Shown here: piece by piece, positions 1 through 64,000 of the stretch
Numbering within the stretch: the stretch's first letter is position 1
Layout of the letters: the number at the start of each line of letters is the position of its first letter
Origin: Nitrospirota bacterium
GTDB taxonomy: Bacteria > Nitrospirota > UBA9217
Reading direction: 5' to 3'
NCBI GenBank assembly: GCA_035490495.1
Contig: DATHDE010000085.1
Location: 1,885-65,884, forward strand
Length of the DNA stretch: 64,000 nt
The notes under the pieces: model-generated
The model's input: only the letters and a program-made list of their open reading frames with translations
Told to the model about the DNA's origin: nothing
The model's database searches: none
Made by a program: the position numbers and the translations under genes

Positions 1-135
1 GTACATGACCATATCGGAGCCCAGCATGTCAGCATCTCCTCGTTCTGCACGCGTCATTTCGCGCAAGCATTCGTTCGCTCAATTATTAAACCATAGAAGG
101 CGCTATATTTCAAGCTTTTTTTGGAACCGCACAAC

Positions 136-168
136 ATAAAAAGAGCCGGGAGTTCTCTCTCCCGGCTC
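136..168 (-). terminator. Rho-independent terminator downstream of porB
   Basis: Inverted repeat GAGCCGGGAG / CTCCCGGCTC (143-152 / 159-168). On the minus strand it is followed by a T-run (A-run 138-142 on plus). Lies about 28 nt past the porB stop. Confidence 0.65.
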
Positions 169-195
169 AGTGAATGAAAAATATCGCTCCGCATC

Positions 196-1149
196 CTAGC
201 TTTTCGACATTTCCTGCAGCTTTTTCAGGCTCTCCCATTCTTCATCCACGATCTTCTGGAACTGCTCCAGGAGCGCTTCATTGCCGGGGGCGAAGAGGTG
301 TTTGAACCTTCCCTGGGGCTTGAGCCATTCGGATACGGGCTTCTTCTTGTCCTTGGGATCATAGTTGATCGTCCACTTGCCGTCCTGCACTTCATACAGC
401 GGCCAGTAGCAGGTGTCGACAGCGAGCCGCGACAGCAGGATGGAGTCATTGGTCTGCGAGCGCCAGCCGCGGTTGCAGGGCGCTATGATACCCATGTAGG
501 CGGGGCCGTTCGTGGCCAGGGCTTTCTTGACCTTGGTCATGAGGTCCTTCCATAAGTGGGGCGATGCCTGGGCTGCGTACGCAACGTTATGCGCAGCCAT
601 GATACGCGTGAGATCCTTGCGGCGCACGGTTTTGCCGGGAACCTTGGAGCCCACGGGTTGGGTCGTCGTGTCCGCACCGAGCGGCGTTGCGCTGGAGCGC
701 TGGATGCCGGTGTTCATGTACGCGCCGTTGTCGTAGCAGATATAGAGAAGCTGATGACGCCGCTCCATTGCTCCGGACAGGGCCTGGAACCCGATGTCGT
801 ACGTGCCGCCGTCGCCGCCGAAAGCAATGAACTTGATATCCTTGCTGATCTTGCCCTTTTTCCGGAGCGCGCGGTACATCGTCTCGATGCCCGAAGCCGT
901 CGCCGCAGCATTCTCGAATGCGCTGTGCATCCAGGGCACCTGCCAGGCCGTGTACGGGAACAGGCAGGTCGAGACCTCGAGGCAGCCTGTTGCGTTCGCG
1001 ATCACAACCGGTTCATCGGTTGCCAGGAGCACCTGGCGCACCACCGTGGGCGCGCCGCAACCGGAGCACATGCGGTGTCCGCCGGTCAGCAGGTCCTTCT
1101 TATGCGACAGCGACTTTAAGGTCATTGGTTTTTCCTGAGTCGTGGTCAT
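196..1149 (-). CDS. porB: pyruvate/2-oxoacid:ferredoxin oxidoreductase, beta (TPP-binding) subunit
   Basis: 317 aa. N-terminal GGHRMCSGCGAP Cys motif and GGDGGTYDIG TPP-binding motif. Last gene of a G-D-A-B subunit operon. Confidence 0.9.
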   Translation of the reverse strand: MTTTQEKPMTLKSLSHKKDLLTGGHRMCSGCGAPTVVRQVLLATDEPVVIANATGCLEVSTCLFPYTAWQVPWMHSAFENAAATASGIETMYRALRKKGKISKDIKFIAFGGDGGTYDIGFQALSGAMERRHQLLYICYDNGAYMNTGIQRSSATPLGADTTTQPVGSKVPGKTVRRKDLTRIMAAHNVAYAAQASPHLWKDLMTKVKKALATNGPAYMGIIAPCNRGWRSQTNDSILLSRLAVDTCYWPLYEVQDGKWTINYDPKDKKKPVSEWLKPQGRFKHLFAPGNEALLEQFQKIVDEEWESLKKLQEMSKS

Positions 1150-1191
1150 GGATGTTCTCCTTGGGGTGGAGCCGCGGCTCCTTGCGTTTGG

Positions 1192-2379
1192 TTAATTCCG
1201 GACCGTTACGTATTCCTTCGTCATTTTGACCGTTCCGGTCTTCGCGACCTCCGCGGCCTCCTCGATTACCTTGTCCACGTCGAGCGGCATCAGATCGCGG
1301 CCGCCCAGCCCGTAGATCTTGTTGAACAGCACGGGCCCGCGCCTGCTGCTGAGTGCCGTGGCGATTTCCATGTAGAGCGGTCCCATACCGCCGTAGGAGT
1401 CGGCACGGTCCATGACGCAGACAGCCTTGGCATTCTTGAGCGCGGCGCCCACTTCCTCATAGGGGAAAGGACGGAACATGCGGGGTTTCACGAGCCCCGC
1501 CTTCACGCCCTTCTCGCGGTACCGGTCTATTTCGTCTTTGATCGTACCCGCAGCCGAGTTGAGCGCGACGATCACGACCTCGGCATCATCGAGCAGGTAT
1601 GGTTCGAACAGATCGTAGTTTCTGCCGGTAACCCTGGCGAACTCGGCCGAAACTTCCTTTACGACACGTTTCACGTTCTGCATGGCCTCGTGCTGGGCGC
1701 GCTTGTGCTCCATGTAGTAGTCGGGAAGCACGAGGGCCCCCATGCTCTTGGGATTATCGACATCAAGCAGCGGGTCGATCGCAATGTACTCACCGATAAA
1801 TTTTTTCACATCCTCATCGGTCATAAACTGCATGCTCTCGATGGAATGGCTGATGATGAAGCCGTCCATATTCACCGCGATCGGCAGCCGCACATCTTTA
1901 TTTTCCGCGATCCGGTAGGCCATGATTGTATTGTCGTATGCCTCCTGGGCGTTTTCGCAGAAGAGCTGGATCCAGCCGCAGTCCCGCATGCCCATGCCGT
2001 CCGAGTGATCACCGTGAATGTTGAGGGGAGAGGAGAGCGCCCGGTTCACGAGCGCCATCAGGATCGGCAGGCGGTAGCCCGAGGCGATGTGCAGCATTTC
2101 CCACATGAGCGCCAGGCCCTGCGCGCTCGTCGCGGTCGCCACGCGGCCGCCTGCGGCGGAAGCGCCGATGGCAGCGCTCATGGCGCTGTGCTCGCTTTCC
2201 ACGAGGATCATCTCCGTGTCCACTTTGCCGTTCGACACGAAGGACGTGAACGATTCCATGATGCCCGTTGACGGTGTTATCGGGTACGCCGGCATCACAT
2301 CGGGATTCAACTGGCGGAACGCTTCGGCAACAGCCTGGTTGCCGGTAACCGCCACGGTCTTCGTCGTTGCTCCAGCCAT
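1192..2379 (-). CDS. porA: pyruvate/2-oxoacid:ferredoxin oxidoreductase, alpha subunit
   Basis: Track ORF is 1192..2472. I start at the internal ATG (MAGATTKTVAVTGNQAVAEA...) at 2379, one nt after the porD stop at 2381. The longer version would overlap porD by 92 nt. Confidence 0.88.
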   Translation of the reverse strand: MAGATTKTVAVTGNQAVAEAFRQLNPDVMPAYPITPSTGIMESFTSFVSNGKVDTEMILVESEHSAMSAAIGASAAGGRVATATSAQGLALMWEMLHIASGYRLPILMALVNRALSSPLNIHGDHSDGMGMRDCGWIQLFCENAQEAYDNTIMAYRIAENKDVRLPIAVNMDGFIISHSIESMQFMTDEDVKKFIGEYIAIDPLLDVDNPKSMGALVLPDYYMEHKRAQHEAMQNVKRVVKEVSAEFARVTGRNYDLFEPYLLDDAEVVIVALNSAAGTIKDEIDRYREKGVKAGLVKPRMFRPFPYEEVGAALKNAKAVCVMDRADSYGGMGPLYMEIATALSSRRGPVLFNKIYGLGGRDLMPLDVDKVIEEAAEVAKTGTVKMTKEYVTVRN

Positions 2380-2380
2380 G

Positions 2381-2674
2381 TTATTTGCCCTCCTCTTCCA
2401 TGACGATGGCCTTGTTGCCCTTTTTGCCGGGGCACTCCATGGCGCACACACCGCACCCCTTGCAGTGGTCATAATCGAAATCGAGCCGCTTTTCGTCCTT
2501 TACGGGAATTGCGGAGTCGGGACAGTAAATCCAGCAGAACAGGCACTGGATGCAGTTTTCCTGGATCCATCTTGGCTTGAAGGAGCGCCAGGAACCCGTT
2601 TTGTATTCATTCGCATTGCCGGCCTTGAGCACCGTGCCAGCGTGGGGAAGCTCTTTCCAGTTCATCTGTTTCAT
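2381..2674 (-). CDS. porD: pyruvate/2-oxoacid:ferredoxin oxidoreductase, delta (2x[4Fe-4S] ferredoxin) subunit
   Basis: 97 aa with two CxxCxxCxxxCP-type clusters (CIQCLFCWIYCP, CKGCGVCAMECP). Overlaps porG by 4 nt. Confidence 0.88.
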   Translation of the reverse strand: MKQMNWKELPHAGTVLKAGNANEYKTGSWRSFKPRWIQENCIQCLFCWIYCPDSAIPVKDEKRLDFDYDHCKGCGVCAMECPGKKGNKAIVMEEEGK

Positions 2675-3246
2675 CCCTGCTTTACCTCCTCGTAGCCGCG
2701 CTTGACTGCAGCAAGATTACCATCGATGATCTTCTGCGCGAATTTTTTGCCAAAGCTTCCCCGGACATCTTCGAGCAGAACCTCCATGGAAACGATACCC
2801 GTCGCCTTGTTCAATGCGCCGAGCATGGGAGCGTTCGGCATGGGCCTTCCGATGTTCTCGATCGCGATTTTGGTCGCATCGACGGTGAAAACCTTCTGTG
2901 TTGATTTCGCTTTGAGTTTCTCCCGGACATCTTTCGGGTCTTTGCTCGTATTAATCACAAAGACGGCGTCATCCTTGGCGCCTTCTGCCACATTGATCGC
3001 ATCGAGCAGCGACGCGTCCACAACGGCGACAACGCCCGGGTTCAGCACGGGACAGTGCATCCTGAGCGTTTTTTCACTGATGCGGTTGTACGCGCGAAGC
3101 GGCGCGCCTGCGCGCTCGGGTCCGTACTCGGGAAACGCCTGCACGTTGCGCCCGCCGGACAGGCAGGCATCTGCAAGCACCTTTGCAGCGGTTACCGTGC
3201 CCTGTCCTCCTCTGCCATGCCATCTGATTTCAATCATTTCTGCCAT
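2671..3246 (-). CDS. porG: pyruvate/2-oxoacid:ferredoxin oxidoreductase, gamma subunit
   Basis: 191 aa. N-terminal IRWHGRGGQGTVTAAKVLA motif typical of the POR/KOR gamma subunit. First gene of the operon. Confidence 0.88.
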   Translation of the reverse strand: MAEMIEIRWHGRGGQGTVTAAKVLADACLSGGRNVQAFPEYGPERAGAPLRAYNRISEKTLRMHCPVLNPGVVAVVDASLLDAINVAEGAKDDAVFVINTSKDPKDVREKLKAKSTQKVFTVDATKIAIENIGRPMPNAPMLGALNKATGIVSMEVLLEDVRGSFGKKFAQKIIDGNLAAVKRGYEEVKQG

Positions 3247-3463
3247 AACAAACCTCCGCGAGATGAATCTTTATGAATGCATATACCGCTATAGTATACA
3301 GGAACCCGCTTATTTTTACATCCGTGTTTGTCCTAGGCGGCGGGCGGGAAGCACATCCGGGCAGCAGGCTTTTTTCTCATGCATCCAATCAGCAGGAAAT
3401 CCGGCTCTCGATGACCGGCATAGATGTACGATGTGATGCCTGTAAACCAGCACTTGCTATGAC

Positions 3464-4162
3464 CTACATTTCCCTTCGTCCTTCGAGCGCGCGCTGCACC
3501 GTGCTTTCGTCCGCGTATTCTATGTCACTGCCCACGGGAAGGCCGTAGGCGATGCGGCTGACGCTGATGCCGAGCGGCTTGATCAGCTTCGAAAGATAGA
3601 GCGCCGTCGTCTCTCCTTTGACCGTCGGGTTCGTTGCAAGGATGACTTCTTTCACTTCGCCTGTCCGCAGGCGCTCAAGAAGGCCGTCAATCTTGAGATT
3701 CTCAGGACCGATCCCGTCGAGGGGCGAGATGGCACCAAGGAGCGCGTGGTAACGGCCCCGATAGGTTCCGCTCTTTTCCAGGACCAGGATGTTGCTGGGC
3801 TCTTCCACAACACAAATGCGCTGAACATCGCGCTTCGGGTCGCCGCAGATACTGCATATTTCATCTTCAGTGATATTGTTGCATACCGTGCAGTACCGGC
3901 TGGTGTCCTTGAGATCGATAATCGCCTGGGCAATGCCGTTTGCCTCGTCTTTCGGCATGCCGAGCACTGCAAAAGCAAGCCGTTCGGCGCTCTTTCTGCC
4001 GATGCCGGGCAGTTTCATGAAGGCCTCGACCATCCTGCCAAGGGCCTTGCCTGATACCTGCGCTACCTGCGATCCGTTCCTGCCCGGCTTTCTGCTGCGC
4101 AACGGGGGCGGCGAAGCGGAATCCGTCGCCTTTTGATTGTCAGTGTCCGATTCGTTTCTCAT
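3464..4162 (-). CDS. recR: recombination protein RecR, with a Pro/Ser/Arg-rich N-terminal extension
   Basis: KLPGIGRKSAERLAF helix-hairpin-helix, CxxC-x-CxxC zinc finger (CTVCNNITEDEICSICGD) and Toprim region. No alternative in-frame start lies before the conserved N-terminal helix, so the roughly 35-aa extension appears real. Confidence 0.88.
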   Translation of the reverse strand: MRNESDTDNQKATDSASPPPLRSRKPGRNGSQVAQVSGKALGRMVEAFMKLPGIGRKSAERLAFAVLGMPKDEANGIAQAIIDLKDTSRYCTVCNNITEDEICSICGDPKRDVQRICVVEEPSNILVLEKSGTYRGRYHALLGAISPLDGIGPENLKIDGLLERLRTGEVKEVILATNPTVKGETTALYLSKLIKPLGISVSRIAYGLPVGSDIEYADESTVQRALEGRREM

Positions 4163-4190
4163 TCCGAATTCCGCGATACGAATCCGGCTG

Positions 4191-4511
4191 TCAAAACAAC
4201 CCCGGCGGCAACCCCATTCCCGCGGTCAGTTTGCCCATTTCTTCCTTCATCAGGTCCTGCGATTTCCTGAGCGCTTCGTTCACAGCAGCGGTGACGAGGT
4301 CCTGCAGCATGTCAAGATCTTTCGGATCAACGACAGAAGGATCGATTCGTATGGAAAGAACTTCCTGTCGCCCATTGGCAACAACAGTGACCATGCCGCC
4401 GCCGGACGACGCCTCCACGGTCTTTGCCCCTGCTTCCTCCTGGAGCTTTTTAACACGCTCCTGCATCTGCTGGGCTTGTTTCATGATGTTGCTGAGCATA
4501 TTCTTCGACAT
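4191..4511 (-). CDS. ybaB: YbaB/EbfC family nucleoid-associated protein
   Basis: 106 aa. MKQAQQMQERVKKLQEE...GGGMVTV motif. Sits in the classic dnaX-ybaB-recR position. Confidence 0.9.
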   Translation of the reverse strand: MSKNMLSNIMKQAQQMQERVKKLQEEAGAKTVEASSGGGMVTVVANGRQEVLSIRIDPSVVDPKDLDMLQDLVTAAVNEALRKSQDLMKEEMGKLTAGMGLPPGLF

Positions 4512-4657
4512 GGTCTGTCCTGATTACGGCACCCGGGCTGAAGATTGCAAATCTAAGGGAGAGTATTTTAAAAGAATTTCGACCCTATTGCAACAAAAAA
4601 GCATGTCTTCATGAAGTTATAAGAAAAATCTATGGCTTCAATTATACCATGGGATGC

Positions 4658-6313
4658 CTACGTGTTCGATTGGCCGGGATCGATAATCTCCCCCTGGGGG
4701 AATATCTTCAGCACGTCCTGCACAGCCGGGTCCTGCTCTGCCGGTGCACTTTTTTTTGCATCCCGTGTTTTCGTTTCAGTTTCTTTCTTTTCAATCGGCT
4801 GTATCTTCACCTGGACTTTTTTCCCAAGCTGCTGTTCGGCGATCTGCTCGATGAGCTTGCGGCTCTCCGGCTCCTCCGCTTTTTTAACCTGAAAGCTTGC
4901 CCCTGCAATACCGACAACCAGCTCGGTATCCGTCAGCCGCACGAGAGAGCTGCGTTCGAGCGCGGACGCGAGACCGGGTTTCTGCGATTTCAGGGCAGAA
5001 AGAATTCCGCTCCACAGCTCACCAGGCGCATTGCTCTCATGCGTTGAAGCAGCGTGAGCTGCCGGGGGCGGCGTCCGCCCGGCAGGTTTATAAGCCGTTT
5101 GAGGCTCGCCGACACGATGCCCTGAAGAAGGCGAGGGAGTGGCGTACGAAGCGGGTGCTTTTCCCGACGACAGCCGCGCTTCGAGATCTTTTATATCAGC
5201 AAGAATATCGCCGAGCGGATGAAGCGGCGTAAGGCTGCATGCTTTGATAATACCTATCTCAAAAGTAAACCGCTGCTGCGAAGACCAGCGCATCTCATCG
5301 AGGGTTTTCGCGAGGCTGTCGAACAGCAGAAGCAGCTGCTCCCTGTCCGCGTCGCCGGCCTGCCTGCTCAGGGCTTCAAGATCAGCTGCCGGAAGTTCAA
5401 TGATCTGCTCGGGATGAGACGTGATTTTAACAATCATGAGATTGCGGAGGTGTTCGATAACTGCGGAAAGAAACTGCCGGATATCCTGACCCTGTTCGAG
5501 CAGTGCATCTGTCTGCTTCAGCAGGCCGGCGGCGTCGCGCGCGATCAGGGATGAAGCGAACTCCAGAAGCCGTTCTTGCGCCACGGCGCCGAGGGTCGTC
5601 TGTATATCCTCGTCCCTGACGGTCATGCCGCTGTACGAAACTGCCTGATCCAGCAGGCTTTGCGAGTCGCGCATGCTGCCCTCGGCGGCGCGCGCAATCA
5701 TGGCAAGCCCCTGATCGCTCACCGCGATGCCTTCGGCTTTGGCAATGACGCGCAGCCGGTCGATTATCTCATGCAGGGAAACGCGCTTGAACCCGTACCG
5801 CTGGCAGCGGGAGTGGATCGTGGCGGGAATTTTCTGCGGCTCCGTTGTGGCAAAGATGAAGATCACGTGCGGCGGCGGCTCTTCCAGCGTCTTGAGCAGG
5901 GCGTTGAACGCCTCGTTCGTGAGCATGTGAACTTCATCGATCACGTACACCTTGTACTTGCCGCCTACAGGCGCGTACTTGACCGTTTCGCGCAACTCAC
6001 GAATATGCTCGATGCCGCGGTTCGATGCACCGTCGATCTCGATGACGTCTACCGATGTCCCGGCCGCCGTTTCAAGACAGGAGTCGCACTTTCCGCAGGG
6101 CGTAGGAGTAGGCCCCTGCACGCAGTTCAAGGCCTTTGCGAGAATCCGTGCGGTCGTGGTTTTTCCCACGCCCCGCGGACCGGAAAACAGAAAGGCATGC
6201 GCAAGCCTGCCGGAAACGATCGCGTTCTGGAGCGTTCGCGTGATGTGCCCCTGGCCGACGACTTCCTCAAAGACCTGGGGCCGCCATTTTCTTGCAAGGA
6301 CCTGATAGCTCAT
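4658..6313 (-). CDS. dnaX: DNA polymerase III subunit gamma/tau
   Basis: Start moved to MSYQVLARKWRP (ATG at 6313). Walker A GPRGVGKTT, zinc module CGKCDSC, and SRC motif (HSRCQRY). Confidence 0.92.
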   Translation of the reverse strand: MSYQVLARKWRPQVFEEVVGQGHITRTLQNAIVSGRLAHAFLFSGPRGVGKTTTARILAKALNCVQGPTPTPCGKCDSCLETAAGTSVDVIEIDGASNRGIEHIRELRETVKYAPVGGKYKVYVIDEVHMLTNEAFNALLKTLEEPPPHVIFIFATTEPQKIPATIHSRCQRYGFKRVSLHEIIDRLRVIAKAEGIAVSDQGLAMIARAAEGSMRDSQSLLDQAVSYSGMTVRDEDIQTTLGAVAQERLLEFASSLIARDAAGLLKQTDALLEQGQDIRQFLSAVIEHLRNLMIVKITSHPEQIIELPAADLEALSRQAGDADREQLLLLFDSLAKTLDEMRWSSQQRFTFEIGIIKACSLTPLHPLGDILADIKDLEARLSSGKAPASYATPSPSSGHRVGEPQTAYKPAGRTPPPAAHAASTHESNAPGELWSGILSALKSQKPGLASALERSSLVRLTDTELVVGIAGASFQVKKAEEPESRKLIEQIAEQQLGKKVQVKIQPIEKKETETKTRDAKKSAPAEQDPAVQDVLKIFPQGEIIDPGQSNT

Positions 6314-6421
6314 AGGGTGAACGTATCCCCGGGATGCGGTATCCGGCATGGCCGTAATGTACATAAGTACGTCCTACAGTATGGCATGCCAAATACTGCG
6401 GTCGAGAAAAAAAGGCTCATA

Positions 6422-6520
6422 AACCCGGGCGCCCCTGCGGCACACCCGGAACCCGCTTACCGCTGCTTCCTTCCGGACCTGGCGGGGTTCACGGGACCGC
6501 GGTTGCGCAGGACCCGGGCT
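6422..6520 (-). ncRNA. ffs: signal recognition particle RNA (small bacterial 4.5S type)
   Basis: Minus strand reads ...CCGCCAGGUCCGGAAGGAAGCAGCGGUAAG... (plus 6462-6482), the conserved domain-IV core with its GGAA tetraloop. It is flanked by complementary arms (GCCCGGGUCCUGCG / CGCAGGGGCGCCCGGGU). Lies upstream of dnaX as in many bacteria. Ends are approximate. Confidence 0.8.
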
Positions 6521-6631
6521 CATGAGCGCTTGACAGAATCATAGTACCGAGTACACAGTGCGGAGGACAGAGTAAACACGGATAGCGCATTATTCTTGTC
6601 CTCCGAACTCTGTACTTTGTACTTTTATTTA

Positions 6632-6719
6632 TGGCGGAGAGGCCGGGATTCGAACCCGGGGTACCTTTCGATACACACGCTCTCCAGGCGTGCGCCTTCA
6701 ACCACTCGGCCACCTCTCC
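6632..6719 (-). tRNA. tRNA-Ser (anticodon GGA), CCA encoded
   Basis: 88 nt. Acceptor GGAGAGG/CCUCUCC, D-arm GCCGAGUGGUUGAAGGC, anticodon arm CACGC-CUGGAGA-GCGUG, long variable arm, T-loop UUCGAAU. Confidence 0.92.
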
Positions 6720-6821
6720 GGTTGATCTACCATTTCAGAGTTCACAGTTCAACGTTCCGGGCCATGATACAACTTCGTTACAAAATCTGAACTCAGCACT
6801 CTGAGCTATGCAAGGTTTATA

Positions 6822-6911
6822 TGGCGGAGAGGCCGGGATTTGAACCCGGGGTGGAGTTACCCCCACAACAGTTTTCGAGACTGCCGCCTTCAGCCACTCG
6901 GCCACCTCTCC
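6822..6911 (-). tRNA. tRNA-Ser (anticodon CGA), CCA encoded
   Basis: 90 nt. Anticodon arm GCAGU-CUCGAAA-ACUGU, long variable arm, T-loop UUCAAAU, acceptor GGAGAGG/CCUCUCC. Confidence 0.92.
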
Positions 6912-6991
6912 ATGGTAACAGCACAACATACCCAGCACCGTGGAGCATCCTGCGCTTTTGTTTGTTCTCAGCACCCCCGCTCTCTATGCTG

Positions 6992-7537
6992 TTATTTTGT
7001 CCTCAGCGTCCCGAAAAACTTTTGGAGTGCAGTGCTGCATTCTTTTTCAAGAACCCCCGGCGTTATCCGGAAGGTGTGATTCAACCTTCCATCGCGGACA
7101 ACGTCATATACAGAACCAAGAGCACCGGCCTTGGGATCCCGGCATCCATACACCAGCCGGTCTACGCGTGCCAGAACCAGCGCACCGGCGCACATGAGGC
7201 AGGGCTCAAGCGTGACATACACGGTTGCATCGGACAGCCGCCATCTCCCCAGGCGGGCCGCCGCGTCACGGATTACCAGCAGCTCGGCATGCGCCACCGG
7301 GTCCTTCCGTGTTTCTCGCAGATTGTGAGCCGACGCAATAACGCTCTTGCCAACAACCAGCACCGCCCCGATCGGCGTTTCTCCGCAAGCAGCTGCTTTG
7401 TGCGCCTCCTCAAGGGCCAGAAGCATGAACTCTTCGTCCGGTTTTTGCTCAGGCCCCATCTGTCCAACCTCACTAGCCATGGCCACCGAGACAGACTGCT
7501 TGTTCACTGCACTGGCGACAACAGACAATCCTGACAA
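6992..7537 (-). CDS. tadA: tRNA-specific adenosine-34 deaminase
   Basis: CDA-fold motifs HAE (PVAHAELLVI) and PCxxC (LEPCLMCAGAL). The track start is TTG at 7537; internal ATGs (e.g. MGPEQKPDEEFMLLALEEA) are alternative starts. Confidence 0.88.
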   Translation of the reverse strand: MSGLSVVASAVNKQSVSVAMASEVGQMGPEQKPDEEFMLLALEEAHKAAACGETPIGAVLVVGKSVIASAHNLRETRKDPVAHAELLVIRDAAARLGRWRLSDATVYVTLEPCLMCAGALVLARVDRLVYGCRDPKAGALGSVYDVVRDGRLNHTFRITPGVLEKECSTALQKFFGTLRTK

Positions 7538-7545
7538 AGAACAGA

Positions 7546-7622
7546 TGGCGCGCCCAAGAGGATTCGAACCTCTGACCTACGGATTCGTAGTCCGTTGCTC
7601 TATCCAACTGAGCTATGGGCGC
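7546..7622 (-). tRNA. tRNA-Arg (anticodon ACG), CCA encoded
   Basis: 77 nt. GCGCCCA acceptor, D-arm GCUCAGUUGGAUAGAGC, anticodon arm ACGGA-CUACGAA-UCCGU, T-loop UUCGAAU. Confidence 0.92.
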
Positions 7623-7681
7623 GTGTAAATTGCTTCTGCTGTTCGTAACTGCGCGGAGCCGCCGTGATGCGGCGAACAACG

Positions 7682-8206
7682 CTACTTCGCTACGCCGCCA
7701 AGCAAAATGATTCCTATATTTTCATGCTGGAACGGATGTATTGTCGGCTGCATCGAGAAAAGCCAGTTGTTCCAGATCTCCTTGCCGTTTTCGCTCACCG
7801 TGACCTGAGCTGCCGGCTGATTCGGCTTGTCCGTTGCCGAATAGAATTCCTTGTCCGTCATCTTGAAGTCCGGAAGAAAGGCCAGGACTTTCACCGTCAT
7901 CTTTGTGTCCGGAATCGGCAGTTCGGAGCCGACTGCTACCTGATATTCCTTGGTCGTTTTTGAGGCCCTGTTCTCAACGGAAAGCCGTACTGCCTTCCAC
8001 TTGGCCGCAATCTCTTTCGAAACAACTACCGTTCGTTCAACCTTGGGTCCGGATGGCGCCCCCATGCCGGCCGGTGGCATCCCGCCCTGCATGGGAGGAT
8101 GTCCCGCTGGTAACTGCGGTTGCGCTTGTTGTTCGTTCTTTTTGCATGCAGCAAATGATACCGCAAGAAGTGCAATGACCAGAACAGCTAAACTTTTTTT
8201 CAACAT
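7682..8206 (-). CDS. hypothetical lipoprotein
   Basis: Start moved to MLKKSLAVLVIALLAVSFAAC (signal peptide plus lipobox). Gly/Pro/Met-rich linker followed by a beta-rich domain. No family recognised. Confidence 0.7.
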   Translation of the reverse strand: MLKKSLAVLVIALLAVSFAACKKNEQQAQPQLPAGHPPMQGGMPPAGMGAPSGPKVERTVVVSKEIAAKWKAVRLSVENRASKTTKEYQVAVGSELPIPDTKMTVKVLAFLPDFKMTDKEFYSATDKPNQPAAQVTVSENGKEIWNNWLFSMQPTIHPFQHENIGIILLGGVAK

Positions 8207-8288
8207 GAATGATACCCCCTTTGCAAATGAGTCAAGGAACACAGACACGCCCCTCCGCCTGAACTGAAGGGCATCTCTCTATAAGAAC

Positions 8289-8378
8289 TGGCGGAGAGGC
8301 CGGGATTCGAACCCGGGGTGGAGTTACCCCCACAACTGCTTAGCAGGCAGCTGCCTTCAGCCGCTCGGCCACCTCTCC
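8289..8378 (-). tRNA. tRNA-Ser (anticodon GCU), CCA encoded
   Basis: 90 nt. Anticodon arm GCUGC-CUGCUAA-GCAGU, long variable arm, T-loop UUCGAAU. Confidence 0.92.
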
Positions 8379-8477
8379 GTTTGACTGCGTCACACGATAT
8401 GTCTTGTTTTCAGCACAGGCCGCGGACCCGACGTACTGCTTGGTGATCCGAACCCTGTAGTTTATGCTTTTCTTTTA

Positions 8478-8563
<86 letters not shown>

Positions 8564-8636
8564 GTTATGAGTTCGTCGATCCAGAAGATTCTCACGAGTC
8601 ACCATCCCATCCTCCCCGTTCAAATCTTCAGACGCT

Positions 8637-9929
<1,293 letters not shown>

Positions 9930-9957
9930 TTAGGGTAACATTCTCCTTGTCTGTTTG

Positions 9958-10755
9958 TCAATAACTTTTCTTTTGAATCCTGTTTTCAAGCGCTTTGATC
10001 TTGATCTGAATGGCCTCGCTGTTCGGATAGACCGGCTCCAGATCCTTGTACAGGGCAAGGGCCTCTTTCAGCCGATCGCCCAGCTCCAGGCACTCGGCAA
10101 GGGCGAATTTAGCCTTTATCACGAGTTCCTTTTCCTCGTTGTTCTCGAGGGCTCGGCGATAATACTGTTCCGAGAGATCCAGTTCTCCGCGTGAAAAAGC
10201 GGCGGTGCCCAGTCGAAAATAAGCGAGCCGCGACTGCTGACCGTTCGGGAATTCGGCGACCTGCTGCGTCCAGATCTCGCGCGCCTCTTCAATCTTGCCG
10301 GTTCGAAAAAGGCATTCGGCTACGCTGTACAGGCTCTTTTCCCGCACCTCGCGGTTCGTATACGAGGCCGCCTTGTGGTATTCCTCGATGGCCCGCCCGT
10401 AGTCGCTGTATCCCAGTTCGTAGATCTGGGCGATATACCATTGAGCATAGGGCGCCCGCTCCTTTCGCGGATAGGTTTTGAGCAGGAGCCGCAGGGTCTG
10501 GAGCGCTTTATCGGTTTCTCCAAGATAGAGAAACTGGGTTACCCCCGCCCAGTACAGAGCTTCAACGGCTTTGGGGCTGGAGGGGTGATCTTTGACGAGT
10601 TTGAAATACAGCTGGACCGCGGCCTGGTACTCGCCTGCATTCCAGCGCTTCGTCGCAGCTTCATAATCGTTGCTCGCCGACCGATCAACAAAATCGCATC
10701 CTCCTGCCGCAAGAGCGCTGATCAGGAGTATAAACGCCAACCATCTCATCCTCAT
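9958..10755 (-). CDS. TPR-repeat lipoprotein (BamD/YbgF-like)
   Basis: Signal peptide plus lipobox ([10 protein letters not shown]) and repeated TPR-like helices. Its start overlaps the gyrA stop in an ATGA arrangement. Confidence 0.75.
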
Positions 10756-13241
10756 GCCGAACCGGCGCCCTGGCCCATCGGGGACGTGTCGTTTTTGTCT
10801 CCGCTTGGCTCCTTTTCATCTTCCCGCTCTACGACCTTGGCGAAACTCACCACGCTGTCACCCTCGTCGATATCAAACAGACGCACACCCTGCGTGTTTC
10901 TGCCCTGGACCGAGATGTCACGAACGCGAATGCGAAGAATTTTTCCGTTCCCCGTAATCAGAATAATCTCATCTTCCTCGGAGACCTGGGCCATGCCCAC
11001 GACGCTGCCGTTCTTTTCGGTTGTCTTGATCGTGATGATGCCTTTGCCGCCGCGGCCCTGACTGCGGTAATCCTCGAGCGTGCTTCTCTTTCCGTATCCC
11101 TTTTCCGTTACCGTCAGGATGGTGGAATCGTCCCTCACTATTTCCATGCCCTTGACCTCGTTGCCTTCGTCAAGCCTGATGCCGATCACGCCCTTGCCTG
11201 TGCGTCCGATTTCGCGGACATCAGTTTCATTGAAGCGGATCGAAAGCCCTTCCTTGGTGCCGAGGAAAACATCGCGCGCGCCATCAGTCACTTCTGCGGC
11301 GATCAATTCATCGCCCTCCTCGAGGGTGATCGCGATGATGCCGGAGGGCCGCGGATGGCTGTAGGACTCGAGTTCCGTTTTCTTGATGACCCCCTGCTTT
11401 GTCGCCATCAGGGTGAAATGACCGGGCGTGAATTCGCGGACCGGAAGCGCCGCGGTGACTCGTTCGTCGTTCCTGATCTGGATCAGGTTGATAATGGCTT
11501 TCCCCTTGGCCTGCCTGCTTGCCTCGGGGATCTGATGCACCTTGAGCCAGTACACCCGGCCCCTGTTCGTGAAGAAAAGAATGTAGCTGTGCGCACTCGC
11601 GGTGAAGAGACGCTCTACAAAATCCTCTTCCTTGGTCTCCATGCCGATCTTGCCCTTGCCCCCGCGTTTCTGTGCGCGGTAGATGGCAAGGGGGTTGCGC
11701 TTGATATAACCGGCATGCGAGATCGTAATGACCATATCCTCATCCTTGATCAAGTCTTCGATCTCGATCTCCGAGGTCTGGGCCACAATCTCCGTCCTGC
11801 GCGCATCCCCGTACTCGGTCTTGATCGCCAGGAGCTCATCCCGGATGATCTTCATCACGAGCGCGTCCGAAGCGAGTATCTCGTTCAAGCGTGCGATCTC
11901 TTTCAGCACCTCTTCGTATTCCGCAACGATCTTGTCACGCTCGAGGCCCGTCAGACGCTGCAGGCGCATATCGAGTATGGCCTGGGCCTGGATCTCGGAA
12001 AGCTTGAACTCCCGAACCAATCCCTGCTTCGCCTCTTCAGGGTTCGGCGCCGCTTTGATGAGGGCAATGACGGCGTCGATGTTTTCAAGGGCAATCTTGA
12101 GGCCGAGCAGAATATGGGCGCGTTCTTCGGCCCGTTTGAGGTCGTACTTCGTCCTGCGCACCACCACTTCTCTGCGATGCTGGATGAAGTTCGAGAGAAG
12201 CTTTCGCAGGTTCAGGATACGCGGCTGGTTGTTCACGAGCGCCAGCATGATCACGCCAAACGTCGACTGCATCGCAGTATGCTTGTACAGCTGGTTCATG
12301 ATCACGTTGGCGATTTCGCCCTTTTTGAGCTCAACCACAATCCGCATGCCCTCGCGGTCGGACTCATCTCGGACCTCGGTGATCCCCGTTATTTTCTTGT
12401 CTTGCACGAGCTCGGCAACGCGCTCAAGCAGCCGCGCCTTGTTGACCTGGTAGGGAAGCTCAGTTACCACAATGCTCTCCCGGTCACCCTTGCCTTCCTC
12501 TATCACGGCGCGGGCGCGCATCTGGACGATGCCGCGTCCAGTCGTGTATGCCTGCTTGATGCCTTCATACCCGTGAATGAATCCGGCCGTAGGAAAATCG
12601 GGGCCTTTAACAGCGGTCATGAGCTCCGGGACGGTCACCTCCGGATTATCGATCATCATGACGAGACCGTCCACGACTTCTGACAGATTATGAGGCGGGA
12701 TGTTCGTTGCCATGCCGACCGCGATGCCGGCGGAACCATTTATCAGGAGGTTCGGCACTTTCGTGGGAAGAACGGACGGCTCGACCGTCGTCTCATCAAA
12801 ATTCGGCACGAAGTCGACGGTTTCCTTGTCGATATCAACGAGCATCTCCTCTGCCAGCTTCGTTAACCGCGCTTCCGTATAGCGGTAGGCCGCGGCGGAG
12901 TCGCCGTCCACACTCCCGAAGTTACCCTGGCCGTCTACCAGAATATAGCGCATATTGAAATCCTGCGCCATCCTGACCATGGTATCGTACACGGCACTAT
13001 CGCCGTGGGGATGGTACTTTTTTAAAACTTCGCCAACCACGCCGGCGCTCTTAGAATATTTTTTATTGTGCAGGAGGCCTTCGCGGAACATTGCATACAG
13101 AATCCTGCGATGCACCGGCTTCAGTCCGTCGCGCACGTCCGGCAGGGCCCGTCCCACAATTACGCTCATGGAGTAATCGAGGTAGGCTGTTTTCATCTCC
13201 TGCTCGATATTAACGACTGATTTCAGGTCCTGCGATTCCAT
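10752..13241 (-). CDS. gyrA: DNA gyrase subunit A
   Basis: 829 aa. AAMRYTE-like catalytic Tyr region ([11 protein letters not shown]), QRDR-type [11 protein letters not shown]-terminal beta-pinwheel repeats. Confidence 0.97.
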
Positions 13242-13338
13242 AGGTTATTCTCTGTTCAAACGGCACGCGGCAAACGAGGATCTTGGTTTGTTATCTCTGC
13301 GCACTTCCTTGGACCGGCAGAGAATCTCGGAGTGCTGC

Positions 13339-15786
<2,448 letters not shown>

Positions 15787-15896
15787 TCATTCCACGAACA
15801 ATATGGTTCCCGACACAATTCATCCCATCAATGGTGCGCCGACATTACCAATAGTCCTGTGTGGACAATTCATGGCAATCGGCTGAATCACCACCA

Positions 15897-17012
15897 TCAT
15901 ACCCGCATCGGCATAACAACACACTTGTAAAACTCATCGCCTTCTTCAGTGATGAGGCAGGGGCTGAGCGGATCGCTGAGTTCAAGGTTGATATTTGCAT
16001 GATCCATCGCGGAAAGCACATCCATAAGATAGCGGGAGTTAAAACCGATAGCCAGTTCCTCGCCGTGGTACTCCACCATAACCTCTTCGTTCGCTTCCCC
16101 GACCTCCGGGTTGTTCGTTGAGAGTACGATACGGTTTTTATCGAGCTGCAGCTTGACTGCATTGGTTTTTTCCCGGGATAAAATCGAGACCCGTTTGACT
16201 GCGTGGGTCATTATGTCTTTGGCGACGGATATTTTTTTTGTGTTCTTTGCTGGTATGACCTGCTGATAGTTGGGGTAATTCCCGTCGATGAGCTTCGAAA
16301 CCATAATAAGGCTGTCTCTTTTGAACAGCGCATGGTTTTTGCTGAATCCGATGCGCAAATCAGCATTCGGCGTATCTTCCTCCAGTAACCGTCTGAGCTC
16401 CATCATTGCTTTCTTGGGAATAATGACGCTTTCATCCTTGTGTTTTGCATCGACGAAACGGTCGATCAGGGACAACCGGTGTCCGTCGGTACCCACCATT
16501 CGTATCGCCAAGCCTCCTTTGGCCTGGGTCATGTGTACAAAAAGACCGTTGAGTACGTATCGGGCGTCGTTTTCGCCGACGGAGTACAACGTCTTTTTAA
16601 TCATATCGCGAAGGGTTGCTCCGTCGATGGCGATCATTCCCTCTTCGGCAACATCCGGGAGCGCTGGAAATTCGTCTTTCGGCAAACCGACCAGCTTGAA
16701 TTGTGATCGGCCTGAACTGATTTTCACCCAATTGTTATCCTCGACTTTCAAAGAAAGATCTTCCGAGGGAAGCTCCCGGACGATTTCGTACACTTTCTTT
16801 GCAGATACGGCGATGGATCCGGGCTTTTCAACTTCTGCCGCATACCGACCGCGAAGGCCGATTTCAAGATCCGTGGCGATGATTTCGAGGCCGGTGTTTT
16901 CAGCATTCAGGAGCATGTTCGCAAGAATCGGCATGGTGTTTTTTTTCTCTACAACACCCTGAATCCTTTGCAGCCCCTTCAGGAATTCCTCTTTCTTTAT
17001 TTTAAGTTTCAT
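15897..17012 (-). CDS. dnaN: DNA polymerase III beta sliding clamp
   Basis: 371 aa with a three-domain clamp pattern (MKLKIKKEEFLKGLQRIQGVVEKK...). Positioned between dnaA and gyrB. Confidence 0.95.
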   Translation of the reverse strand: MKLKIKKEEFLKGLQRIQGVVEKKNTMPILANMLLNAENTGLEIIATDLEIGLRGRYAAEVEKPGSIAVSAKKVYEIVRELPSEDLSLKVEDNNWVKISSGRSQFKLVGLPKDEFPALPDVAEEGMIAIDGATLRDMIKKTLYSVGENDARYVLNGLFVHMTQAKGGLAIRMVGTDGHRLSLIDRFVDAKHKDESVIIPKKAMMELRRLLEEDTPNADLRIGFSKNHALFKRDSLIMVSKLIDGNYPNYQQVIPAKNTKKISVAKDIMTHAVKRVSILSREKTNAVKLQLDKNRIVLSTNNPEVGEANEEVMVEYHGEELAIGFNSRYLMDVLSAMDHANINLELSDPLSPCLITEEGDEFYKCVVMPMRV

Positions 17013-17099
17013 CTAGAGAAGCCTCCTGTCACAACCCGGAATAGTATCAGAAATATATGTAAATAGCAATAAAAATATCCGACGATTTACCCTCTATTT

Positions 17100-18428
17100 T
17101 CAATGCTTTATCTGCCTAATCAACATCTCAATTCTGGACCGCAAATCAGGCTCTTTTTCCTTCTTTTCCTCAATTACTTTACAGGCGTGAATGACCGTGC
17201 TATGGTCTTTTCCGCCGAAAAAGTTCCCTATTTCCGGGAGCGACGAGTTCGCAAGCGTACGGCACAGGTACATTGCTACTTGCCTCGGGAGCACGACCGC
17301 TTTTGTCCGGCGCTTGGACTTCAAATCGGACAATTTAACGCCGAACGACTCGGCAACGACTTTCTGTACGAGTTCGTTCGTAATGACCTTATCTCTGCTG
17401 TCGATGAGATATTTGAGTTCGTTTTTTGCGAGCTCCTGCGTGATCTCCGTGTTGGTCAATGATGAAACTGCGCCAAGCTTGACAAGGCCTCCTTCAAGCT
17501 CGCGAATATTGCTTTTCATCATCGAGGCGAGAAACGCCGCTACATCATCGGGCAGGCGAATTCCCCAGAAATCCGCCTTCTTTTTCAGGATCGCAATGCG
17601 TGTTTCTAAATCCGGCGTTTGAATGTCAGTTATCAAACCTGATTCAAAACGTGACCGCAGCCTCTCCTCGATATCAGGAATTTCCTTTGGCTGGCGGTCG
17701 CTTGTCAGCACAATCTGCTTTTGGGCTTCGTAGAGCGTGTTGAACGTGTGGAAAAACTCCTCTTGTGTTCGCTCCTTGCCCGCGATGAACTGAATGTCGT
17801 CGATGATTAACACATCCATATTACGGTATTTCTGACGAAATTCTTCCATCCGCTGATGACTCATGCGATTGATCAATTCATTTGTAAACTGCTCGGACGA
17901 AAGATACGCGACTTTCGTCCGTGGCGACTTGGACTGGATATGATGGCCGATCGCGTTGACGAGGTGCGTTTTTCCGAGACCGACGCCGCTGTATATGAAT
18001 AGCGGATTGTATGTTCTGCCTGGAGCGTCTGCGACTGCTTTGGCTGCCGCGTGAGCAAATTGGTTGCTTGGGCCGACTACAAAGGTGCTGAACGTATATT
18101 TTTTCTCGAAAAGACCTGATTTGTCCTCGCGGCCATCTTTTTTTTCTTCTTTTGAGTGACTGACGTTTCTCTTAACAATTTGAGGCGGGACAAAAAACTC
18201 AATTGCAATGTCATCTCGCTTTGTTACTTCCCTGATAACGTCAGTAAGGGTTCCCCAATGGTGTTCTTTTATCCAGTCACGATGAAACTTGCTGGGCACT
18301 TCAATGTGCAGTTTCGTGCCTTCTATGGATAACAATTTGGACTGACTGAACCAGGTATCATAACCCTGCTTAGACATTCGATTTTCAATTAGAAGCAGAA
18401 TCTCTTCCCAGATCTTTGCTTGATCCAT
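17100..18428 (-). CDS. dnaA: chromosomal replication initiator DnaA
   Basis: Start moved to MDQAKIWEEIL (ATG at 18428). AAA+ Walker A GVGLGKTH, and C-terminal DNA-binding signature (GGKDHSTVIHACKVI). Confidence 0.95.
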   Translation of the reverse strand: MDQAKIWEEILLLIENRMSKQGYDTWFSQSKLLSIEGTKLHIEVPSKFHRDWIKEHHWGTLTDVIREVTKRDDIAIEFFVPPQIVKRNVSHSKEEKKDGREDKSGLFEKKYTFSTFVVGPSNQFAHAAAKAVADAPGRTYNPLFIYSGVGLGKTHLVNAIGHHIQSKSPRTKVAYLSSEQFTNELINRMSHQRMEEFRQKYRNMDVLIIDDIQFIAGKERTQEEFFHTFNTLYEAQKQIVLTSDRQPKEIPDIEERLRSRFESGLITDIQTPDLETRIAILKKKADFWGIRLPDDVAAFLASMMKSNIRELEGGLVKLGAVSSLTNTEITQELAKNELKYLIDSRDKVITNELVQKVVAESFGVKLSDLKSKRRTKAVVLPRQVAMYLCRTLANSSLPEIGNFFGGKDHSTVIHACKVIEEKKEKEPDLRSRIEMLIRQIKH

Positions 18429-18477
18429 AAAATACCCCGAAAAAACCTCAATAAAACAAAGATGGTTACAAACATGC

Positions 18478-18497
18478 TTATCCACAGGTGTGGACAA
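18478..18497. promoter_or_regulatory. two convergent DnaA boxes
   Basis: TTATCCACA (18478-18486, perfect consensus) and TGTGGACAA (18489-18497, i.e. TTGTCCACA on the other strand, one mismatch). They lie 50-70 nt upstream of the dnaA ATG. Confidence 0.75.
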
Positions 18498-18921
18498 CAA
18501 AATATTTTGATTAATTTCTGATAGTTAGACGGCTTTTTGAGGATGGTTTGGCTTAAAAAAATTACCCCGTTTTCAGGCTTTTTTTGATATTCTCTGATCG
18601 ATAGGGGAATTCGCAATTCCAAGAATAATTATATCTGATTTTGAACTCTCTTTTCAATTGCGAGGCAAAACTATACCAGAACCCCCAGTTTCTGGCAAGG
18701 TATTTTTCTCACCGGGTAACATTAAACCAAACCGTATGAAATTTCATGATAAATATGTAGATAGACACCGAAATGATATGCTGGTATCGTTATTTCAAAA
18801 ATGAATTATGATTCATTATAAATTTTCTATGATGCAAGCGCTAAGTTAATTCACAAGAACAAGCAGCTGATAGCTCATCTCACATTTAATAATTAATGGA
18901 AATAATTGGTTAAAAAATTGC

Positions 18922-18950
18922 TTGACATCGCAACAGCAGCCCAGTACAAT
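18922..18950 (+). promoter_or_regulatory. sigma70-type promoter for the tusA/dsrE-like operon
   Basis: TTGACA (18922-18927), a 17-nt spacer, then TACAAT (18945-18950). GGAGG RBS at 19009-19013 precedes the ATG at 19023. Confidence 0.6.
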
Positions 18951-19022
18951 AAAACAATTGTTTCATCGGTGGCTTTTGGGCCGGTTTCTGGATTTTAATA
19001 AACTATGTGGAGGTAATCTGGT

Positions 19023-19265
19023 ATGTCATCTGATACCAAATTTGATCAACTTCTGGATGCCAAGGGTTTAAACTGTCCGCTTCCCATTTTAAAAACAAAA
19101 AAAGCCGTAGAATCTCTGAACAAGGGCCAGGTGCTCAAGGTTGAGACAACGGATCCCGGCTCGAAGAACGACATGGCTTCATGGGCGAAACGCACAGGCA
19201 ATGAAATCGTAAAATCGGAAGAAGGCTCTGGCACGTATACCTTCTTCATCAAGAAAACGGCATAG
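19023..19265 (+). CDS. TusA-family sulfurtransferase
   Basis: 80 aa. The CPxP active-site motif (GLNCPLPIL) near the N-terminus is typical of TusA/SirA. Confidence 0.85.
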   Translation: MSSDTKFDQLLDAKGLNCPLPILKTKKAVESLNKGQVLKVETTDPGSKNDMASWAKRTGNEIVKSEEGSGTYTFFIKKTA

Positions 19266-19270
19266 GGGGC

Positions 19271-19750
19271 GTGTCAATGGCTACGAAAAAAATGACTATA
19301 ATTGCATCCAAGGGAACGCTCGATATGGCATACCCTCCGCTCATCCTGGCTACTACCGCTGTGGCCATGGATATGGACGTGACGATTTTTTTCACGTTCT
19401 ACGGGCTTGAGATTATCAAGAAGCAGAATGCAGACAAACTTAAAATATCTCCACTCGGAAATCCGGCAATGCCAATGCCTGTTCCCATTCCGACGCTTGT
19501 TGCCACGATGCCGGCAATGGAAGCGATAGCCACATCCATGATGAAGGGCATGTTTAAGAAGCACGGGGTTGCAACGATTGGTCAGCTCCTCTCGCTTGCG
19601 CAGGAAAGCGGTGTTAAGCTCATTGCGTGCCAAATGACAATGGATGTTTTAGGCGTCAAGAAGTCTGATCTCATTGATGGTGTTGAAGTCGGCGGCGCTG
19701 CAACATGGATGGATATCGCTGCCGAATCGCAGGTAAATCTTTTTGTTTGA
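19271..19750 (+). CDS. DsrE/DsrF-like sulfur-relay family protein
   Basis: 159 aa. DsrE-like fold pattern (MTIIASKGTLDMAYPPLILATTA...IACQMTMDV with a conserved Cys). Six nt downstream of the tusA-like gene. The start may instead be the ATG at 19277. Confidence 0.65.
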   Translation: MSMATKKMTIIASKGTLDMAYPPLILATTAVAMDMDVTIFFTFYGLEIIKKQNADKLKISPLGNPAMPMPVPIPTLVATMPAMEAIATSMMKGMFKKHGVATIGQLLSLAQESGVKLIACQMTMDVLGVKKSDLIDGVEVGGAATWMDIAAESQVNLFV

Positions 19751-19771
19751 AATATATTTTTTTAATCATGA

Positions 19772-19802
19772 AACGGTTCCTTTTACGGAGCCGTTTTTTT
19801 TT
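19772..19802 (+). terminator. Rho-independent terminator after the dsrE-like gene
   Basis: AACGGTTCC / GGAGCCGTT stem (one G-U pair) with loop TTTTAC, followed by a T-run reaching 19802. Confidence 0.75.
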
Positions 19803-19853
19803 GCACATGCCTCTTACTGGACTTTTTAAATAAATTATGATACAAAACGGATC

Positions 19854-20171
19854 ATGCTCATACCGCCTAATTTAAAATATGACGACAAGGGGTTAATTCC
19901 CGCCGTAATCCAGGATTGGAAAACCAAGGATATTCTCATGGTAGCGTATATGAACGAAGAATCACTCAGGAGAACGGTAGACTCGGGTCTCACCTGGTTT
20001 TGGAGCAGATCACGTCAGAAGTTCTGGCAAAAGGGCGAGACTTCCGGAAATGTTCAGCGTGTTAAGGATATCTATTACGATTGCGATCAGGACACGCTCC
20101 TCATTATGGTTGATCAGACAGGACCGGCATGTCACACAGGTGAACGCAGCTGTTTTTACCGTCGTTTTTAA
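19854..20171 (+). CDS. hisI: phosphoribosyl-AMP cyclohydrolase (monofunctional)
   Basis: 105 aa. GLIPAVIQD...[17 protein letters not shown]...CDQDTLL...[11 protein letters not shown] signature. Confidence 0.9.
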
Positions 20172-20198
20172 ATTATTGTCACAAAGAGGAGTGCGCCT

Positions 20199-20552
20199 GT
20201 GAGTCTCGATCCAAATTGCATATTCTGCAAAGTCATTGAACGAAAAATTCCGTCCGCTATTGTTTATGAAGATGATAGGGCTATTGCATTTGAAGACATA
20301 AATCCGCAAGCACCGGTTCACACGCTCGTTATCCCGACACGTCATATCCAGGACATACACAGTATACAGGAAGGCGATCGTGAACTCATAGGTCATCTTT
20401 TCTTTGTAGCAAATAAAATTGCAGAAAAGAAAAGTCTCGTAGAGCGCGGATACCGTATAGTGATTAATAATGGTCGGGGTGCCGGACAAACGGTATTTCA
20501 CCTGCATCTTCACATCCTGTCCGGCCGCAGATTCTCTTGGCCGCCGGGATAA
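20199..20552 (+). CDS. HIT-family (HinT-like) nucleotide hydrolase
   Basis: 117 aa. CIFCKI-type N-terminus and histidine triad HLHLHIL. Confidence 0.9.
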   Translation: MSLDPNCIFCKVIERKIPSAIVYEDDRAIAFEDINPQAPVHTLVIPTRHIQDIHSIQEGDRELIGHLFFVANKIAEKKSLVERGYRIVINNGRGAGQTVFHLHLHILSGRRFSWPPG

Positions 20553-20845
20553 TAACAGAAGGATGTGAATTGTCATTGAGCAACGTGTGCAGAACCTCTC
20601 TCTCCCATCAATCAACGCTTTCTTCAGAAGCACCTCACAGAAATATGACAAGTATGTGTTGACTTTTTTTGTCTTCTGTTTCAGCCGTATTGCATAACCA
20701 TCCACATTTCAACATTCCCTACTATTACTACGACTATTTTTTTAATATATATTCATAATAGATTCTTTCCGTTCCTTTTATGCAAATTGAAGCAGCTTAT
20801 CTTGAAGTATTGCAAGAGAAAAGGAATTCATGGTATAAACATGCC

Positions 20846-21421
20846 ATGAAAAATATCGCCAACTTTCTATTTGAAGCAGGAATGCTCAAAAGAACACCGC
20901 GAAGCGGTTTCCAGTTCCTTGGTTCTGGTGCAGAATCCGTCGCGGAGCACATGTTCAGGACGATCTACATCGGATATGCACTTGGTCGAATGGCACAGGG
21001 GGTAAATGTTGACCGAATCATTAAGATGTGCCTGTTCCACGACCTGCCGGAAGCGAGAACGGGAGATCTAAATTATGTCAACAAAAAATACGTACAGGCT
21101 GATGAAATGAAAGCGGTCACTGATTTGACGGGTACCTTGCCGTTCGGAGAAGAAATTAAGGAATTGATCTGTGAATTTACTGAGGGTTCAACGGAGGAAG
21201 CAAAACTTGCCCGAGATGCGGATCAATTGGAAATGATTCTGGCTCTGAAAGAATACAAGGATCTAGGGAATACCTACGCAGAAGAATGGCTGGAGTTCTC
21301 TTTGAAGCGACTGAAAACTGAGAAAGCAAAGCAGCTTGCAGATGTTATTTTAAGTACGGATTCCTCTCTGTGGTGGTTTAGTGAAAAAGGCGACTGGTGG
21401 ATAAGCGGTGGCAAGAGCTGA
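20846..21421 (+). CDS. HD-domain phosphohydrolase (YfbR-like 5'-nucleotidase family)
   Basis: Start moved to MKNIANFLFEAGMLKRTPRSG. SVAEHMF...HDLPEARTGD metal-binding motifs. Confidence 0.8.
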   Translation: MKNIANFLFEAGMLKRTPRSGFQFLGSGAESVAEHMFRTIYIGYALGRMAQGVNVDRIIKMCLFHDLPEARTGDLNYVNKKYVQADEMKAVTDLTGTLPFGEEIKELICEFTEGSTEEAKLARDADQLEMILALKEYKDLGNTYAEEWLEFSLKRLKTEKAKQLADVILSTDSSLWWFSEKGDWWISGGKS

Positions 21422-21435
21422 AAGTACGGGACAGG

Positions 21436-21477
21436 AATGTTCCGCAATTGAATTGCTAGGAACGTTGAAGTGTTTTT
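21436..21477 (+). terminator. possible terminator between the convergent HD and Nudix genes
   Basis: Nested hairpin AATGTTCC-GCAAT-tga-ATTGC-ta-GGAACGTT (21436-21466), with a T5 run at 21473-21477 that is 6 nt away from the stem. Confidence 0.35.
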
Positions 21478-21520
21478 GATGAACCCTGTCTGCTCATGAA
21501 GAAGGCAATACTAATATTTT

Positions 21521-22051
21521 TTATCGGGCGATGGAGAAAATGACGGATTCATATGGGAACAGTCGCAGGCTCTGCAGGCTTTTTCTGGATGCAAGTGTCA
21601 GAGATTCAGCAGGAATGTCTGCAACGTTCATCCAGATAAAATCAGAGCATTTTTCAGGCTCCTTTATTTCAGGTGTTCCGTCAGCTATTCTGCAAAGAAA
21701 CGTCGGAGAAACCCAATGCTGATGTTCATCCGGAAGGATGTGATCAACAACATCAAGCAGCCGGAAAATCTTGATTGAGAAACCGAACTCTTCCCTGATC
21801 TCTCGCATAAGAGCGATTTCAAGTGTCTCACCAAACTCAACAGCGCCGCCGGGAAATTCCCACCTGCCGATTTCATTTCTTGCTTTTAAACCGCGCTTGG
21901 CGAGAAATATTTCATGTCTCTCGTTGAAAATTATAGCGCCAACACCAACGCCAATATAGTCTCTACCCTTTTTCAAATTGCACCATAAATGAAAATCGTT
22001 GTGTTTGTAAGTGCCGGGTCTCAGTTGAACGCGGTAAAGAGTATACACCAC
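21521..22051 (-). CDS. NUDIX hydrolase
   Basis: Nudix box GGAVEFGETLEIALMREIREEFG (Gx5Ex7REUxEExGU). N-terminal boundary uncertain. Confidence 0.85.
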   Translation of the reverse strand: MVYTLYRVQLRPGTYKHNDFHLWCNLKKGRDYIGVGVGAIIFNERHEIFLAKRGLKARNEIGRWEFPGGAVEFGETLEIALMREIREEFGFSIKIFRLLDVVDHILPDEHQHWVSPTFLCRIADGTPEIKEPEKCSDFIWMNVADIPAESLTLASRKSLQSLRLFPYESVIFSIAR

Positions 22052-22145
22052 AGCGGCAGAGGAAGCATCGCGTTCATGCGAGCAGGTTGTACTTTAACAA
22101 ACAAACGGAGGAAAGTCAAAACCCTGTTTACCAATGGTTTTTTGC

Positions 22146-22173
22146 TTGACATCCGTGCTTTTTAGATTATAAT
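22146..22173 (+). promoter_or_regulatory. sigma70-type promoter for rpmH-rnpA-yidD-yidC
   Basis: TTGACA (22146-22151), a 16-nt spacer, then TATAAT (22168-22173). AAGGAG RBS at 22202-22207. Confidence 0.6.
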
Positions 22174-22215
22174 AGCCCACTGTCTTAAATCATATTCATG
22201 CAAGGAGTTAGTACG

Positions 22216-22353
22216 ATGTCGGAAACAACAGCGCAAAAGAGCAATCTGAAACAGAAACGGGCACAAGGATTCCGAAAAAGAATGAGCACGGCGTCAGGAA
22301 GAGAAGTCATCAACCGCCGAAGAGCCAAAGGAAGAAAACGCCTCGCGTTATAG
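22216..22353 (+). CDS. rpmH: 50S ribosomal protein L34
   Basis: Not in the ORF track (45 aa). My translation is [45 protein letters not shown], matching the L34 signature (GFRxRM...GRxVLxRRRxKGRKxL). Lies directly upstream of rnpA. Confidence 0.93.
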
Positions 22354-22371
22354 CATTGCGGGGTTTTCTGC

Positions 22372-22737
22372 ATGCCCTATGCATATCGTAAATGTGAACG
22401 ACTAAAAAAAAATATCGATTTTACCGCGGCAATGAAAGGAAAAAGACTGTCGATAGACGGTCTTTCTCTTTTTTATACGATTAACAGCAGCACAGAAAAT
22501 TTCAGAGTCGGGATTTCCGTAGGAAAAAAACTGGCTAAAGCAGCGCAACGAAACAGACTGAGGAGGCGCATCCGGAACTGCATCATGAAAGCACTCCAGG
22601 ATCATGCACGTGGATATGATATAGTATTTGTTGCAAAAAAGGAGCTGCTGTGCGCTGACTATCGAAGAATTTGTGACGTTGTGAATAAATTATTGATTCG
22701 CACTGTTCTTCATGGAAAAAACGGGGAGGGCAGATAA
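22372..22737 (+). CDS. rnpA: ribonuclease P protein component
   Basis: 121 aa, basic. RNR-like motif (AAQRNRLRRRIRN). Position rpmH-rnpA. Confidence 0.9.
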   Translation: MPYAYRKCERLKKNIDFTAAMKGKRLSIDGLSLFYTINSSTENFRVGISVGKKLAKAAQRNRLRRRIRNCIMKALQDHARGYDIVFVAKKELLCADYRRICDVVNKLLIRTVLHGKNGEGR

Positions 22738-22739
22738 AC

Positions 22740-22949
22740 GTGAAGTGGTTGTGCATTACCATGATTACGATGTATCGTCGCTACCTTTCCCCGGTGTTGC
22801 CGATGTCATGCCGCTTCACGCCGAGCTGTTCGGAATATGCGTTGGAAGCATTTCACAAAAAGACCGTCGTACATGCGATCGTACTGACGGTAGTCCGCAT
22901 CTTTAAATGTAACCCGTTTCATCCCGGCGGGTACGACCCGGTACGATAA
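22740..22949 (+). CDS. yidD: membrane protein insertion efficiency factor YidD
   Basis: 69 aa. YRRYLSP...CRFTPSCSEYA...HPGGYDPV signature. Confidence 0.92.
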   Translation: MKWLCITMITMYRRYLSPVLPMSCRFTPSCSEYALEAFHKKTVVHAIVLTVVRIFKCNPFHPGGYDPVR

Positions 22950-22964
22950 GTTTTCGGAGGTTTC

Positions 22965-24671
22965 ATGGAAACGCGCAGGTTTCTTCTTGCAATATCTCTT
23001 TCACTCATCATTTTTATCCTCTACATGAAATTCTTCGCCCCGACACCCCCGGAAACACAGCCGGCAAACGATGCGACGAATATGGCAGAGACACAGAAGA
23101 AAGTCGCGGAAAAGCGTGAAAACACAATACCTGAGCCGTTGAAATCGTCGAATCCGGCGTCAGTGAAAATTGAAAAGGCTGTAGCAGGGAAAGATATCGT
23201 TATCGAGACAGACCTCATAAAAGCGGTTGTAAACACAGCAGGCGGGGTGATCACCAAGTGGGAGCTTAAGCAGTACCGAGAAGCAAATAAGAGCGAGGTA
23301 GGTATCGGTGTTATATATAAAAAGATCACCGGACAAATGCCAAAAGAGGAAAAGCCAAAAAGAGAACTTGGAAACGTAGAGCTGGTGCCTGTCTACGAAG
23401 GCGTGGACCGGAAGGACATGTCCTATCCATTAGCGATGGTACCGCTTGAGAAAGATTTGAATAAACTGTCAGGCGTAAATTATGAGACAAGCAGCGGCTC
23501 GTTGCTTCTGAGCAAGGATAAGCCAAAGGAAACATTGACGCTTGTCTACAATGGACCAGGCGGCATTATCATAGAAAAAAAGCTGACTTTTCATAATGAC
23601 ACGTATGTCGTCGATATGGACATCAGAACCAGCGGATTTGACGGTTATACCATTTCTCTGGGCACAGATTTCGGCTTAGCAGACAAGGTGAGCTCCGATG
23701 CAAGCGGCCGCGTAGGTGTGGCGGACGTACTCGATAAAAAATTTAGAAATGAAAAAATAGGCGATCTCAAGGGTGAAGAGCAGCAGGCGGGATCTGTGGG
23801 GTGGATCGCGCAGGAAGACAAGTATTTTACCGCGGTTTTAATATCAAACGGCAACGGCATTATATCAAGAAAAAAGACTGTGGAACCGAAAGCAATTGGT
23901 GATCTTCTGACAACGGACTTGACCGTCAAGGAACAGGCCTCAGCTCGGACATTCAAACTTTTCGCAGGACCCAAGAGCTATACTCTGCTGGAAGCACAGG
24001 GCCAGGGTCTGGAGCAGATGGTGGATTACGGGTGGTTCGGAATACTTGCGAAACCAATGTTCTGGCTCCTGACGAAGTTTTACATTTTTACAAAAAACTA
24101 CGGCGTTGCAATCATTCTCCTCACCATTGTGGTGAGAGTACTTCTGTTTTATCCATCACTGAAAAGCGCAACGGCCATGGAAGAGATGAAAAAAATTCAA
24201 CCGCAGCTTATGGCGATCAGGGAGAAATTCAAGAAAGACCCGCAGCGGATGAACCAGGAGATGATGAAGCTTTACAAGGAGCACAAGGTGAATCCACTCG
24301 GTGGATGCCTGCCCATGCTGTTGCAGCTTCCGTTCTTTGTAGCACTGTATAACGTTCTGTCCGTTTCCATTGAACTGCGGCAGTCGCCGTTTCTGTCTTT
24401 TTGGATAAAGGATCTGTCGGTTTATGACCCTTACTATATTTTGCCGGTCCTGATGGGCGTAAGTATGATTTTCACAATGAAGATGACATCGACAACCGCG
24501 GATCCTCAACAGGCGAAAATTATGATGTTCATGAATATTGCGTTTATTTTCCTTTTCGCATGGCTGCCGGCTGGGCTGTTACTTTACATTACATTAAGCA
24601 ACGTGCTCTCCATTGTACAACAATTGTACGTACGACGGCTCATCGGTGCGGCGGAAACTCCTGCCGTGTAA
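22965..24671 (+). CDS. yidC: membrane protein insertase YidC
   Basis: 568 aa. N-terminal TM helix, periplasmic P1 domain, C-terminal 60-kDa IMP core (NYGVAIILLTIVVR...KVNPLGGCLPMLLQLP). Confidence 0.95.
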   Translation: METRRFLLAISLSLIIFILYMKFFAPTPPETQPANDATNMAETQKKVAEKRENTIPEPLKSSNPASVKIEKAVAGKDIVIETDLIKAVVNTAGGVITKWELKQYREANKSEVGIGVIYKKITGQMPKEEKPKRELGNVELVPVYEGVDRKDMSYPLAMVPLEKDLNKLSGVNYETSSGSLLLSKDKPKETLTLVYNGPGGIIIEKKLTFHNDTYVVDMDIRTSGFDGYTISLGTDFGLADKVSSDASGRVGVADVLDKKFRNEKIGDLKGEEQQAGSVGWIAQEDKYFTAVLISNGNGIISRKKTVEPKAIGDLLTTDLTVKEQASARTFKLFAGPKSYTLLEAQGQGLEQMVDYGWFGILAKPMFWLLTKFYIFTKNYGVAIILLTIVVRVLLFYPSLKSATAMEEMKKIQPQLMAIREKFKKDPQRMNQEMMKLYKEHKVNPLGGCLPMLLQLPFFVALYNVLSVSIELRQSPFLSFWIKDLSVYDPYYILPVLMGVSMIFTMKMTSTTADPQQAKIMMFMNIAFIFLFAWLPAGLLLYITLSNVLSIVQQLYVRRLIGAAETPAV

Positions 24672-24694
24672 AATATAATAACAAGATCAAAACG

Positions 24695-24730
24695 AAAAAA
24701 GGAGCGGGGTATTTAACCGCTCCTTTTCTT
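24695..24730. terminator. bidirectional Rho-independent terminator (yidC / OsmC-like convergent pair)
   Basis: AAAAAA-GGAGCGG-loop-CCGCTCC-TTTTCTT. A 7-9-bp stem flanked by an A-run and a T-run. Confidence 0.7.
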
Positions 24731-24802
24731 ATTGAGCAGATTCCACAACAACCCGCGATCCTCAGGCGAACGGCACGAGTCACAACAAGGCGTAAGGAAA
24801 TG

Positions 24803-25207
24803 TTACCCGACAATGGTTCTGATTGCAAACTTCGGGGGATGCATGATTGTTTTCTTTACTGCGCATTGATCCGCCACTTTGATCAGCGCTTTGTGGTATT
24901 TTTCGGGAAAATCAGGGGAAACCCGAATATCAATAGCAATAGTGTCAAGGACAGGTTTCCCTTCAGCGCCGGGAATATATTCGAGCCGCTGGGAGAGTGA
25001 AATACCGTCCGTTGGAATCCCGCGCTCCTGACAGAAGCTGAGCACATAGATCCCGGCGCAGGTGCCAATGGATGATAAAAAAAGAAGATAGGGACTCGGA
25101 GCCAGACCGGTGCCCCCCTGGGCGATCGGCTGGTCAGTAGGTATAATCACGTCATTGATGCGGGCGTCGACTCTTTTTCCGCCGGGAAAAGTGATCGTGA
25201 TTTCCAA
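24803..25207 (-). CDS. OsmC-family protein
   Basis: 134 aa. OsmC-like pattern (GLAPSPYLLFLSSIGTCAGI ... ADQCAVKKTI) with two conserved Cys. Confidence 0.8.
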   Translation of the reverse strand: MEITITFPGGKRVDARINDVIIPTDQPIAQGGTGLAPSPYLLFLSSIGTCAGIYVLSFCQERGIPTDGISLSQRLEYIPGAEGKPVLDTIAIDIRVSPDFPEKYHKALIKVADQCAVKKTIMHPPKFAIRTIVG

Positions 25208-25280
25208 GAGTACAGACCTCCATCATACAGCAGTTGGATTACGCATTCGGCACGATACGGAATTCAGAATTGCGCGGCAA

Positions 25281-25709
25281 TCAGCCGATATCTACGAGTT
25301 CAAGCTCAAATGTCAGATCGTTTCCTGCGAGAGGATGGTTCGCATCAAGCGTCAATGATGTATCTGTTGTTGCCATGACCGTGACAAGAACCGTTTTATT
25401 GTCTTCCTGGGTAAGTTCGAGGCGCTGGCCAACGGAAGCGTTCAAATCGGGCGGCAGCATGCTGCGTTCAATGGTCACAATCATTTCTTCGTGGCGGGGA
25501 CCGTAAGCAAGATCAACAGGGATGATGGCTGTTTTTGATTCACCCTTTGCCATCCCGGTAACGGCCTGCTCAAAACCTGCAATCACCTGTCCATTGCCAA
25601 GCGTAAAACGAATGGGATGCCTGCTGCGGGACGTGTCGAAAACAGTTCCGTTCGGAAGTTTCCCTGTGTAGTGAACCAGTACGGTGTCGCCCTGTTTAGC
25701 TCGCATCAT
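25281..25709 (-). CDS. FKBP-type peptidyl-prolyl isomerase (SlyD-like)
   Basis: Start moved to MMRAKQGDTVLVHYTGKL, with an AAGGAG RBS upstream. FKBP core plus insert-in-flap region. Confidence 0.88.
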   Translation of the reverse strand: MMRAKQGDTVLVHYTGKLPNGTVFDTSRSRHPIRFTLGNGQVIAGFEQAVTGMAKGESKTAIIPVDLAYGPRHEEMIVTIERSMLPPDLNASVGQRLELTQEDNKTVLVTVMATTDTSLTLDANHPLAGNDLTFELELVDIG

Positions 25710-25913
25710 GTTGTCTCCTTCACACGAAAACTGTGCGATATTGAGAAATAACATACAGAATATGTTTTGTGCAATTTACCCCATCTGACCACTCTTCGCA
25801 ACTACTAAAATAGACAAATAAGATATGTTCAGTCGTCAGAGATCAGTGAATAAGGGGCGCCAGCTTGACTTTGAAAAAGTAATACGATATTGTACAAAAG
25901 GAGGAAGGATGGC

Positions 25914-26612
25914 GTGGAAAGCAAGATTTATTTTGAATATGTGTTTAAGTTCAAAAAAGGTCAGGACAAAAAGTTTCTCATCCAGCTTGACCGAAAAACG
26001 CTTGCATTGGAAGCAGCGCGAAAGCAAAACCCGCCGCTGTGGGCGCTGTTAAATCATAAGAAGTGCAGTAATTGTCCGGTTGACGCCAAGATACAATTTT
26101 ACTGTCCTGTAGCATTGAACATCGTCGACATTGCTGAACAGTTCAAGGATATGGTGTCCCACGAAGAAGTGGTGGTCACCGTCCGAACGGAAGAGCGCGT
26201 TTATGCCAAAGAAACGACCGTCCAAAACGGCCTGAGCCCGCTCATCGGCATAATCATGACAACGAGCGGTTGCCCGATTTTGGAGCATTTAAAGCCGATG
26301 GTCAGGTTTCATCTGCCTTTTGCTGACCTTGATGAAACAGTGTTCAGAATGGTTTCTATGTATCTCCTCGTTCAGTACTTTCGCTATCAGGACGGAAAGG
26401 ATGCTGTATGGCGTCTTGATGGCCTGACTAAAGTTTACGCAGCAGTAGGTATTGTAAACCGCGATTTTGCGGAGCGACTCAGGGATGCTGCGAAAAAGGA
26501 CGCCAACTTGAACGCACTCGTGAATCTGGACTGTTTTGCTTCGATGGTACCGCTCGTTGCTGATGAGACAATGAAGGCGATTCGGCCCTATTTCAATGCT
26601 TATTTGGAATGA
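25914..26612 (+). CDS. hypothetical protein with Cys motifs (CxxC, YCP, SGCP)
   Basis: The track ORF starts at TTG 25890. GTG at 25914 lies 9 nt after the AAAGGAGG RBS (25897-25904). No family recognised by eye. Confidence 0.6.
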   Translation: MESKIYFEYVFKFKKGQDKKFLIQLDRKTLALEAARKQNPPLWALLNHKKCSNCPVDAKIQFYCPVALNIVDIAEQFKDMVSHEEVVVTVRTEERVYAKETTVQNGLSPLIGIIMTTSGCPILEHLKPMVRFHLPFADLDETVFRMVSMYLLVQYFRYQDGKDAVWRLDGLTKVYAAVGIVNRDFAERLRDAAKKDANLNALVNLDCFASMVPLVADETMKAIRPYFNAYLE

Positions 26613-26642
26613 GCTTGCAACTTCGCCAAAAGGGAAAAAGGA

Positions 26643-27413
26643 ATGAAGTCAGTAGTAAAAAGCATATGCTTTCTTTGTTGTATGGCGGTCGTTATGAGCT
26701 GTGCGCCAAAAAAACCGACACAACCGTCTTCAGCGCAGCAGCAGACGCAGGGTGCAACAAAGCAAAAATCAAAGCCAGCGTCACAAAAACCATACACTGT
26801 TCTCGGAAAACGTTATGAACCGCTTGAATCCTATATGGGATTCGTTCAAACAGGAACGGCAAGCTGGTACGGAAAGGATTTTCATGGAAAGAGAACGAGT
26901 AATGGTGAAACCTATAACATGAATAACATGACAGCTGCTCATAAAACGCTGCCGCTCGGAGTATTCATAAAAGTAAAAAACACTGATAATGGAAGGGAAA
27001 CAATTGTGCGTGTGAATGATCGAGGCCCTTTTGTAAAGGAGCGAATTCTGGATTTATCCTATGCAGCGGCAAAACAGCTGGGTGTCGATGTCGTAGGAAC
27101 GGCACCCGTCAGGATCGAAGCCTTGGGATACCAAGGTGCGGAACAGGATCGCTACAGGGCTTTGGAAAACTATGATAAAGGAGTCTATTCCGTTCAGATC
27201 GGATCTTTCAAGGATTTACGAAACGCAGAGCGGCTGATGAGCGAAATGAGAAATATCTTCGGCTTCTCTGAAATAGAGCACACAACGGTAAACGGAGAGC
27301 ACTTTCACCGCGTCTATGCGGGAAAGTTCACATCGTTGAAGGCCGCTGAACAGGCTGAGGAAGAGTTTTCGACCCATGGATACCCTGGCAGCTTTGCCGT
27401 ATCGCTCGAATGA
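26643..27413 (+). CDS. rlpA: septal-ring lytic transglycosylase RlpA with C-terminal SPOR domain
   Basis: Lipoprotein signal (AVVMSC), DPBB motif (GTASWYGKDFHGKRTSNGE...AAHKTLPLG...VRVNDRGPF), SPOR-like tail (YSVQIGSFKD...RVYAGKF). Confidence 0.9.
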   Translation: MKSVVKSICFLCCMAVVMSCAPKKPTQPSSAQQQTQGATKQKSKPASQKPYTVLGKRYEPLESYMGFVQTGTASWYGKDFHGKRTSNGETYNMNNMTAAHKTLPLGVFIKVKNTDNGRETIVRVNDRGPFVKERILDLSYAAAKQLGVDVVGTAPVRIEALGYQGAEQDRYRALENYDKGVYSVQIGSFKDLRNAERLMSEMRNIFGFSEIEHTTVNGEHFHRVYAGKFTSLKAAEQAEEEFSTHGYPGSFAVSLE

Positions 27414-27648
27414 CAATATCATTTCTTAAAAGACGGTTCATCGTCCACCACCAGTCTATAGTCCCGCCGCCGGATGTTCATTAGCTGCCGAGCCCTGCAG
27501 GAAATACGAAGCAGCTGTAAAAAAATTGTTTTACGAGAAAAAAACAGAACGAAACAGGAATGTGTTTCGAGATGTCCGCAGAAACATAAGTGACTGTCAA
27601 ATTTCTCACAACCGCTTGTACCCCGGGATTCATCGAGGAGCGAAAATC

Positions 27649-28419
27649 TTAGTGATGACGATGTGACTGAGCAACGCGGGATGCGTGCACGGCTGCATTA
27701 TGGTCTTTAAGATCCTGCACCAGGTTGTCGATTTGATCTGCGGAAAGAATATTTTGTTGCACAAAGAAGTCACCCAGCCGCGCCTGATGCGAGCGCTGGT
27801 ACGATAGAATTGTATTAACCTGGAATGCAGATAGTAGATGCAGGAGAACTGCTTTTTCACCGAAAAGAATCGGTCGGTTGCGTACCCCGAGGATTTTGCC
27901 GAGACCGACAGCGTCAAGCCATCCCCACTGCAACGCAATATCGCCGACGGAAGGACGCTGTTTCCGTTGACAGATGAGAGCGTTGAGCATGGTGCTGAAA
28001 GAAATCTCACCGCGATAATAGAGATATTGTCCTATATGGAGAATCCGTTTGGGAATCATGCCGGTATAGTATGTCCCGGAATGACTTTGTCGAAGGGAAT
28101 CGGACGTTCGATGATAAGCTGGGGTCCGTTCTGGTTTAGTCGACTCGTCAAGAGATGAGGAAATCTGCTCACGCTGTCTGAAAAAGAGATTCAAGGTGAC
28201 ATAAGCAGCAAGTATGTCTCGAAACAGGGCAGTTTGCTTTTCCTGGACATGAACCGGATCTTTAGTAAAAAGATCGGGATGGTTTTCCTTGGCAAGCTTA
28301 CGGTAGGCCGACTTTACGCAGCTCGGACGCAGATACGTAATCAGGAAGTTGCGGTTGATAGTGACCTGGTTGCCAAAAATGGTTCTGCAGGCAGCTATGA
28401 CATCGCTTTCAGTGATCAT
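27649..28419 (-). CDS. J-domain protein with C-terminal Leu-rich helical repeats
   Basis: AYRKLAKENHPD (HPD motif). The ATG at 28419 overlaps the purL TGA (ATGA at 28416-28419). The track alternative is GTG at 28440. Confidence 0.75.
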   Translation of the reverse strand: MITESDVIAACRTIFGNQVTINRNFLITYLRPSCVKSAYRKLAKENHPDLFTKDPVHVQEKQTALFRDILAAYVTLNLFFRQREQISSSLDESTKPERTPAYHRTSDSLRQSHSGTYYTGMIPKRILHIGQYLYYRGEISFSTMLNALICQRKQRPSVGDIALQWGWLDAVGLGKILGVRNRPILFGEKAVLLHLLSAFQVNTILSYQRSHQARLGDFFVQQNILSADQIDNLVQDLKDHNAAVHASRVAQSHRHH

Positions 28420-31400
28420 GACGCGGTTTTCTCGCACCACACGCGGGCATTCTGGAACATTTTGAGCCAGGGAGCAACGTGTAAAGATCGCTTTAAATCT
28501 TCAGGCAGCCAGCCCCATTGCCAAGGAAGGATTGACCGTTCGGGATGGGGCATCATTGCTAGATGGCGTCCGTCGGGCGAGCAAAGACCGGCAATACCGG
28601 CAGGGGAGCCGTTCGGATTAAAGGGGTAGGATTCCGTAATCGCCGCATTATCGTCAACGAAACGGATCGGCGCAAGACCGAACTCGCATTCACGGAACAT
28701 GCCTTCATCGGGAAAATAGGCAAAGCCTTCACCGTGTGCAACCCAGATGCCGAGCACGGAGTTCTCCATGCCCGTCAGCATGATAGAGGGACTCTTCAAT
28801 ATTTTAACGGTCGAGAAGCGAGATTCAAACCTTCCCGATTTGTTGTGAATAAAGCGCGGTTGAAGCTCGTCAGCGATCCCGTGCCAGGGAACCCACCCAA
28901 TAAGCGCCATGAGCTGGCAGCCGTTGCACACGCCAAGACTGAAGGTATCAGGGCGACCGTAAAACTTCTCGAACTGCCGCCAGATTTTTGAGTTGAACCG
29001 TAGGGAAGCCGCCCACCCTTTTGCCGAGTCAAGCACGTCGGCGTAGCTGAACCCGCCCACAAAGACCACACCGCGGAATCCGTCCAGCGAGCATCGTCCC
29101 TGAAGAAGATCGGTGACTGTCACATCCCATGCCTCGAATCCGGCAAGATGGAATGCAGATGCCATCTCACGGTCGCCGTTGCTCCCTTCCTCGCGGATGA
29201 TGGCAACGCGGGGCTTCGATTTCTTGCGAAGGACGGCCTCTCGAGTGCGTACAGGAGTGAATGGAATAAAGAACCGCGGTCCCGGCCGGCTGTAGATGTT
29301 TTTACGCTCTTCTCGGATGGTTTCGGGATTGCGCTGCAAAAGATCGAGCTGATGGCTCGTTTCCTCCCAGATGTCGCGCAGGACTGGCATCTCCTCATTG
29401 AGTACTTGCCTGGTCTTGGACCGAGGAGTGCGGAGTGAGATAGAGATACGCTTGTTCGTATTAGTCTTGCCGATGATATGGTATGGCACGGATGCTTTGC
29501 GGAGAACTGAAAGGAGAGCCGTTTCCCGGGACGGCAGATATTCCATGACAAGTCCGAGTTCCTCGGAAAACAACGTTTCCATGACGTCCGACTGGCTGGT
29601 GAGCTCGACATCGATGCCGCAGTTGCCTGAAAAAGCCATTTCAAGAAGCGTCGTGATGAGGCCGCCGTCTGAACGGTCATGGCCAGAGAGAATGAGTCGC
29701 CTGGAGAGAAGCTGTTGAGTAGCATTGAAAGCACGTTTCAGAAGCGAGGGGTCGTCGCAATCGGGTACGGTTGTGCCGATTTGGCCGAATACCTGTGCAA
29801 GGGCGGATCCGCCGAGGCGGTTTTTTCCTGCACCAAGATCAATAAAGAGTAATTTGCTCCTGCCCGGCTCCTTGAGATCCGGAGTAATGGTTTTCGTGAT
29901 GTCGGGGCAGGTAACGTATGAAGAAATGACAAGAGTGCCGGGAGACTTCACCGTCTCTTGCGAACCGTCGGGGTTGGTAACCCTGGCGGCCATGGAGAGG
30001 CTGTCCTTTCCACCGTCGACAGCCATACCGAGCGAAATCATAATGTCACGCATGGCGACTGCTGCATCATACAGGCGCGCGCCCTCTCCGGGAAGCTTGG
30101 GCGCCCACATCCAGTTTGCGGAGCAGCGCACGTCGCCGAGTCCGCTTACTTCAGCCCACACGAGATTCGTGAGAGACTCGGCGACGCTCATCCGGGCCAT
30201 GGCTGACGGGTCGATTAATTCTTTGAGAGGCTGTTCACCGATGGAGAGCGCTGCGCCGGTAAGACCAAAATGAGACTGTGCGATAACGGCGACGTCCGAA
30301 ACCGTGAGCTGCAGGGGGCCGGCGCATTGCTGGCGCGCAATTAAGCCGGTCACCGAGCGGTCAACCTTGTTCGTAAGGAAACGCTTCGAACCTACGGAAA
30401 TGAGGCGCAGTACGCGTTCGAGCGCGCTGCGCACGGTTAGTCCAGACGGAAGAACAAGCGGCCGCACAGCGGTAGCCCGTCTGTCAAGTTTGAATACTTT
30501 CTGCGGCATATCACCGAGAACTTTTGAAAGTTCAAGATTCTCCGGAGTCGTGTCGTCCCGGGAATCGTGCAGCACAAGGCGGCCGTCGCCCGTCACCCTG
30601 CCGATGATCGCAAACGGGACCTTTTCGCGTGTGCAGAGCTGGTTGAAAAATGATTTTGATTCCGGGTTGATGAGCAGTGCATTCTGCTCCTGATATTCCG
30701 CCCCCCAGATTTCGAGCACCGAGAGGGTTTCATCGCCGACCTGGATTTTTCTAATATCAATTCTTGCACCGGCAGGGTGAACGATCTCCTTCACAACATT
30801 GCAGTTACCGCCAGCGCCCTGATCATGTATGCTTTGAATGGGGTTTTCCGGACCCAGTTCAATGCAGGCACGGATAACGCGATTCAGTTTTTGCTCCATT
30901 TCTGCATCTCCGCGCTGCACGGCGTTGAAGTCGAGCTCAGCGATATTTTCCCCTTGAATCATGGAAGAAGCCGCTCCGCCGCCCATTCCGATGCGATAGG
31001 CGGGACCGCCGATTTTTACGACGAGCATGCCTTTTTGTGCTTCTGTTTTTTTCGTATGGAGAGCGTCCATCTGCCCGATGCCGGCAGAAAACATGATCGG
31101 CTTCAGCCATTCCCTGCGCTCTCCGTTGGGAAGCCGGAGTCCGAATGAACGGGTAAAGCCCTGGATCACGGGTTCGCCGAATTTATTCCCGTAATCGGAA
31201 GCACCGTCGCTAGCTTCAATTTCTATCTGAAGCGGTGACGCAAGATTATTGGGGTACTCATAGGATGAGTCTTCCCAGGGGAGTTCGTAGCCGGGTATTC
31301 TAAGGTTGCCGACGCAGTATGCTGCTGTTCCCGCTACGACGAGACCGCCGATTCCCGTTGCCTGCACATCGCGGATGCGGCCGCCCGTACCGGTTTCCGC

Positions 31401-32375
31401 GCCCGGGAAGGGAGCGACACCAGACGGAAAATTGTGCGTTTCAGCCGTTAAAATCACGTGGTAGGTGCGGCGCTGCTGGCGGAAAGCGGAGGGTTTCCCG
31501 ACGGACCCGGGGAGAATCGTTGATATCTTATAACCACGGATGGCGCTCGAGTTATCGCTGAAAGCGATGATGCTGTTATTGCGGTTGGCCTCGTAGGTGG
31601 CTTTTACGATTCTCATCAGTGTTTCGGGAATTTCTTTTCCGTCCACAATGAGTTTTCCGCGAAAGAACCAGTGACGGGAGTGCTCGCTGTTGGACTGGGA
31701 GAGATCGAAGCACTCGACGTTTGTGGGATTGCGTTTAATCTCCCGTGCAAAGAGATTAGTGTAGTAGTTCAGGTCCCAGTCGTCGAGGCCGAGACCCATT
31801 TTCCGGCTGATTCTTTCAAGAGCTGGCCGCCCCTGTTCGAGCAGCGGAACAACACGAACAGGCTCAGGTCTGGTGCCGGTGGCGAATGTCGTGAGCGGTG
31901 CAGGATAGAAACATTCAGTCATGCGATCGTGTACAAGAGAAAGGAACGAGGCTTGCTGCTCGCTGCTGAGAGAAACACCTGTGGATAGCTCAAGCAGAAA
32001 ACGGCGGGAACGCTCAATTCTCTGGATATTTTTTAAACCGCACGCATGGCAGATCGATACCGCATTCGTGGACCAGGCTGTGGTGAAATTCATGCGCGGT
32101 CCCACCTCAAGGATGATCGTGGAACCGGAACAGGACGCAAGAAAAGTAGTGTCGGAAAACTGCCGCGGCTCGAACGTTTCGGCAAGAAGCCAACGCAGCA
32201 AATGGTACCCATCGCGGGAAAGCGAATTTTCAGAAGCTATATTGAAGCAGAATTCCGTTTCGATATTCGTAATCGCCGGGGTAACGGTTCGCTGGGCTGA
32301 ACGGAGAAGATCGGCGGTCCGATATATGGACAGCGCCGGCATACGGTAAAAGCGGCTGATGGTCATGGCATTCAC
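28416..32375 (-). CDS. purL: phosphoribosylformylglycinamidine synthase, single-chain large form
   Basis: 1319 aa. PurS-like N-terminus, two AIR-synthase-like FGAM domains, and a C-terminal glutamine amidotransferase (GVCNGCQ, HPE). Confidence 0.95.
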   Translation of the reverse strand: MNAMTISRFYRMPALSIYRTADLLRSAQRTVTPAITNIETEFCFNIASENSLSRDGYHLLRWLLAETFEPRQFSDTTFLASCSGSTIILEVGPRMNFTTAWSTNAVSICHACGLKNIQRIERSRRFLLELSTGVSLSSEQQASFLSLVHDRMTECFYPAPLTTFATGTRPEPVRVVPLLEQGRPALERISRKMGLGLDDWDLNYYTNLFAREIKRNPTNVECFDLSQSNSEHSRHWFFRGKLIVDGKEIPETLMRIVKATYEANRNNSIIAFSDNSSAIRGYKISTILPGSVGKPSAFRQQRRTYHVILTAETHNFPSGVAPFPGAETGTGGRIRDVQATGIGGLVVAGTAAYCVGNLRIPGYELPWEDSSYEYPNNLASPLQIEIEASDGASDYGNKFGEPVIQGFTRSFGLRLPNGERREWLKPIMFSAGIGQMDALHTKKTEAQKGMLVVKIGGPAYRIGMGGGAASSMIQGENIAELDFNAVQRGDAEMEQKLNRVIRACIELGPENPIQSIHDQGAGGNCNVVKEIVHPAGARIDIRKIQVGDETLSVLEIWGAEYQEQNALLINPESKSFFNQLCTREKVPFAIIGRVTGDGRLVLHDSRDDTTPENLELSKVLGDMPQKVFKLDRRATAVRPLVLPSGLTVRSALERVLRLISVGSKRFLTNKVDRSVTGLIARQQCAGPLQLTVSDVAVIAQSHFGLTGAALSIGEQPLKELIDPSAMARMSVAESLTNLVWAEVSGLGDVRCSANWMWAPKLPGEGARLYDAAVAMRDIMISLGMAVDGGKDSLSMAARVTNPDGSQETVKSPGTLVISSYVTCPDITKTITPDLKEPGRSKLLFIDLGAGKNRLGGSALAQVFGQIGTTVPDCDDPSLLKRAFNATQQLLSRRLILSGHDRSDGGLITTLLEMAFSGNCGIDVELTSQSDVMETLFSEELGLVMEYLPSRETALLSVLRKASVPYHIIGKTNTNKRISISLRTPRSKTRQVLNEEMPVLRDIWEETSHQLDLLQRNPETIREERKNIYSRPGPRFFIPFTPVRTREAVLRKKSKPRVAIIREEGSNGDREMASAFHLAGFEAWDVTVTDLLQGRCSLDGFRGVVFVGGFSYADVLDSAKGWAASLRFNSKIWRQFEKFYGRPDTFSLGVCNGCQLMALIGWVPWHGIADELQPRFIHNKSGRFESRFSTVKILKSPSIMLTGMENSVLGIWVAHGEGFAYFPDEGMFRECEFGLAPIRFVDDNAAITESYPFNPNGSPAGIAGLCSPDGRHLAMMPHPERSILPWQWGWLPEDLKRSLHVAPWLKMFQNARVWCEKTAS

Positions 32376-32531
32376 TGTAATTAGGATACACTATGCATCG
32401 ACAGATATGAATGATATTTCGAAAACAGCCGTATCAATCGTCACCTGCTTCAGAATGATCCAGCAATTGTAGTTCTGGTACCTGCTCAAGCGTGATTCTC
32501 TGCGAATTGAAGTTGAGAGTCGAAAACGGGA

Positions 32532-32939
32532 TTATGATGCTGCGGAACTAAGTACCGCCGATGGAGATCCGCCGGAAGAGATTTTATTATCCGTGGACAT
32601 CTCGCAGGTGCCGTCAAAGAGTACGCCTTCCTCAATTATCAGCTTGGGTGTTCTGATCGTCCCCTCGATTTTGGCGGGGGCAAGGACATGCACCTTCTGA
32701 AGAGCATTCACGTTGCCAACGATCCTGCCGCTGCAAATGAGCGTTCCGATCGAGATCTCACCCTGCAGCAAGGCTCCGTCGCCTGCGATGAGCGTGTCCT
32801 TTGAAATAACCTCCCCTTCTAACTTACCGTCAACGCGAATAGTACCTTCAAAGCTCAGCACTCCCTTGAACTCGGTTCCTTTTCCGAGAAACGCGGTAAT
32901 TTCGGACTGCTCGGGTGTGCCGGATCCTTTTTTCAGCAT
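32532..32939 (-). CDS. bactofilin (polymer-forming cytoskeletal protein)
   Basis: Start moved to MLKKGSG (ATG 32939, GGAGGA RBS). Repetitive beta-helix pattern (FKGVLSFEGTIRVDGKLEGEVIS...GEISIGTLICSGRIVGNV...). Confidence 0.85.
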   Translation of the reverse strand: MLKKGSGTPEQSEITAFLGKGTEFKGVLSFEGTIRVDGKLEGEVISKDTLIAGDGALLQGEISIGTLICSGRIVGNVNALQKVHVLAPAKIEGTIRTPKLIIEEGVLFDGTCEMSTDNKISSGGSPSAVLSSAAS

Positions 32940-33023
32940 GCTGTTTCCTCCTGTGATAAGAACTGCGCAGCGCAATGTTCTCGAGTAGGCCCCCTGAGAG
33001 GGAAGCAAAGGTATTGAGCATTC

Positions 33024-33869
33024 TCAGGAAATCCTTTCCAACAGTCTTTCCAATTCTTCAGGCGAGTAATAATCGATCACAATCCTGCCGCCGGACGACC
33101 TGGCGGTGATACTGACCTTCGTGCCGAGAAGTTTTTTCAGCCTTTCCTCGATCGCCTTGAGCTCGTGGCTCAGGCGCGGTTTCCGGTCATGCGGGGGGTT
33201 CTTGAGCCGCGAAGCAAGTGCTTCAGCCTCGCGGACGGACAGATCTTTCTGTGCAATAAGTGCTGCAGCCTGCACCTGATCGCGAATGCGTTCAAGGGAG
33301 AGGATCGCCTTGGCATGTCCCATGCTGAGCGCGCCGTTGGCAAGAAGGGTTTTAACCTCCTTGGGAAGGCTGAGAATGCGAAGAAAGTTTGTGATCGTTG
33401 ATCGCTCTTTGCCAACCCGTTTGGCGAGATCCTCTTGCGTGAGCTTGAATTCATCCTGGAGCCGCTTATAAGCCTCAGCTGCTTCGAGTGCATTCAAATC
33501 CTCGCGCTGAATATTCTCGATCAGCGCCATTTCAAGCAGCTCGCGCCTGCTCACATCCTTGACGAGAGCGGGTATGGTCTTGAGTCCCGCGAGACGAGCA
33601 GCACGACATCGTCGCTCGCCGGCGATAAGCCCGTATCCACCGCCTGCCTTGTGAACGATGACGGGCTGGATCACACCCTGTTCTTTGATAGAAGCGGCGA
33701 GCTCTTTCAGCCTGTCATCGTTGAATACCTTTCTTGGTTGGTATTCATTCGGTAGGATACGATCGAGTTCGATCTCCAGGATGCCGAGGGCCTTCTTTTC
33801 ACGGTCGTCGAGCGTTGAAAGATCGGGGATAAGAGCACCGAGACCCTTACCGAGCGCCTGCTTTTGCAT
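33024..33869 (-). CDS. parB: chromosome partitioning protein ParB
   Basis: Start moved to MQKQALGKGLGALIP (ATG 33869, AAGGAGG RBS); overlaps the parA end by 23 nt. ParB box GERRCRAA and an HTH region. Confidence 0.93.
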   Translation of the reverse strand: MQKQALGKGLGALIPDLSTLDDREKKALGILEIELDRILPNEYQPRKVFNDDRLKELAASIKEQGVIQPVIVHKAGGGYGLIAGERRCRAARLAGLKTIPALVKDVSRRELLEMALIENIQREDLNALEAAEAYKRLQDEFKLTQEDLAKRVGKERSTITNFLRILSLPKEVKTLLANGALSMGHAKAILSLERIRDQVQAAALIAQKDLSVREAEALASRLKNPPHDRKPRLSHELKAIEERLKKLLGTKVSITARSSGGRIVIDYYSPEELERLLERIS

Positions 33870-34620
33870 TAATGACCTCCTTGGCAAGGGCAAGGTAGCT
33901 CTGGGCGCCGCGGGAACGAATGTCATACAAAAGAACTGGTTTTCCGTGGCTAGGTGCTTCTGACAGCGAGACATTCCGGTGAATGACCGTTGAATATACC
34001 TTGGAACCAAAATACTTGCGAACCTCCTGCGCCACCTGGTCGGCAAGGTTGTTTCTGCTGTCATACATGGTCAGCAGAACACCTTCAATCGAAAGCTGGG
34101 GGTTCAAATCCTGCTTGATGAGCTTGATAGTATTGGTGAGAGCGGACAACCCCTCAAGGGCGTAGTACTCACACTGCACTGGAATAAGCACTCCGTCGGC
34201 CGCGGTCAAGGCGTTTACGGTCAACAGGCCGAGTGACGGCGGACAATCGATGAAAATGTAGTCGTAGGAACTCCTGCAATCCGCAATGGCTTTTTTCAGT
34301 ATCCGCTCCCGCGAAATGGTCTGGCTGAACTCAACGTCGACACCGACGAGATTTATATTGGCTGGAATGACATCGAGCCACGAGAAGTGCGTTGATATTT
34401 TTATATCATTGATTTTTTTTTCTGATGTAAAGAGGTCGTAGGTACTGCCTTTGACAATATTTGGATCAATACCCATACCGCTCGTGGAGTTGCCCTGGGG
34501 ATCGCAGTCGATGAGCAGGACTTTTTTTTCAGCAGCCGCGAGCGAGGCAGCGATATTTACTGCGGTCGTGGTCTTTCCAACGCCGCCCTTCTGGTTCGCG
34601 ATGGCGATGATCCTGCCCAT
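33847..34620 (-). CDS. parA: chromosome partitioning ATPase ParA/Soj
   Basis: 257 aa. Deviant Walker A NQKGGVGKTTT. Confidence 0.95.
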   Translation of the reverse strand: MGRIIAIANQKGGVGKTTTAVNIAASLAAAEKKVLLIDCDPQGNSTSGMGIDPNIVKGSTYDLFTSEKKINDIKISTHFSWLDVIPANINLVGVDVEFSQTISRERILKKAIADCRSSYDYIFIDCPPSLGLLTVNALTAADGVLIPVQCEYYALEGLSALTNTIKLIKQDLNPQLSIEGVLLTMYDSRNNLADQVAQEVRKYFGSKVYSTVIHRNVSLSEAPSHGKPVLLYDIRSRGAQSYLALAKEVINAKAGAR

Positions 34621-34954
34621 GAAGCTCCTTGTTTTTTCGGTGGGATAAACAGGATTAATCTAACATAGGCAGACTATAAAAGGAAGAAAAAATTGAGGAA
34701 CAACGGCTATCCCGCGACGGGTTAGAGAGTGCCTCCACACGATAAGGAAAGAGCGAAGCGTCGCGAGTAACCGATTCAGGGAAGTCGCGTTGTGATGGGG
34801 AGCCTCCGGCGCATGCCGGAGGTGACTCCACGTTGTGAATGAATAATATTATGCAGGCATGTTTGAAGACACCGCTGTTCAGGAAAGGCTGCAGCGGTAT
34901 CTTCTCGTTGCTTTCAAGTGCTATTTTAATAAATGTATTTTCTTAATGAGAATA

Positions 34955-35188
34955 TTATAGAAGCAGCCCACTGATTACGAGAATATATCCGATACTCCGG
35001 ACACCGACCAGCACGGTTTTTAAGCTAGACGACCATCCCATAAGAATTGAAAAATGAGAAACAGCATACATGAAAAAACCAAGGCCTACGAAGAGAAATG
35101 CTTTTACACCTGAAGACAGGTATCGTCTGACACCCAAATAAACAATCAACAAACTAAAGAGAAGATTCACTACGGTAATAATATCCAT
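34955..35188 (-). CDS. small hydrophobic protein (about 3 predicted TM helices), unknown function
   Basis: ATG at 35188 lies 6 nt after the AGGAGG RBS, which overlaps the stop of the upstream gene. 77 aa, almost entirely hydrophobic. AT-rich. Confidence 0.6.
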   Translation of the reverse strand: MDIITVVNLLFSLLIVYLGVRRYLSSGVKAFLFVGLGFFMYAVSHFSILMGWSSSLKTVLVGVRSIGYILVISGLLL

Positions 35189-35198
35189 GAACACCCTC

Positions 35199-36074
35199 CT
35201 ATTGAAACAGCAGATTTACTTTTTGACCTTCCTGCAGACCAAACCGTTTTATGTCAGTATGAGTTAATGTAGCATCTTGTTTATTGTCGGTGTGCCATGT
35301 AATATTCAAAGCACCGCATTCTTGGTCATCATTATAGAGAAGGAGCGATGTGCGCTGCGAGAACTCAGGAAAAGCCGTCTTCGATAATCTTACAAAATTC
35401 TGTTTTGCACCAAGACCAGAATCTTTCTTTACTACTGCACCGGAAATCTGCTGGAAGGAGTTGTCAATAAATAAAAGGCAGAGCGCGCAGGCCATTATTT
35501 GTGAGTTTTCATTCGCAAAGACGCGGCTGAACCAGTTGTTCAGACTGCTTGTGTCCTTGGGAATGCCATATTCACTTAGTCGTGTAAGTGATATTCTAAG
35601 ACCCTGGCGCAGCCCATCAAGTCTTTTATTGTAAATAGATTCATCAAATGAAAAGGCAGAATATTTCCTTTGAATTTCTTGGGTTACAATTGCTGCTGCA
35701 CTTCGGCCGCCCTCGATATTTGGTGCGTACAGACAAGAAAGGATAATAAAAAGCTTTATCAATCTGATAGGAGGGGGGGGGCTTGATTTATAAAGAAAGG
35801 AAAATGCCGAAGGAAACAACTTTTCAACTGTTATTGCTTGAGTGTTTTTGGGATCGATTTTTCCCTGTGTAATATTAATATTTTTTATTGAATCTCTTAA
35901 GAGAGAACCAATTGTTTGTTCAGCTGACAAGGTCCGTGATTTTAATGAAATAGGTAGCCTTCCGTAAATGCCGGCTTCAATAAGTTCATTTTGCGATGTT
36001 GTCAGGTAGCACGAACCATCCTCAATATTTTTTTTTTCAATTTCTGCCAATAGAAGATTGAGTCCGTTTGTCAT
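35199..36074 (-). CDS. hypothetical protein, no recognisable domain
   Basis: Track ORF starts at TTG 36083; the first ATG is 36074 (MTNGLNLLLAEIEKK). AT-rich codon usage unlike its neighbours. Contains a C9 tract encoding PPPP. Confidence 0.6.
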   Translation of the reverse strand: MTNGLNLLLAEIEKKNIEDGSCYLTTSQNELIEAGIYGRLPISLKSRTLSAEQTIGSLLRDSIKNINITQGKIDPKNTQAITVEKLFPSAFSFLYKSSPPPPIRLIKLFIILSCLYAPNIEGGRSAAAIVTQEIQRKYSAFSFDESIYNKRLDGLRQGLRISLTRLSEYGIPKDTSSLNNWFSRVFANENSQIMACALCLLFIDNSFQQISGAVVKKDSGLGAKQNFVRLSKTAFPEFSQRTSLLLYNDDQECGALNITWHTDNKQDATLTHTDIKRFGLQEGQKVNLLFQ

Positions 36075-36082
36075 AATTAGCA

Positions 36083-36091
36083 ATTATAGCA
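36083..36091 (-). promoter_or_regulatory. extended -10 promoter (TGCTATAAT), implying a leaderless or near-leaderless mRNA
   Basis: Minus strand reads TGCTATAAT-tgctaatt-ATG. Only 8 nt separate the -10 hexamer from the ATG at 36074, and there is no RBS. Confidence 0.45.
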
Positions 36092-36311
36092 CAATCTGCA
36101 AGAAAGCGAATACTTTTGATAACATTTTATCTGAATACACGTTTCAGTAAATTTTTTCAAAGAACGACATAATATTATGTCCATACCATTTGTTTATACT
36201 GATAAATTAAATGGATATCGGCATTAGATTACACGATGTTTTACTAAGATGATATCGCCCAAGGCTGCCCATAAATGGACTTTTATAATGGTCATAATTT
36301 AATTGAAAAGG

Positions 36312-36327
36312 ATGTTCCACGTGGAAC
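36312..36327. repeat. copy 1 of ATGTTCCACGTGGAAC (contains the perfect 14-bp palindrome GTTCCACGTGGAAC)
   Basis: Read directly from sequence. In this copy the palindrome extends to 16 bp (TGTTCCACGTGGAACA). Lies 115 nt downstream of the Clp1-like gene. Confidence 0.9.
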
Positions 36328-36441
36328 AAAAAGAGGAGCTAGGGGTCATAAACAGGCAGCCAGAAAATAAAAAAGACTACTCGACCTTCTTGAATTTATT
36401 TTACGGTTTTTCCCCAGGAAAGACATTCACCGGCTCAAGGA

Positions 36442-37515
36442 TTACACTTGACCGAGCTCCCCTCCAGCAGGACTGACGCGCATTGAACCGAGTGAAATGT
36501 TGCGGACGCCAGAAATGTCACGCAATGGTGTGATCAGGCGGATGGAAAGTTCCCGCAAGTCAAGCGTTCGTAGAATGCCGAGACCAAGGCAAAGGTTTCT
36601 GTCATCATTCAAGCCGATAAGCAGATGATCAAGCTCCGAACGTTTGACTACCATGACCTCGCGTACCGCGTATTGTTCTTTCGCTGTAAACAACTCTGTT
36701 TCATTATAATCACCTTCCGTAATAAGATATAGACGGTCTGACGAGATTTCTGCGTGGATGACAATGGCATGGAATATTTTCGATAATCTATTGATGTCCC
36801 GGAAGCCAAGCCGCTCACCTGTTCCGAGACCCGTGCCATGCACGCCGACGTCATGGAGAGAGATTTCCTGAAAATCCGCTCCACGAAAATAATCTTTAAA
36901 ACGCTGCTCACGGTTTGCTCTGCGTGCTTCATTTGTTGATTTCCTTGCTTCAGGGGCACAGGGCAGCCTGCGTATCAATAGACCGGAGCGATGAGAATGC
37001 GGTGTGAGAAGATGCTCAACCTCGGTTCCCTTCTGCAGAGCGGCAAGGTAGTGAGGCGTTATCAAGTCGATCTCGTGGAACTTCAGCTCGCGGGCGGCGC
37101 CACCGCCGATCAATCCGCAGGTATTTATCAGAATGAGATCAGGTTCCAGCGTATGAGCAAAGAGCACGAGCTTTTGCAACCCGACAATCATCTCAAGAAG
37201 TCTGCCAACAGGAGAACTGTTGCCTATGAAGCGCATGATCATGGGATTTCGCCTGCGCAGCAGGTCCAGGGCCTCCGAATATTGTGTTAATGAGATCACT
37301 CCCGGCGGACCAATGAAAGGCTGACCCGGATCAGCATCAATCCAGACGAGTTTTTTACGCGAGCGGCAGAACAACCCGGTTAAGTAGAGACCGAAGGTTG
37401 TCTTGCCTGAACCAGAGGCTCCGATTACCATGACCGTGCCATGGTGGACTTGAACCTCATCAGCGAACTCCCGCCATTCAAGTGGTATTTGTAGAGTTGA
37501 ATTGACCATGTTCAT
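36442..37515 (-). CDS. Clp1/Grc3/Nol9-like P-loop protein (putative polynucleotide 5'-kinase)
   Basis: 357 aa. Walker A GASGSGKTT (res 32-40), then WIDADPGQ and INTCGLIGGGAAREL in the order typical of the Clp1 P-loop domain. Confidence 0.6.
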   Translation of the reverse strand: MNMVNSTLQIPLEWREFADEVQVHHGTVMVIGASGSGKTTFGLYLTGLFCRSRKKLVWIDADPGQPFIGPPGVISLTQYSEALDLLRRRNPMIMRFIGNSSPVGRLLEMIVGLQKLVLFAHTLEPDLILINTCGLIGGGAARELKFHEIDLITPHYLAALQKGTEVEHLLTPHSHRSGLLIRRLPCAPEARKSTNEARRANREQRFKDYFRGADFQEISLHDVGVHGTGLGTGERLGFRDINRLSKIFHAIVIHAEISSDRLYLITEGDYNETELFTAKEQYAVREVMVVKRSELDHLLIGLNDDRNLCLGLGILRTLDLRELSIRLITPLRDISGVRNISLGSMRVSPAGGELGQV

Positions 37516-37606
37516 ATTCTCGGTATAACTAAACCACCGTCACGTAACCAGCGAAGCGAGGCACGCGACAATTGGTCCGTGCATAATTTCCATTGAGCGT
37601 ATCTAA

Positions 37607-37622
37607 ATGTTCCACGTGGAAC
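37607..37622. repeat. copy 2 of ATGTTCCACGTGGAAC
   Basis: Identical 16-mer. Lies 2 nt after the rsmG stop codon and 92 nt upstream of the Clp1-like ATG. Confidence 0.9.
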
Positions 37623-37624
37623 TG

Positions 37625-38266
37625 TTAAGAAGCGATTGATAAAACCCAAATTGCGCGTTTATGATCTGAAAAAGGCAGTTTTAATTCTAAGCGTTGTTTG
37701 ATTTGGATATTGAGTTCTGCCAGATCCAGATCAGTTAATCTTTCATTGATCCCCCTGCTCAGAACAAATACACCTTGTTTCCTTAAGAACGGCCGCCCGG
37801 CTTCAACTACTGACCTCATGTTGGCAAAGGCGCGTGCTGTAACGACATGAAAAGCACTGCTGAGCTGGGTGTACAGTGATTCGACCCGTGCTTCCATTAC
37901 CGGTACATCAATCTGCAGTGTTCTTATGATATGCCTCAAAAAAGAGGCTTTTTTCGCCACTGACTCGATGAGAGCGACAGACACATCAGGACGTGCGATC
38001 TTAATCGGCAACCCGGGAAAACCAGCCCCTGATCCAAGATCGATGATCTTCAAGCCCGGCAAGGGATCAAGGCCCTTTATATAAGAAAGAGAATCAAGCA
38101 TGTTTTTTACAATGCTGTCCTGTTCATTGCGAATTGCGGTCAAGTTGATTTTTCGGTTCCATTTATCGAGCTCTGCCTGATAGAGCAAGCATGCATCGAC
38201 CATTGCCGGCGTCAGCTCAATCGCAAGGTTCCGGGCGCCTGTGATTAGAAGATCCCGCGATGTCAT
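37625..38266 (-). CDS. rsmG: 16S rRNA (guanine527-N7)-methyltransferase
   Basis: 213 aa. SAM motif DLGSGAGFPGLP. Position downstream of mnmG. Confidence 0.93.
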   Translation of the reverse strand: MTSRDLLITGARNLAIELTPAMVDACLLYQAELDKWNRKINLTAIRNEQDSIVKNMLDSLSYIKGLDPLPGLKIIDLGSGAGFPGLPIKIARPDVSVALIESVAKKASFLRHIIRTLQIDVPVMEARVESLYTQLSSAFHVVTARAFANMRSVVEAGRPFLRKQGVFVLSRGINERLTDLDLAELNIQIKQRLELKLPFSDHKRAIWVLSIAS

Positions 38267-38276
38267 CGTGATTCCT

Positions 38277-40154
38277 TTATCCCCTGCCTCGCTTTTTTTT
38301 CTCTAATGCAACCATGAGCAGGGAGATGGCAGCAGGTGTAACACCGGATATGCGCGATGCCTGGCCCAGGGATCGCGGGCGTACGAGCTTCAATTTCTGT
38401 TTTACCTCTGAGCCGAGCCCTGTTATGTCATCATAATCAAGCCCCTCAGGTATCAGCCGCTTTTCAAGGGACGCAAATCTGGCGACCTGCTGGAGCTGCC
38501 GGTCGATATACCCGTTGTACTTGACCATGATCTCTACCTGCTCCGCCACTTCCTGTGCGATTGCATCCCCGGATGGCGATAATAAAGCAATGTCGGCATA
38601 CGTAAGTTCAGGCCGCTTTAACAACTGCTCGAGAGACGCCTCCCCGCTCAGCAGTGTTGATCCCTTTTCAGCAAGAAGCGCGTTGATGTCCGGCGAAGGT
38701 TTCATCCAGACTTTTGCTAGGCGGTTGGTTTCTCGTTCAATGACTTGCAGCTTCGTTTCCGTTTGAGTATACAGTTCTTCTGACACGAGGCCGACGGATC
38801 TTCCCTTTGCCCTGAGCCTGATATCCGCATTGTCCTCACGGAGAAGGAGGCGGTACTCCGCGCGAGAAGTAAACATGCGGTAGGGTTCGTTTGTGCCCAG
38901 GGTTACGAGATCGTCGATCAAGACGCCGATGTACGCTTCAGCACGCGACAGAATGAGCGGCTCGCGTCCCTGAATCTTGAGCGCCGCATTGATGCCAGCC
39001 ATCAAGCCTTGGGCTGCAGCTTCCTCGTACCCCGAGGTCCCGTTTATCTGGCCGGCGAAATAGAGACCCGCAATGTGCTTGGTCTCGAGCGTATGGAGTA
39101 TCTGCGTCGGCGGAGCGTAATCATATTCAATGGCATACGCGGGACGCATAATCTCGACTTCTTCAAGTCCAGAGATTGTCCGGTACATGTCCTGCTGGAC
39201 ATCAAACGGCAGGCTTGTTGAGACACCATTGGCATAGTACTCCTCCGTATCCAGTCCTTCTGGTTCAAGAAAAACCTGATGCCGATCACGATCCGAGAAT
39301 CTTTTTACCTTGTCCTCGATCGATGGACAATACCGCGGTCCTATCCCTTTAATCACGCCTGCATATAAAGGGGATCTGTCAAGATTGCGAAGAATGATTT
39401 CATGCGTCCGGCTATTTGTATACGTGAGATAGCAGGGCATTTGCGGCAGTTCGTGGGGTATTCTGGAAAAAGAAAAGAACGGCGCCGGGTCATCACCCGG
39501 CTGTGGTTTCATTTTCCTGAAGTCGATCGTTCTTCCGTTCAATCGTGCCGGGGTGCCGGTTTTGAGCCTGCCGATTTCGAACCCCAGCTCGCGCAAACAG
39601 TCCGAGAGTCCGATTGAAGGAAACTCGCCGGCGCGGCCCGAGGGATAGTGAACAAGGCCGATATGGATCAGGCCCTTGAGGAAGGTGCCGGTTGTAACAA
39701 TTATCGCGGCAGCCGAGTACTGAACGCCGATGCTTGTTTCAACGCCGACGATGCTTTTTCCTTCGACCACGATCTTTTCGACGAGCCCCTGCTTAATGTC
39801 AAGCCGCGGCTGTCGTTCGACCGACTCCTTCATTGCGAGACGGTACCGCTGCTTGTCCGCCTGTGCGCGCGTGCCACGGACTGCCGGTCCTTTGCTCCGG
39901 TTCAAAATGCGGAACTGGATGCCGGTGCGGTCGATGATCTTCGCCATTTCGCCGCCGAGCGCGTCGATCTCCTTGACCAGATGACCCTTGGCAAGCCCGC
40001 CGATGGCCGGATTGCACGACATGAGCGCGATGCTGTCGAGATTCATCGTGAGCATGAGCGTATTACAGCCCATGCGCGCTGCGGCAAGCGCCGCTTCACA
40101 TCCGGCATGGCCGGCGCCGATCACAATGATGTCGTATTTCCTCTGCGTATGCAT
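38277..40154 (-). CDS. mnmG: tRNA uridine-5-carboxymethylaminomethyl modification enzyme MnmG (GidA)
   Basis: 625 aa. FAD motif IVIGAGHAGCEAA and conserved GidA core. Confidence 0.96.
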   Translation of the reverse strand: MHTQRKYDIIVIGAGHAGCEAALAAARMGCNTLMLTMNLDSIALMSCNPAIGGLAKGHLVKEIDALGGEMAKIIDRTGIQFRILNRSKGPAVRGTRAQADKQRYRLAMKESVERQPRLDIKQGLVEKIVVEGKSIVGVETSIGVQYSAAAIIVTTGTFLKGLIHIGLVHYPSGRAGEFPSIGLSDCLRELGFEIGRLKTGTPARLNGRTIDFRKMKPQPGDDPAPFFSFSRIPHELPQMPCYLTYTNSRTHEIILRNLDRSPLYAGVIKGIGPRYCPSIEDKVKRFSDRDRHQVFLEPEGLDTEEYYANGVSTSLPFDVQQDMYRTISGLEEVEIMRPAYAIEYDYAPPTQILHTLETKHIAGLYFAGQINGTSGYEEAAAQGLMAGINAALKIQGREPLILSRAEAYIGVLIDDLVTLGTNEPYRMFTSRAEYRLLLREDNADIRLRAKGRSVGLVSEELYTQTETKLQVIERETNRLAKVWMKPSPDINALLAEKGSTLLSGEASLEQLLKRPELTYADIALLSPSGDAIAQEVAEQVEIMVKYNGYIDRQLQQVARFASLEKRLIPEGLDYDDITGLGSEVKQKLKLVRPRSLGQASRISGVTPAAISLLMVALEKKKRGRG

Positions 40155-40278
40155 GCTCTATTTCGCCGTCGTGGCAGCGTTCGGGCAGCCGAGGCGCGCT
40201 GCGATACCCGGAGGCAGGCAAGCCTGCCGGAGCACGTTGACGGTGCACTTGTGAAACGGGGCAACTATTCGTATTATA

Positions 40279-41649
40279 CTATTTGCCGATACAGAAGCTG
40301 TTGAATATGCGTTCAAGGATGTCCTCGGTATGCGTTGCGCCGACTATAAGCCCCAGGCTGTCCAGGGCGGCACGCAGGTCCAGGGCTATGAATTCAGGCG
40401 ATTGGAGCCCGGCAGCGCTTTCGTGAGCGCGCTCAAGACTGCTGCGAGCCTGTTCCAGCTCCTTTTTATGGCGTGCATTGATTGCCCAGGAATGGTCACG
40501 CGCGGGAATGCTGCCTTGCAGAACACAGCCTGCCAAAAAATCCTTCAGCTCCGTAAGGCCGGCACCGGTCCGGCATGAAACGGCCACCTGGCGGCTTGGG
40601 GTGTCGAGATGTTCTATCCCGCGCGGCAGGTCCGATTTGTTTATTACTGCAATCGTCTGTTTGTGCTTGACGCTCTCCAGAACCTGGCTATCTTCGGGAT
40701 GGAGGGGCTGCGAGCCGTCGAGCACAAAAAGGATGATGTCCGCAGCCTTGACGGCAGCAAGGCTCCTGCGCACCCCCTCCTGCTCAACGAGATCATGCGA
40801 ATGTCTGATGCCTGCCGTATCGAGTATCTTGAACGGTACCCCGTTGATATTGAGATATTCTTCGAGCACGTCGCGCGTTGTTCCGGGGATGTCCGTGACA
40901 ATGGCGCGGTCCTGCTTGAGCAGTGCGTTCAAGAGAGATGATTTTCCGACATTCGGCCGGCCGACAATGGCTGTTGCACAGCCGTTGCGGAGAATCCGGC
41001 CGAAGTCATGCGTCGTAATGAGCTCGGCGACGCGTTTGATCAGATGGGAAATCTCCCCTGCCAGCGGTTTGCCGCCCGGGGTCACGATATCCTCCTCGGG
41101 AAAATCAATACCCGCCTCAACCGAGGCGAGCAGTGAGAGCAGGTCCTCACGAAGTGCGCCAATTTCACGCGACACTGCGCCCAGCAGCTGCTCATTTGCC
41201 GCACGGTGGGCAAGCTCCGTCTTGGCGCTGATGACATCCATGACCGCTTCCGCCTGGGCCAGATCGATCCTGCCATTTAAAAAGGCGCGCTTGGTGAATT
41301 CTCCGGGTTCAGCCATGCGTGCCCCCTGTTTCAGCAGGAGCGCAAGCGTGCGCTGAAGCGGCAGCATGCCGCCGTGGCAGTTGATTTCGACAACATCTTC
41401 CCTTGTGTACGTTGCAGGCGCGCGCATTACCGTTACCAGAACTTCATCAACCATATCCCCGGTTTCGGGGTCAACGATGCTGCCGTATCGGATGGTATGC
41501 GAAGCCTGGGCGCTGATATCGCCTCGTACTCGCGCGCGAAACAATGCAGATGCGAGTCTCACCGCATCTTTGCCGCAGATGCGGATGATCCCGATGCCGC
41601 CCTCTCCCGGCGGTGTTGAAACGGCACATATGGTATCGTCCAGCAGCAT
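40279..41649 (-). CDS. mnmE: tRNA modification GTPase MnmE (TrmE)
   Basis: 456 aa. G-domain GRPNVGKSS and DTAG, with the C-terminal CIGK motif. Confidence 0.96.
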   Translation of the reverse strand: MLLDDTICAVSTPPGEGGIGIIRICGKDAVRLASALFRARVRGDISAQASHTIRYGSIVDPETGDMVDEVLVTVMRAPATYTREDVVEINCHGGMLPLQRTLALLLKQGARMAEPGEFTKRAFLNGRIDLAQAEAVMDVISAKTELAHRAANEQLLGAVSREIGALREDLLSLLASVEAGIDFPEEDIVTPGGKPLAGEISHLIKRVAELITTHDFGRILRNGCATAIVGRPNVGKSSLLNALLKQDRAIVTDIPGTTRDVLEEYLNINGVPFKILDTAGIRHSHDLVEQEGVRRSLAAVKAADIILFVLDGSQPLHPEDSQVLESVKHKQTIAVINKSDLPRGIEHLDTPSRQVAVSCRTGAGLTELKDFLAGCVLQGSIPARDHSWAINARHKKELEQARSSLERAHESAAGLQSPEFIALDLRAALDSLGLIVGATHTEDILERIFNSFCIGK

Positions 41650-41745
41650 GCGCGTATATTACCATAAAGAGCACATCCTAAAAAGCATCTATTTTGCAAC
41701 AGGCAGAAATCGGAACCTTTCTGAATGTATCTGCGACGTTATTTA

Positions 41746-41754
41746 TGATACAAT
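41746..41754 (+). promoter_or_regulatory. possible extended -10 promoter (TGATACAAT)
   Basis: Lies in the mnmE / small ORF-pgi divergent gap, about 70 nt upstream of the ATG at 41824. Confidence 0.35.
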
Positions 41755-41823
41755 GTGTTTACCGCTTCATATTGACCCGCCGGAACATGCGGTACGAAAA
41801 AAATTGTGGTTCGGGGCGCTCCC

Positions 41824-42072
41824 ATGAAGACGCAGGACCTGAAAAAAATCGCCGAAAGGTACACCCCGCAGCAGCTCGAATCATGTATCCGTGAACAGCT
41901 CGCAAAAGGCGCGAACAGCTGCAATGTTATTGATGAAGAGAACGAAGTCATGGCATTTCTGGGAAAAGCTGAAGTCGTCCGCGAGCTCATGGATCAGGGA
42001 ATGACCTTTTCTGAAGCGCTCCGCGAGCTCGGCAGGCGCATCAGGGCAGTATACGGGGCGGATGATACGTGA
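41824..42072 (+). CDS. small hypothetical protein
   Basis: 82 aa from ATG 41824 (the track starts at GTG 41806). Helical and charged. No family recognised. Weak RBS. Confidence 0.45.
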   Translation: MKTQDLKKIAERYTPQQLESCIREQLAKGANSCNVIDEENEVMAFLGKAEVVRELMDQGMTFSEALRELGRRIRAVYGADDT

Positions 42073-42099
42073 AAATGTTCAATGCCTGGAGGAAGGATC

Positions 42100-43689
42100 A
42101 TGGACTCGAAAGAACTCTGGACGCGCTATAAAAAATATCTGTGTGAATTCCCCGGCCTCGGCCTGACGCTTGATGTGAGCAGAATGCACCTGGATGAGCA
42201 CTTTCTCGACCGGATGGAGCCGGAAATGCAGAAGGCCTACGGTGCCATGGCTGCTCTCGAATCGGGCGCTGTCGCCAATCCCGACGAGCAGCGCATGGTG
42301 GGCCACTACTGGCTCAGGAATCCATCACTCGCGCCGGACGGGCTTGCAAAAGACATCCAGGAACTGCTGAAGTCGATCCACGACTTTACGTTCAATATTC
42401 ATGCGGGAAAGATTTTTCCCCGAAAGCGCGCCCGGTTCACGAACCTGCTCAATATCGGTATCGGCGGATCGGCGCTGGGACCCCAGTTTGCCGCGGATGC
42501 CCTCGGCACGGTCGACGACAAGATGAAGCCGTATTTTCTCGACAATACTGATCCGGACGGCATAGCGCGCGTCCTTTCGGCAATCGGCGGGAATCTCGGC
42601 GACACCCTGACCATCGTCACATCGAAGAGCGGCAGCACCATTGAAACGAGAAACGGAATGCTCGAGGTGGCAGCGGCATACCGCAAAGCGGGGATGTCGT
42701 TCGAGCGGCACGCAGTGGCGATCACCGGGGCGGGCAGCAAACTCGATGAGCAGGCGCGAAAAGATTCATGGCTTGCACGTTTCCCCATGTGGGACTGGGT
42801 TGGCGGCCGCACGTCGCTCATGTCGGCCGTGGGCCTGCTTCCGTTGTCCCTGCAGGGGGTCGCGATTCAGGAACTGCTCGCGGGTGCTGCGCAATGCGAT
42901 GAACTGACGCGAACGAAGAACACGCGGATGAACCCTGCGGCGCTGCTCGCCCTATCGTGGTTTTTTGCCACCGGCGGCCGGGGCAGCAAAGATATGGTGA
43001 TTCTGCCGTATCGCGACCGGCTCGTACTTTTCCCGAAATATCTGCAGCAGCTTGTCATGGAATCGCTCGGCAAGGAAAAGGACATGGACGGAAAGACGGT
43101 GAACCAGGGGCTTACCGTGTACGGGAATAAAGGCACGACAGACCAGCATGCTTATGTGCAGCAGTTGCGCGACGGCGTCGATAATTTTTTCGCGACATTC
43201 ATTGAAGTAATGAACGACTCCGATACGCCCGCCCTCGACGTGGACGCTGGTCTTACGAGTGGCGATTATCTTCATGCATTCCTGTACGGGACCAGAAGCG
43301 CCTTGTACGAAAAAGGCCGGCAGTCAATTACAATAACCCTCGAAAAGCTGGATGCCAGGAGTCTCGGTGCGGTCATCGCGCTGTACGAGCGCGCAGTGGG
43401 ATTCTACGCATCGCTCGTAAACATCAATGCCTATCACCAGCCTGGCGTCGAAGCAGGTAAAAAGATGGCGGGTGCGGTGATCACCCTTCAGCGCGCGGTA
43501 ATGGAATATGTGAAAAACAACCGAGGCAGGTCGTTTACCGCAGAGCAGATTGCAGAGGCAGTTCAGGCACAGGATGCCGAAGAAACAGTCTTCAAGATTC
43601 TGGAGCATGCGAGCTCAAACAAGCAGCATGGCATCATCAGGAAGCCGTCCGTGCACGCGTACGAATCGCGATATGAAGCCGCACCCTGA
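42100..43689 (+). CDS. pgi: glucose-6-phosphate isomerase
   Basis: Start moved to MDSKELW (GGAGG RBS at 42088-42092). SIS-domain motifs ([23 protein letters not shown]) and C-terminal PGI signature. Confidence 0.92.
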
Positions 43690-43719
43690 AAGAACGGCCC
43701 GCGAAAAAGCGCTCAGAAC

Positions 43720-44313
43720 CTATAAGCCGGTTGATTGAACGCCGAGGGAAAATCGTTTTCTGTTTTTCAGCAAATCAACGTCCTTCTGAAGGTTGCTTCG
43801 CGCCCGCGGGTCACCGACCTCCTGAACACGCCGATGCAGGCTTTGGATCAGGGCCCCGGCATACGTGTGCGGCTTGACCACCGGCGCAAGAATTCTCCAG
43901 CCGTTCTCCGTCTTGGTGAGTCTGAAAGTGATCCTCTCCCCTTTCCGGTAAAAAGCGGTTCTGTTCGGCGCGTAATCGCCGGTTACCGCATAAAAGACAT
44001 CAACCTCCGCGCTTCCCGTTTTGTGCCTGACCTCGCCGATCCTGAACGAATTGATAATAACGACGTGGTCCCGGACCGGCTCATCAGCCGACTGCACAAG
44101 GCTTCGTAGCAGCGGCAGCGCTGTTTCCGTAGCCCGGGACCAAAGGCGTCCACCGTGTGCATCCAGTTCACAAAACGACTGCACCGTTCGTTCGGGCGTC
44201 ATGATTTCAATGTCCTCATGTCTGATCGCTGCTTCGGTCGGGGCGGTTGCCTTCTCCGAACACGCAGGAACAAAATATATGATTATTCCGAGGAGGATCC
44301 AGAATCTTTGCAT
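43720..44313 (-). CDS. hypothetical lipoprotein
   Basis: Start moved to MQRFWILLGIIIYFVPAC (signal peptide plus lipobox, AAGGAG RBS). No family recognised. Confidence 0.65.
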   Translation of the reverse strand: MQRFWILLGIIIYFVPACSEKATAPTEAAIRHEDIEIMTPERTVQSFCELDAHGGRLWSRATETALPLLRSLVQSADEPVRDHVVIINSFRIGEVRHKTGSAEVDVFYAVTGDYAPNRTAFYRKGERITFRLTKTENGWRILAPVVKPHTYAGALIQSLHRRVQEVGDPRARSNLQKDVDLLKNRKRFSLGVQSTGL

Positions 44314-44353
44314 GTGCACTCCTTTATTGAATGCTATGTGCTTCAAGCGCATT

Positions 44354-44367
44354 ACTATAGCATAAAA
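44354..44367 (-). promoter_or_regulatory. extended -10 promoter motif TTTTATGCTATAGT (copy 1)
   Basis: Minus strand reads TTTTATGCTATAGT. The -10 hexamer lies about 40 nt upstream of the ATG at 44313. Confidence 0.45.
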
Positions 44368-44470
44368 TGAGAATTTAGGCATTTGCTGGTTGAACGATGG
44401 ACTGCAAAAGGTGTTAAAAAAAGGGGGATCAGAAAAAAAAGCAGAACAACGCAGAAAACAGAACATGGTG

Positions 44471-45142
44471 TTATCGGTTTAGTGCATTTTCAATCGCCAT
44501 CTTGTCGGTTGGTCCGATGTTCGTGAACTTGACACCGTACAGATACGTATCCAGACGTGGATCTGTCTGTGTAGTCCTGGCTATTTCGCCGTATCCGCTG
44601 ATATGCGTTCCATCGGGCAGGAAAAAAGAGAAATAAATACCATCGCCCAGCAGTAATTCTTGTTCGGCTTTAATGAGCATACCGCTCGTGCTGATATTTT
44701 CGGTCCAGAAAGGCCGTGGACGGTTCTTAAATGCACCTTGAATGGCCAGGGCAATCGGCGCGCGGTACTGCATACGCGGTGCGACATTCAAGAATTTGTG
44801 CATCTTAATATGAAGCAACGCAATATCGAGGGGCAGGGTAAAAAGCGCATTGGCTTTACACAGCCTGCATCGATCACGATGAGCAAGCGTGTCCTTGCAG
44901 ATGAGTATGGTGGCGACTTCGCGCAGTTCATGCGATTTCCTGATCGTGTTAAAAAGTTCCTCCGTTTTCATACCGGGCAGCTCGAGCTGGGTCACAATGA
45001 GATCAACCCGCTCTTTGGAGTGGATCTTGAGGATTTCATTGTTCGTGCCTGCGGAAAAAACCTTGATCTCCGACCGGTCCAGATAGCTGCTTTTTTCTGT
45101 TAAAAGCTGTCGCAGATCATCCGATAACAAGACCTTTTTCAC
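44471..45142 (-). CDS. degenerate receiver (REC-like) domain fused to a PilZ domain
   Basis: The N-terminus is CheY-like, but the phospho-acceptor position reads Q (DLIVTQLELPGM). C-terminal PilZ motifs RMQYR (RxxxR) and NISTSG (D/NxSxxG). Confidence 0.75.
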   Translation of the reverse strand: MKKVLLSDDLRQLLTEKSSYLDRSEIKVFSAGTNNEILKIHSKERVDLIVTQLELPGMKTEELFNTIRKSHELREVATILICKDTLAHRDRCRLCKANALFTLPLDIALLHIKMHKFLNVAPRMQYRAPIALAIQGAFKNRPRPFWTENISTSGMLIKAEQELLLGDGIYFSFFLPDGTHISGYGEIARTTQTDPRLDTYLYGVKFTNIGPTDKMAIENALNR

Positions 45143-45210
45143 ATTAGCACTCTCCCACGCATTCTGTCTGCCAAACGCGTAAATCAGGACTGCCTTGCAT
45201 GCACAGGAAA

Positions 45211-45224
45211 ACTATAGCATAAAA
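45211..45224 (-). promoter_or_regulatory. extended -10 promoter motif TTTTATGCTATAGT (copy 2)
   Basis: Identical 14-mer on the minus strand, about 70 nt upstream of the GTG start at 45142. Confidence 0.45.
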
Positions 45225-45246
45225 AGGTTTATGCAAGCTTTCTGGC

Positions 45247-45579
45247 CTAAAAATCAGGAAACAGTTTAATAACAAGAGATTTTCCGTCCGCAGTCGGGCA
45301 TTCCGCCAGCAGGATTCCGCCTTCAATATAATCAAGTTTAAAATTCGAGAATCCCCGAGCAACCAGCTTTCTTGCATCCGCGGGGCATCCATTCTCGCAA
45401 CCGGCCACACCTCGTATCATTTTCGGCAACAGGCCGTTGAAATCCAGCCCCCGCGACAGGGAGCCCGCCTCAGTCATGAATGATTCGATCCGTTTTGCCG
45501 TTGCTTCGATATCGATTTTGAATGGATTCTCAATTGGTATGGACAAAGACTTGCCATTCAGCTTAACCTCGAACTCCAT
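45247..45579 (-). CDS. small hypothetical protein (GCENGCP motif)
   Basis: Start moved to MEFEVKLNGK (GGAGGGG RBS). 110 aa. No family recognised. Confidence 0.5.
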   Translation of the reverse strand: MEFEVKLNGKSLSIPIENPFKIDIEATAKRIESFMTEAGSLSRGLDFNGLLPKMIRGVAGCENGCPADARKLVARGFSNFKLDYIEGGILLAECPTADGKSLVIKLFPDF

Positions 45580-45671
45580 AATAAACCCCTCCCCCCAATG
45601 GCGGCAAAAGGCCGTTTCCGAAGCGCCCTCACAACCCGCATGGCGATCCTCTATAAAAAGTCCTCTTGCTT

Positions 45672-45989
45672 TCAACGGCGCTTTTTTAGATTACGATCGA
45701 TTTTTGCATTAGCCAGCTTCTCCTTTAAAGATGCTTCTTTCCGGGATCGCGTCAGTTTTTTGAAAGCATATTCCTTGCGCAAGGCTTGTGAGCGTCCGCG
45801 GCAGCTTTCCTGGTAAACGATATACACGGGGCGCCTGCTCCTTGTATACCGTGAACCGACGCCCGTATTATGCTGCAAGAGGCGCCGCATAATATTATTT
45901 GTAATGCCCGTATACAGCGAACCGTCCCCGCATCGCAGAACGTACATGCACCAGCCGCCAGATCCGCGAGCCGCATCTCGTGAAGGCAT
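45672..45989 (-). CDS. GIY-YIG nuclease-superfamily protein (UPF0213-like)
   Basis: MYVLRCGDGSLYTGITNNIMRRLLQHNTG...GSRYT matches the GIY-YIG signature. About 100 aa. Confidence 0.8.
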   Translation of the reverse strand: MPSRDAARGSGGWCMYVLRCGDGSLYTGITNNIMRRLLQHNTGVGSRYTRSRRPVYIVYQESCRGRSQALRKEYAFKKLTRSRKEASLKEKLANAKIDRNLKKRR

Positions 45990-46175
45990 GGGCAGATTGT
46001 AACCGAGTCGACAGGTTGAATCAAGGAGAGATTATGATAAAATACAATGTAACCGTTTTAAATACTTGTCGGCATGTCAACATTAGTCTATAATTAGACG
46101 CTAGTGACGGCATGAGTTTAATAAAAAGAATAATCATGAGCAGCGTCCCGCTCGCCGGAGGCCCGAATATCAGCC

Positions 46176-46802
46176 ATGGATAAGAATATATTTGAAGTGG
46201 GCCAGGTCCTTTCATTCGAATCCTATTATAAAGTGCATCTGCCGTCGCCTGTCATCGGCTGGCAAAAAGACGAATTTGTTTTAACGAAGGCGCTCTATAT
46301 CGGAGGCCAGCCAGCAAAACTGCAGGCCGATGATACGGTCAGAATCCGTTTTCTTAAAGACGGGACTGCTTACGGATTCGAATCGAAAATCATTACTGTA
46401 CAATTTTATCCATTTCCTCTTATGTTCGTCAAGTATCCGACTGATGTGGAACATCTGAAGATCAGAATCAGCACGCGTTACAAAGTCAATATCATCTCTA
46501 AACTGCTCCTTGCTTCAGGAGAAGTTGTCGCCGATGATGCTTCTCTTATCGATATTAGTGAGGGCGGGTGCGGACTGAAAGTGCCGGTGCAAGAGGGACG
46601 TACGCTGTCGCCGGAAACTGATTACGAGATTGCCTTCAAAATCATGGACAGGGAAGTAAGAATGGGCTGCGGTGTCAGGAAATTCGACCAGCGCGGAAAA
46701 TATGCAGTTATAATGGGAATGGAATTTACAAAGATAGCTCCGAAAGACAAGGAAACGCTCGCCTTTTTTATCGATTTTCTCTCCCAAAATGCGATGCTAT
46801 AG
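46176..46802 (+). CDS. PilZ-domain protein (YcgR-like, PilZN plus PilZ)
   Basis: 208 aa. RISTR (RxxxR) followed by DISEGG (DxSxxG). Confidence 0.8.
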   Translation: MDKNIFEVGQVLSFESYYKVHLPSPVIGWQKDEFVLTKALYIGGQPAKLQADDTVRIRFLKDGTAYGFESKIITVQFYPFPLMFVKYPTDVEHLKIRISTRYKVNIISKLLLASGEVVADDASLIDISEGGCGLKVPVQEGRTLSPETDYEIAFKIMDREVRMGCGVRKFDQRGKYAVIMGMEFTKIAPKDKETLAFFIDFLSQNAML

Positions 46803-47063
46803 CTGAACGCCTGCCGTTTGCAGAGATCAAGATGACTATCCAGAAGGAGCCTGTGTAGGCAAGCAGGGCTGAGGACTCGCCGTGGTGGCTGATGAAGTCA
46901 GAAATCCCGCGGAGCGAAGCGGTCAGGCCATGGAAAACCAGCCAAGCGCATCGAGTTGATTCAGCAGGCAGCAAGCGAGTGTGTGCATGCCATGAAGAAG
47001 GGCAGTAATTCTTCGTGTTCTCTGCGTCCTCCGTGGTGAAGAGTACTTTTCAAGAATTTTGCA

Positions 47064-47795
47064 CTATCTAAATACTTCCCGAAGCAGCTCGGTCACGCGT
47101 GCAGCCGGATCTTTCCGTATCTTAGCTTCTTCCTTCCCTACCATAAGAAACAGCCCGTCCAATGCCCTGCTTGTGACGTAGTGATCAAGATCGACTGTTT
47201 CATGCTTCAAGAAAGGTATCCTTTTCGCTTCGTCCATCAACCTTTTGAATGAGCGTGTCACCCCAACGCTGTTCATGGCAGCTGAGACCTGCGGATGGAA
47301 TGCCTGATACAGTTTTTCAGACGTCTTGCCCTTCAGGTAATCTGTTGCAGCGGTCTCATGCCCGCGCAGAATGGAGATCGCGTCCGGGATGGTCATTTCC
47401 TTTATTGCTCCGAGAAAAAGGTCCAATGCCTGGGGCGCGGCCTTTTCTGCCGCCCTGTTCATGGAAAGGAGAAATTCATCCACCTCACGGCCCAGGCCTG
47501 CGGAGCGCAGCGTATGTTCGATCTTGCGAACGTTCTCAGGCAGAGGAATCGTGATGGCGGGATTTTTGAAATAGCCGTCGATCTTCGATACGAGTGCTAC
47601 ACTATTGCGGCTGCCAACGGAGAGCGCTTCTTTCAGGCCTGAAGCAACCTTTTTGCTGTCCAGCGGTGAAGAGGACTTTCCCTCGTCGATATACTCGTGT
47701 TTAAGATCATTCAGCTCGTCAAAGATATTTTTTGACGATGCTATTGACGGGACGAGCAGCAGTGCGCTGAGAATGAATAACACAATAAATCTCAT
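47064..47795 (-). CDS. DUF4197-family secreted protein
   Basis: Signal peptide, then GLKEALSVGSRNSVALVSK...MNRAAEKAAPQA...ATDYL pattern as recalled for DUF4197. Confidence 0.7.
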   Translation of the reverse strand: MRFIVLFILSALLLVPSIASSKNIFDELNDLKHEYIDEGKSSSPLDSKKVASGLKEALSVGSRNSVALVSKIDGYFKNPAITIPLPENVRKIEHTLRSAGLGREVDEFLLSMNRAAEKAAPQALDLFLGAIKEMTIPDAISILRGHETAATDYLKGKTSEKLYQAFHPQVSAAMNSVGVTRSFKRLMDEAKRIPFLKHETVDLDHYVTSRALDGLFLMVGKEEAKIRKDPAARVTELLREVFR

Positions 47796-48300
47796 ACGTA
47801 TCCTCCGTAGCGATATCGGATGATGTGCAATCCGAACATACGTTTTTCGTTATCTTTCTTTTCGTCGAGACTGCATGTTCCGGGATTTTCTGCCTTGCCG
47901 ATGAACCGGTCTTGATCATTCGGGCTATCGGCGTTCATCTTGTTATCTCGAAATACACAAGTATGAGTAGTTATGCGACTGTAGCAAATAATGCCGCAGC
48001 GGTCAATAATAAAACCAGGACCTTGTAGCGTAACGCATGAATATCGTTATACTTCGTTCGGGACGGAGACTGACTTGAAGAGCATCCACCCCCGAAGTTG
48101 CAGCTTATCATTATGCATAATGCACAGGGCATGTTTCGCTTTTTCGCCGTAAATCTTCCACCTTGTTGAATTACTAAAACCGCTGTGTTACACTGCTTTC
48201 AGTCAGTTAATTCTACCTTATATAATGCAGTGCAATGAAAAGTCACCCTTACCCCGGTTCGCACCCCCACAGGGAGAAGGGATTATTAAAGTATACATAA

Positions 48301-51300
48301 ATGAAGACAACAAGCCATATCATCCGTCCTGTTCTGGACGATATTCAATCAGGAAAAAAACAAATTGAAGTAAGCGAACTCTGGGGGGGGGCTAAGGCCC
48401 TTTTTTTGTTCGGCATGGCGCGGGAGGCAGCCGGACCGATCATTGTCGTGACACCAGCAGAGGAATCCGCTGAATCCCTGGCCGAAGACCTTTCCTTTTT
48501 TCTCCAGAAAACACCGGCGGAAGAACATGGCGCAGGTGGGGAGGTATTCTCTTTTCCTTCCTGGGGTATTCTGCCTTTTGCCGCTGACTCGCCGGACAGC
48601 GCTACCGTGGGCGAGCGTATGCGGTTTCTGTACAGCCTGCTCTCCGGAAAGCGCGGGGTGTACATCGTGCCGGCGGCGTCGCTCATGCAGAAGCTCCCTC
48701 CCTGGGAGCTTTTTGCCGATTCGGTCAAAACCATCACAAAACAAACCCTGCTCGACCCAGAGAACCTTTCTTCTACTCTCGCTTCCCTCGGCTATGAATC
48801 GTCGTCCCTGGTCACGCGCGTGGGCGAGTTCAGCAGGCGTGGCGGGATCGTTGATTATTTTTCGCCGCACCACGAACGGCCCCTGCGCCTTGAGTTTTTC
48901 GGGGATTCCATAGAATCCCTGCGGGCGTTCGATCCGGAAACGCAGCGCTCCATTGCCGATGTTAACGAGGCCGTTGGGCTCCCCGTGCGTGAGCTCATCG
49001 TTACACAGAAGGGGATAGAACAACTCAGCACACGCGTTCACGACCGGGCTGTGATCGATCATGCCCGGGAGGGCGCGCTAACCGAGGGTGCGGAATTCCT
49101 TGCACCGTTTTTCTATACTATGGACAGCCTTGTTGCCTATCTCCCCGAGAACAGCATCTTCGCTCTCATCGAGCCGGACGATGTTGCCAGGGAGCTCGAT
49201 TCACTTTATTCGAAGGTCGAAGCCGGGCGGCAAGAAGAGGTCAGCGAGAACAGGGTCCTGCCTGAAGTAGCCGAGTTCTACCTCAACCGGGAAGAGGTCT
49301 TTTCGGCGATCGAGCCGTTTGCGTCGATCCAGATGCCGCTTCTCGGAACGGGCGCGGGACTCCGCATGGACACGAAGTCAGCGTCCTGGCTCGGCGTGCG
49401 GCTAACCAAGCCTGTCGAGCAGGACCAGGATGCGAAGGAGCCAGTTGAAGGAACGATGGCAGGCGTCGTGGAGAAACTGAGGAGGCTCAGGGACTTCAAC
49501 CGCGTGGCGATCATAGCGGGAACGGACGAGGCCGCAATGAGGATCAAGAACCTGTTCATGGAATCAGGCCTCGGCGTGGCGCACGCGACTGCGATTGTAA
49601 CGCAGGATACCGGTCCATGGCCCATCGTGACGCTTACCGGCCGCTTGTCCGAAGGATTCGTGTGGCGGGACCTGGGCGTTTGTTTCATAACGGAGGAGGA
49701 GATCTTTGGAAAGAAGATCCACTCTGCGAGAAGCGCGTCCCGGGCTTCTCGGGTCTCGCCCTTTTTGTCGACGTTCAAGGAGCTCAAACCCGGGGACTTC
49801 ATCGTGCACACGGACTACGGCGTTGGCGAGTATCAGGGCCTGACGCATATCAATGTTGACGGATTCGAGACGGATTTCCTTTCCCTCCGGTACGAACCGG
49901 ACGCAAAATTGTATGTGCCGCTTTACAGCCTCGACAAGGTCCAGAAATATATCGGCATTGAAGGTTCGGCCCCGAAGCTTGACCGCCTCGGCGCGCCAGC
50001 GTGGGCCAGGACCAAGGAGAAAGTAAAGAAGGACATCCTCGCCATGGCGCAGGAATTGGTCGCCATCTATGCGGCGCGCGAAGCCCAGAGCAGGACGCCG
50101 TTTACGCAACCCGATAATCTCTATCGCGAGTTCGAGTCCGTGTTTCCGTACGACGAGACGCCTGACCAGCAGAAGGCAATCGAGGATGTACTTGCGGACA
50201 TGCAGCGGCCGCGGCCCATGGACCGGCTCGTGTGCGGTGACGTAGGATACGGGAAAACAGAAGTGGCGCTCCGGGCAGCGTTCAAGGCAGTGGAAGACGG
50301 GATGCAGGCAGCGGTGCTCGTGCCCACGACCCTGCTTGCGGACCAGCATTACCGAACTTTCTCGCAGCGGCTTGCTCCGTTCTCTGTGCGTGTGGAGATG
50401 CTGTCGCGTTTCAGATCGAGGGGCGAGCAGCAGGAAACACTCCGGGGGCTTAAAGGCGGTGTCGTGGACATCGTGATCGGTACGCACCGGCTGCTGCAGA
50501 AGGACGTCACGTTCAAGAACCTGGGGCTTCTCGTTGTGGACGAAGAGCACAAGTTCGGGGTGAAGCACAAGGAGCGGATCAAGGAATTCAAAAAGCTTGT
50601 TGACGTGCTGACACTCACTGCGACTCCCATCCCGCGCACGCTCCACATGTCGCTTTCAGGTATCCGCGATCTTTCGATCATTCAGACTCCGCCCCTCGAC
50701 CGGCAGGCGATCCAGGTCGTGCTCGCCCGGTTCGGGAAGCGCGTGATCCGCGAGGCGATCATGCACGAGCTCGGTCGCGGGGGGCAGGTCTTTTTTGTCC
50801 ACAACCGCGTTCAGGGCATCGAGCGCATGGCGGATTTTATCCGGAACCTCGTACCAGAAGCAAAGGTCGGGGTTGGCCACGGCCAGCTCAAGGAGGATGA
50901 AATTGAAGAGGTTATGAAAAAATTTATTGGGGGCGACCTCAATGTGCTTGTGACGACGACGATCATCGAGTCCGGCATCGACATCCCCAGCGCGAACACG
51001 ATCATCATCAACCGTGCAGACCGTTTCGGACTCGCGGATCTCTACCAGATCAAAGGCCGCGTGGGCAGAAGCAGGGAGAAGGCATATGCGTATCTGCTCG
51101 CGCCCGCGGACGAGACGCTCTCTGATGTAGCTCGCAAGCGGCTGCGCGCCATCCAGGAGCTCTCGGAGCTCGGTGCGGGGTTCCGCATAGCTGCCCAGGA
51201 TCTCGAAACGCGCGGGGCCGGCAACCTTTTGGGCAAGCAGCAGTCCGGCCACATCGCGGCAGTGGGGATCGACCTCTATACCCAGATGATGGAAGAAGCC

Positions 51301-51771
51301 ATGGCAGAGCTCAAAGGCACGGAGCTGTCCCCGGAAACGGATACCGTCATCAATATGCGTGCGTCCGCGTTCATCCCGGAAAGTTATATAGCCGATCCGA
51401 GCCTCCGGCTCGCTGCATACAAGGAGATATCGAGCGCAGGGGATGAGGCTGAGCTCCGCGACATCGGGGAGGGCCTCCGGGACCGGTACGGCGTGCTGCC
51501 TGAACCTGCTGCGAACCTGCTGCGAATCATGTCCGTCAAGCTCATCGCCCGGGAAGCGCGCGTTGCCCGGATTGACGCAGGAAAGGAACACCTCACGATC
51601 ACCTTTGCCGAGAATGCGAATATAGCACCGGAGCGGATCATGATTCTTCTCAAAAAAGGAGGGGGGAGGATCAAGCTTGCGGGAGAATACGCACTCCAGA
51701 TCACCCTCCCCGATGAAATGCTCGAAACTGCGGTGAATTCAGTGAAAAAGTGCTTGCAGGAACTGCTGTAG
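48301..51771 (+). CDS. mfd: transcription-repair coupling factor
   Basis: 1156 aa. UvrB-homology N-terminus, CarD-like RID (GDFIVHTDYGVGEY), SF2 translocase (GDVGYGKTEV, DEEH), TRG and C-terminal D7. Confidence 0.96.
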   Translation: MKTTSHIIRPVLDDIQSGKKQIEVSELWGGAKALFLFGMAREAAGPIIVVTPAEESAESLAEDLSFFLQKTPAEEHGAGGEVFSFPSWGILPFAADSPDSATVGERMRFLYSLLSGKRGVYIVPAASLMQKLPPWELFADSVKTITKQTLLDPENLSSTLASLGYESSSLVTRVGEFSRRGGIVDYFSPHHERPLRLEFFGDSIESLRAFDPETQRSIADVNEAVGLPVRELIVTQKGIEQLSTRVHDRAVIDHAREGALTEGAEFLAPFFYTMDSLVAYLPENSIFALIEPDDVARELDSLYSKVEAGRQEEVSENRVLPEVAEFYLNREEVFSAIEPFASIQMPLLGTGAGLRMDTKSASWLGVRLTKPVEQDQDAKEPVEGTMAGVVEKLRRLRDFNRVAIIAGTDEAAMRIKNLFMESGLGVAHATAIVTQDTGPWPIVTLTGRLSEGFVWRDLGVCFITEEEIFGKKIHSARSASRASRVSPFLSTFKELKPGDFIVHTDYGVGEYQGLTHINVDGFETDFLSLRYEPDAKLYVPLYSLDKVQKYIGIEGSAPKLDRLGAPAWARTKEKVKKDILAMAQELVAIYAAREAQSRTPFTQPDNLYREFESVFPYDETPDQQKAIEDVLADMQRPRPMDRLVCGDVGYGKTEVALRAAFKAVEDGMQAAVLVPTTLLADQHYRTFSQRLAPFSVRVEMLSRFRSRGEQQETLRGLKGGVVDIVIGTHRLLQKDVTFKNLGLLVVDEEHKFGVKHKERIKEFKKLVDVLTLTATPIPRTLHMSLSGIRDLSIIQTPPLDRQAIQVVLARFGKRVIREAIMHELGRGGQVFFVHNRVQGIERMADFIRNLVPEAKVGVGHGQLKEDEIEEVMKKFIGGDLNVLVTTTIIESGIDIPSANTIIINRADRFGLADLYQIKGRVGRSREKAYAYLLAPADETLSDVARKRLRAIQELSELGAGFRIAAQDLETRGAGNLLGKQQSGHIAAVGIDLYTQMMEEAMAELKGTELSPETDTVINMRASAFIPESYIADPSLRLAAYKEISSAGDEAELRDIGEGLRDRYGVLPEPAANLLRIMSVKLIAREARVARIDAGKEHLTITFAENANIAPERIMILLKKGGGRIKLAGEYALQITLPDEMLETAVNSVKKCLQELL

Positions 51772-51863
51772 TGTGCTATAAGTTCCAGGTGCTTTGTCTT
51801 ACCACCACGCATCGATACCTACTTCCAAAGCTGTAAATACCACTCACTGGAGGAACTCACTAC

Positions 51864-52565
51864 ATGAACAGAATCATACCAGCTGGCATCGCATTGATGC
51901 TCGCACTTATCGTCGCCGCAACGGGTTGCAACAAGGCCTCGGACGGCGCCGTGCTGGCCAAGGTCAATAATGGCGCTATTACGGCTACGGACTTCAAACA
52001 GCAGGTCGATGAACTGGCTCCGCAGATGCGGCAGGCAGTCATGACCGACCCCAAGGCGCGCAAGGAGTTTCTTGAAGACCTGATCGGCATCGAACTCGTG
52101 CTGCAGGAAGCTAAACGGCAGGGGCTGGACAAGGATGCCGACTTCAAGAAAAAAGAGGATGCCATGCGCAAGGAGCTCGAGCGCAGGATCCAGGAAGAGA
52201 GAAAAAACGAGCTCTTTAATAGCGTACTGAAGAAGGACCTTGGCGACAAAATGGCCAAGGTGACGCCGCCCACGGACAAGGAAGTGCGTGATTATTTCGA
52301 TGCGAACAAGGAGAAAATCCTTGCAGCCGTCGGCAAAAAAGTGGCGCTGAAGGACATCGAGCCGCAGCTCAAGATGCGCATGATGCAGGAAAAGCGGCGG
52401 GACATTTACCTCGAATATTCCAAGTCACTCAAGGAGAAGGCCAAGATCTCGATCGACGACAAGGCCGTGGATACCCTGATCGCGGACATGTCCAAGCCGT
52501 CGAATGTCGATCTCTCGAACATTAAAGTGCAGCCCGCCCCCAAAAAAGAAGAAGCACAAAAGTAA
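51864..52565 (+). CDS. SurA N-terminal-domain-like periplasmic chaperone lipoprotein (no PPIase domain)
   Basis: Lipobox (VAATGC). AKVNNGAITATDFKQQV... matches the SurA_N-type helical domain. Confidence 0.65.
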   Translation: MNRIIPAGIALMLALIVAATGCNKASDGAVLAKVNNGAITATDFKQQVDELAPQMRQAVMTDPKARKEFLEDLIGIELVLQEAKRQGLDKDADFKKKEDAMRKELERRIQEERKNELFNSVLKKDLGDKMAKVTPPTDKEVRDYFDANKEKILAAVGKKVALKDIEPQLKMRMMQEKRRDIYLEYSKSLKEKAKISIDDKAVDTLIADMSKPSNVDLSNIKVQPAPKKEEAQK

Positions 52566-52576
52566 TTGTCAACGCC

Positions 52577-53542
52577 ATGAAGAACTCACGACTCACCTAC
52601 TGCCTGGCCCCAGCACTCCTGCTGGGGCTGGTCTTTTTCGGGTGCAAGAAGAAGACAGAAGAAAAACCGCCTGTACCCCCGCCGGTCGTTGAAGAAAATG
52701 CCTCGGTCAAGATAGTCGCCACGGTGAACGGAGATCCGATCACGCTCGGGGAATTTCAGGAACGCTTCGCCCGCGCCGGATACAAGTACGACCAGGAGAC
52801 CGCCCGTGAGGTGAAGGAGGACTTTCTGAACCGACTCATCGAGCGCAAGATGATGCTGCGCGAGGCGCAGCGCAGACGCATCAAAGTCGGCCTTCCCGAG
52901 ATCAACAAGAGAATCGATGCGATCCGTGAAGAAAACGGGAAAGATGTCAAAGAGTCGCTCGCGGGGCTTGGCATTGACTTCGAAAAATGGAAGTCGGACC
53001 TCTGGGAGGACATGATGATTGAGCGCCTCCTGGCGCGCGACGTAAGCCGGCAGGTGAATGTCACCCCGCAGGATATCCGGCGTTACTACCAGGCCAATAC
53101 GACGGAGTTCGAGCGGCCTGAGCAGGTCCGGGCCCGCCAGATCGTCGTCACCACGGAGGAGGATGCACAAAAGGTCCTGCAGTCGCTGCGCGAGGGGCAT
53201 GCGGACTTTGCATTGATCGCCCGGCAAAAATCAACGGCGCCTGAAGCGGACAGGGGCGGCGACCTGGGATATTTCAGCAAGGGAGAAATGCCGGCGGAAT
53301 TCGACGTTGTCTTCGGCCTGGACAAGGGCGAATTAAGCGGGATTGTGAAGAGCCCCTACGGGTTCCATATCTTCAAGCTCGAAGACCGGCGTAAACCGCG
53401 CGTCATGAGCCTTGAAGAGGCGAGCAAGATGATTTCCGAAAAGCTTTCCAGGGAAAAGGCAGACCAGCGCTACAAACAGTGGCTCAGGGAACTGAGGTCG
53501 AGAACGAAGTTCGAGGTGAACTACCAGGCGCTGCGGCAGTAG
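52577..53542 (+). CDS. parvulin-type peptidyl-prolyl isomerase (PrsA/SurA-like)
   Basis: Lipobox-like signal (VFFGC), SurA_N-like region, and rotamase motif (RARQIVV...GGDLGYFSKGEM...GFHIFKLEDR). Confidence 0.85.
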   Translation: MKNSRLTYCLAPALLLGLVFFGCKKKTEEKPPVPPPVVEENASVKIVATVNGDPITLGEFQERFARAGYKYDQETAREVKEDFLNRLIERKMMLREAQRRRIKVGLPEINKRIDAIREENGKDVKESLAGLGIDFEKWKSDLWEDMMIERLLARDVSRQVNVTPQDIRRYYQANTTEFERPEQVRARQIVVTTEEDAQKVLQSLREGHADFALIARQKSTAPEADRGGDLGYFSKGEMPAEFDVVFGLDKGELSGIVKSPYGFHIFKLEDRRKPRVMSLEEASKMISEKLSREKADQRYKQWLRELRSRTKFEVNYQALRQ

Positions 53543-54623
53543 CCGCTGAACGCGATACGGACGGAGCGCTCCGCACTGTTGTTCCGGCCGGCAGGCTGAT
53601 CACGCCCCGGCTGTCGGTGATCTCCAGCCTTGTATTGAACCGCTCGGAAGCGGCATTAAGGCTGGAGAGGACCTCTTCAGCCGCCTTTCCTTCAAGAACG
53701 CGCGGCCGATATTTCACCCGGTAGTTGTTCACATCCAGCGGGACCGCTTCGACACGGCTGAGTGTATTGCCCTGAAAGGTCAAAAGAAGTATCATGCTCG
53801 TGTTTGTTCGGTTGCTTTCCGAACCGAAAACAAAGTTCCCGAGGCTATAGGCGATGAGGCGGCCTTTGTACAGCTCGATTTCCTGCAGAACATGCGGGTG
53901 GTGCCCCAGCACGAGATCCGCTCCCCAGTCGATGCAGGAGTGGCCGAGTTCGATCTGGTAATCTTTTGCCGTGGTCATGAGTTCCGCGCCCCAGTGGAAC
54001 GACACGATCACGAGATCGGCTGCGGACCGTATTCGTTCGATGTCCGCTTTCACATAATCGGCATAGCCGGGCGCGGTTCCCGGCCTGCGGGGCGAAGCAT
54101 AGAACTCGAGCGGGAAGGTGAGGGAATACGACAGAAAGGCAAGGGTCCTTCCCTTGATTTTCAGGATCGCGGGTGCACGTGCATCCTCGAGGTCCATTCC
54201 CGCCCCGCTGTAGAGAATATCGTTGTCGTCGAGGATGGACAGTGTGTCCTGAAGCGCCAGCGGACCGAAATCCATGCTATGGTTGTTGGCGAGCGTCACG
54301 ACGCGGATGCCCGCGGCCGTGAGTGCCTGAACAGCGATCGGATCCGCCCGCAGCGTGAACTTTTTGTTCTCCACGGCCGTGCCTCGTGTGGAGATAGGGG
54401 ATTCGAGGTTTCCCGCCACGACATCGGCGCGGGAGAGATAGGGCAGTACATTGCCGAAGGGATAGGCGGCTCCCTGTTCCTTCAGGAATGGCCCGGTTCT
54501 GCCCCCCAGCATGAGGTCCCCAACCGCGGCAATCGTGATTTGGTCCGCGGGAGGCTGCTGTGCTGCAGCGGGATGAGCTACGATGAGATACAGCAAGAGT
54601 GCTGTGCAGAGCGAGTGTTTCAT
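53484..54623 (-). CDS. CapA-family (PGA_cap metallophosphatase-like) protein
   Basis: Signal peptide. AAVGDLMLGG, ANNHSMDFG, GHHPHVLQ motifs. Its 3' end overlaps the convergent PPIase gene by 59 nt. Confidence 0.85.
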   Translation of the reverse strand: MKHSLCTALLLYLIVAHPAAAQQPPADQITIAAVGDLMLGGRTGPFLKEQGAAYPFGNVLPYLSRADVVAGNLESPISTRGTAVENKKFTLRADPIAVQALTAAGIRVVTLANNHSMDFGPLALQDTLSILDDNDILYSGAGMDLEDARAPAILKIKGRTLAFLSYSLTFPLEFYASPRRPGTAPGYADYVKADIERIRSAADLVIVSFHWGAELMTTAKDYQIELGHSCIDWGADLVLGHHPHVLQEIELYKGRLIAYSLGNFVFGSESNRTNTSMILLLTFQGNTLSRVEAVPLDVNNYRVKYRPRVLEGKAAEEVLSSLNAASERFNTRLEITDSRGVISLPAGTTVRSAPSVSRSAATAAAPGSSPRTSFSTSVP

Positions 54624-54717
54624 CGGGATAGTCCCGTCCTGGCAAAGTGTACTGGATGATAATCAACTCGCCGCGAAAAGGCAACAGGAAAAACAGCGGG
54701 CGAATTGGAGAGGGTTC

Positions 54718-55653
54718 ATGAGAAATATTCTACTTGCGATTGTGGGTGCAACCACGGTCCTGTTTTTCAGTGCGATAAAGGGGACAGCCAGCGGGTCCGT
54801 TGTCGTGGACCGTGTGGTGGCGATCGTAAACGAAGACATCATCACGCTGAGCGATCTGCAGCGAGAAGAAGCCCTTCGAAAGAGCGACACGAAGCTGGAC
54901 GAGAAGGTGCTTCTCGAAGACATGATCGACCGCAAGCTTCAGATGGCCGCCGCCAAGCGTGCGGGCATGGATGTTACGGACAAGGAGCTTTCGGACGCCG
55001 TCGAAGACATTATGAAGCGGAATTCGATGAACACGAAACAGTTCGAAGCGGCCATTGGAAAAGAAGGTCTCACGCTCGAACAATATCGGACGGAACTGCG
55101 CGAACAGATGACGATGTCGCGCATGTTCAACAAATACGTGCGCAGCGGTATTACCGTAAACGATCAGGAAGCCCGCGACTACTATGACCACAATCACGCA
55201 CTCTACTCGCTGCCAGAGGAAATCCGTCTCCGCCAGATCCAGTTCCCCCTGCCGCAGAATGCCAGTGCAGCGCAGATGGATGCCGTTAAAACGAAAGCCC
55301 AGGCCGTGCTCGAACGGGCGCGCAAAGGCGAGGAATTCCGTTCCCTGGCTTATGAAAATCAGTCAGGCGAAGGACCGGCAGATGGGGATCTCGGTTTCAT
55401 CCAGCGCCAGCATGTCCTTCCCGAGATCGAAGCAGCAACTCGCTCGCTGAAACCGGGTGAGATTGCCGGCCTTGTTCTGTGCGCCGGAGCATACCGCATC
55501 TTCAAACTTGAAGAGATACGCACGCCGCTCAAGCCGTTCGAAAAAGTGAAGGACGAGATCATGACTACGCTCTACCAGGAAAAAGTCGAAAATACCTACC
55601 GGACCTGGCTCCAGACGCTCAGAAGCGAATCGCATATCGAGAACAGATTATAA
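54718..55653 (+). CDS. surA: SurA-like periplasmic chaperone / parvulin PPIase
   Basis: Start moved to MRNILLAIVGATT (signal peptide, GGAG RBS). VDRVVAIVNEDIITLSDL SurA_N domain plus a rotamase domain (IRLRQI...DGDLGFI...YRIFKLEE). Confidence 0.8.
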   Translation: MRNILLAIVGATTVLFFSAIKGTASGSVVVDRVVAIVNEDIITLSDLQREEALRKSDTKLDEKVLLEDMIDRKLQMAAAKRAGMDVTDKELSDAVEDIMKRNSMNTKQFEAAIGKEGLTLEQYRTELREQMTMSRMFNKYVRSGITVNDQEARDYYDHNHALYSLPEEIRLRQIQFPLPQNASAAQMDAVKTKAQAVLERARKGEEFRSLAYENQSGEGPADGDLGFIQRQHVLPEIEAATRSLKPGEIAGLVLCAGAYRIFKLEEIRTPLKPFEKVKDEIMTTLYQEKVENTYRTWLQTLRSESHIENRL

Positions 55654-55778
55654 TGAGATTGATGATGTACGATTGAAGATTGGAGATTGTGTCAGCGTGA
55701 TGGCGCTCGCGGTTCATGCTTGAACTTCGCTGCACGCGCACCTCTTAACCGGCACTCGACCATTGGAAATCCTTAATT

Positions 55779-56963
55779 GTGCCCCCAGAAATCATGCCCT
55801 CCACCGTCCGTTTACAACAGAAAGAAGAGCGCCGCATCGCACGCGGTCACCCGTGGATTTTCAGCAATGAACTGAAGGACCTTCCGAAGAACCTCGAACC
55901 GGGGTCTATTGTCGACGTGCTTGATTCTGCGGGAAAGTTCGTGGGGCGAGGGTACGCCAATCCGCGCTCGCTTATCACGGTCCGAGTTCTGACACGAAAA
56001 AATGATGAAGGCATCGACGGCGATTTTTTCAAGCGCCGCATCAAAGCGGCGCTCGAACTCAGAAGGGATTTTGGCTTCGGAGCGTCTTTTCGCGCCGTGT
56101 ACAGTGAAGGCGACGGCCTGCCCGGTCTTGTCGTTGACAAATACAGCGACACGCTCGTGATCCAGTCCCTGACCGCGGGCATCGATCGCCTGATCGAACT
56201 TATCATTCCCGCCCTTGAGGAGCACCTCGCGCCTCGTGCCGTTGTGCTCAGAAACGATGCGGGTGCGCGAGACCTCGAAGGGCTTCCCCGGGAAAAGCGT
56301 GTCATTCGCGGCGAGGTGACGGGGCCGATCGCCATCGAGGAATCAGGAATATCCTATCTGGTCGATGTACTGGAGGGGCAAAAGACAGGATTTTTCTTTG
56401 ACCAGCGTGAAAACCGGCTGGCGCTCAGGGATTACGTTCGCGGCCGCCGTACCCTCGATTGTTTTTGCTATATCGGCGCCTGGTCGCTCAGCGCTTTACG
56501 ATTCGGTGCATCGGAAGTACTCGGCATCGACTCGTCGGAAAAGGCAGTGAGTGCCGCGCGGGAGAATGCAGCACGGAACAAGCTGAATGCCCGGTTTGCA
56601 GCTGCCGATGTATTTGACGAACTGCGCGCTCTCGAGAAAAGCCGGGAACGCTTCGGCTGCATCATTCTCGATCCGCCCGCCTTTGTCAAGAGCAGGTCCA
56701 AGGTGCGAGAGGCGCTCAAGGGCTACAAGGAGATCAACCTCCGGGCCATGAAGCTGCTGGAGCCGGGAGGCGTACTCGTCACCTGTTCATGCTCCCATCA
56801 TATTGATGAGGAGCTGTTCAGGGAAATGCTTATCGACGCCGCCTGGTCTGCGGGCAGGCGCGTGCGCGTCTTCGAAGTGCGGACACAGGCGCGCGATCAT
56901 CCTGTGCTGCTCGCAGCCAGGGAGACGCAATATTTAAAGTGTTTTATTCTTGCGATTGATTAA
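55779..56963 (+). CDS. PUA-domain class I SAM-dependent rRNA methyltransferase (RlmI/RlmK-like)
   Basis: RIARGHPWIFSNEL PUA-type N-terminus and a C-terminal SAM MTase (LDCFCYIGAWS..., ILDPPAF). The start is GTG 55779 or ATG 55794. Confidence 0.85.
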   Translation: MPPEIMPSTVRLQQKEERRIARGHPWIFSNELKDLPKNLEPGSIVDVLDSAGKFVGRGYANPRSLITVRVLTRKNDEGIDGDFFKRRIKAALELRRDFGFGASFRAVYSEGDGLPGLVVDKYSDTLVIQSLTAGIDRLIELIIPALEEHLAPRAVVLRNDAGARDLEGLPREKRVIRGEVTGPIAIEESGISYLVDVLEGQKTGFFFDQRENRLALRDYVRGRRTLDCFCYIGAWSLSALRFGASEVLGIDSSEKAVSAARENAARNKLNARFAAADVFDELRALEKSRERFGCIILDPPAFVKSRSKVREALKGYKEINLRAMKLLEPGGVLVTCSCSHHIDEELFREMLIDAAWSAGRRVRVFEVRTQARDHPVLLAARETQYLKCFILAID

Positions 56964-57081
56964 CGCTCGACACCGTTTCAGCCGGAAGGAATATCTGACA
57001 CGGATAATTCCCGATAAAAAAATGACAAAAACTTCTGGCACCAGTCTCATTCGTCACGAGGAGCGACTGGCAAGTTTTAGC

Positions 57082-57111
57082 TTGACGAACCGTTGTCCGA
57101 TGTGTTACATA
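57082..57111 (+). promoter_or_regulatory. possible promoter of tRNA-Val
   Basis: TTGACG (57082-57087), an 18-nt spacer, then TACATA (57106-57111). Lies 12 nt before the tRNA 5' end. Confidence 0.35.
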
Positions 57112-57122
57112 TTACTCGCTTC

Positions 57123-57197
57123 GGGCGATTAGCTCAGCGGGAGAGCACTGCCTTCACACGGCAGGGGTCGCTGGTTCAAACCCAGCATCGCCCACCA
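57123..57197 (+). tRNA. tRNA-Val (anticodon CAC), CCA encoded
   Basis: 75 nt. GGGCGAU acceptor, D-arm GCUCAGCGGGAGAGC, anticodon arm CUGCC-UUCACAC-GGCAG, T-loop UUCAAAC. Confidence 0.92.
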
Positions 57198-57257
57198 TCT
57201 CATTAAAAAAAGGACCTGGCCCGATGCTGCCAAGTCCTTTTTTCATTTCACCCGGTA

Positions 57258-59744
57258 TTACCTCAGCGCAGACTTGGCGTGCCATATCTTGTCGCAGTAC
57301 TCGCGGATCGAGCGGTCCGAGGAGAACTTGCCCATGCGAGCCGAGTTCAGGATCGACATTTCAGTCCATCGCCTCTGGTCACGGTACGCATCGGACACCC
57401 GCTCCTGGCTGTCGATATAGGATGCGTAGTCAGCCAGCACGAGGTACTCATCACTCCGCAGAAGCGAATCGAGCAGGGGCTTGAAAAGGGTCTTGTCCCC
57501 GCCTGAAAAAAGTCCCGCTGCGATGGCGTCGATCGCCTCCTTCAGCTCGGAATTCGATCTATAACTGGTGAGCGGATTGCAGCCGCAGGATTTGAGGCTT
57601 TCGACTTCTTCTGTCATAAGACCGAAGAGGAAGAAGTTCTCATCCCCGACTTCCTTCCAGATTTCGACATTCGCGCCGTCCCAGGTGCCGATCGTGACGG
57701 CGCCATTCATAGAAAACTTCATGTTCCCGGTGCCCGACGCCTCCTTGCCTGCAAGCGAGATTTGTTCCGACAGGTCGGCAGCGGGGTAGATTATTTGCGC
57801 GTTCATCACATTGAAATCGGGGAAGAAGACCACCTTGAGGCGGTCCTTGACAAGAGGATCGTTGTTCACAACGTCCGCCACGGATGTGATCAGCTTGATG
57901 ATGAGCTTGGCCATAGCGTAGCCCGGTGCTGCCTTGCCCCCGAAGATCACGGTTCGCGGCACCATATCCACGTCGGGGCTGTTCCTGATGCGGTTATACA
58001 GGGTGATGACATGCAGGATGTTCAAGTGCTGCCGCTTGTATTCATGAATGCGCTTGACCTGGACGTCAAAAAGCGACAAGGGATCGATGATAACACCCGT
58101 CCGCTCCTTAATCACATCTGCGAGGATTTCCTTGTTATGATGCTTGACGCGCTGCCACTCGCTTTGGAATGCAGGATCTCGTGCAAACGGCACCAGTTTC
58201 CTCAGCTCTTTTTCAAGGTTGCGTACCCAGCCCTCCCCAATCCGGCTTGTAATGAGCTGCGCAAGCCCGGGATTGCTCCGGGCGATCCAGCGCCGGGGGG
58301 TTACGCCGTTTGTCACGTTGAAAAACCGCCCGGGATACATCTCAAAAAAATCGCGCAGCACGGTCCGTTTCAGCAGCGTTGTATGCAGTGCAGCAACGCC
58401 GTTGATGGCATGGCAGCCGACGCTGGCGAGGTGAGCCATACGCACGAACTTGTCGCCCTGTTCGTCAATAAGCGAAAGGCGAATGATGCGGTTCTCGTCG
58501 TTCGGGAATTTCCGCCGCACATCATCGAGGAACCTGCCGTTGATTTCATAGATGATCTCGAGGTGCCTCGGCAGAAGGGCGGCGAAAAGCGGAAGCGGCC
58601 ATTTTTCGAGCGCTTCCGGAAGAAGGGTATGGTTCGTGTACGCGAGCGAGGCCTGCGTGATGCGCCATGCGGTGTCCCAATCAAGGAGATGTTCGTCCAC
58701 GAAGAGCCGCATCAGCTCGGCAACCGCGATCGACGGATGGGTGTCGTTCAGCTGAATGGCAAAACTGTCATGGAAATTTTCGAGGGTTTCGTTGCCCCTG
58801 AGGAAGTGCAGGCGGATCATGTCCTGGAGCGAACAGGACACAAAGAAGTATTGCTGCGCCAGGCGGAGCCGCTTGCCTACCAGCGGTTCGTCGTTGGGGT
58901 AGAGGACCTTGCTGATGGTTTCAGAGAAGACCTTCTCATCCACCGCTTTGTAATAGTCGCCCACATTGAAAGCCTGAAAATCGAAGGACTCGATGGCCTC
59001 TGATTTCCAGAGCCGCAGGATGTCCGTCATGCCGGCATGGTATCCGGCAACGGGAGTGTCGTACGCAACCCCCTTGATCACCCGGTCAGGAACCCACCGT
59101 ACCCGGAAGCGGCCCCGTTCATCGTGATAGTGTTCGGTATGACCGCCGCCTTTGACGGTGAACACGATTTCCGGCCGGCAGATTTCCCAGGGGTTGCCGA
59201 GGTTCAGCCATTTGTCTGTTTTCTCCACCTGCCAGCCGTTCCGGATTTCCTGGTCGAAGATGCCGAATTCATACCGCACTCCATAACCAATCGCGGGAAT
59301 GTGAAGCGTGGCAAGAGAATCCAGATAGCACGCTGCAAGCCTTCCCAAGCCGCCGCTCCCAAGCCCGGGCTCGGCTTCCTGCCGGAGCAGTTCGCGCAGG
59401 TTCAGTCCAAGCTCGGCAGCAGCCTGTTCCGCTTGATCCCAGATGCCGAGGGATATCATATTGTTGCCGAGATGCGGACCCATGAGAAACTCGGCAGACA
59501 GGTAGCTGACCATCTTCAGGTCCTTCCTGCCCCGGTGTATATTCGACGTGAGCCAGTTGTCGAGCATCCGGTCGCGAACCGTGAACGCGAGGGCCATGTA
59601 CCAGTCGTTCAGTGTCGCTGTCTGAGGAATTCGCGCTTGGCTGAAATAGAGATTGTCCAGGATCGACTGTTTGATGTCCGAAGTGCTGTTGCCGACACGC
59701 ACGGTTCTGCTGTTCGTGCGGTCGCGTTCCGTGTTCGGGTTCAT
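57258..59744 (-). CDS. glgP: glycogen/alpha-glucan phosphorylase
   Basis: PLP-lysine signature EASGTGNMKFSMNGA. The start is probably MNPNTERD (ATG 59744); the track begins at GTG 59852. Confidence 0.93.
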   Translation of the reverse strand: MNPNTERDRTNSRTVRVGNSTSDIKQSILDNLYFSQARIPQTATLNDWYMALAFTVRDRMLDNWLTSNIHRGRKDLKMVSYLSAEFLMGPHLGNNMISLGIWDQAEQAAAELGLNLRELLRQEAEPGLGSGGLGRLAACYLDSLATLHIPAIGYGVRYEFGIFDQEIRNGWQVEKTDKWLNLGNPWEICRPEIVFTVKGGGHTEHYHDERGRFRVRWVPDRVIKGVAYDTPVAGYHAGMTDILRLWKSEAIESFDFQAFNVGDYYKAVDEKVFSETISKVLYPNDEPLVGKRLRLAQQYFFVSCSLQDMIRLHFLRGNETLENFHDSFAIQLNDTHPSIAVAELMRLFVDEHLLDWDTAWRITQASLAYTNHTLLPEALEKWPLPLFAALLPRHLEIIYEINGRFLDDVRRKFPNDENRIIRLSLIDEQGDKFVRMAHLASVGCHAINGVAALHTTLLKRTVLRDFFEMYPGRFFNVTNGVTPRRWIARSNPGLAQLITSRIGEGWVRNLEKELRKLVPFARDPAFQSEWQRVKHHNKEILADVIKERTGVIIDPLSLFDVQVKRIHEYKRQHLNILHVITLYNRIRNSPDVDMVPRTVIFGGKAAPGYAMAKLIIKLITSVADVVNNDPLVKDRLKVVFFPDFNVMNAQIIYPAADLSEQISLAGKEASGTGNMKFSMNGAVTIGTWDGANVEIWKEVGDENFFLFGLMTEEVESLKSCGCNPLTSYRSNSELKEAIDAIAAGLFSGGDKTLFKPLLDSLLRSDEYLVLADYASYIDSQERVSDAYRDQRRWTEMSILNSARMGKFSSDRSIREYCDKIWHAKSALR

Positions 59745-60078
59745 GCGCCCCCCCTGTACTGATGGCAGACCGTTAGCGTTGGTTGTGAGCGTAGTGCGGC
59801 GTTCTGCTGAAAAAACGGAGCGTTTGACAAAATTCAGCTTGCTTCTCTCCACTTCAACTATGTCCTTTGAAGATATACCAATGAGTGAAAGGTGTCAAGA
59901 AAAGTAAGGTAGTGAGCAGTTTTATGGATTTTCATAATATTGTCACCTGTTCACAGGATGAGTCGTGGGTTCGCTTGCGATGTAAAAGGCGTTGATGTCC
60001 GATAAAAAAACGTGAAAAAATGCCCCATCTGTACTAAGATCTGACGAATAGAAAAGATACGCATGACATGTTTTTTAA

Positions 60079-60110
60079 TAAAAAAGGTCTGATGATATTT
60101 CCATCAGACC
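60079..60110 (-). terminator. Rho-independent terminator after dksA
   Basis: GGTCTGATG / CATCAGACC stem (60086-60094 / 60102-60110), followed on the minus strand by a T-run. Lies 36 nt past the dksA stop. Confidence 0.75.
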
Positions 60111-60145
60111 TGGTGATAACCGTACATCTTCTTTGCGAAGATAAC

Positions 60146-60517
60146 TTATTCAGCCTGGCGTTTTTCCTCTTCTTCCTGAGCAGTTTTGCACTCGATGCAG
60201 AGCGTCGTGACCGGCCGGGCTTCCAGGCGCTTGATGTTAATTTCGCCGCCGCAGGATTCACAAACGCCGTAGTTCCCGTTGTCGATCCGTGCAATGGCTT
60301 CATCGATTTTCTTCAGGAGCTTCTGCTCCCTGCCGCGGAGCTTCAGCAGAAAATTGTTATCCAGCTCAGCAACTGCCTGATCCGTGGGATCAGGAAAACT
60401 TTCCTTTTCCGTGCTGATCTTGCTGTTCAGCGTCTGTTCCGCTTCGGAAAGAAGCTCCTGGCGCTGCTTGAGGAGCTGCTTCCTGATAGATTGCAGTTTT
60501 GCTTCAGTTACGGGCAT
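60146..60517 (-). CDS. dksA: DksA/TraR-family zinc-finger transcription factor
   Basis: 123 aa. Coiled-coil N-terminus and C4 finger CESCGGEI...CIECK. Confidence 0.9.
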   Translation of the reverse strand: MPVTEAKLQSIRKQLLKQRQELLSEAEQTLNSKISTEKESFPDPTDQAVAELDNNFLLKLRGREQKLLKKIDEAIARIDNGNYGVCESCGGEINIKRLEARPVTTLCIECKTAQEEEEKRQAE

Positions 60518-60692
60518 GACAACCTCAGAATGCGTATTAGGAAAACGCGCTAGCTGCTACGAGAAAACGATAACGATCGCTGCGCAGTGTGTTACTATAT
60601 CAAAAAAGGTATCTTGAGTCAATCGTAAATTGGCAGTTTCCGCTGGCGGTAAAGCAGGTTGACAAACCTCAGCACGATTGATAATATTCTAC

Positions 60693-61925
60693 ATGCTGAA
60701 CGACAAGCAGAAAATCAATAAAGTCATGAAATTGGGCGTCGAGCTCACTGAAGTAAAGGATGTTGACGTACTGCTTGAACGTATTCTGCTTGAAGCGCGT
60801 CGGCTGGTGAATGCGGACGCTGGATCGATCTATATAAAGGAAGGCGACAAACTGAAATTCAGCTACACGCAAAACGACACACAGCAGAAAAAACTCGCTC
60901 CGGGCAAGAAACTGATATATTCCACCTTCTCTATCCCCATCAACAACCAGTCCATCGCAGGCTACGTCGCAAACACAGGCGAAACCCTGAACCTGCACGA
61001 TGTATATAAGCTGAAACCCGGGCTCCCCTTTTCATTTAACCGGTCCTATGACGACCTGTCTGGCTATCGGACACAGTCCATGCTTACCCTGCCGCTTAAA
61101 ACCAACCGGGGCGATACGATCGGCGTGCTGCAGCTCATCAATGGCAAGGACACCAAGGGCAAGGTCATTCCGTTCTGGAAAAAGGACGAGCCCCTCGTAC
61201 TGCACTTCGCCAATATGGCGGCTGTCGCAATCGAACGCGCCCAGATGACGCGCACCATGATCCTGCGCACGATCAGAATGGCGGAGCTGCGCGACCCCAA
61301 GGAGACGGGGTCCCATGTAAACAGGGTTGCCGCATATTCCATCGTGCTCTATGAAACATGGGCGACGAAGCAGGGGATTGTTCCGGCTGAAGTGGACAAG
61401 AATCGGGATATTCTCCGTATGGCGGCTATGCTGCACGACGTGGGCAAGGTCGCAATCGCGGATGCGATCCTGAAAAAGCCGGGCCGGCTTGACGACGCGG
61501 AACGGGTCGTCATGAAACAGCACACCGTCATGGGTGCGCGGCTTTTCGCGGACCGGTATTCCGAGTTCGATGAGGCAGCGGCGGTCGTGGCGCTGAATCA
61601 CCACGAGCGGTGGGACGGAACAGGATATCCCGGATTTGTATCGGTAATGGACGGAAAGGCGTTGGCCGGATATGTGACTGCAGACGGCTCGGCGCGGCCG
61701 AAGAAAGGTGAGGAAATTCCCCTGTTCGGCAGGGTTGTTGCTCTAGCGGACGTCTATGATGCGCTCTGCTCGCGCCGTTCCTACAAGGAAAAGTGGGAAG
61801 AGACACAGGTGCTTGAAGAGCTGAAAACGCTTTCCGGCAAACACTTCGATCCGGAATTGGTCGAAGCCTTCTTTTCCTGCGTTGACTCAATCCGCAACAT
61901 CGCGGACCGGTATCCCGACAGCTAG
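60693..61925 (+). CDS. GAF-domain HD-GYP phosphodiesterase (c-di-GMP turnover)
   Basis: GAF-like N-terminal half. HDVGKVAI and HHERWDGTGYPG motifs. ATG at 60693 (the track starts at TTG 60678). Confidence 0.85.
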   Translation: MLNDKQKINKVMKLGVELTEVKDVDVLLERILLEARRLVNADAGSIYIKEGDKLKFSYTQNDTQQKKLAPGKKLIYSTFSIPINNQSIAGYVANTGETLNLHDVYKLKPGLPFSFNRSYDDLSGYRTQSMLTLPLKTNRGDTIGVLQLINGKDTKGKVIPFWKKDEPLVLHFANMAAVAIERAQMTRTMILRTIRMAELRDPKETGSHVNRVAAYSIVLYETWATKQGIVPAEVDKNRDILRMAAMLHDVGKVAIADAILKKPGRLDDAERVVMKQHTVMGARLFADRYSEFDEAAAVVALNHHERWDGTGYPGFVSVMDGKALAGYVTADGSARPKKGEEIPLFGRVVALADVYDALCSRRSYKEKWEETQVLEELKTLSGKHFDPELVEAFFSCVDSIRNIADRYPDS

Positions 61926-62034
61926 CCTGGAGAAAACCGCAACGCCGACTCGTCTGTTCATGTTCCTGAACGGAATGAGACTTGTTCAGATTGATGGTGC
62001 ATAGGAAGGACCCTCGGCCCTCAACCAGCTGCTC

Positions 62035-62712
62035 ATGACCAGGAAGAAAGACAAGCAACAACAGGCCCCCGACTTTAAGAACAATCCCTTCAAATCGCTC
62101 AGAGGTTTTACACCGCAATCCACTGCCGGGCAGCAGAAGGCAAAACCGATCTCAAAAAGAACGCAGGATTCAGCGGAAGATGCTGGTCTGTTTATGCGCG
62201 AAACTGCAGGAGTTCGTCCGCTTCACCTTCCGGAAGAGAATGAGGCAGCCGACGCCCCGGCCGATCGAGCAAAAGAACAGCCGCGCGTTCCGCAAGCGGG
62301 CGAGGCGGACCTTTTTCTCAAGGCAATGAGAACCATCGGTGCAGTGGAAAAAACGGGAGAACGCAAAGAGGAGGAGTTCCTCGAGGAGAGCCGGCGTTCA
62401 CCGAGCAGCCGCCTGAGACAGCTCAAGCAGGGGAAGATCAGAATCAGCCAGGAACTCGATCTCCATGGCTACCTGCGGGACGAAGCAATCACAAGACTCG
62501 AACGATTCATCCGCGAATCCTTTGAGCGGGACCGGAGCGCTGTGCTTGTCATTACCGGAAAAGGACTCAATTCTCCGGAGGGACCCATCCTGCAGGGAGC
62601 CGTGTCCGAGTGGCTGCGCGGGAAGGGGAAGGGCATGGTCGCTGAGTTTTCGCCCGCACCGCGCGAAAAAGGCGGCAGCGGCGCCGTTGTGGTCTTCCTG
62701 AAAAAGAAATAA
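62035..62712 (+). CDS. Smr-domain protein
   Basis: C-terminal Smr signature (ELDLHGY...VLVITGKGLNSPEGP...). The N-terminal half is low-complexity and charged. Confidence 0.8.
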   Translation: MTRKKDKQQQAPDFKNNPFKSLRGFTPQSTAGQQKAKPISKRTQDSAEDAGLFMRETAGVRPLHLPEENEAADAPADRAKEQPRVPQAGEADLFLKAMRTIGAVEKTGERKEEEFLEESRRSPSSRLRQLKQGKIRISQELDLHGYLRDEAITRLERFIRESFERDRSAVLVITGKGLNSPEGPILQGAVSEWLRGKGKGMVAEFSPAPREKGGSGAVVVFLKKK

Positions 62713-62946
62713 ATCCCGCTCGAGCTATATTCCCAATGCGCATGCGTTAGAGAAACAGAGGTCGCACTATTCGCCGTACTGCCCGAAAGTATACATTCAT
62801 CCCAATATCAGGATTGAGTATTGATTGCTATAGACTTGGACGGCCATGTTGTTTATATTGCATTCTGCAAAGAGGCAAAATAACGATCTAATCAATCCAG
62901 AGCACCACTTCAGCCCGCTTATCAAGTGAAGAGACAAGAACAAAGA

Positions 62947-64000
62947 ATGGCCGGACAGGTTAAAATAAGTGCTGCCGGCAGAATGCGACGTCGTATCGGG
63001 GCAGCCGACCGGGATGTTGCTGTGTTGCTGCGCGAGCTCGAGATGCAAAATAAACAACTTCGGCGCTCGCTGCAAGATCTCGAGGTATTGCATGACGACT
63101 ATGTTCAACTATACGATCATGCGCCGGTCGGTTATGTAATACTCAGCAGGAAGGGCGTGATCCGCTCCCTCAACAGAGCGGCAGGCCGGTTATTAGGCAA
63201 ACCCAAAGAGAGCATAGAGCAAATGCCTTTTTCAGGCTTCGTAGCAGGCAAAGATGCAAAAAATTTCCTTCCCCATCTGAAGGAAGTCTTTGCCGGAAGA
63301 AGACAAAATGTCTGCAGGCTGTGGCTCGGCCGAAGGGGTTCATCTCCGGCGTATGTCGAGTTACACAGCATACTGCTGTCCGGGCAGAAAAACAGGGAGG
63401 CCGCATGCCTGAGCAGCCTCGTCGACATAACCGCGCGCATGCAGGCAGAGGATGCGCTTAAGGTCAGCGAGGAGCGGTTCCATTTTGCCCTGGCTGCCTC
63501 CCGCATGGGTGTCTGGGAATGGGACATCAGAACAAATGTCGTTTTCTGGTCGCAGGAGTGTTTTGACATGCTCGGTATCCGGACAAGGAAATGTACCCTT
63601 GACTCGTTCACCGATCTTCTGCATCCGGACGATGCTCCCGGCGTCATGTCCGCTGCCCGCACCGCCATTGCGAACGGACAGGGTTATCATAAGGAATTTC
63701 GCATTATCCGCCCCGACGGAAGGATGCTCTGGCTGTCAAACACGGGCAAAGCGGAATATGACAAGGCAGGAACACCCCTGCGTCTTATTGGAACTGTACA
63801 GGATATTACCGAGCGCAAGAAGCTGGAGGATGCTGTAGCGATCCGGGAAAAAAGCCTGGCTGCTTTTTTCCGGGGAGCGACCGCAGGGCTTGCACTCGTA
63901 GATAAGGATTTACGCTATATCAAAATAAATAAAACGATGGCAGATATGAATGGAGTTCCTGCCGAGGTGCATATCGGAAAAGTCGTAAAGGAAATCGTTC
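62947..64000 (+). CDS. multi-PAS-domain sensor protein, 3'-truncated by the window edge
   Basis: Not in the ORF track because no stop falls inside the window. My translation from ATG 62947 stays open to 64000 and shows repeated PAS/PAC patterns (ERFHFALAASRMGVWEWD...HPDD...FRIIRPDGRMLWL...GTVQDITERK). Confidence 0.75.
   Translation, partial: MAGQVKISAAGRMRRRIGAADRDVAVLLRELEMQNKQLRRSLQDLEVLHDDYVQLYDHAPVGYVILSRKGVIRSLNRAAGRLLGKPKESIEQMPFSGFVAGKDAKNFLPHLKEVFAGRRQNVCRLWLGRRGSSPAYVELHSILLSGQKNREAACLSSLVDITARMQAEDALKVSEERFHFALAASRMGVWEWDIRTNVVFWSQECFDMLGIRTRKCTLDSFTDLLHPDDAPGVMSAARTAIANGQGYHKEFRIIRPDGRMLWLSNTGKAEYDKAGTPLRLIGTVQDITERKKLEDAVAIREKSLAAFFRGATAGLALVDKDLRYIKINKTMADMNGVPAEVHIGKVVKEIV

Follow-up and report, generated by a model that had tools for sequence, protein, structure and literature searches.

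A probable native centromere region between rsmG and parA of a Nitrospirota bacterium, with a Clp1-like gene and a lineage-specific two-gene segment

What occupies the space between rsmG and parA in this Nitrospirota bacterium? A sequence-only reading had noted three non-canonical ORFs and about 0.9 kb of non-coding DNA at this junction, which gene calls and Pfam searches confirm, and had taken the whole of these roughly 3 kb for acquired cargo lodged in a housekeeping operon. Here we report an analysis of the interval within the whole 64 kb stretch of DNA (the window) and in related loci. We consider it, with a probability of about 0.78, to be a native centromere region that consists of a parS pair, a core clp1 gene and an acquired two-gene module. 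Overall, this would make for a centromere region of the ordinary kind, its one curiosity being a modest one.

The genes concerned are all encoded on the minus strand, in the order mnmE (40279-41649), mnmG (38277-40154), rsmG (37625-38266), clp1-like gene, 291-aa ORF, 77-aa ORF, parA (33847-34620), parB (33024-33869), bactofilin (32532-33008) and purL. The gene rsmG, coding for the 16S rRNA m7G527 methyltransferase (PF02527 GidB, E=5e-41), is the last of the mnmE-mnmG-rsmG run and is syntenic in all relatives compared. ParA is a Soj-type Walker ATPase (PF13614, E=4e-70) with 76-85% identity to its relatives, and ParB (281 aa) combines a ParB_N CTPase motif, GERRCRA, with an HTH and a dimerisation domain (PF02195, PF17762, PF23552). 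The bactofilin gene (PF04519, E=1e-25) lies directly downstream of parB, and holds the same position in relatives.

Upstream of parA, a promoter-like element, TTTTTTCTTCCTTTTAT...CCTATGxTAxATTAA (34652-34692, minus strand), is the sole conserved block in an otherwise unalignable spacer (alignment A3, 7 loci). Since parAB keep this conserved promoter-like element of their own, no operon has been broken, and the notion of an insert inside a housekeeping operon fails on this point.

Palindromic sites in the rsmG-parA interval

As the earlier reading had placed it, an exact 16-mer is shared by positions 36312-36327 and 37607-37622, on either side of the Clp1-like gene. We tested for parS as a 16-bp palindrome of consensus TGTTNCACGTGAAACA or its variant TGTTCCACGTGGAACA. 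The first site, parS-1 (37608-37623), reads TGTTCCACGTGGAACT on the plus strand, matches the palindromic parS in 15 of 16 positions and starts one base past the rsmG stop codon. The second, parS-2 (36313-36328), is a perfect 16-bp palindrome, TGTTCCACGTGGAACA, with a 16/16 match, 113 bp downstream of the clp1 stop. The published parS of P. aeruginosa is identical to the window 16-mer, and the M. xanthus consensus matches it at 15/16 positions (PMC7022226 Table 1). Papers containing the 14-mer core mostly concern ParABS centromeres.

The window holds exactly two parS matches, to which a tolerance of up to 3 mismatches adds none, with 0.17-0.19 expected by chance; half-sites are not above chance (10 observed vs 6.4 expected). 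Both sites lie 1.7-3 kb upstream of parA and at most 1.3 kb from each other. About 18 kb separate them from the putative oriC, with dnaA, the DnaA boxes and a switch in GC skew; dnaA, dnaN, gyrB, gyrA, the DnaA boxes and the switch are found at about 11-19 kb of the window. Across 54 distinct related loci, all sites (108/108) fall within the rsmG-parA interval and none in the 528,362 bp outside it. In these loci the columns of the 14-bp core are 98-100% invariant vs 30-50% for the flanking columns, and the spacer is otherwise unalignable. An equivalent of parS-1 stands between rsmG and clp1 in 40 related loci, with a 100% invariant 14-bp core, and one of parS-2 downstream of clp1 in 52, mostly 1-10 bp past the stop, with a core invariance of 98-100%. 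An unbiased metagenome scan found parA, parB, rsmG or mnmG within a few kb of 45 of 120 loci carrying the 16-mer.

The window ParB has the protein features to match, with ParB_N, HTH_ParB and ParB_C domains, and its GERRCRA fits the CTP-binding motif GxxRxxA. Its best PDB match is 7BNK, a 'ParB family protein' (E=6e-62), which we take to be the ParB of M. xanthus. Judged by sequence, the two 16-bp palindromes are chromosomal parS centromere sites, and ParB is predicted to bind at both. By analogy with characterised ParABS systems, ParB-CTP dimers would load at the two TGTTCCACGTGGAACA-type palindromes and slide onto the flanking DNA, forming a partition complex that would be moved by ParA.

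The earlier reading had also claimed that the 16-mer recurs about 250 times in the parent assembly and is a dispersed repeat. It could then be a REP-like palindrome or the hairpin of a terminator, and not a centromere at all. A hairpin with a 6-bp stem is indeed possible, parS-2 also scores as a weak terminator-like hairpin with a T-run after it, and each copy in the window follows closely on a stop codon. However, only the two copies occur in 64 kb and none in 528 kb of relatives' flanks, and at the claimed density the Poisson chance of zero extra copies in the window would be about 0.01. Nothing is shared beyond 16-17 nucleotides, half-sites stay at chance level and the 16-mer is identical to an experimentally defined parS. 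Moreover, terminators and REPs drift through compensatory change; the present core stays the same, base for base, between species with only about 50% identity in RsmG. We thus regard the dispersed repeat as very improbable. Some 250 genome-wide copies, if true, would be incompatible with a two-site centromere.

The Clp1-like gene

The gene between the two sites (36442-37515, minus strand) codes for a P-loop protein of the Clp1/Nol9/Grc3 family, which matches the full CLP1_P model (PF16575, positions 1-188/188; E=3e-29, 102.6 bits against a cut-off of 26.6). Translation probably begins with the ATG at 37509, so that the protein would have 355 aa, the length seen in relatives. In the PDB it matches NOL9, Grc3 and human Clp1 best, lid motif included. 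Invariant in alignment A1 are the Walker A motif GxxGSGKT, the DxDPGQ motif as WIDADPGQP, the clasp INTCG and the lid RxxxREQRFKxYF, and the kinase motifs align with the corresponding ones of NOL9 and human Clp1. No N-terminal family domain was found (Clp1_eN/eC, Nol9_eC and Clp1_aC were considered), and for the last ~140 residues the sole match, a local one to the C-terminus of NOL9, scores 1.7 bits.

From these motifs the protein is predicted to be a polynucleotide 5'-hydroxyl kinase, most likely acting on RNA. The Clp1 of Thermus scotoductus (Ts-Clp1) is an RNA 5' kinase by experiment and the only bacterial member with kinase activity shown (PMC6777427). A role in RNA maturation or RNA repair would fit the position of the gene right after mnmE-mnmG-rsmG.

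Is this gene cargo? More than 100 homologs with 68-83% identity were found, all of them in Nitrospirota. In 53 of 53 other distinct related loci the gene sits between rsmG and parA, the protein being 58-83% identical, vs about 50% for RsmG, and its identity tracks that of ParA, ParB and MnmG across the loci; the synteny is kept in L001-L059 and L066. Its composition equals that of the backbone (GC 0.507, GC3 0.52), as the earlier reading had held. That reading had further pointed to the same cluster in a related assembly; the insert is indeed the same there, but at 99.6-99.98% identity that assembly represents the same population and adds no independent conservation. The sequence comparisons mark the Clp1-like gene as a clade-wide core gene, vertically inherited and strongly constrained, and not as cargo.

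The proposal that the whole ~3 kb, clp1 included, is recent cargo in a tight operon, with the 16-mers as its boundary repeats, can draw on the rarity of bacterial Clp1-family genes, which occur patchily in 0.9% of species and for which horizontal acquisition has been proposed (PMC6777427), and on the 16-mers that bracket the gene. On these two grounds the gene may have been acquired long ago, at the base of the clade. A recent one has to face the constant location and the backbone GC and GC3 of clp1, and 16-mers that are the universal parS sequence; in relatives these also occur after hcp or directly upstream of parA, and hence are not boundaries of one element. Nor were mobility genes found: as the earlier reading had noted, the rsmG-parA interval contains no integrase, transposase or tRNA target and no convincing direct repeats, and we detected no tandem repeats, Rfam match or phage signatures in it. 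Pfam, PHROG and NCBIfam gave no integrase, transposase or recombinase match over 34.6-37.6 kb, and the closest tRNA is at 8.5 kb. Defence signatures were likewise absent from the interval, where PADLOC returned P-loop noise only (E 0.009 or weaker) and no defence protein. Recent acquisition of the whole 3 kb is therefore largely refuted, and we hold it to be highly improbable.

A different proposal is that the protein is a part or regulator of the partition system, as a SIMIBI-fold NTPase acting on ParB-parS, or that its gene is kept in place for control by ParB. The gene is never found outside the stretch from rsmG to parA, most loci have parS on both sides of it, its product is as conserved as ParA and ParB, and it gives weak ParA/CbiA-type P-loop matches (PF01656, precomputed). 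ParB of P. aeruginosa represses promoters adjoining parS (PMC5521831). However, all four polynucleotide-kinase motifs are intact and the best structural relatives are RNA kinases. Bracketing is also not obligatory, since both parS sites lie downstream of clp1 in several relatives (e.g. L003, L017 and L035), and gene order alone is weak evidence, as mnmE-mnmG-rsmG offers an equally good RNA-related context. We consider a partition role improbable. With the protein read as an RNA kinase, ParB on the adjacent parS may still modulate clp1 expression.

The AT-rich two-gene segment

The part of the interval that does deviate is a lineage-specific segment at 34720-36312, with an AT-rich core at about 34840-36312 (GC about 0.39). 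The sequence-only reading had called 34.9-36.4 kb AT-rich. GC does drop here, to 0.31-0.42 at about 34.8-36.45 kb (or, drawn more tightly, about 34.84-36.4 kb), while the window as a whole averages 0.525. In the GC and codon-usage check that it had proposed, the deviation (GC 0.39, GC3 0.35-0.40) is confined to 34.72-36.31 kb, the two small genes having GC3 values of 0.35 and 0.40 vs 0.45-0.65 in neighbouring genes. Low GC alone is no proof of foreign origin, since a broad, native-looking low-GC block is also present at 17-28 kb of the window.

Alignment to every relative ends at about 36440 and resumes at about 34700-34720. The slot between clp1/parS and the parA promoter holds hcp, an ISL3 transposase, an ORF or a spacer of 150-500 bp in relatives; the window itself lacks hcp throughout its 64 kb. 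The two-gene module is absent from the junction in all 53 other distinct related loci, and the segment as a whole from all other species-level relatives. Relatives with the same genes at this junction, which would have spoken against cargo, exist for the Clp1-like gene and not for the 291-aa and 77-aa genes. The cargo proposal remains plausible for 34.72-36.31 kb, deviant and absent from relatives, and falls for the Clp1-like gene, with its 53 loci and backbone composition.

The larger gene of the module, on the minus strand at 35199-36074 (ORF 35199-36083, 294 aa), codes for a 291-aa protein with a C-terminal double-psi beta-barrel and with no Pfam, NCBIfam, PADLOC or PHROG match. A word-index search returned no relatives, and an exhaustive phmmer search 28 full-length ones at 22-30% identity. 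The AlphaFold model, built with an alignment, reaches a pLDDT of 91 and a pTM of 0.85, and by Foldseek its C-terminal ~85 residues resemble the double-psi barrel of the VCP/p97 N-domain (probability 1.0, target TM-score 0.74-0.78); the N-terminal alpha/beta and central helical domains had no structural match. The smaller gene, also on the minus strand (34955-35188; ORF 34955-35194, 79 aa), starts 11 nt past the stop of the first behind a GGAGGG ribosome-binding site, and its 77-aa product has three hydrophobic segments. DUF5985 (PF19447) is its top match, below threshold (E=0.033, 14.9 bits vs a cut-off of 27.3), and likewise the top match of the small ORFs that follow 291-aa homologs in L061, L062 and L065; in all, it ranks first for 4 of 4 paired small ORFs, the best score being 25.3 bits (E 1.9e-5), still below 27.3. 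This pairing recurs in other bacteria, at unrelated loci that have no parS close by. The 77-aa gene is followed by the inverted repeat I8 (34865-34904, minus strand; 13-bp stem, 92% complementary, 14-nt loop), likely the terminator of the module.

Taken together, the module would be a self-contained pair of a cytosolic 291-aa protein and a DUF5985-like 77-aa membrane protein, and only the 34.72-36.31 kb segment is species-specific; it was probably acquired. It would most likely have been gained by horizontal transfer or illegitimate recombination, and its slot, where relatives have hcp, an IS element or nothing, would be a permissive site free of promoters. No convincing direct repeats flank the AT-rich segment, only chance-level AT-rich 11-mers, and no integrase, target-site duplication or tRNA points to a route of acquisition. 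Other Nitrospirota, among them a Dissulfurispiraceae member, carry remote homologs of the pair, so that relocation within the phylum is as possible as distant transfer. These homologs could also suggest that the module is an old origin-proximal resident that other lineages have lost or moved; 3 of 4 contexts lie 4-8 kb from genes of the origin region (mnmE-yidC in L061, gyrA in L064, parB in L065). The absence from the site in 53 of 53 loci, the GC3 below that of the neighbours and a closest homolog of only 27-30% identity speak against such residence, which we judge unlikely.

Comparison with characterised systems

Like the ParABS systems of P. aeruginosa and M. xanthus, the present locus combines a canonical CTPase-type ParB with the 16-bp palindrome TGTTCCACGTGGAACA (15/16 to the M. 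xanthus consensus), near the origin and beside parAB. A bactofilin gene follows parB here, as it does in Myxococcus. Against 22 sites in M. xanthus and 9-10, with many half-sites, in P. aeruginosa, the search found just two here, 1.3 kb apart at most and inside the rsmG-parA interval, and the sites of this clade typically abut the stop codons of rsmG and the Clp1-like gene.

The module resembles small genomic islets, which arise by integrase-less gene replacement, in being a deviant, species-specific pair at a site whose content differs among relatives; it differs from genomic islets in having no integrase, tRNA target, direct repeats or recognisable cargo (defence, resistance or metabolism). 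In structural superposition, the last ~85 residues of the 291-aa protein fit the cradle-loop barrel of the VCP/p97/CDC48 N-domain with an rmsd of 2.2-2.8 Å. Unlike VCP/p97/CDC48, the protein carries no AAA+ ATPase module and is paired with a small membrane protein, and the identity is 9-14%.

It is a distant prospect that a whole Nitrospirota clade has made a Clp1/Nol9-type P-loop NTPase part of its centromere, with the gene retained between the only two parS sites of the chromosome because ParB loading controls it or because the product acts on the partition complex; if true, chromosome segregation in bacteria would for the first time be linked in function to the polynucleotide-kinase fold. 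Still less likely is that the ~250 claimed copies are real and that full parS sites are dispersed over the whole chromosome of this genome. Like Ts-Clp1 and the eukaryotic and archaeal Clp1, Nol9 and Grc3 proteins, the window protein has the CLP1_P P-loop domain with Walker A, Walker B/DxDxGQ, clasp and lid motifs, and it shares a short N-terminus with other bacterial Clp1 members. It differs from known Clp1, Nol9 and Grc3 proteins in a highly conserved C-terminal domain of ~140 residues with a faint resemblance to NOL9, and from their systems in that no Las1-like or ligase partner is encoded nearby. Unlike the sporadic Clp1 genes of other bacteria, the gene in the window is fixed clade-wide at one syntenic position.

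Gene order and composition of the rsmG-parA interval

The minus strand carries, in the order of transcription, mnmE (40279-41649), mnmG (38277-40154), rsmG (37625-38266), a gene for a CLP1_P-domain protein (Clp1-like, 36442-37515), an ORF of 291/294 amino acids (35199-36083, likely ATG at 36074), a hydrophobic ORF of 77/79 amino acids (34955-35194, likely ATG at 35188, preceded by the ribosome-binding site GGAGGG), parA (33847-34620), parB (33024-33869), a bactofilin gene directly after parB (32532-33008) and then purL. This gene order, and the separation of rsmG from parA by three ORFs, had been described in a sequence-only reading and are confirmed here. The mechanical ORF list gives parB as 346 aa with a 218 bp overlap with parA (33847-34064); relatives and the PDB alignment indicate a true length of 281 aa, with the start at 33869 and a 23-bp overlap. 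The position of bactofilin 3' of parB and ahead of purL is shared by the window and essentially all relatives, and this parAB-bactofilin linkage resembles the Myxococcus arrangement.

The GC content falls to 0.31-0.42 across approximately 34.8-36.45 kb, compared with a window mean of 0.525, which bears out the AT-rich stretch first seen in hand counts. GC3 departs from the surroundings in the two small genes, with values of 0.35 and 0.40 versus 0.45-0.65 in the neighbours. The Clp1-like gene has backbone composition (GC 0.507, GC3 0.52), in agreement with the earlier estimate. In this genome a low GC content does not by itself show that DNA is foreign, since a broad low-GC block at 17-28 kb (42-47% versus 52.5% for the window), covering the dnaA upstream region and DsrE-like, HD, NUDIX, yidC and FKBP genes, looks native.

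No tRNA or Rfam family turned up in scans of the interval, nor did Pfam and repeat searches reveal an integrase, a transposase or tandem repeats there, and no defence, phage or NCBIfam identity was obtained for any of its three proteins, PADLOC models included. A search for target-site duplications and inverted repeats bordering the AT-rich segment gave AT-rich 11-mers at chance level and one 31-nt match of 71% identity, and nothing else. The absence of mobility and defence signatures noted from the sequence thus stands. The same reading had taken the whole of about 3 kb as acquired cargo inside a housekeeping operon; this survives for approximately 1.6 kb only, and is abandoned for the Clp1-like gene, which is a clade-wide core gene, and for the flanking 16-mers, which are assigned to parS.

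The flanking 16-mers as chromosomal parS sites

The Clp1-like gene is bracketed by parS-1 at 37608-37623, which reads TGTTCCACGTGGAACT, and parS-2 at 36313-36328, which reads TGTTCCACGTGGAACA and is a perfect palindrome. A review of chromosomal ParB proteins gives the general parS consensus as TGTTNCACGTGAAACA and lists the sites of P. aeruginosa as TGTTCCACGtGGAACa and of M. xanthus as TGTTCCACGTGGAACG (PMC7022226). Fourteen papers contain the 14-mer core according to a full-text search, and those listed deal mostly with ParABS centromeres. The 64 kb window holds exactly 2 matches to the 16-mer, even at 3 mismatches, versus 0.19 expected. A remark on the earlier reading had put the 16-mer at about 250 copies in the parent assembly, as a genome-wide dispersed repeat; that figure was not reproduced here, as such a density would predict approximately 4.6 copies in the window, and the Poisson probability of zero copies beyond the 2 present is about 0.01, a value that applies to the 64 kb window only. 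GTTCCAC half-sites were not significantly enriched in the window (10 observed versus 6.4 expected).

The cognate protein is encoded nearby. The window ParB is canonical: it contains ParB_N, HTH_ParB and ParB_C domains as well as the GERRCRA motif for CTP binding, and among solved structures it best matches the ParB family protein 7BNK (6e-62), the M. xanthus ParB.

Relatives were gathered via the Clp1-like protein, yielding 54 distinct loci including the window, nearly all from MAGs labelled Nitrospirota, Nitrospirae or Nitrospiraceae. At ≤2 mismatches these contained 108 sites, every one of them (108/108) within the stretch bounded by the rsmG end and the parA start, and none in the 528,362 bp of flanking sequence. 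Untruncated loci have two or three sites each, without exception. Usually one site follows the rsmG stop and the other the Clp1-like stop, mostly within 1-10 bp; in some loci, such as L002, L003, L017 and L035, the sites are found downstream of hcp or immediately upstream of parA instead. Columns of the 14-bp core are 98-100% invariant, and the 20 columns on either side show 30-50% agreement, as in random sequence. An invariant core within random flanks is characteristic of a protein-binding site and does not resemble what a hairpin under drift or the border of a mobile element would show. A scan of metagenome contigs served as an unbiased control and found the exact 16-mer in at least 120 loci; among the matches listed, none of which came from the window species, 45 of 120 loci had homologs of parA, parB, rsmG or mnmG within a few kb.

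The replication-origin neighbourhood occupies 10752-19270. The genes gyrA, gyrB, dnaN and dnaA lie at 10.7-18.5 kb on the minus strand, DnaA-box-like 9-mers occur at 18324, 18478 and 18489, and the sign of the GC skew switches at about 18-19 kb. A candidate oriC is the spacer at 18.5-19.27 kb, on the upstream side of dnaA. This puts the two 16-mers some 18 kb away from the probable origin, a distance in keeping with parS. An origin inside the AT-rich stretch was rejected, because 34.6-37.6 kb contains no DnaA boxes and both dnaA and the skew switch are found near 18 kb. Elsewhere in the window, a minus-strand cluster at 6420-8563 holds four tRNA-Ser genes and one tRNA-Arg gene together with the small SRP RNA.

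Every sequence-level membership test run agreed with the parS assignment. We conclude on these grounds that the 16-mer is the chromosomal parS centromere, with ParB binding predicted, and that the interval represents a ParABS centromere region of the ordinary type. What appeared to be an insertion scar or dispersed repeat is the chromosome's centromere, which corrects the reading of the repeat and leaves thinking on how centromeres or islands work unchanged.

A variable slot upstream of parA and its two-gene module

DNA alignment to all relatives ends at the Clp1-like stop (about 36440) and restarts at about 34700-34720, 80-100 bp upstream of parA. In an alignment of the parA upstream spacer from seven loci, which cannot otherwise be aligned, the sole conserved block is a nearly invariant, promoter-like element of about 40 bp at approximately 34652-34692 (TTTTTTCTTCCTTTTAT...CCTATGGTAxATTAA), probably the parAB promoter or operator. 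With this element, parAB appear to have their own promoter, so that the slot upstream can vary without an operon being broken.

The slot next to parS and the Clp1-like gene is permissive. In about 21 of the 54 loci it holds an intact hcp (hybrid-cluster protein, Prismane), itself bracketed by parS in several of them. In single loci it contains hcp split into three ORFs, by pseudogenization or long-read frameshifts (L039, 7371-9236), an ISL3-family transposase (L017, 7119-8393) or an unannotated 143-aa ORF (L035, 7347-7778); other relatives have only a spacer of 150-500 bp. No hcp or hcp remnant was found anywhere in the window, whose slot is filled instead by the AT-rich segment that encodes the two small proteins. 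The insert had been reported from a related assembly; it does recur in contigs from three other samples, which are 99.6-99.98% identical to the window and hence represent the same population. The module was probably horizontally acquired or relocated.

Neither small protein has a Pfam, NCBIfam, PADLOC or PHROG identity. Word-indexed searches returned no relatives of the 291-aa protein and almost nothing for the family; an exhaustive phmmer search recovered 28 full-length relatives at 22-30% identity. AlphaFold on the single sequence gave no usable model (pLDDT 40), and with the alignment it reached pLDDT 91 and pTM 0.85. In the predicted fold, a small alpha/beta domain at the N-terminus is followed by a helical middle part and, at the C-terminus, by a double-psi beta-barrel of about 85 residues. 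The modelled barrel superposes on the VCP/p97 N-domain (Foldseek probability 1.0, TM-score (target) about 0.75), and Foldseek found no structural match for the rest of the model.

Of the four longer contexts, three have a membrane protein of 76-82 aa directly after the 291-aa homolog, and DUF5985 is the consistent top match, below threshold, for this small protein and for the window's 77-aa protein. The repeated pairing indicates a conserved two-gene module. Neighbours are otherwise varied signalling, motility and housekeeping genes; no further consistent partner was found in the contexts examined, and no parS sites occur at the homolog loci. Homologs of the pair were located at 8001-9109 of L061, 423-1553 of L062 and 1271-2400 of L065. 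On unrelated contigs, homologs lie within 4-8 kb of the origin-region genes mnmE-yidC (L061), gyrA (L064) and parB (L065), and they also adjoin chemotaxis, MshE, sigma-54 and flagellar genes. Upstream of the window's 291-aa gene, the AT-rich spacer contains a 16-bp perfect palindrome (36166-36181, GACATAATATTATGTC) overlapping promoter-like hexamers, which may be an operator.

These results define a small new two-gene family, consisting of a protein with a predicted double-psi-barrel C-terminus, for which the structural model is confident, and a DUF5985-like membrane protein. Our best guess, at low confidence, is that the two proteins form a pair tethered to the membrane, with a binding or regulatory role.

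The Clp1-like gene as a core gene of the clade

Pfam CLP1_P matched the Clp1-like protein over the whole model (102.6 bits), and the family profile aligns to human Clp1, C. elegans Clp1, NOL9 and Grc3 in the PDB, with the alignment running through the lid motif. Among 14 diverse homologs the Walker A motif (GxxGSGKT), the Walker B region (WIDADPGQP), the clasp (INTCG) and the lid (RxxxREQRFKxYF) are invariant. The sequence-level tests of domain and motifs placed the protein in the Clp1 family, with catalysis predicted. RNA 5' kinase activity has been demonstrated for the bacterial Ts-Clp1 (PMC6777427), and RNA 5'-hydroxyl kinase is accordingly the most likely predicted function here. The location behind mnmE-mnmG-rsmG, which are RNA-modification genes, is consistent with such a role; a functional link to partitioning we regard as very improbable.

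More than 100 homologs were found at 68-83% identity. The gene occupies the position between rsmG and parA in each locus with enough sequence, and its product is 58-83% identical to that of the window, comparable to ParA, ParB and MnmG; RsmG is much lower, at about 50%. Fixed synteny and high identity together mark the apparent intruder as a core gene of the clade that is inherited vertically and strongly constrained; it was possibly acquired long ago, at the clade's base. The lineage-specific wrinkle in this region is thus a Clp1-family kinase gene fixed between two parS sites across a whole Nitrospirota clade. Genes of this family are reported to be very rare in bacteria, in 0.9% of species, and patchy in distribution (PMC6777427). 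In contrast to that extremely rare and sporadic occurrence, an entire uncultured Nitrospirota clade keeps a Clp1-like gene under strong constraint and at a fixed position, so that the role of bacterial Clp1 can be addressed in a defined lineage.

Follow-up and report, generated by a model that had tools for sequence, protein, structure and literature searches.

The locus analysed here, part of a 64-kb window (the whole stretch of 64,000 nucleotides that was studied) from a Nitrospirota bacterium, raises the question of what a tightly packed pair of AT-rich genes, hereafter L and S, contributes to its host. Gene L occupies positions 35199..36074 on the minus strand, runs from an ATG at 36074 to a TAG at 35201-35199 and encodes 291 aa, and gene S (34955..35188, minus strand) follows with an ATG at 35188 and a TAA at 34957-34955, encoding 77 aa. 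Exactly 10 nt separate the stop codon of L from the ATG of S, and the Shine-Dalgarno (SD) sequence of S, AGGAGG (35195..35200, minus strand), is situated 6 nt ahead of that ATG and overlaps the TAG of L, which implies that the translation of both genes is coupled. The two-gene operon with translational coupling that the original prediction had put forward is hence borne out at the level of its layout, and the arrangement is conserved in relatives (L001, L008, L010, L011 and L042), where an SD sequence lies at or overlaps the stop of L and the distance from this stop to the start of S is 1-23 nt.

Comparison with a relative (L001) indicates that L and S are genuine genes under purifying selection, which is strong in the case of S, a protein that is 80% identical between the two and shows a dN/dS of 0.07 at a dS of ~1, while the C-terminus of L is conserved in frame. 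With regard to the start of L, the family alignment favours the ATG over the TTG at codon 9 that was picked by the gene caller for P0001, and the reading frame cannot extend further upstream because an in-frame TAA is located inside the TATAAT hexamer described below.

The pair had initially been regarded as an orphan. A fast word-index homology search with L indeed returned only L itself, and a contig scan of genomes with L alone gave no match. An exhaustive phmmer search, however, recovered 29 cluster representatives, most of them ~290 aa long and sharing 22-30% identity with L (20 with E <= 1e-10), and since S resembles the Pfam family DUF5985, the orphan label has to be given up for both proteins. 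Searches seeded with S alone placed L directly upstream in 7 of 8 GTDB genome loci and in 14 of 16 metagenome loci, and both genes also occur together in four loci that had been found via L (L008, L010, L011 and L042). A lack of co-localised homologues elsewhere had been named beforehand as an outcome that would refute the idea, and the opposite was seen, as the two genes lie together in more than 20 loci. All genomes with the pair that could be named are Nitrospirota MAGs, clades preserve an order of genes that related lineages share, and the pairing is maintained across lineages in which L has dropped to 26-30% identity. As far as the searched collections indicate, we are thus dealing with a conserved gene pair whose known occurrences are confined to Nitrospirota.

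The two partners evolve at different rates. Within the family, S shows a median identity of 59% and L one of 37%, and between the window and L010 the corresponding values are 64% for S, 54% for MnmE and 27% for L. In terms of sequence identity, S is hence far more conserved than L and also more than the housekeeping protein MnmE. Since solo copies exist, namely of S in L020 and L037 and of L in L009, L013 and a 320-aa sister subfamily (L038, L039, L041), an obligate 1:1 complex of L and S is not universal.

Hydropathy analysis of S revealed three hydrophobic segments within its 77 aa, in agreement with the tiny three-helix membrane protein that had been proposed. The basic loop between helices 1 and 2 (RRYLSSGVK) is predicted to face the cytoplasm, and the S-family alignment (A4) contains the invariant polar residues N8, S44, H45, R64 and Y68 within the helices. 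Against the Pfam model DUF5985 (PF19447), S scores 15.5 bits (E 0.022) and does not reach the gathering cut-off of 27.3 bits, whereas 18 of 20 S-family members match the model with a best E of 1.9e-5. S therefore appears to be a distant, sub-threshold relative of DUF5985. As DUF5985 has no known function, the match adds no mechanism. No paper in the library that was searched mentions DUF5985 (PF19447), and none of relevance was found on leaderless transcription in Nitrospirae. One S-family member also weakly matches Imm_superinfect (E 0.094), which is not significant.

For L, no Pfam, NCBIfam or PADLOC family was found, a search against PDB sequences gave no significant match (best E of 0.02 in a profile search), and no AAA or other Pfam domain was detected in 20 members of the L family. 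The family is hence an unnamed one without a Pfam or NCBIfam model. From a single sequence, the AlphaFold (AF2) model of L was unusable (pLDDT 41), whereas prediction on the family alignment reached a pLDDT of 92.2 and a pTM of 0.86. The latter model comprises an alpha/beta domain (residues ~1-75), a middle domain of seven helices (~80-205) and a double-psi beta-barrel (~207-291), and L is predicted to be cytoplasmic. When the model was compared by Foldseek with the PDB and BFVD, only the C-terminal ~85 residues gave a match, namely to barrels of the VCP/p97/VAT type, with TM-scores of 0.73-0.78 (normalised to the target) and an rmsd of 2.2-2.5 A over 85-87 columns at a probability of 1.0 for targets such as 7dbo, 7dg7 and 7dww. 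The predicted barrel of six strands and ~85 residues thus superposes on solved double-psi beta-barrels, and its pseudo-twofold nature is visible in the L-family alignment (A2) as an internal repeat (GLGAKxxxVxL / FGLxxGxxVxL) with a conserved Gly/Asp-type turn in either half. The consensus is KKDxGLGAKxGxxxLSK for the first of these halves and LGLxDGDxVxL for the second, and we infer that they may correspond to GD-boxes. According to the model, the C-terminal third of L is thus a double-psi beta-barrel like that in the N-domain of Cdc48/VAT. Barrels of this type typically bind peptides, adaptors or substrates. The earlier view that L has an unknown fold consequently holds for the N-terminal two thirds, where neither a structural nor a sequence relative of the ~205 residues was detected, and not for the C-terminal third. 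A match of the whole protein to RNA polymerase was rejected, as it had an rmsd of 14-21 A and reflects the double-psi barrel of the polymerase itself.

How the operon is transcribed can be approached from the sequence directly upstream of L. The extended -10 element TGCTATAAT (36083..36091, minus strand), with its TATAAT at 36088-36083, is separated by 8 nt (tgctaatt) from the ATG of L, which has no SD sequence, so that the promoter-like element noticed originally next to the first ATG can be read directly. The motif TGNTATAAT has three matches on both strands of the window compared to 0.85 expected, and according to our own estimate ~0.007 chance matches would be expected 5-9 nt ahead of one of the ~60 gene starts. 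The -10 element would place the start of transcription at the start codon of an SD-less gene, and transcription that begins at the ATG or a few nucleotides from it, and with it leaderless expression of L, is plausible. The same layout is found ahead of a 26%-identical homologue of L (L042: TTGACT-18 nt-TGcTATTAA-8 nt-ATG, without SD sequence), and a -10 element is situated directly 5' of L not only in these two loci, but also in L017 and L009. A second case of a -10 element next to an ATG without SD sequence precedes mnmE in the same window.

It could, however, also be that the AT-rich spacer of 367 bp contains the promoter at a greater distance from L, or that L is reached by read-through from the Clp1-like gene, and that L is translated from an SD-less, AU-rich leader. 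We give this alternative a considerable, albeit less than even, chance. It can draw on promoter-like sites 45-120 nt upstream in the spacer (36196-36169 and 36151-36124), on the spacing of 8 nt to the A of the ATG, which is long compared to the usual 6-7 nt, and on the short leader with SD sequence that most L homologues possess. In addition, 9 of 18 neighbouring genes, and apparently many genes of the genome, have no SD sequence, and a missing SD sequence alone is therefore not diagnostic of a leaderless transcript. The upstream candidates, in turn, do not score above 9 of 12, and matches of this kind are no more frequent than in shuffled sequence (6 found, 4.2 expected), whereas the full-consensus extended -10 element is rare and occurs exactly at L in one of its three instances. 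The identical geometry from promoter to ATG in L042, together with a near-consensus -35 element, and a terminator-like palindrome after the upstream gene argue in the same direction.

This palindrome (TGTTCCACGTGGAACA, 36313-36328) is a perfect one of 16 bp and looks like the terminator of the upstream Clp1_P-like gene. It resides, together with the promoter region, in the spacer between that gene and L (36075..36441, minus strand; 34% GC). An origin of replication in the AT-rich spacer was considered and dismissed, as no DnaA box (<=1 mismatch) is present there and DnaA boxes cluster at 17.7-18.5 kb beside dnaA, at the turning point of the cumulative GC skew. Because sigma-54 activators are found among the neighbours of the pair, a sigma-54 promoter 5' of L was considered as well, and inspection of the upstream sequences by eye revealed no TGGCAC-N5-TTGC-like element. 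A search of positions 34500-36500 against Rfam gave no match. On the other side of the operon, a GC-rich hairpin (GAAGATACCGCTGCAG...CAGCGGTGTCTTC; 34865..34904, minus strand) ~50 nt past the stop of S, in a spacer to parA with a folding z of -3.8, represents a candidate operon terminator. It has no U-tract, and the assignment is tentative since the hairpin is not conserved in L001.

If the pair is indeed a conserved operon, what could be its role, and how did it come to be in its present place? From our point of view, the explanation that has the somewhat better than even chance is that L and S form an autonomous chromosomal operon whose products make up a membrane-anchored complex of two subunits and serve a physiological role specific to the lineage, and three other ideas have to be weighed against it. 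The original suggestion of a toxin, abortive-infection or anti-phage module, in which S would be a membrane-damaging effector and L its sensor or antitoxin, could appeal to a generic layout, namely a soluble and a tiny membrane protein, tightly coupled and in low-GC DNA, and to the non-significant Imm_superinfect match mentioned above. We nevertheless consider it highly improbable. In PADLOC-DB no family was matched by L or S at E <= 1, in PHROGs the only match was non-significant (E = 0.05), and tblastn against 72,556 plasmids and 50,697 phage records gave no match to the pair. Furthermore, those neighbours of the pair that were identified have housekeeping, metabolic or signalling functions, and none of their families, in the contexts examined, is one of defence, restriction, CRISPR, integrase or transposase functions. 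In one context, a ParE_toxin gene is located ~8 kb from L. The confinement of the named genomes to Nitrospirota MAGs and the stable gene order within clades also speak against it, and the conservation of S beyond that of MnmE is unlike what would be expected of defence effectors with their fast turnover. The deviant base composition itself, which had been pointed out from the beginning, is evident: the GC content is 39.5% for L, 39.3% for S and 34% for the upstream spacer compared to 52.8% in the remainder of the window, which puts the pair 13 GC points below its surroundings. It could mean that the pair was acquired horizontally, with a relative of lower GC content as its donor and the site between the Clp1-like gene and parA as the place of insertion, a scenario that we regard as somewhat unlikely. 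The GC3 of 35%, compared to 47-63% in the flanking genes, a location unlike that in every other clade, and the position of the window L at the divergent edge of its family (27-30% identity) would all suit such an event. In addition, the pair is only 0-6 GC points below its flanks in other lineages, and the deficit of 13 points here, for which the autonomous operon offers no explanation, is in line with a horizontal replacement long ago. Against this stand further low-GC stretches in the window at 18-28 kb and 44-48 kb and the lack of flanking repeats, tRNA or integrase genes. The order L-S-parA and the low GC content (35-38%) are, moreover, kept in a relative at a dS of ~1, and any transfer would thus be old and not ameliorated. 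As the scenario concerns history and not function, it is also compatible with an autonomous operon.

The third idea is that the pair constitutes an accessory or regulatory module that helps to take up or sense small organic acids such as C4-dicarboxylates, acetate, pyruvate or formate, in which S would join a membrane transporter or sensor and L would connect this partner with metabolism or signalling in the cytoplasm. Neighbours that recur in independent contexts would support this. L017 carries DctM, malic enzyme, fumarase and an ORF that fuses an acyl-CoA synthetase to an L domain, fumarase and malic enzyme are found in L018, L021 and L036, and fumarase alone in L015. In L011 and L031, a binding protein of the NMT1_3 family precedes a sigma-54 activator, a histidine kinase and a sigma-54 response regulator, a set that resembles DctB/DctD. 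We take this periplasmic binding protein to be a TAXI-type TRAP solute receptor. The same regulators are kept in L023, where the binding-protein gene was not found at the same place. CstA and acetate kinase in L038, DUF485, an SSF permease and acetyl-CoA synthetase in L042, a formate-dehydrogenase-like complex in L019 and on the P0015 contig, and adjoining Cache-domain sensors in L014, L015 and L039 can be added. However, the category was picked post hoc and without a genome-wide background rate, such genes are abundant in anaerobic Nitrospirota, and the contexts of the window, in which the pair is accompanied by rsmG/Clp1-like genes and parAB, as well as those of L010, L013 and L041, are devoid of them. 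L and S are also unlike any known transporter subunit. We hence consider such a module improbable, and treat a connection with the transport or sensing of organic acids as no more than a lead.

For the membrane-anchored complex that we favour, the following sequence of events can be imagined. In the lineage of the window, the extended -10 promoter would direct a start at or near the ATG and thus yield a leaderless or near-leaderless mRNA, from which coupled translation would provide similar amounts of L and S. The two proteins would then assemble at the cytoplasmic membrane, with S as the membrane anchor or core and the basic loop between its helices 1 and 2 as the likely docking site, and with L as the peripheral subunit, whose barrel would serve as a peptide- or ligand-binding module as in the N-domains of AAA+ proteins. 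The role would be a physiological one, such as membrane-associated sensing, regulation or an accessory function in transport, and not anti-phage defence. Going further, one could speculate, with little confidence, that L and S represent an undescribed membrane system of Nitrospirota, in which S, with its invariant intramembrane cluster of Asn, Ser-His, Arg and Tyr residues, recruits L, a cytoplasmic protein of new architecture, via or alongside the barrel, and both together sense or gate small organic acids or signal to sigma-54 or c-di-GMP regulators.

If this speculation were true, it would provide the first functional handle on DUF5985-type proteins. Should the reading favoured above be right, the pair would define a small unnamed protein family, as no Pfam or NCBIfam model exists for L. 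The obligate-looking partnership of L and S in uncultured peat and wetland Nitrospirota would then be a testable starting point for DUF5985; the sequencing runs in which the locus was found are of peat metagenome DNA. The practical impact is modest because the organisms are uncultured, and the finding touches no long-standing open question. Two cautionary aspects are of more general use, namely that a word-index search produced a false orphan, for which exhaustive search and alignment-based prediction gave a confident model, and that low GC content and a small membrane partner are insufficient to call a defence module.

Overall, the pair can be set beside four known systems. With two-gene toxin and defence modules it shares the compact coupled layout, the small hydrophobic partner and the deviant GC content, and it differs from them by its highly conserved membrane partner, by the absence of plasmid and phage copies from the collections searched and by the missing PADLOC match. 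To DUF5985, a family of small bacterial membrane proteins, S aligns over nearly the full length (residues 3-76 to positions 4-82 of 86 in the model), albeit below the gathering cut-off in the case of the window S. Leaderless mRNAs are known in bacteria from lambda cI and many genes of Actinobacteria and Deinococcus-Thermus; in common with these, a -10 element is located a few nucleotides ahead of an SD-less ATG in the window, at mnmE and in L042, whereas the 8-nt spacing departs from the usual distance and most L homologues are SD-led. Finally, the barrels of Cdc48/p97/VCP, VAT and UFD1 superpose on that of L, which also carries the duplicated G-x-x-V-x-L element in both of its halves. The sequence identity is 9-14%, and the resemblance seen is one of fold. 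Compared to Cdc48/p97/VAT, L is a protein without an AAA+ ATPase domain and without the second (beta-clam) subdomain, and the barrel, which is N-terminal in those proteins, is C-terminal in L and forms the very end of the protein.

The pair under study consists of ORF L (291 aa; minus strand, ATG 36074 to TAG 35201-35199) and, downstream of it, ORF S (77 aa; minus strand, ATG 35188 to TAA 34957-34955). An AGGAGG motif (35200-35195, minus strand) overlaps the stop codon of L, and the ATG of S follows this stop after 10 nt. L is closed upstream by an in-frame TAA within the TATAAT hexamer, and the family alignment places its N-terminus at ATG 36074. Directly before it, TGCTATAAT (36091-36083, minus strand) is followed by tgctaatt and then by the ATG, with no Shine-Dalgarno sequence (SD). 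As such, everything that the original prediction had stated about the sequence itself (the ORFs, the AGGAGG overlap, the 10-nt gap and the SD-less start 8 nt from TGCTATAAT) was borne out. Since comparison with the sister-lineage contig L001 (610 bp, ~80% DNA identity to the window) gave a dN/dS of 0.07 for S, at a dS of ~1, and revealed in-frame conservation of the final 34 residues of L, both ORFs are real genes. The L-S operon is a genuine and conserved unit of uncharacterised function.

The pair had initially been regarded as an orphan. A word-index homology search with L matched L itself only, and an exhaustive phmmer search of 1.84 billion representatives found 29 proteins (20 with E <= 1e-10), so that this description no longer holds. 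These relatives are mostly ~290 aa long and share 22-30% identity with L over the full length; a sister group of ~320 aa carries an insertion within the C-terminal domain. No convincing Pfam match was found for the family members, nor did any solved structure match by sequence. The pairing recurs as well: in one locus (L008) an S homologue begins 1 nt past an L of 27% identity, and L is likewise followed by S in L010, L011 and L042. When S alone was used as the query, L lay directly upstream in 7 of 8 loci from species-representative genomes and in 14 of 16 metagenome loci, these 14 including the window's own population (n=1) and a locus with an L split by frameshifts (L034). An S gene lacks its partner in L020 and L037, as does an L gene in L009 and L013 and in the 320-aa subfamily (L038, L039, L041). 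Every named genome that encodes L or S is a Nitrospirota MAG, with the label Nitrospirota, Nitrospiraceae or Dissulfurispiraceae.

Some of these loci deviate from the usual layout. The solo S paralogue of L020 (4193-4423) has its own SD, no L upstream and flanking genes that encode, as read by eye from translations, a GIY-YIG-like protein and a protein with a periplasmic binding domain; the same MAG holds a complete L-S pair on contig L015. The pair looks degraded in L036, where no more than 37 aa of L and 39 aa of S are detectable at 2890-3414 with the order malic enzyme, pair, UbiD kept, which may reflect a decaying pair or else poor assembly. L017 has, ~2 kb 3' of an ordinary L-S pair, one 905-aa ORF (7371-10088) in which a long-chain acyl-CoA synthetase (AMP-binding and AMP-binding_C_3) is continuous with an entire L-family domain (residues 617-904); this ORF is either a true fusion or the result of a lost stop codon.

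With 34-40% GC, the pair and its upstream spacer differ from the rest of the window (52.8%). The pair lies 13 GC points under its flanks here, compared with 0-6 points in other lineages, and GC is equally low in the sister lineage L001. One could imagine that the pair was replaced long ago by horizontal transfer from a relative of lower GC, which we consider possible but rather doubtful and which says nothing on the function of L-S. Low GC is also not unique to the pair, because 18000-28000, with DsrE-like, HD-domain, yidC, FKBP, DUF6901 and RlpA-like (DPBB_1-SPOR) genes, and 44000-48000 reach only 42-49% against 53-58% elsewhere.

The pair has its own promoter region, and TATAAT-like elements directly upstream of L occur in the window, L042, L017 and L009; TGNTATAAT is found three times in the window versus 0.85 expected. 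Whether L-S is transcribed without a leader, or nearly so, is from the sequence an evenly balanced question. In favour of such a transcript, the -10 element lies 8 nt before an SD-less ATG, and the layout at mnmE (41649-41664, minus strand; TGGTAATAT, then 6 nt, no SD, then ATG 41649) is similar; this second leaderless-looking start suggests that such starts may occur in the organism. However, an SD-like motif is absent from 9 of 18 genes around the pair, and weaker promoter-like sites are present further upstream. Most L homologues carry an SD along with a ~15-35 nt leader, and the window's arrangement is shared only by L042, which has an additional TTGACT -35 element at 18 nt.

The neighbours of L-S are mnmG, rsmG and a Clp1_P-like P-loop gene to one side, and parA, parB and a gene for a bactofilin to the other. 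The same arrangement is found in six near-identical peat metagenome contigs, with L differing by at most one synonymous change, and L001 keeps the order L-S-parA. Compared with their counterparts in Nitrospirota MAGs, MnmE and PGI of the window show 54% and 68% identity, which fits a Nitrospirota origin. The AT-rich spacer by L was considered as a replication origin and rejected, since the origin features are found ~17 kb away, at 16-18.5 kb. The probable origin region (15897-19200) comprises dnaN (15897-17012, minus strand), dnaA (17100-18500, minus strand), five DnaA boxes with at most one mismatch (17747-18497), among them a perfect TTATCCACA at 18478 adjoining an inverted TTGTCCACA, and the cumulative GC skew minimum at ~18 kb.

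The gene between rsmG and L-S (36442-37515, minus strand; 357 aa), also present in L002-L004, encodes a bacterial Clp1/Nol9-type polynucleotide-kinase-like protein of this origin-proximal cluster (CLP1_P, E 3e-29; weak NOL9_C match). About 115 nt 3' of its stop, a perfect 16-bp palindrome, TGTTCCACGTGGAACA (36313-36328), precedes TCCTTTTCAA; it was flagged by a terminator scan and could equally be a regulator binding site. The 334-nt S-parA spacer (34621-34954, minus strand) folds more stably than shuffled sequence (z = -3.8) and contains two GC-rich hairpins (34865-34904 and ~34799-34829, the latter CCTCCGGC-ATGC-GCCGGAGG); it has no match in Rfam and is not conserved in L001.

From its layout, the pair had been proposed to be a toxin, abortive-infection or defence module, yet nothing recognisable of this kind emerged. 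PADLOC searches with L and S returned nothing, nor did tblastn searches of 72,556 plasmids and 50,697 phage records, and PHROGs gave one non-significant match (E = 0.05). Among the identified neighbour families in the contexts examined, there were no restriction, CRISPR, integrase or transposase families; one context has a ParE_toxin gene ~8 kb from L. Neighbourhoods differ among clades and gene order is constant within a clade. In L011 and L031 the pair accompanies an NMT1_3-family binding protein, a sigma-54 activator, a histidine kinase, a response regulator and flagellar rod genes; L023 retains the regulators. Fumarase and malic enzyme precede it and UbiD and RibD follow it in L018, L021 and L036, while in L017 malic enzyme lies before and fumarase after. 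Other contexts hold a formate-dehydrogenase-like complex and PilMNO (L019, L032 and the P0015 contig), yidC, mnmE, a PilB-like ATPase and chemotaxis genes (L010), Cache-domain sensors (L014, L015, L039), CstA and acetate kinase (L038), or an SSF permease and acetyl-CoA synthetase (L042). This pattern agrees with a lineage-specific physiological module passed on vertically and is at odds with a mobile defence system. Transporters and enzymes for carboxylates recur, as do their sensors; this was noticed post hoc and provides a tentative lead. Directly 3' of the pair in L014, 3.8 kb (6232-10030; 43.5% GC) without an ORF >105 aa, an Rfam match, tandem repeats or Ns may represent degraded genes, frameshifts of long-read assembly or non-coding DNA.

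S comprises three hydrophobic segments, and its helices 1 and 2 are connected by a basic loop, RRYLSSGVK, from which the positive-inside rule predicts that the N-terminus is outside and the C-terminus within the cell. N8, S44, H45, R64 and Y68 are invariant among 20 members, 18 of which match Pfam DUF5985 (best E 1.9e-5); the window's S scores under the cut-off. S is probably distantly related to this known domain of unknown function. With a median identity of 59% versus 37% for L, it evolves much more slowly. From our point of view, L-S most likely encodes a two-subunit complex at the membrane, with S as its putative anchor or core and L as a putative peripheral subunit whose barrel is of a binding type.

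In the alignment of the L family (A2), few residues are invariant (R151, D274), and two related motifs, KKDxGLGAKxGxxxLSK and LGLxDGDxVxL, lie in the C-terminal region. AlphaFold2 with this alignment gave a model with a pLDDT of 92.2 and a pTM of 0.86 (pLDDT 41 from the single sequence), consisting of an N-terminal alpha/beta domain (helix, three strands, helix, strand), seven helices and a C-terminal barrel. Foldseek matches (PDB, BFVD) were confined to the last ~85 residues (TM 0.73-0.78, rmsd 2.2-2.5 A), which resemble the double-psi beta-barrel of VCP/p97, archaeal VAT-like ATPases, UFD1 and designed symmetric barrels. Because the two motifs form the two halves of this barrel, their conservation is probably largely structural. 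Unlike the Cdc48 family, L has no ATPase domain; it stands outside that family and belongs to one that is unnamed, in which the domains around a known fold are arranged in a new way.
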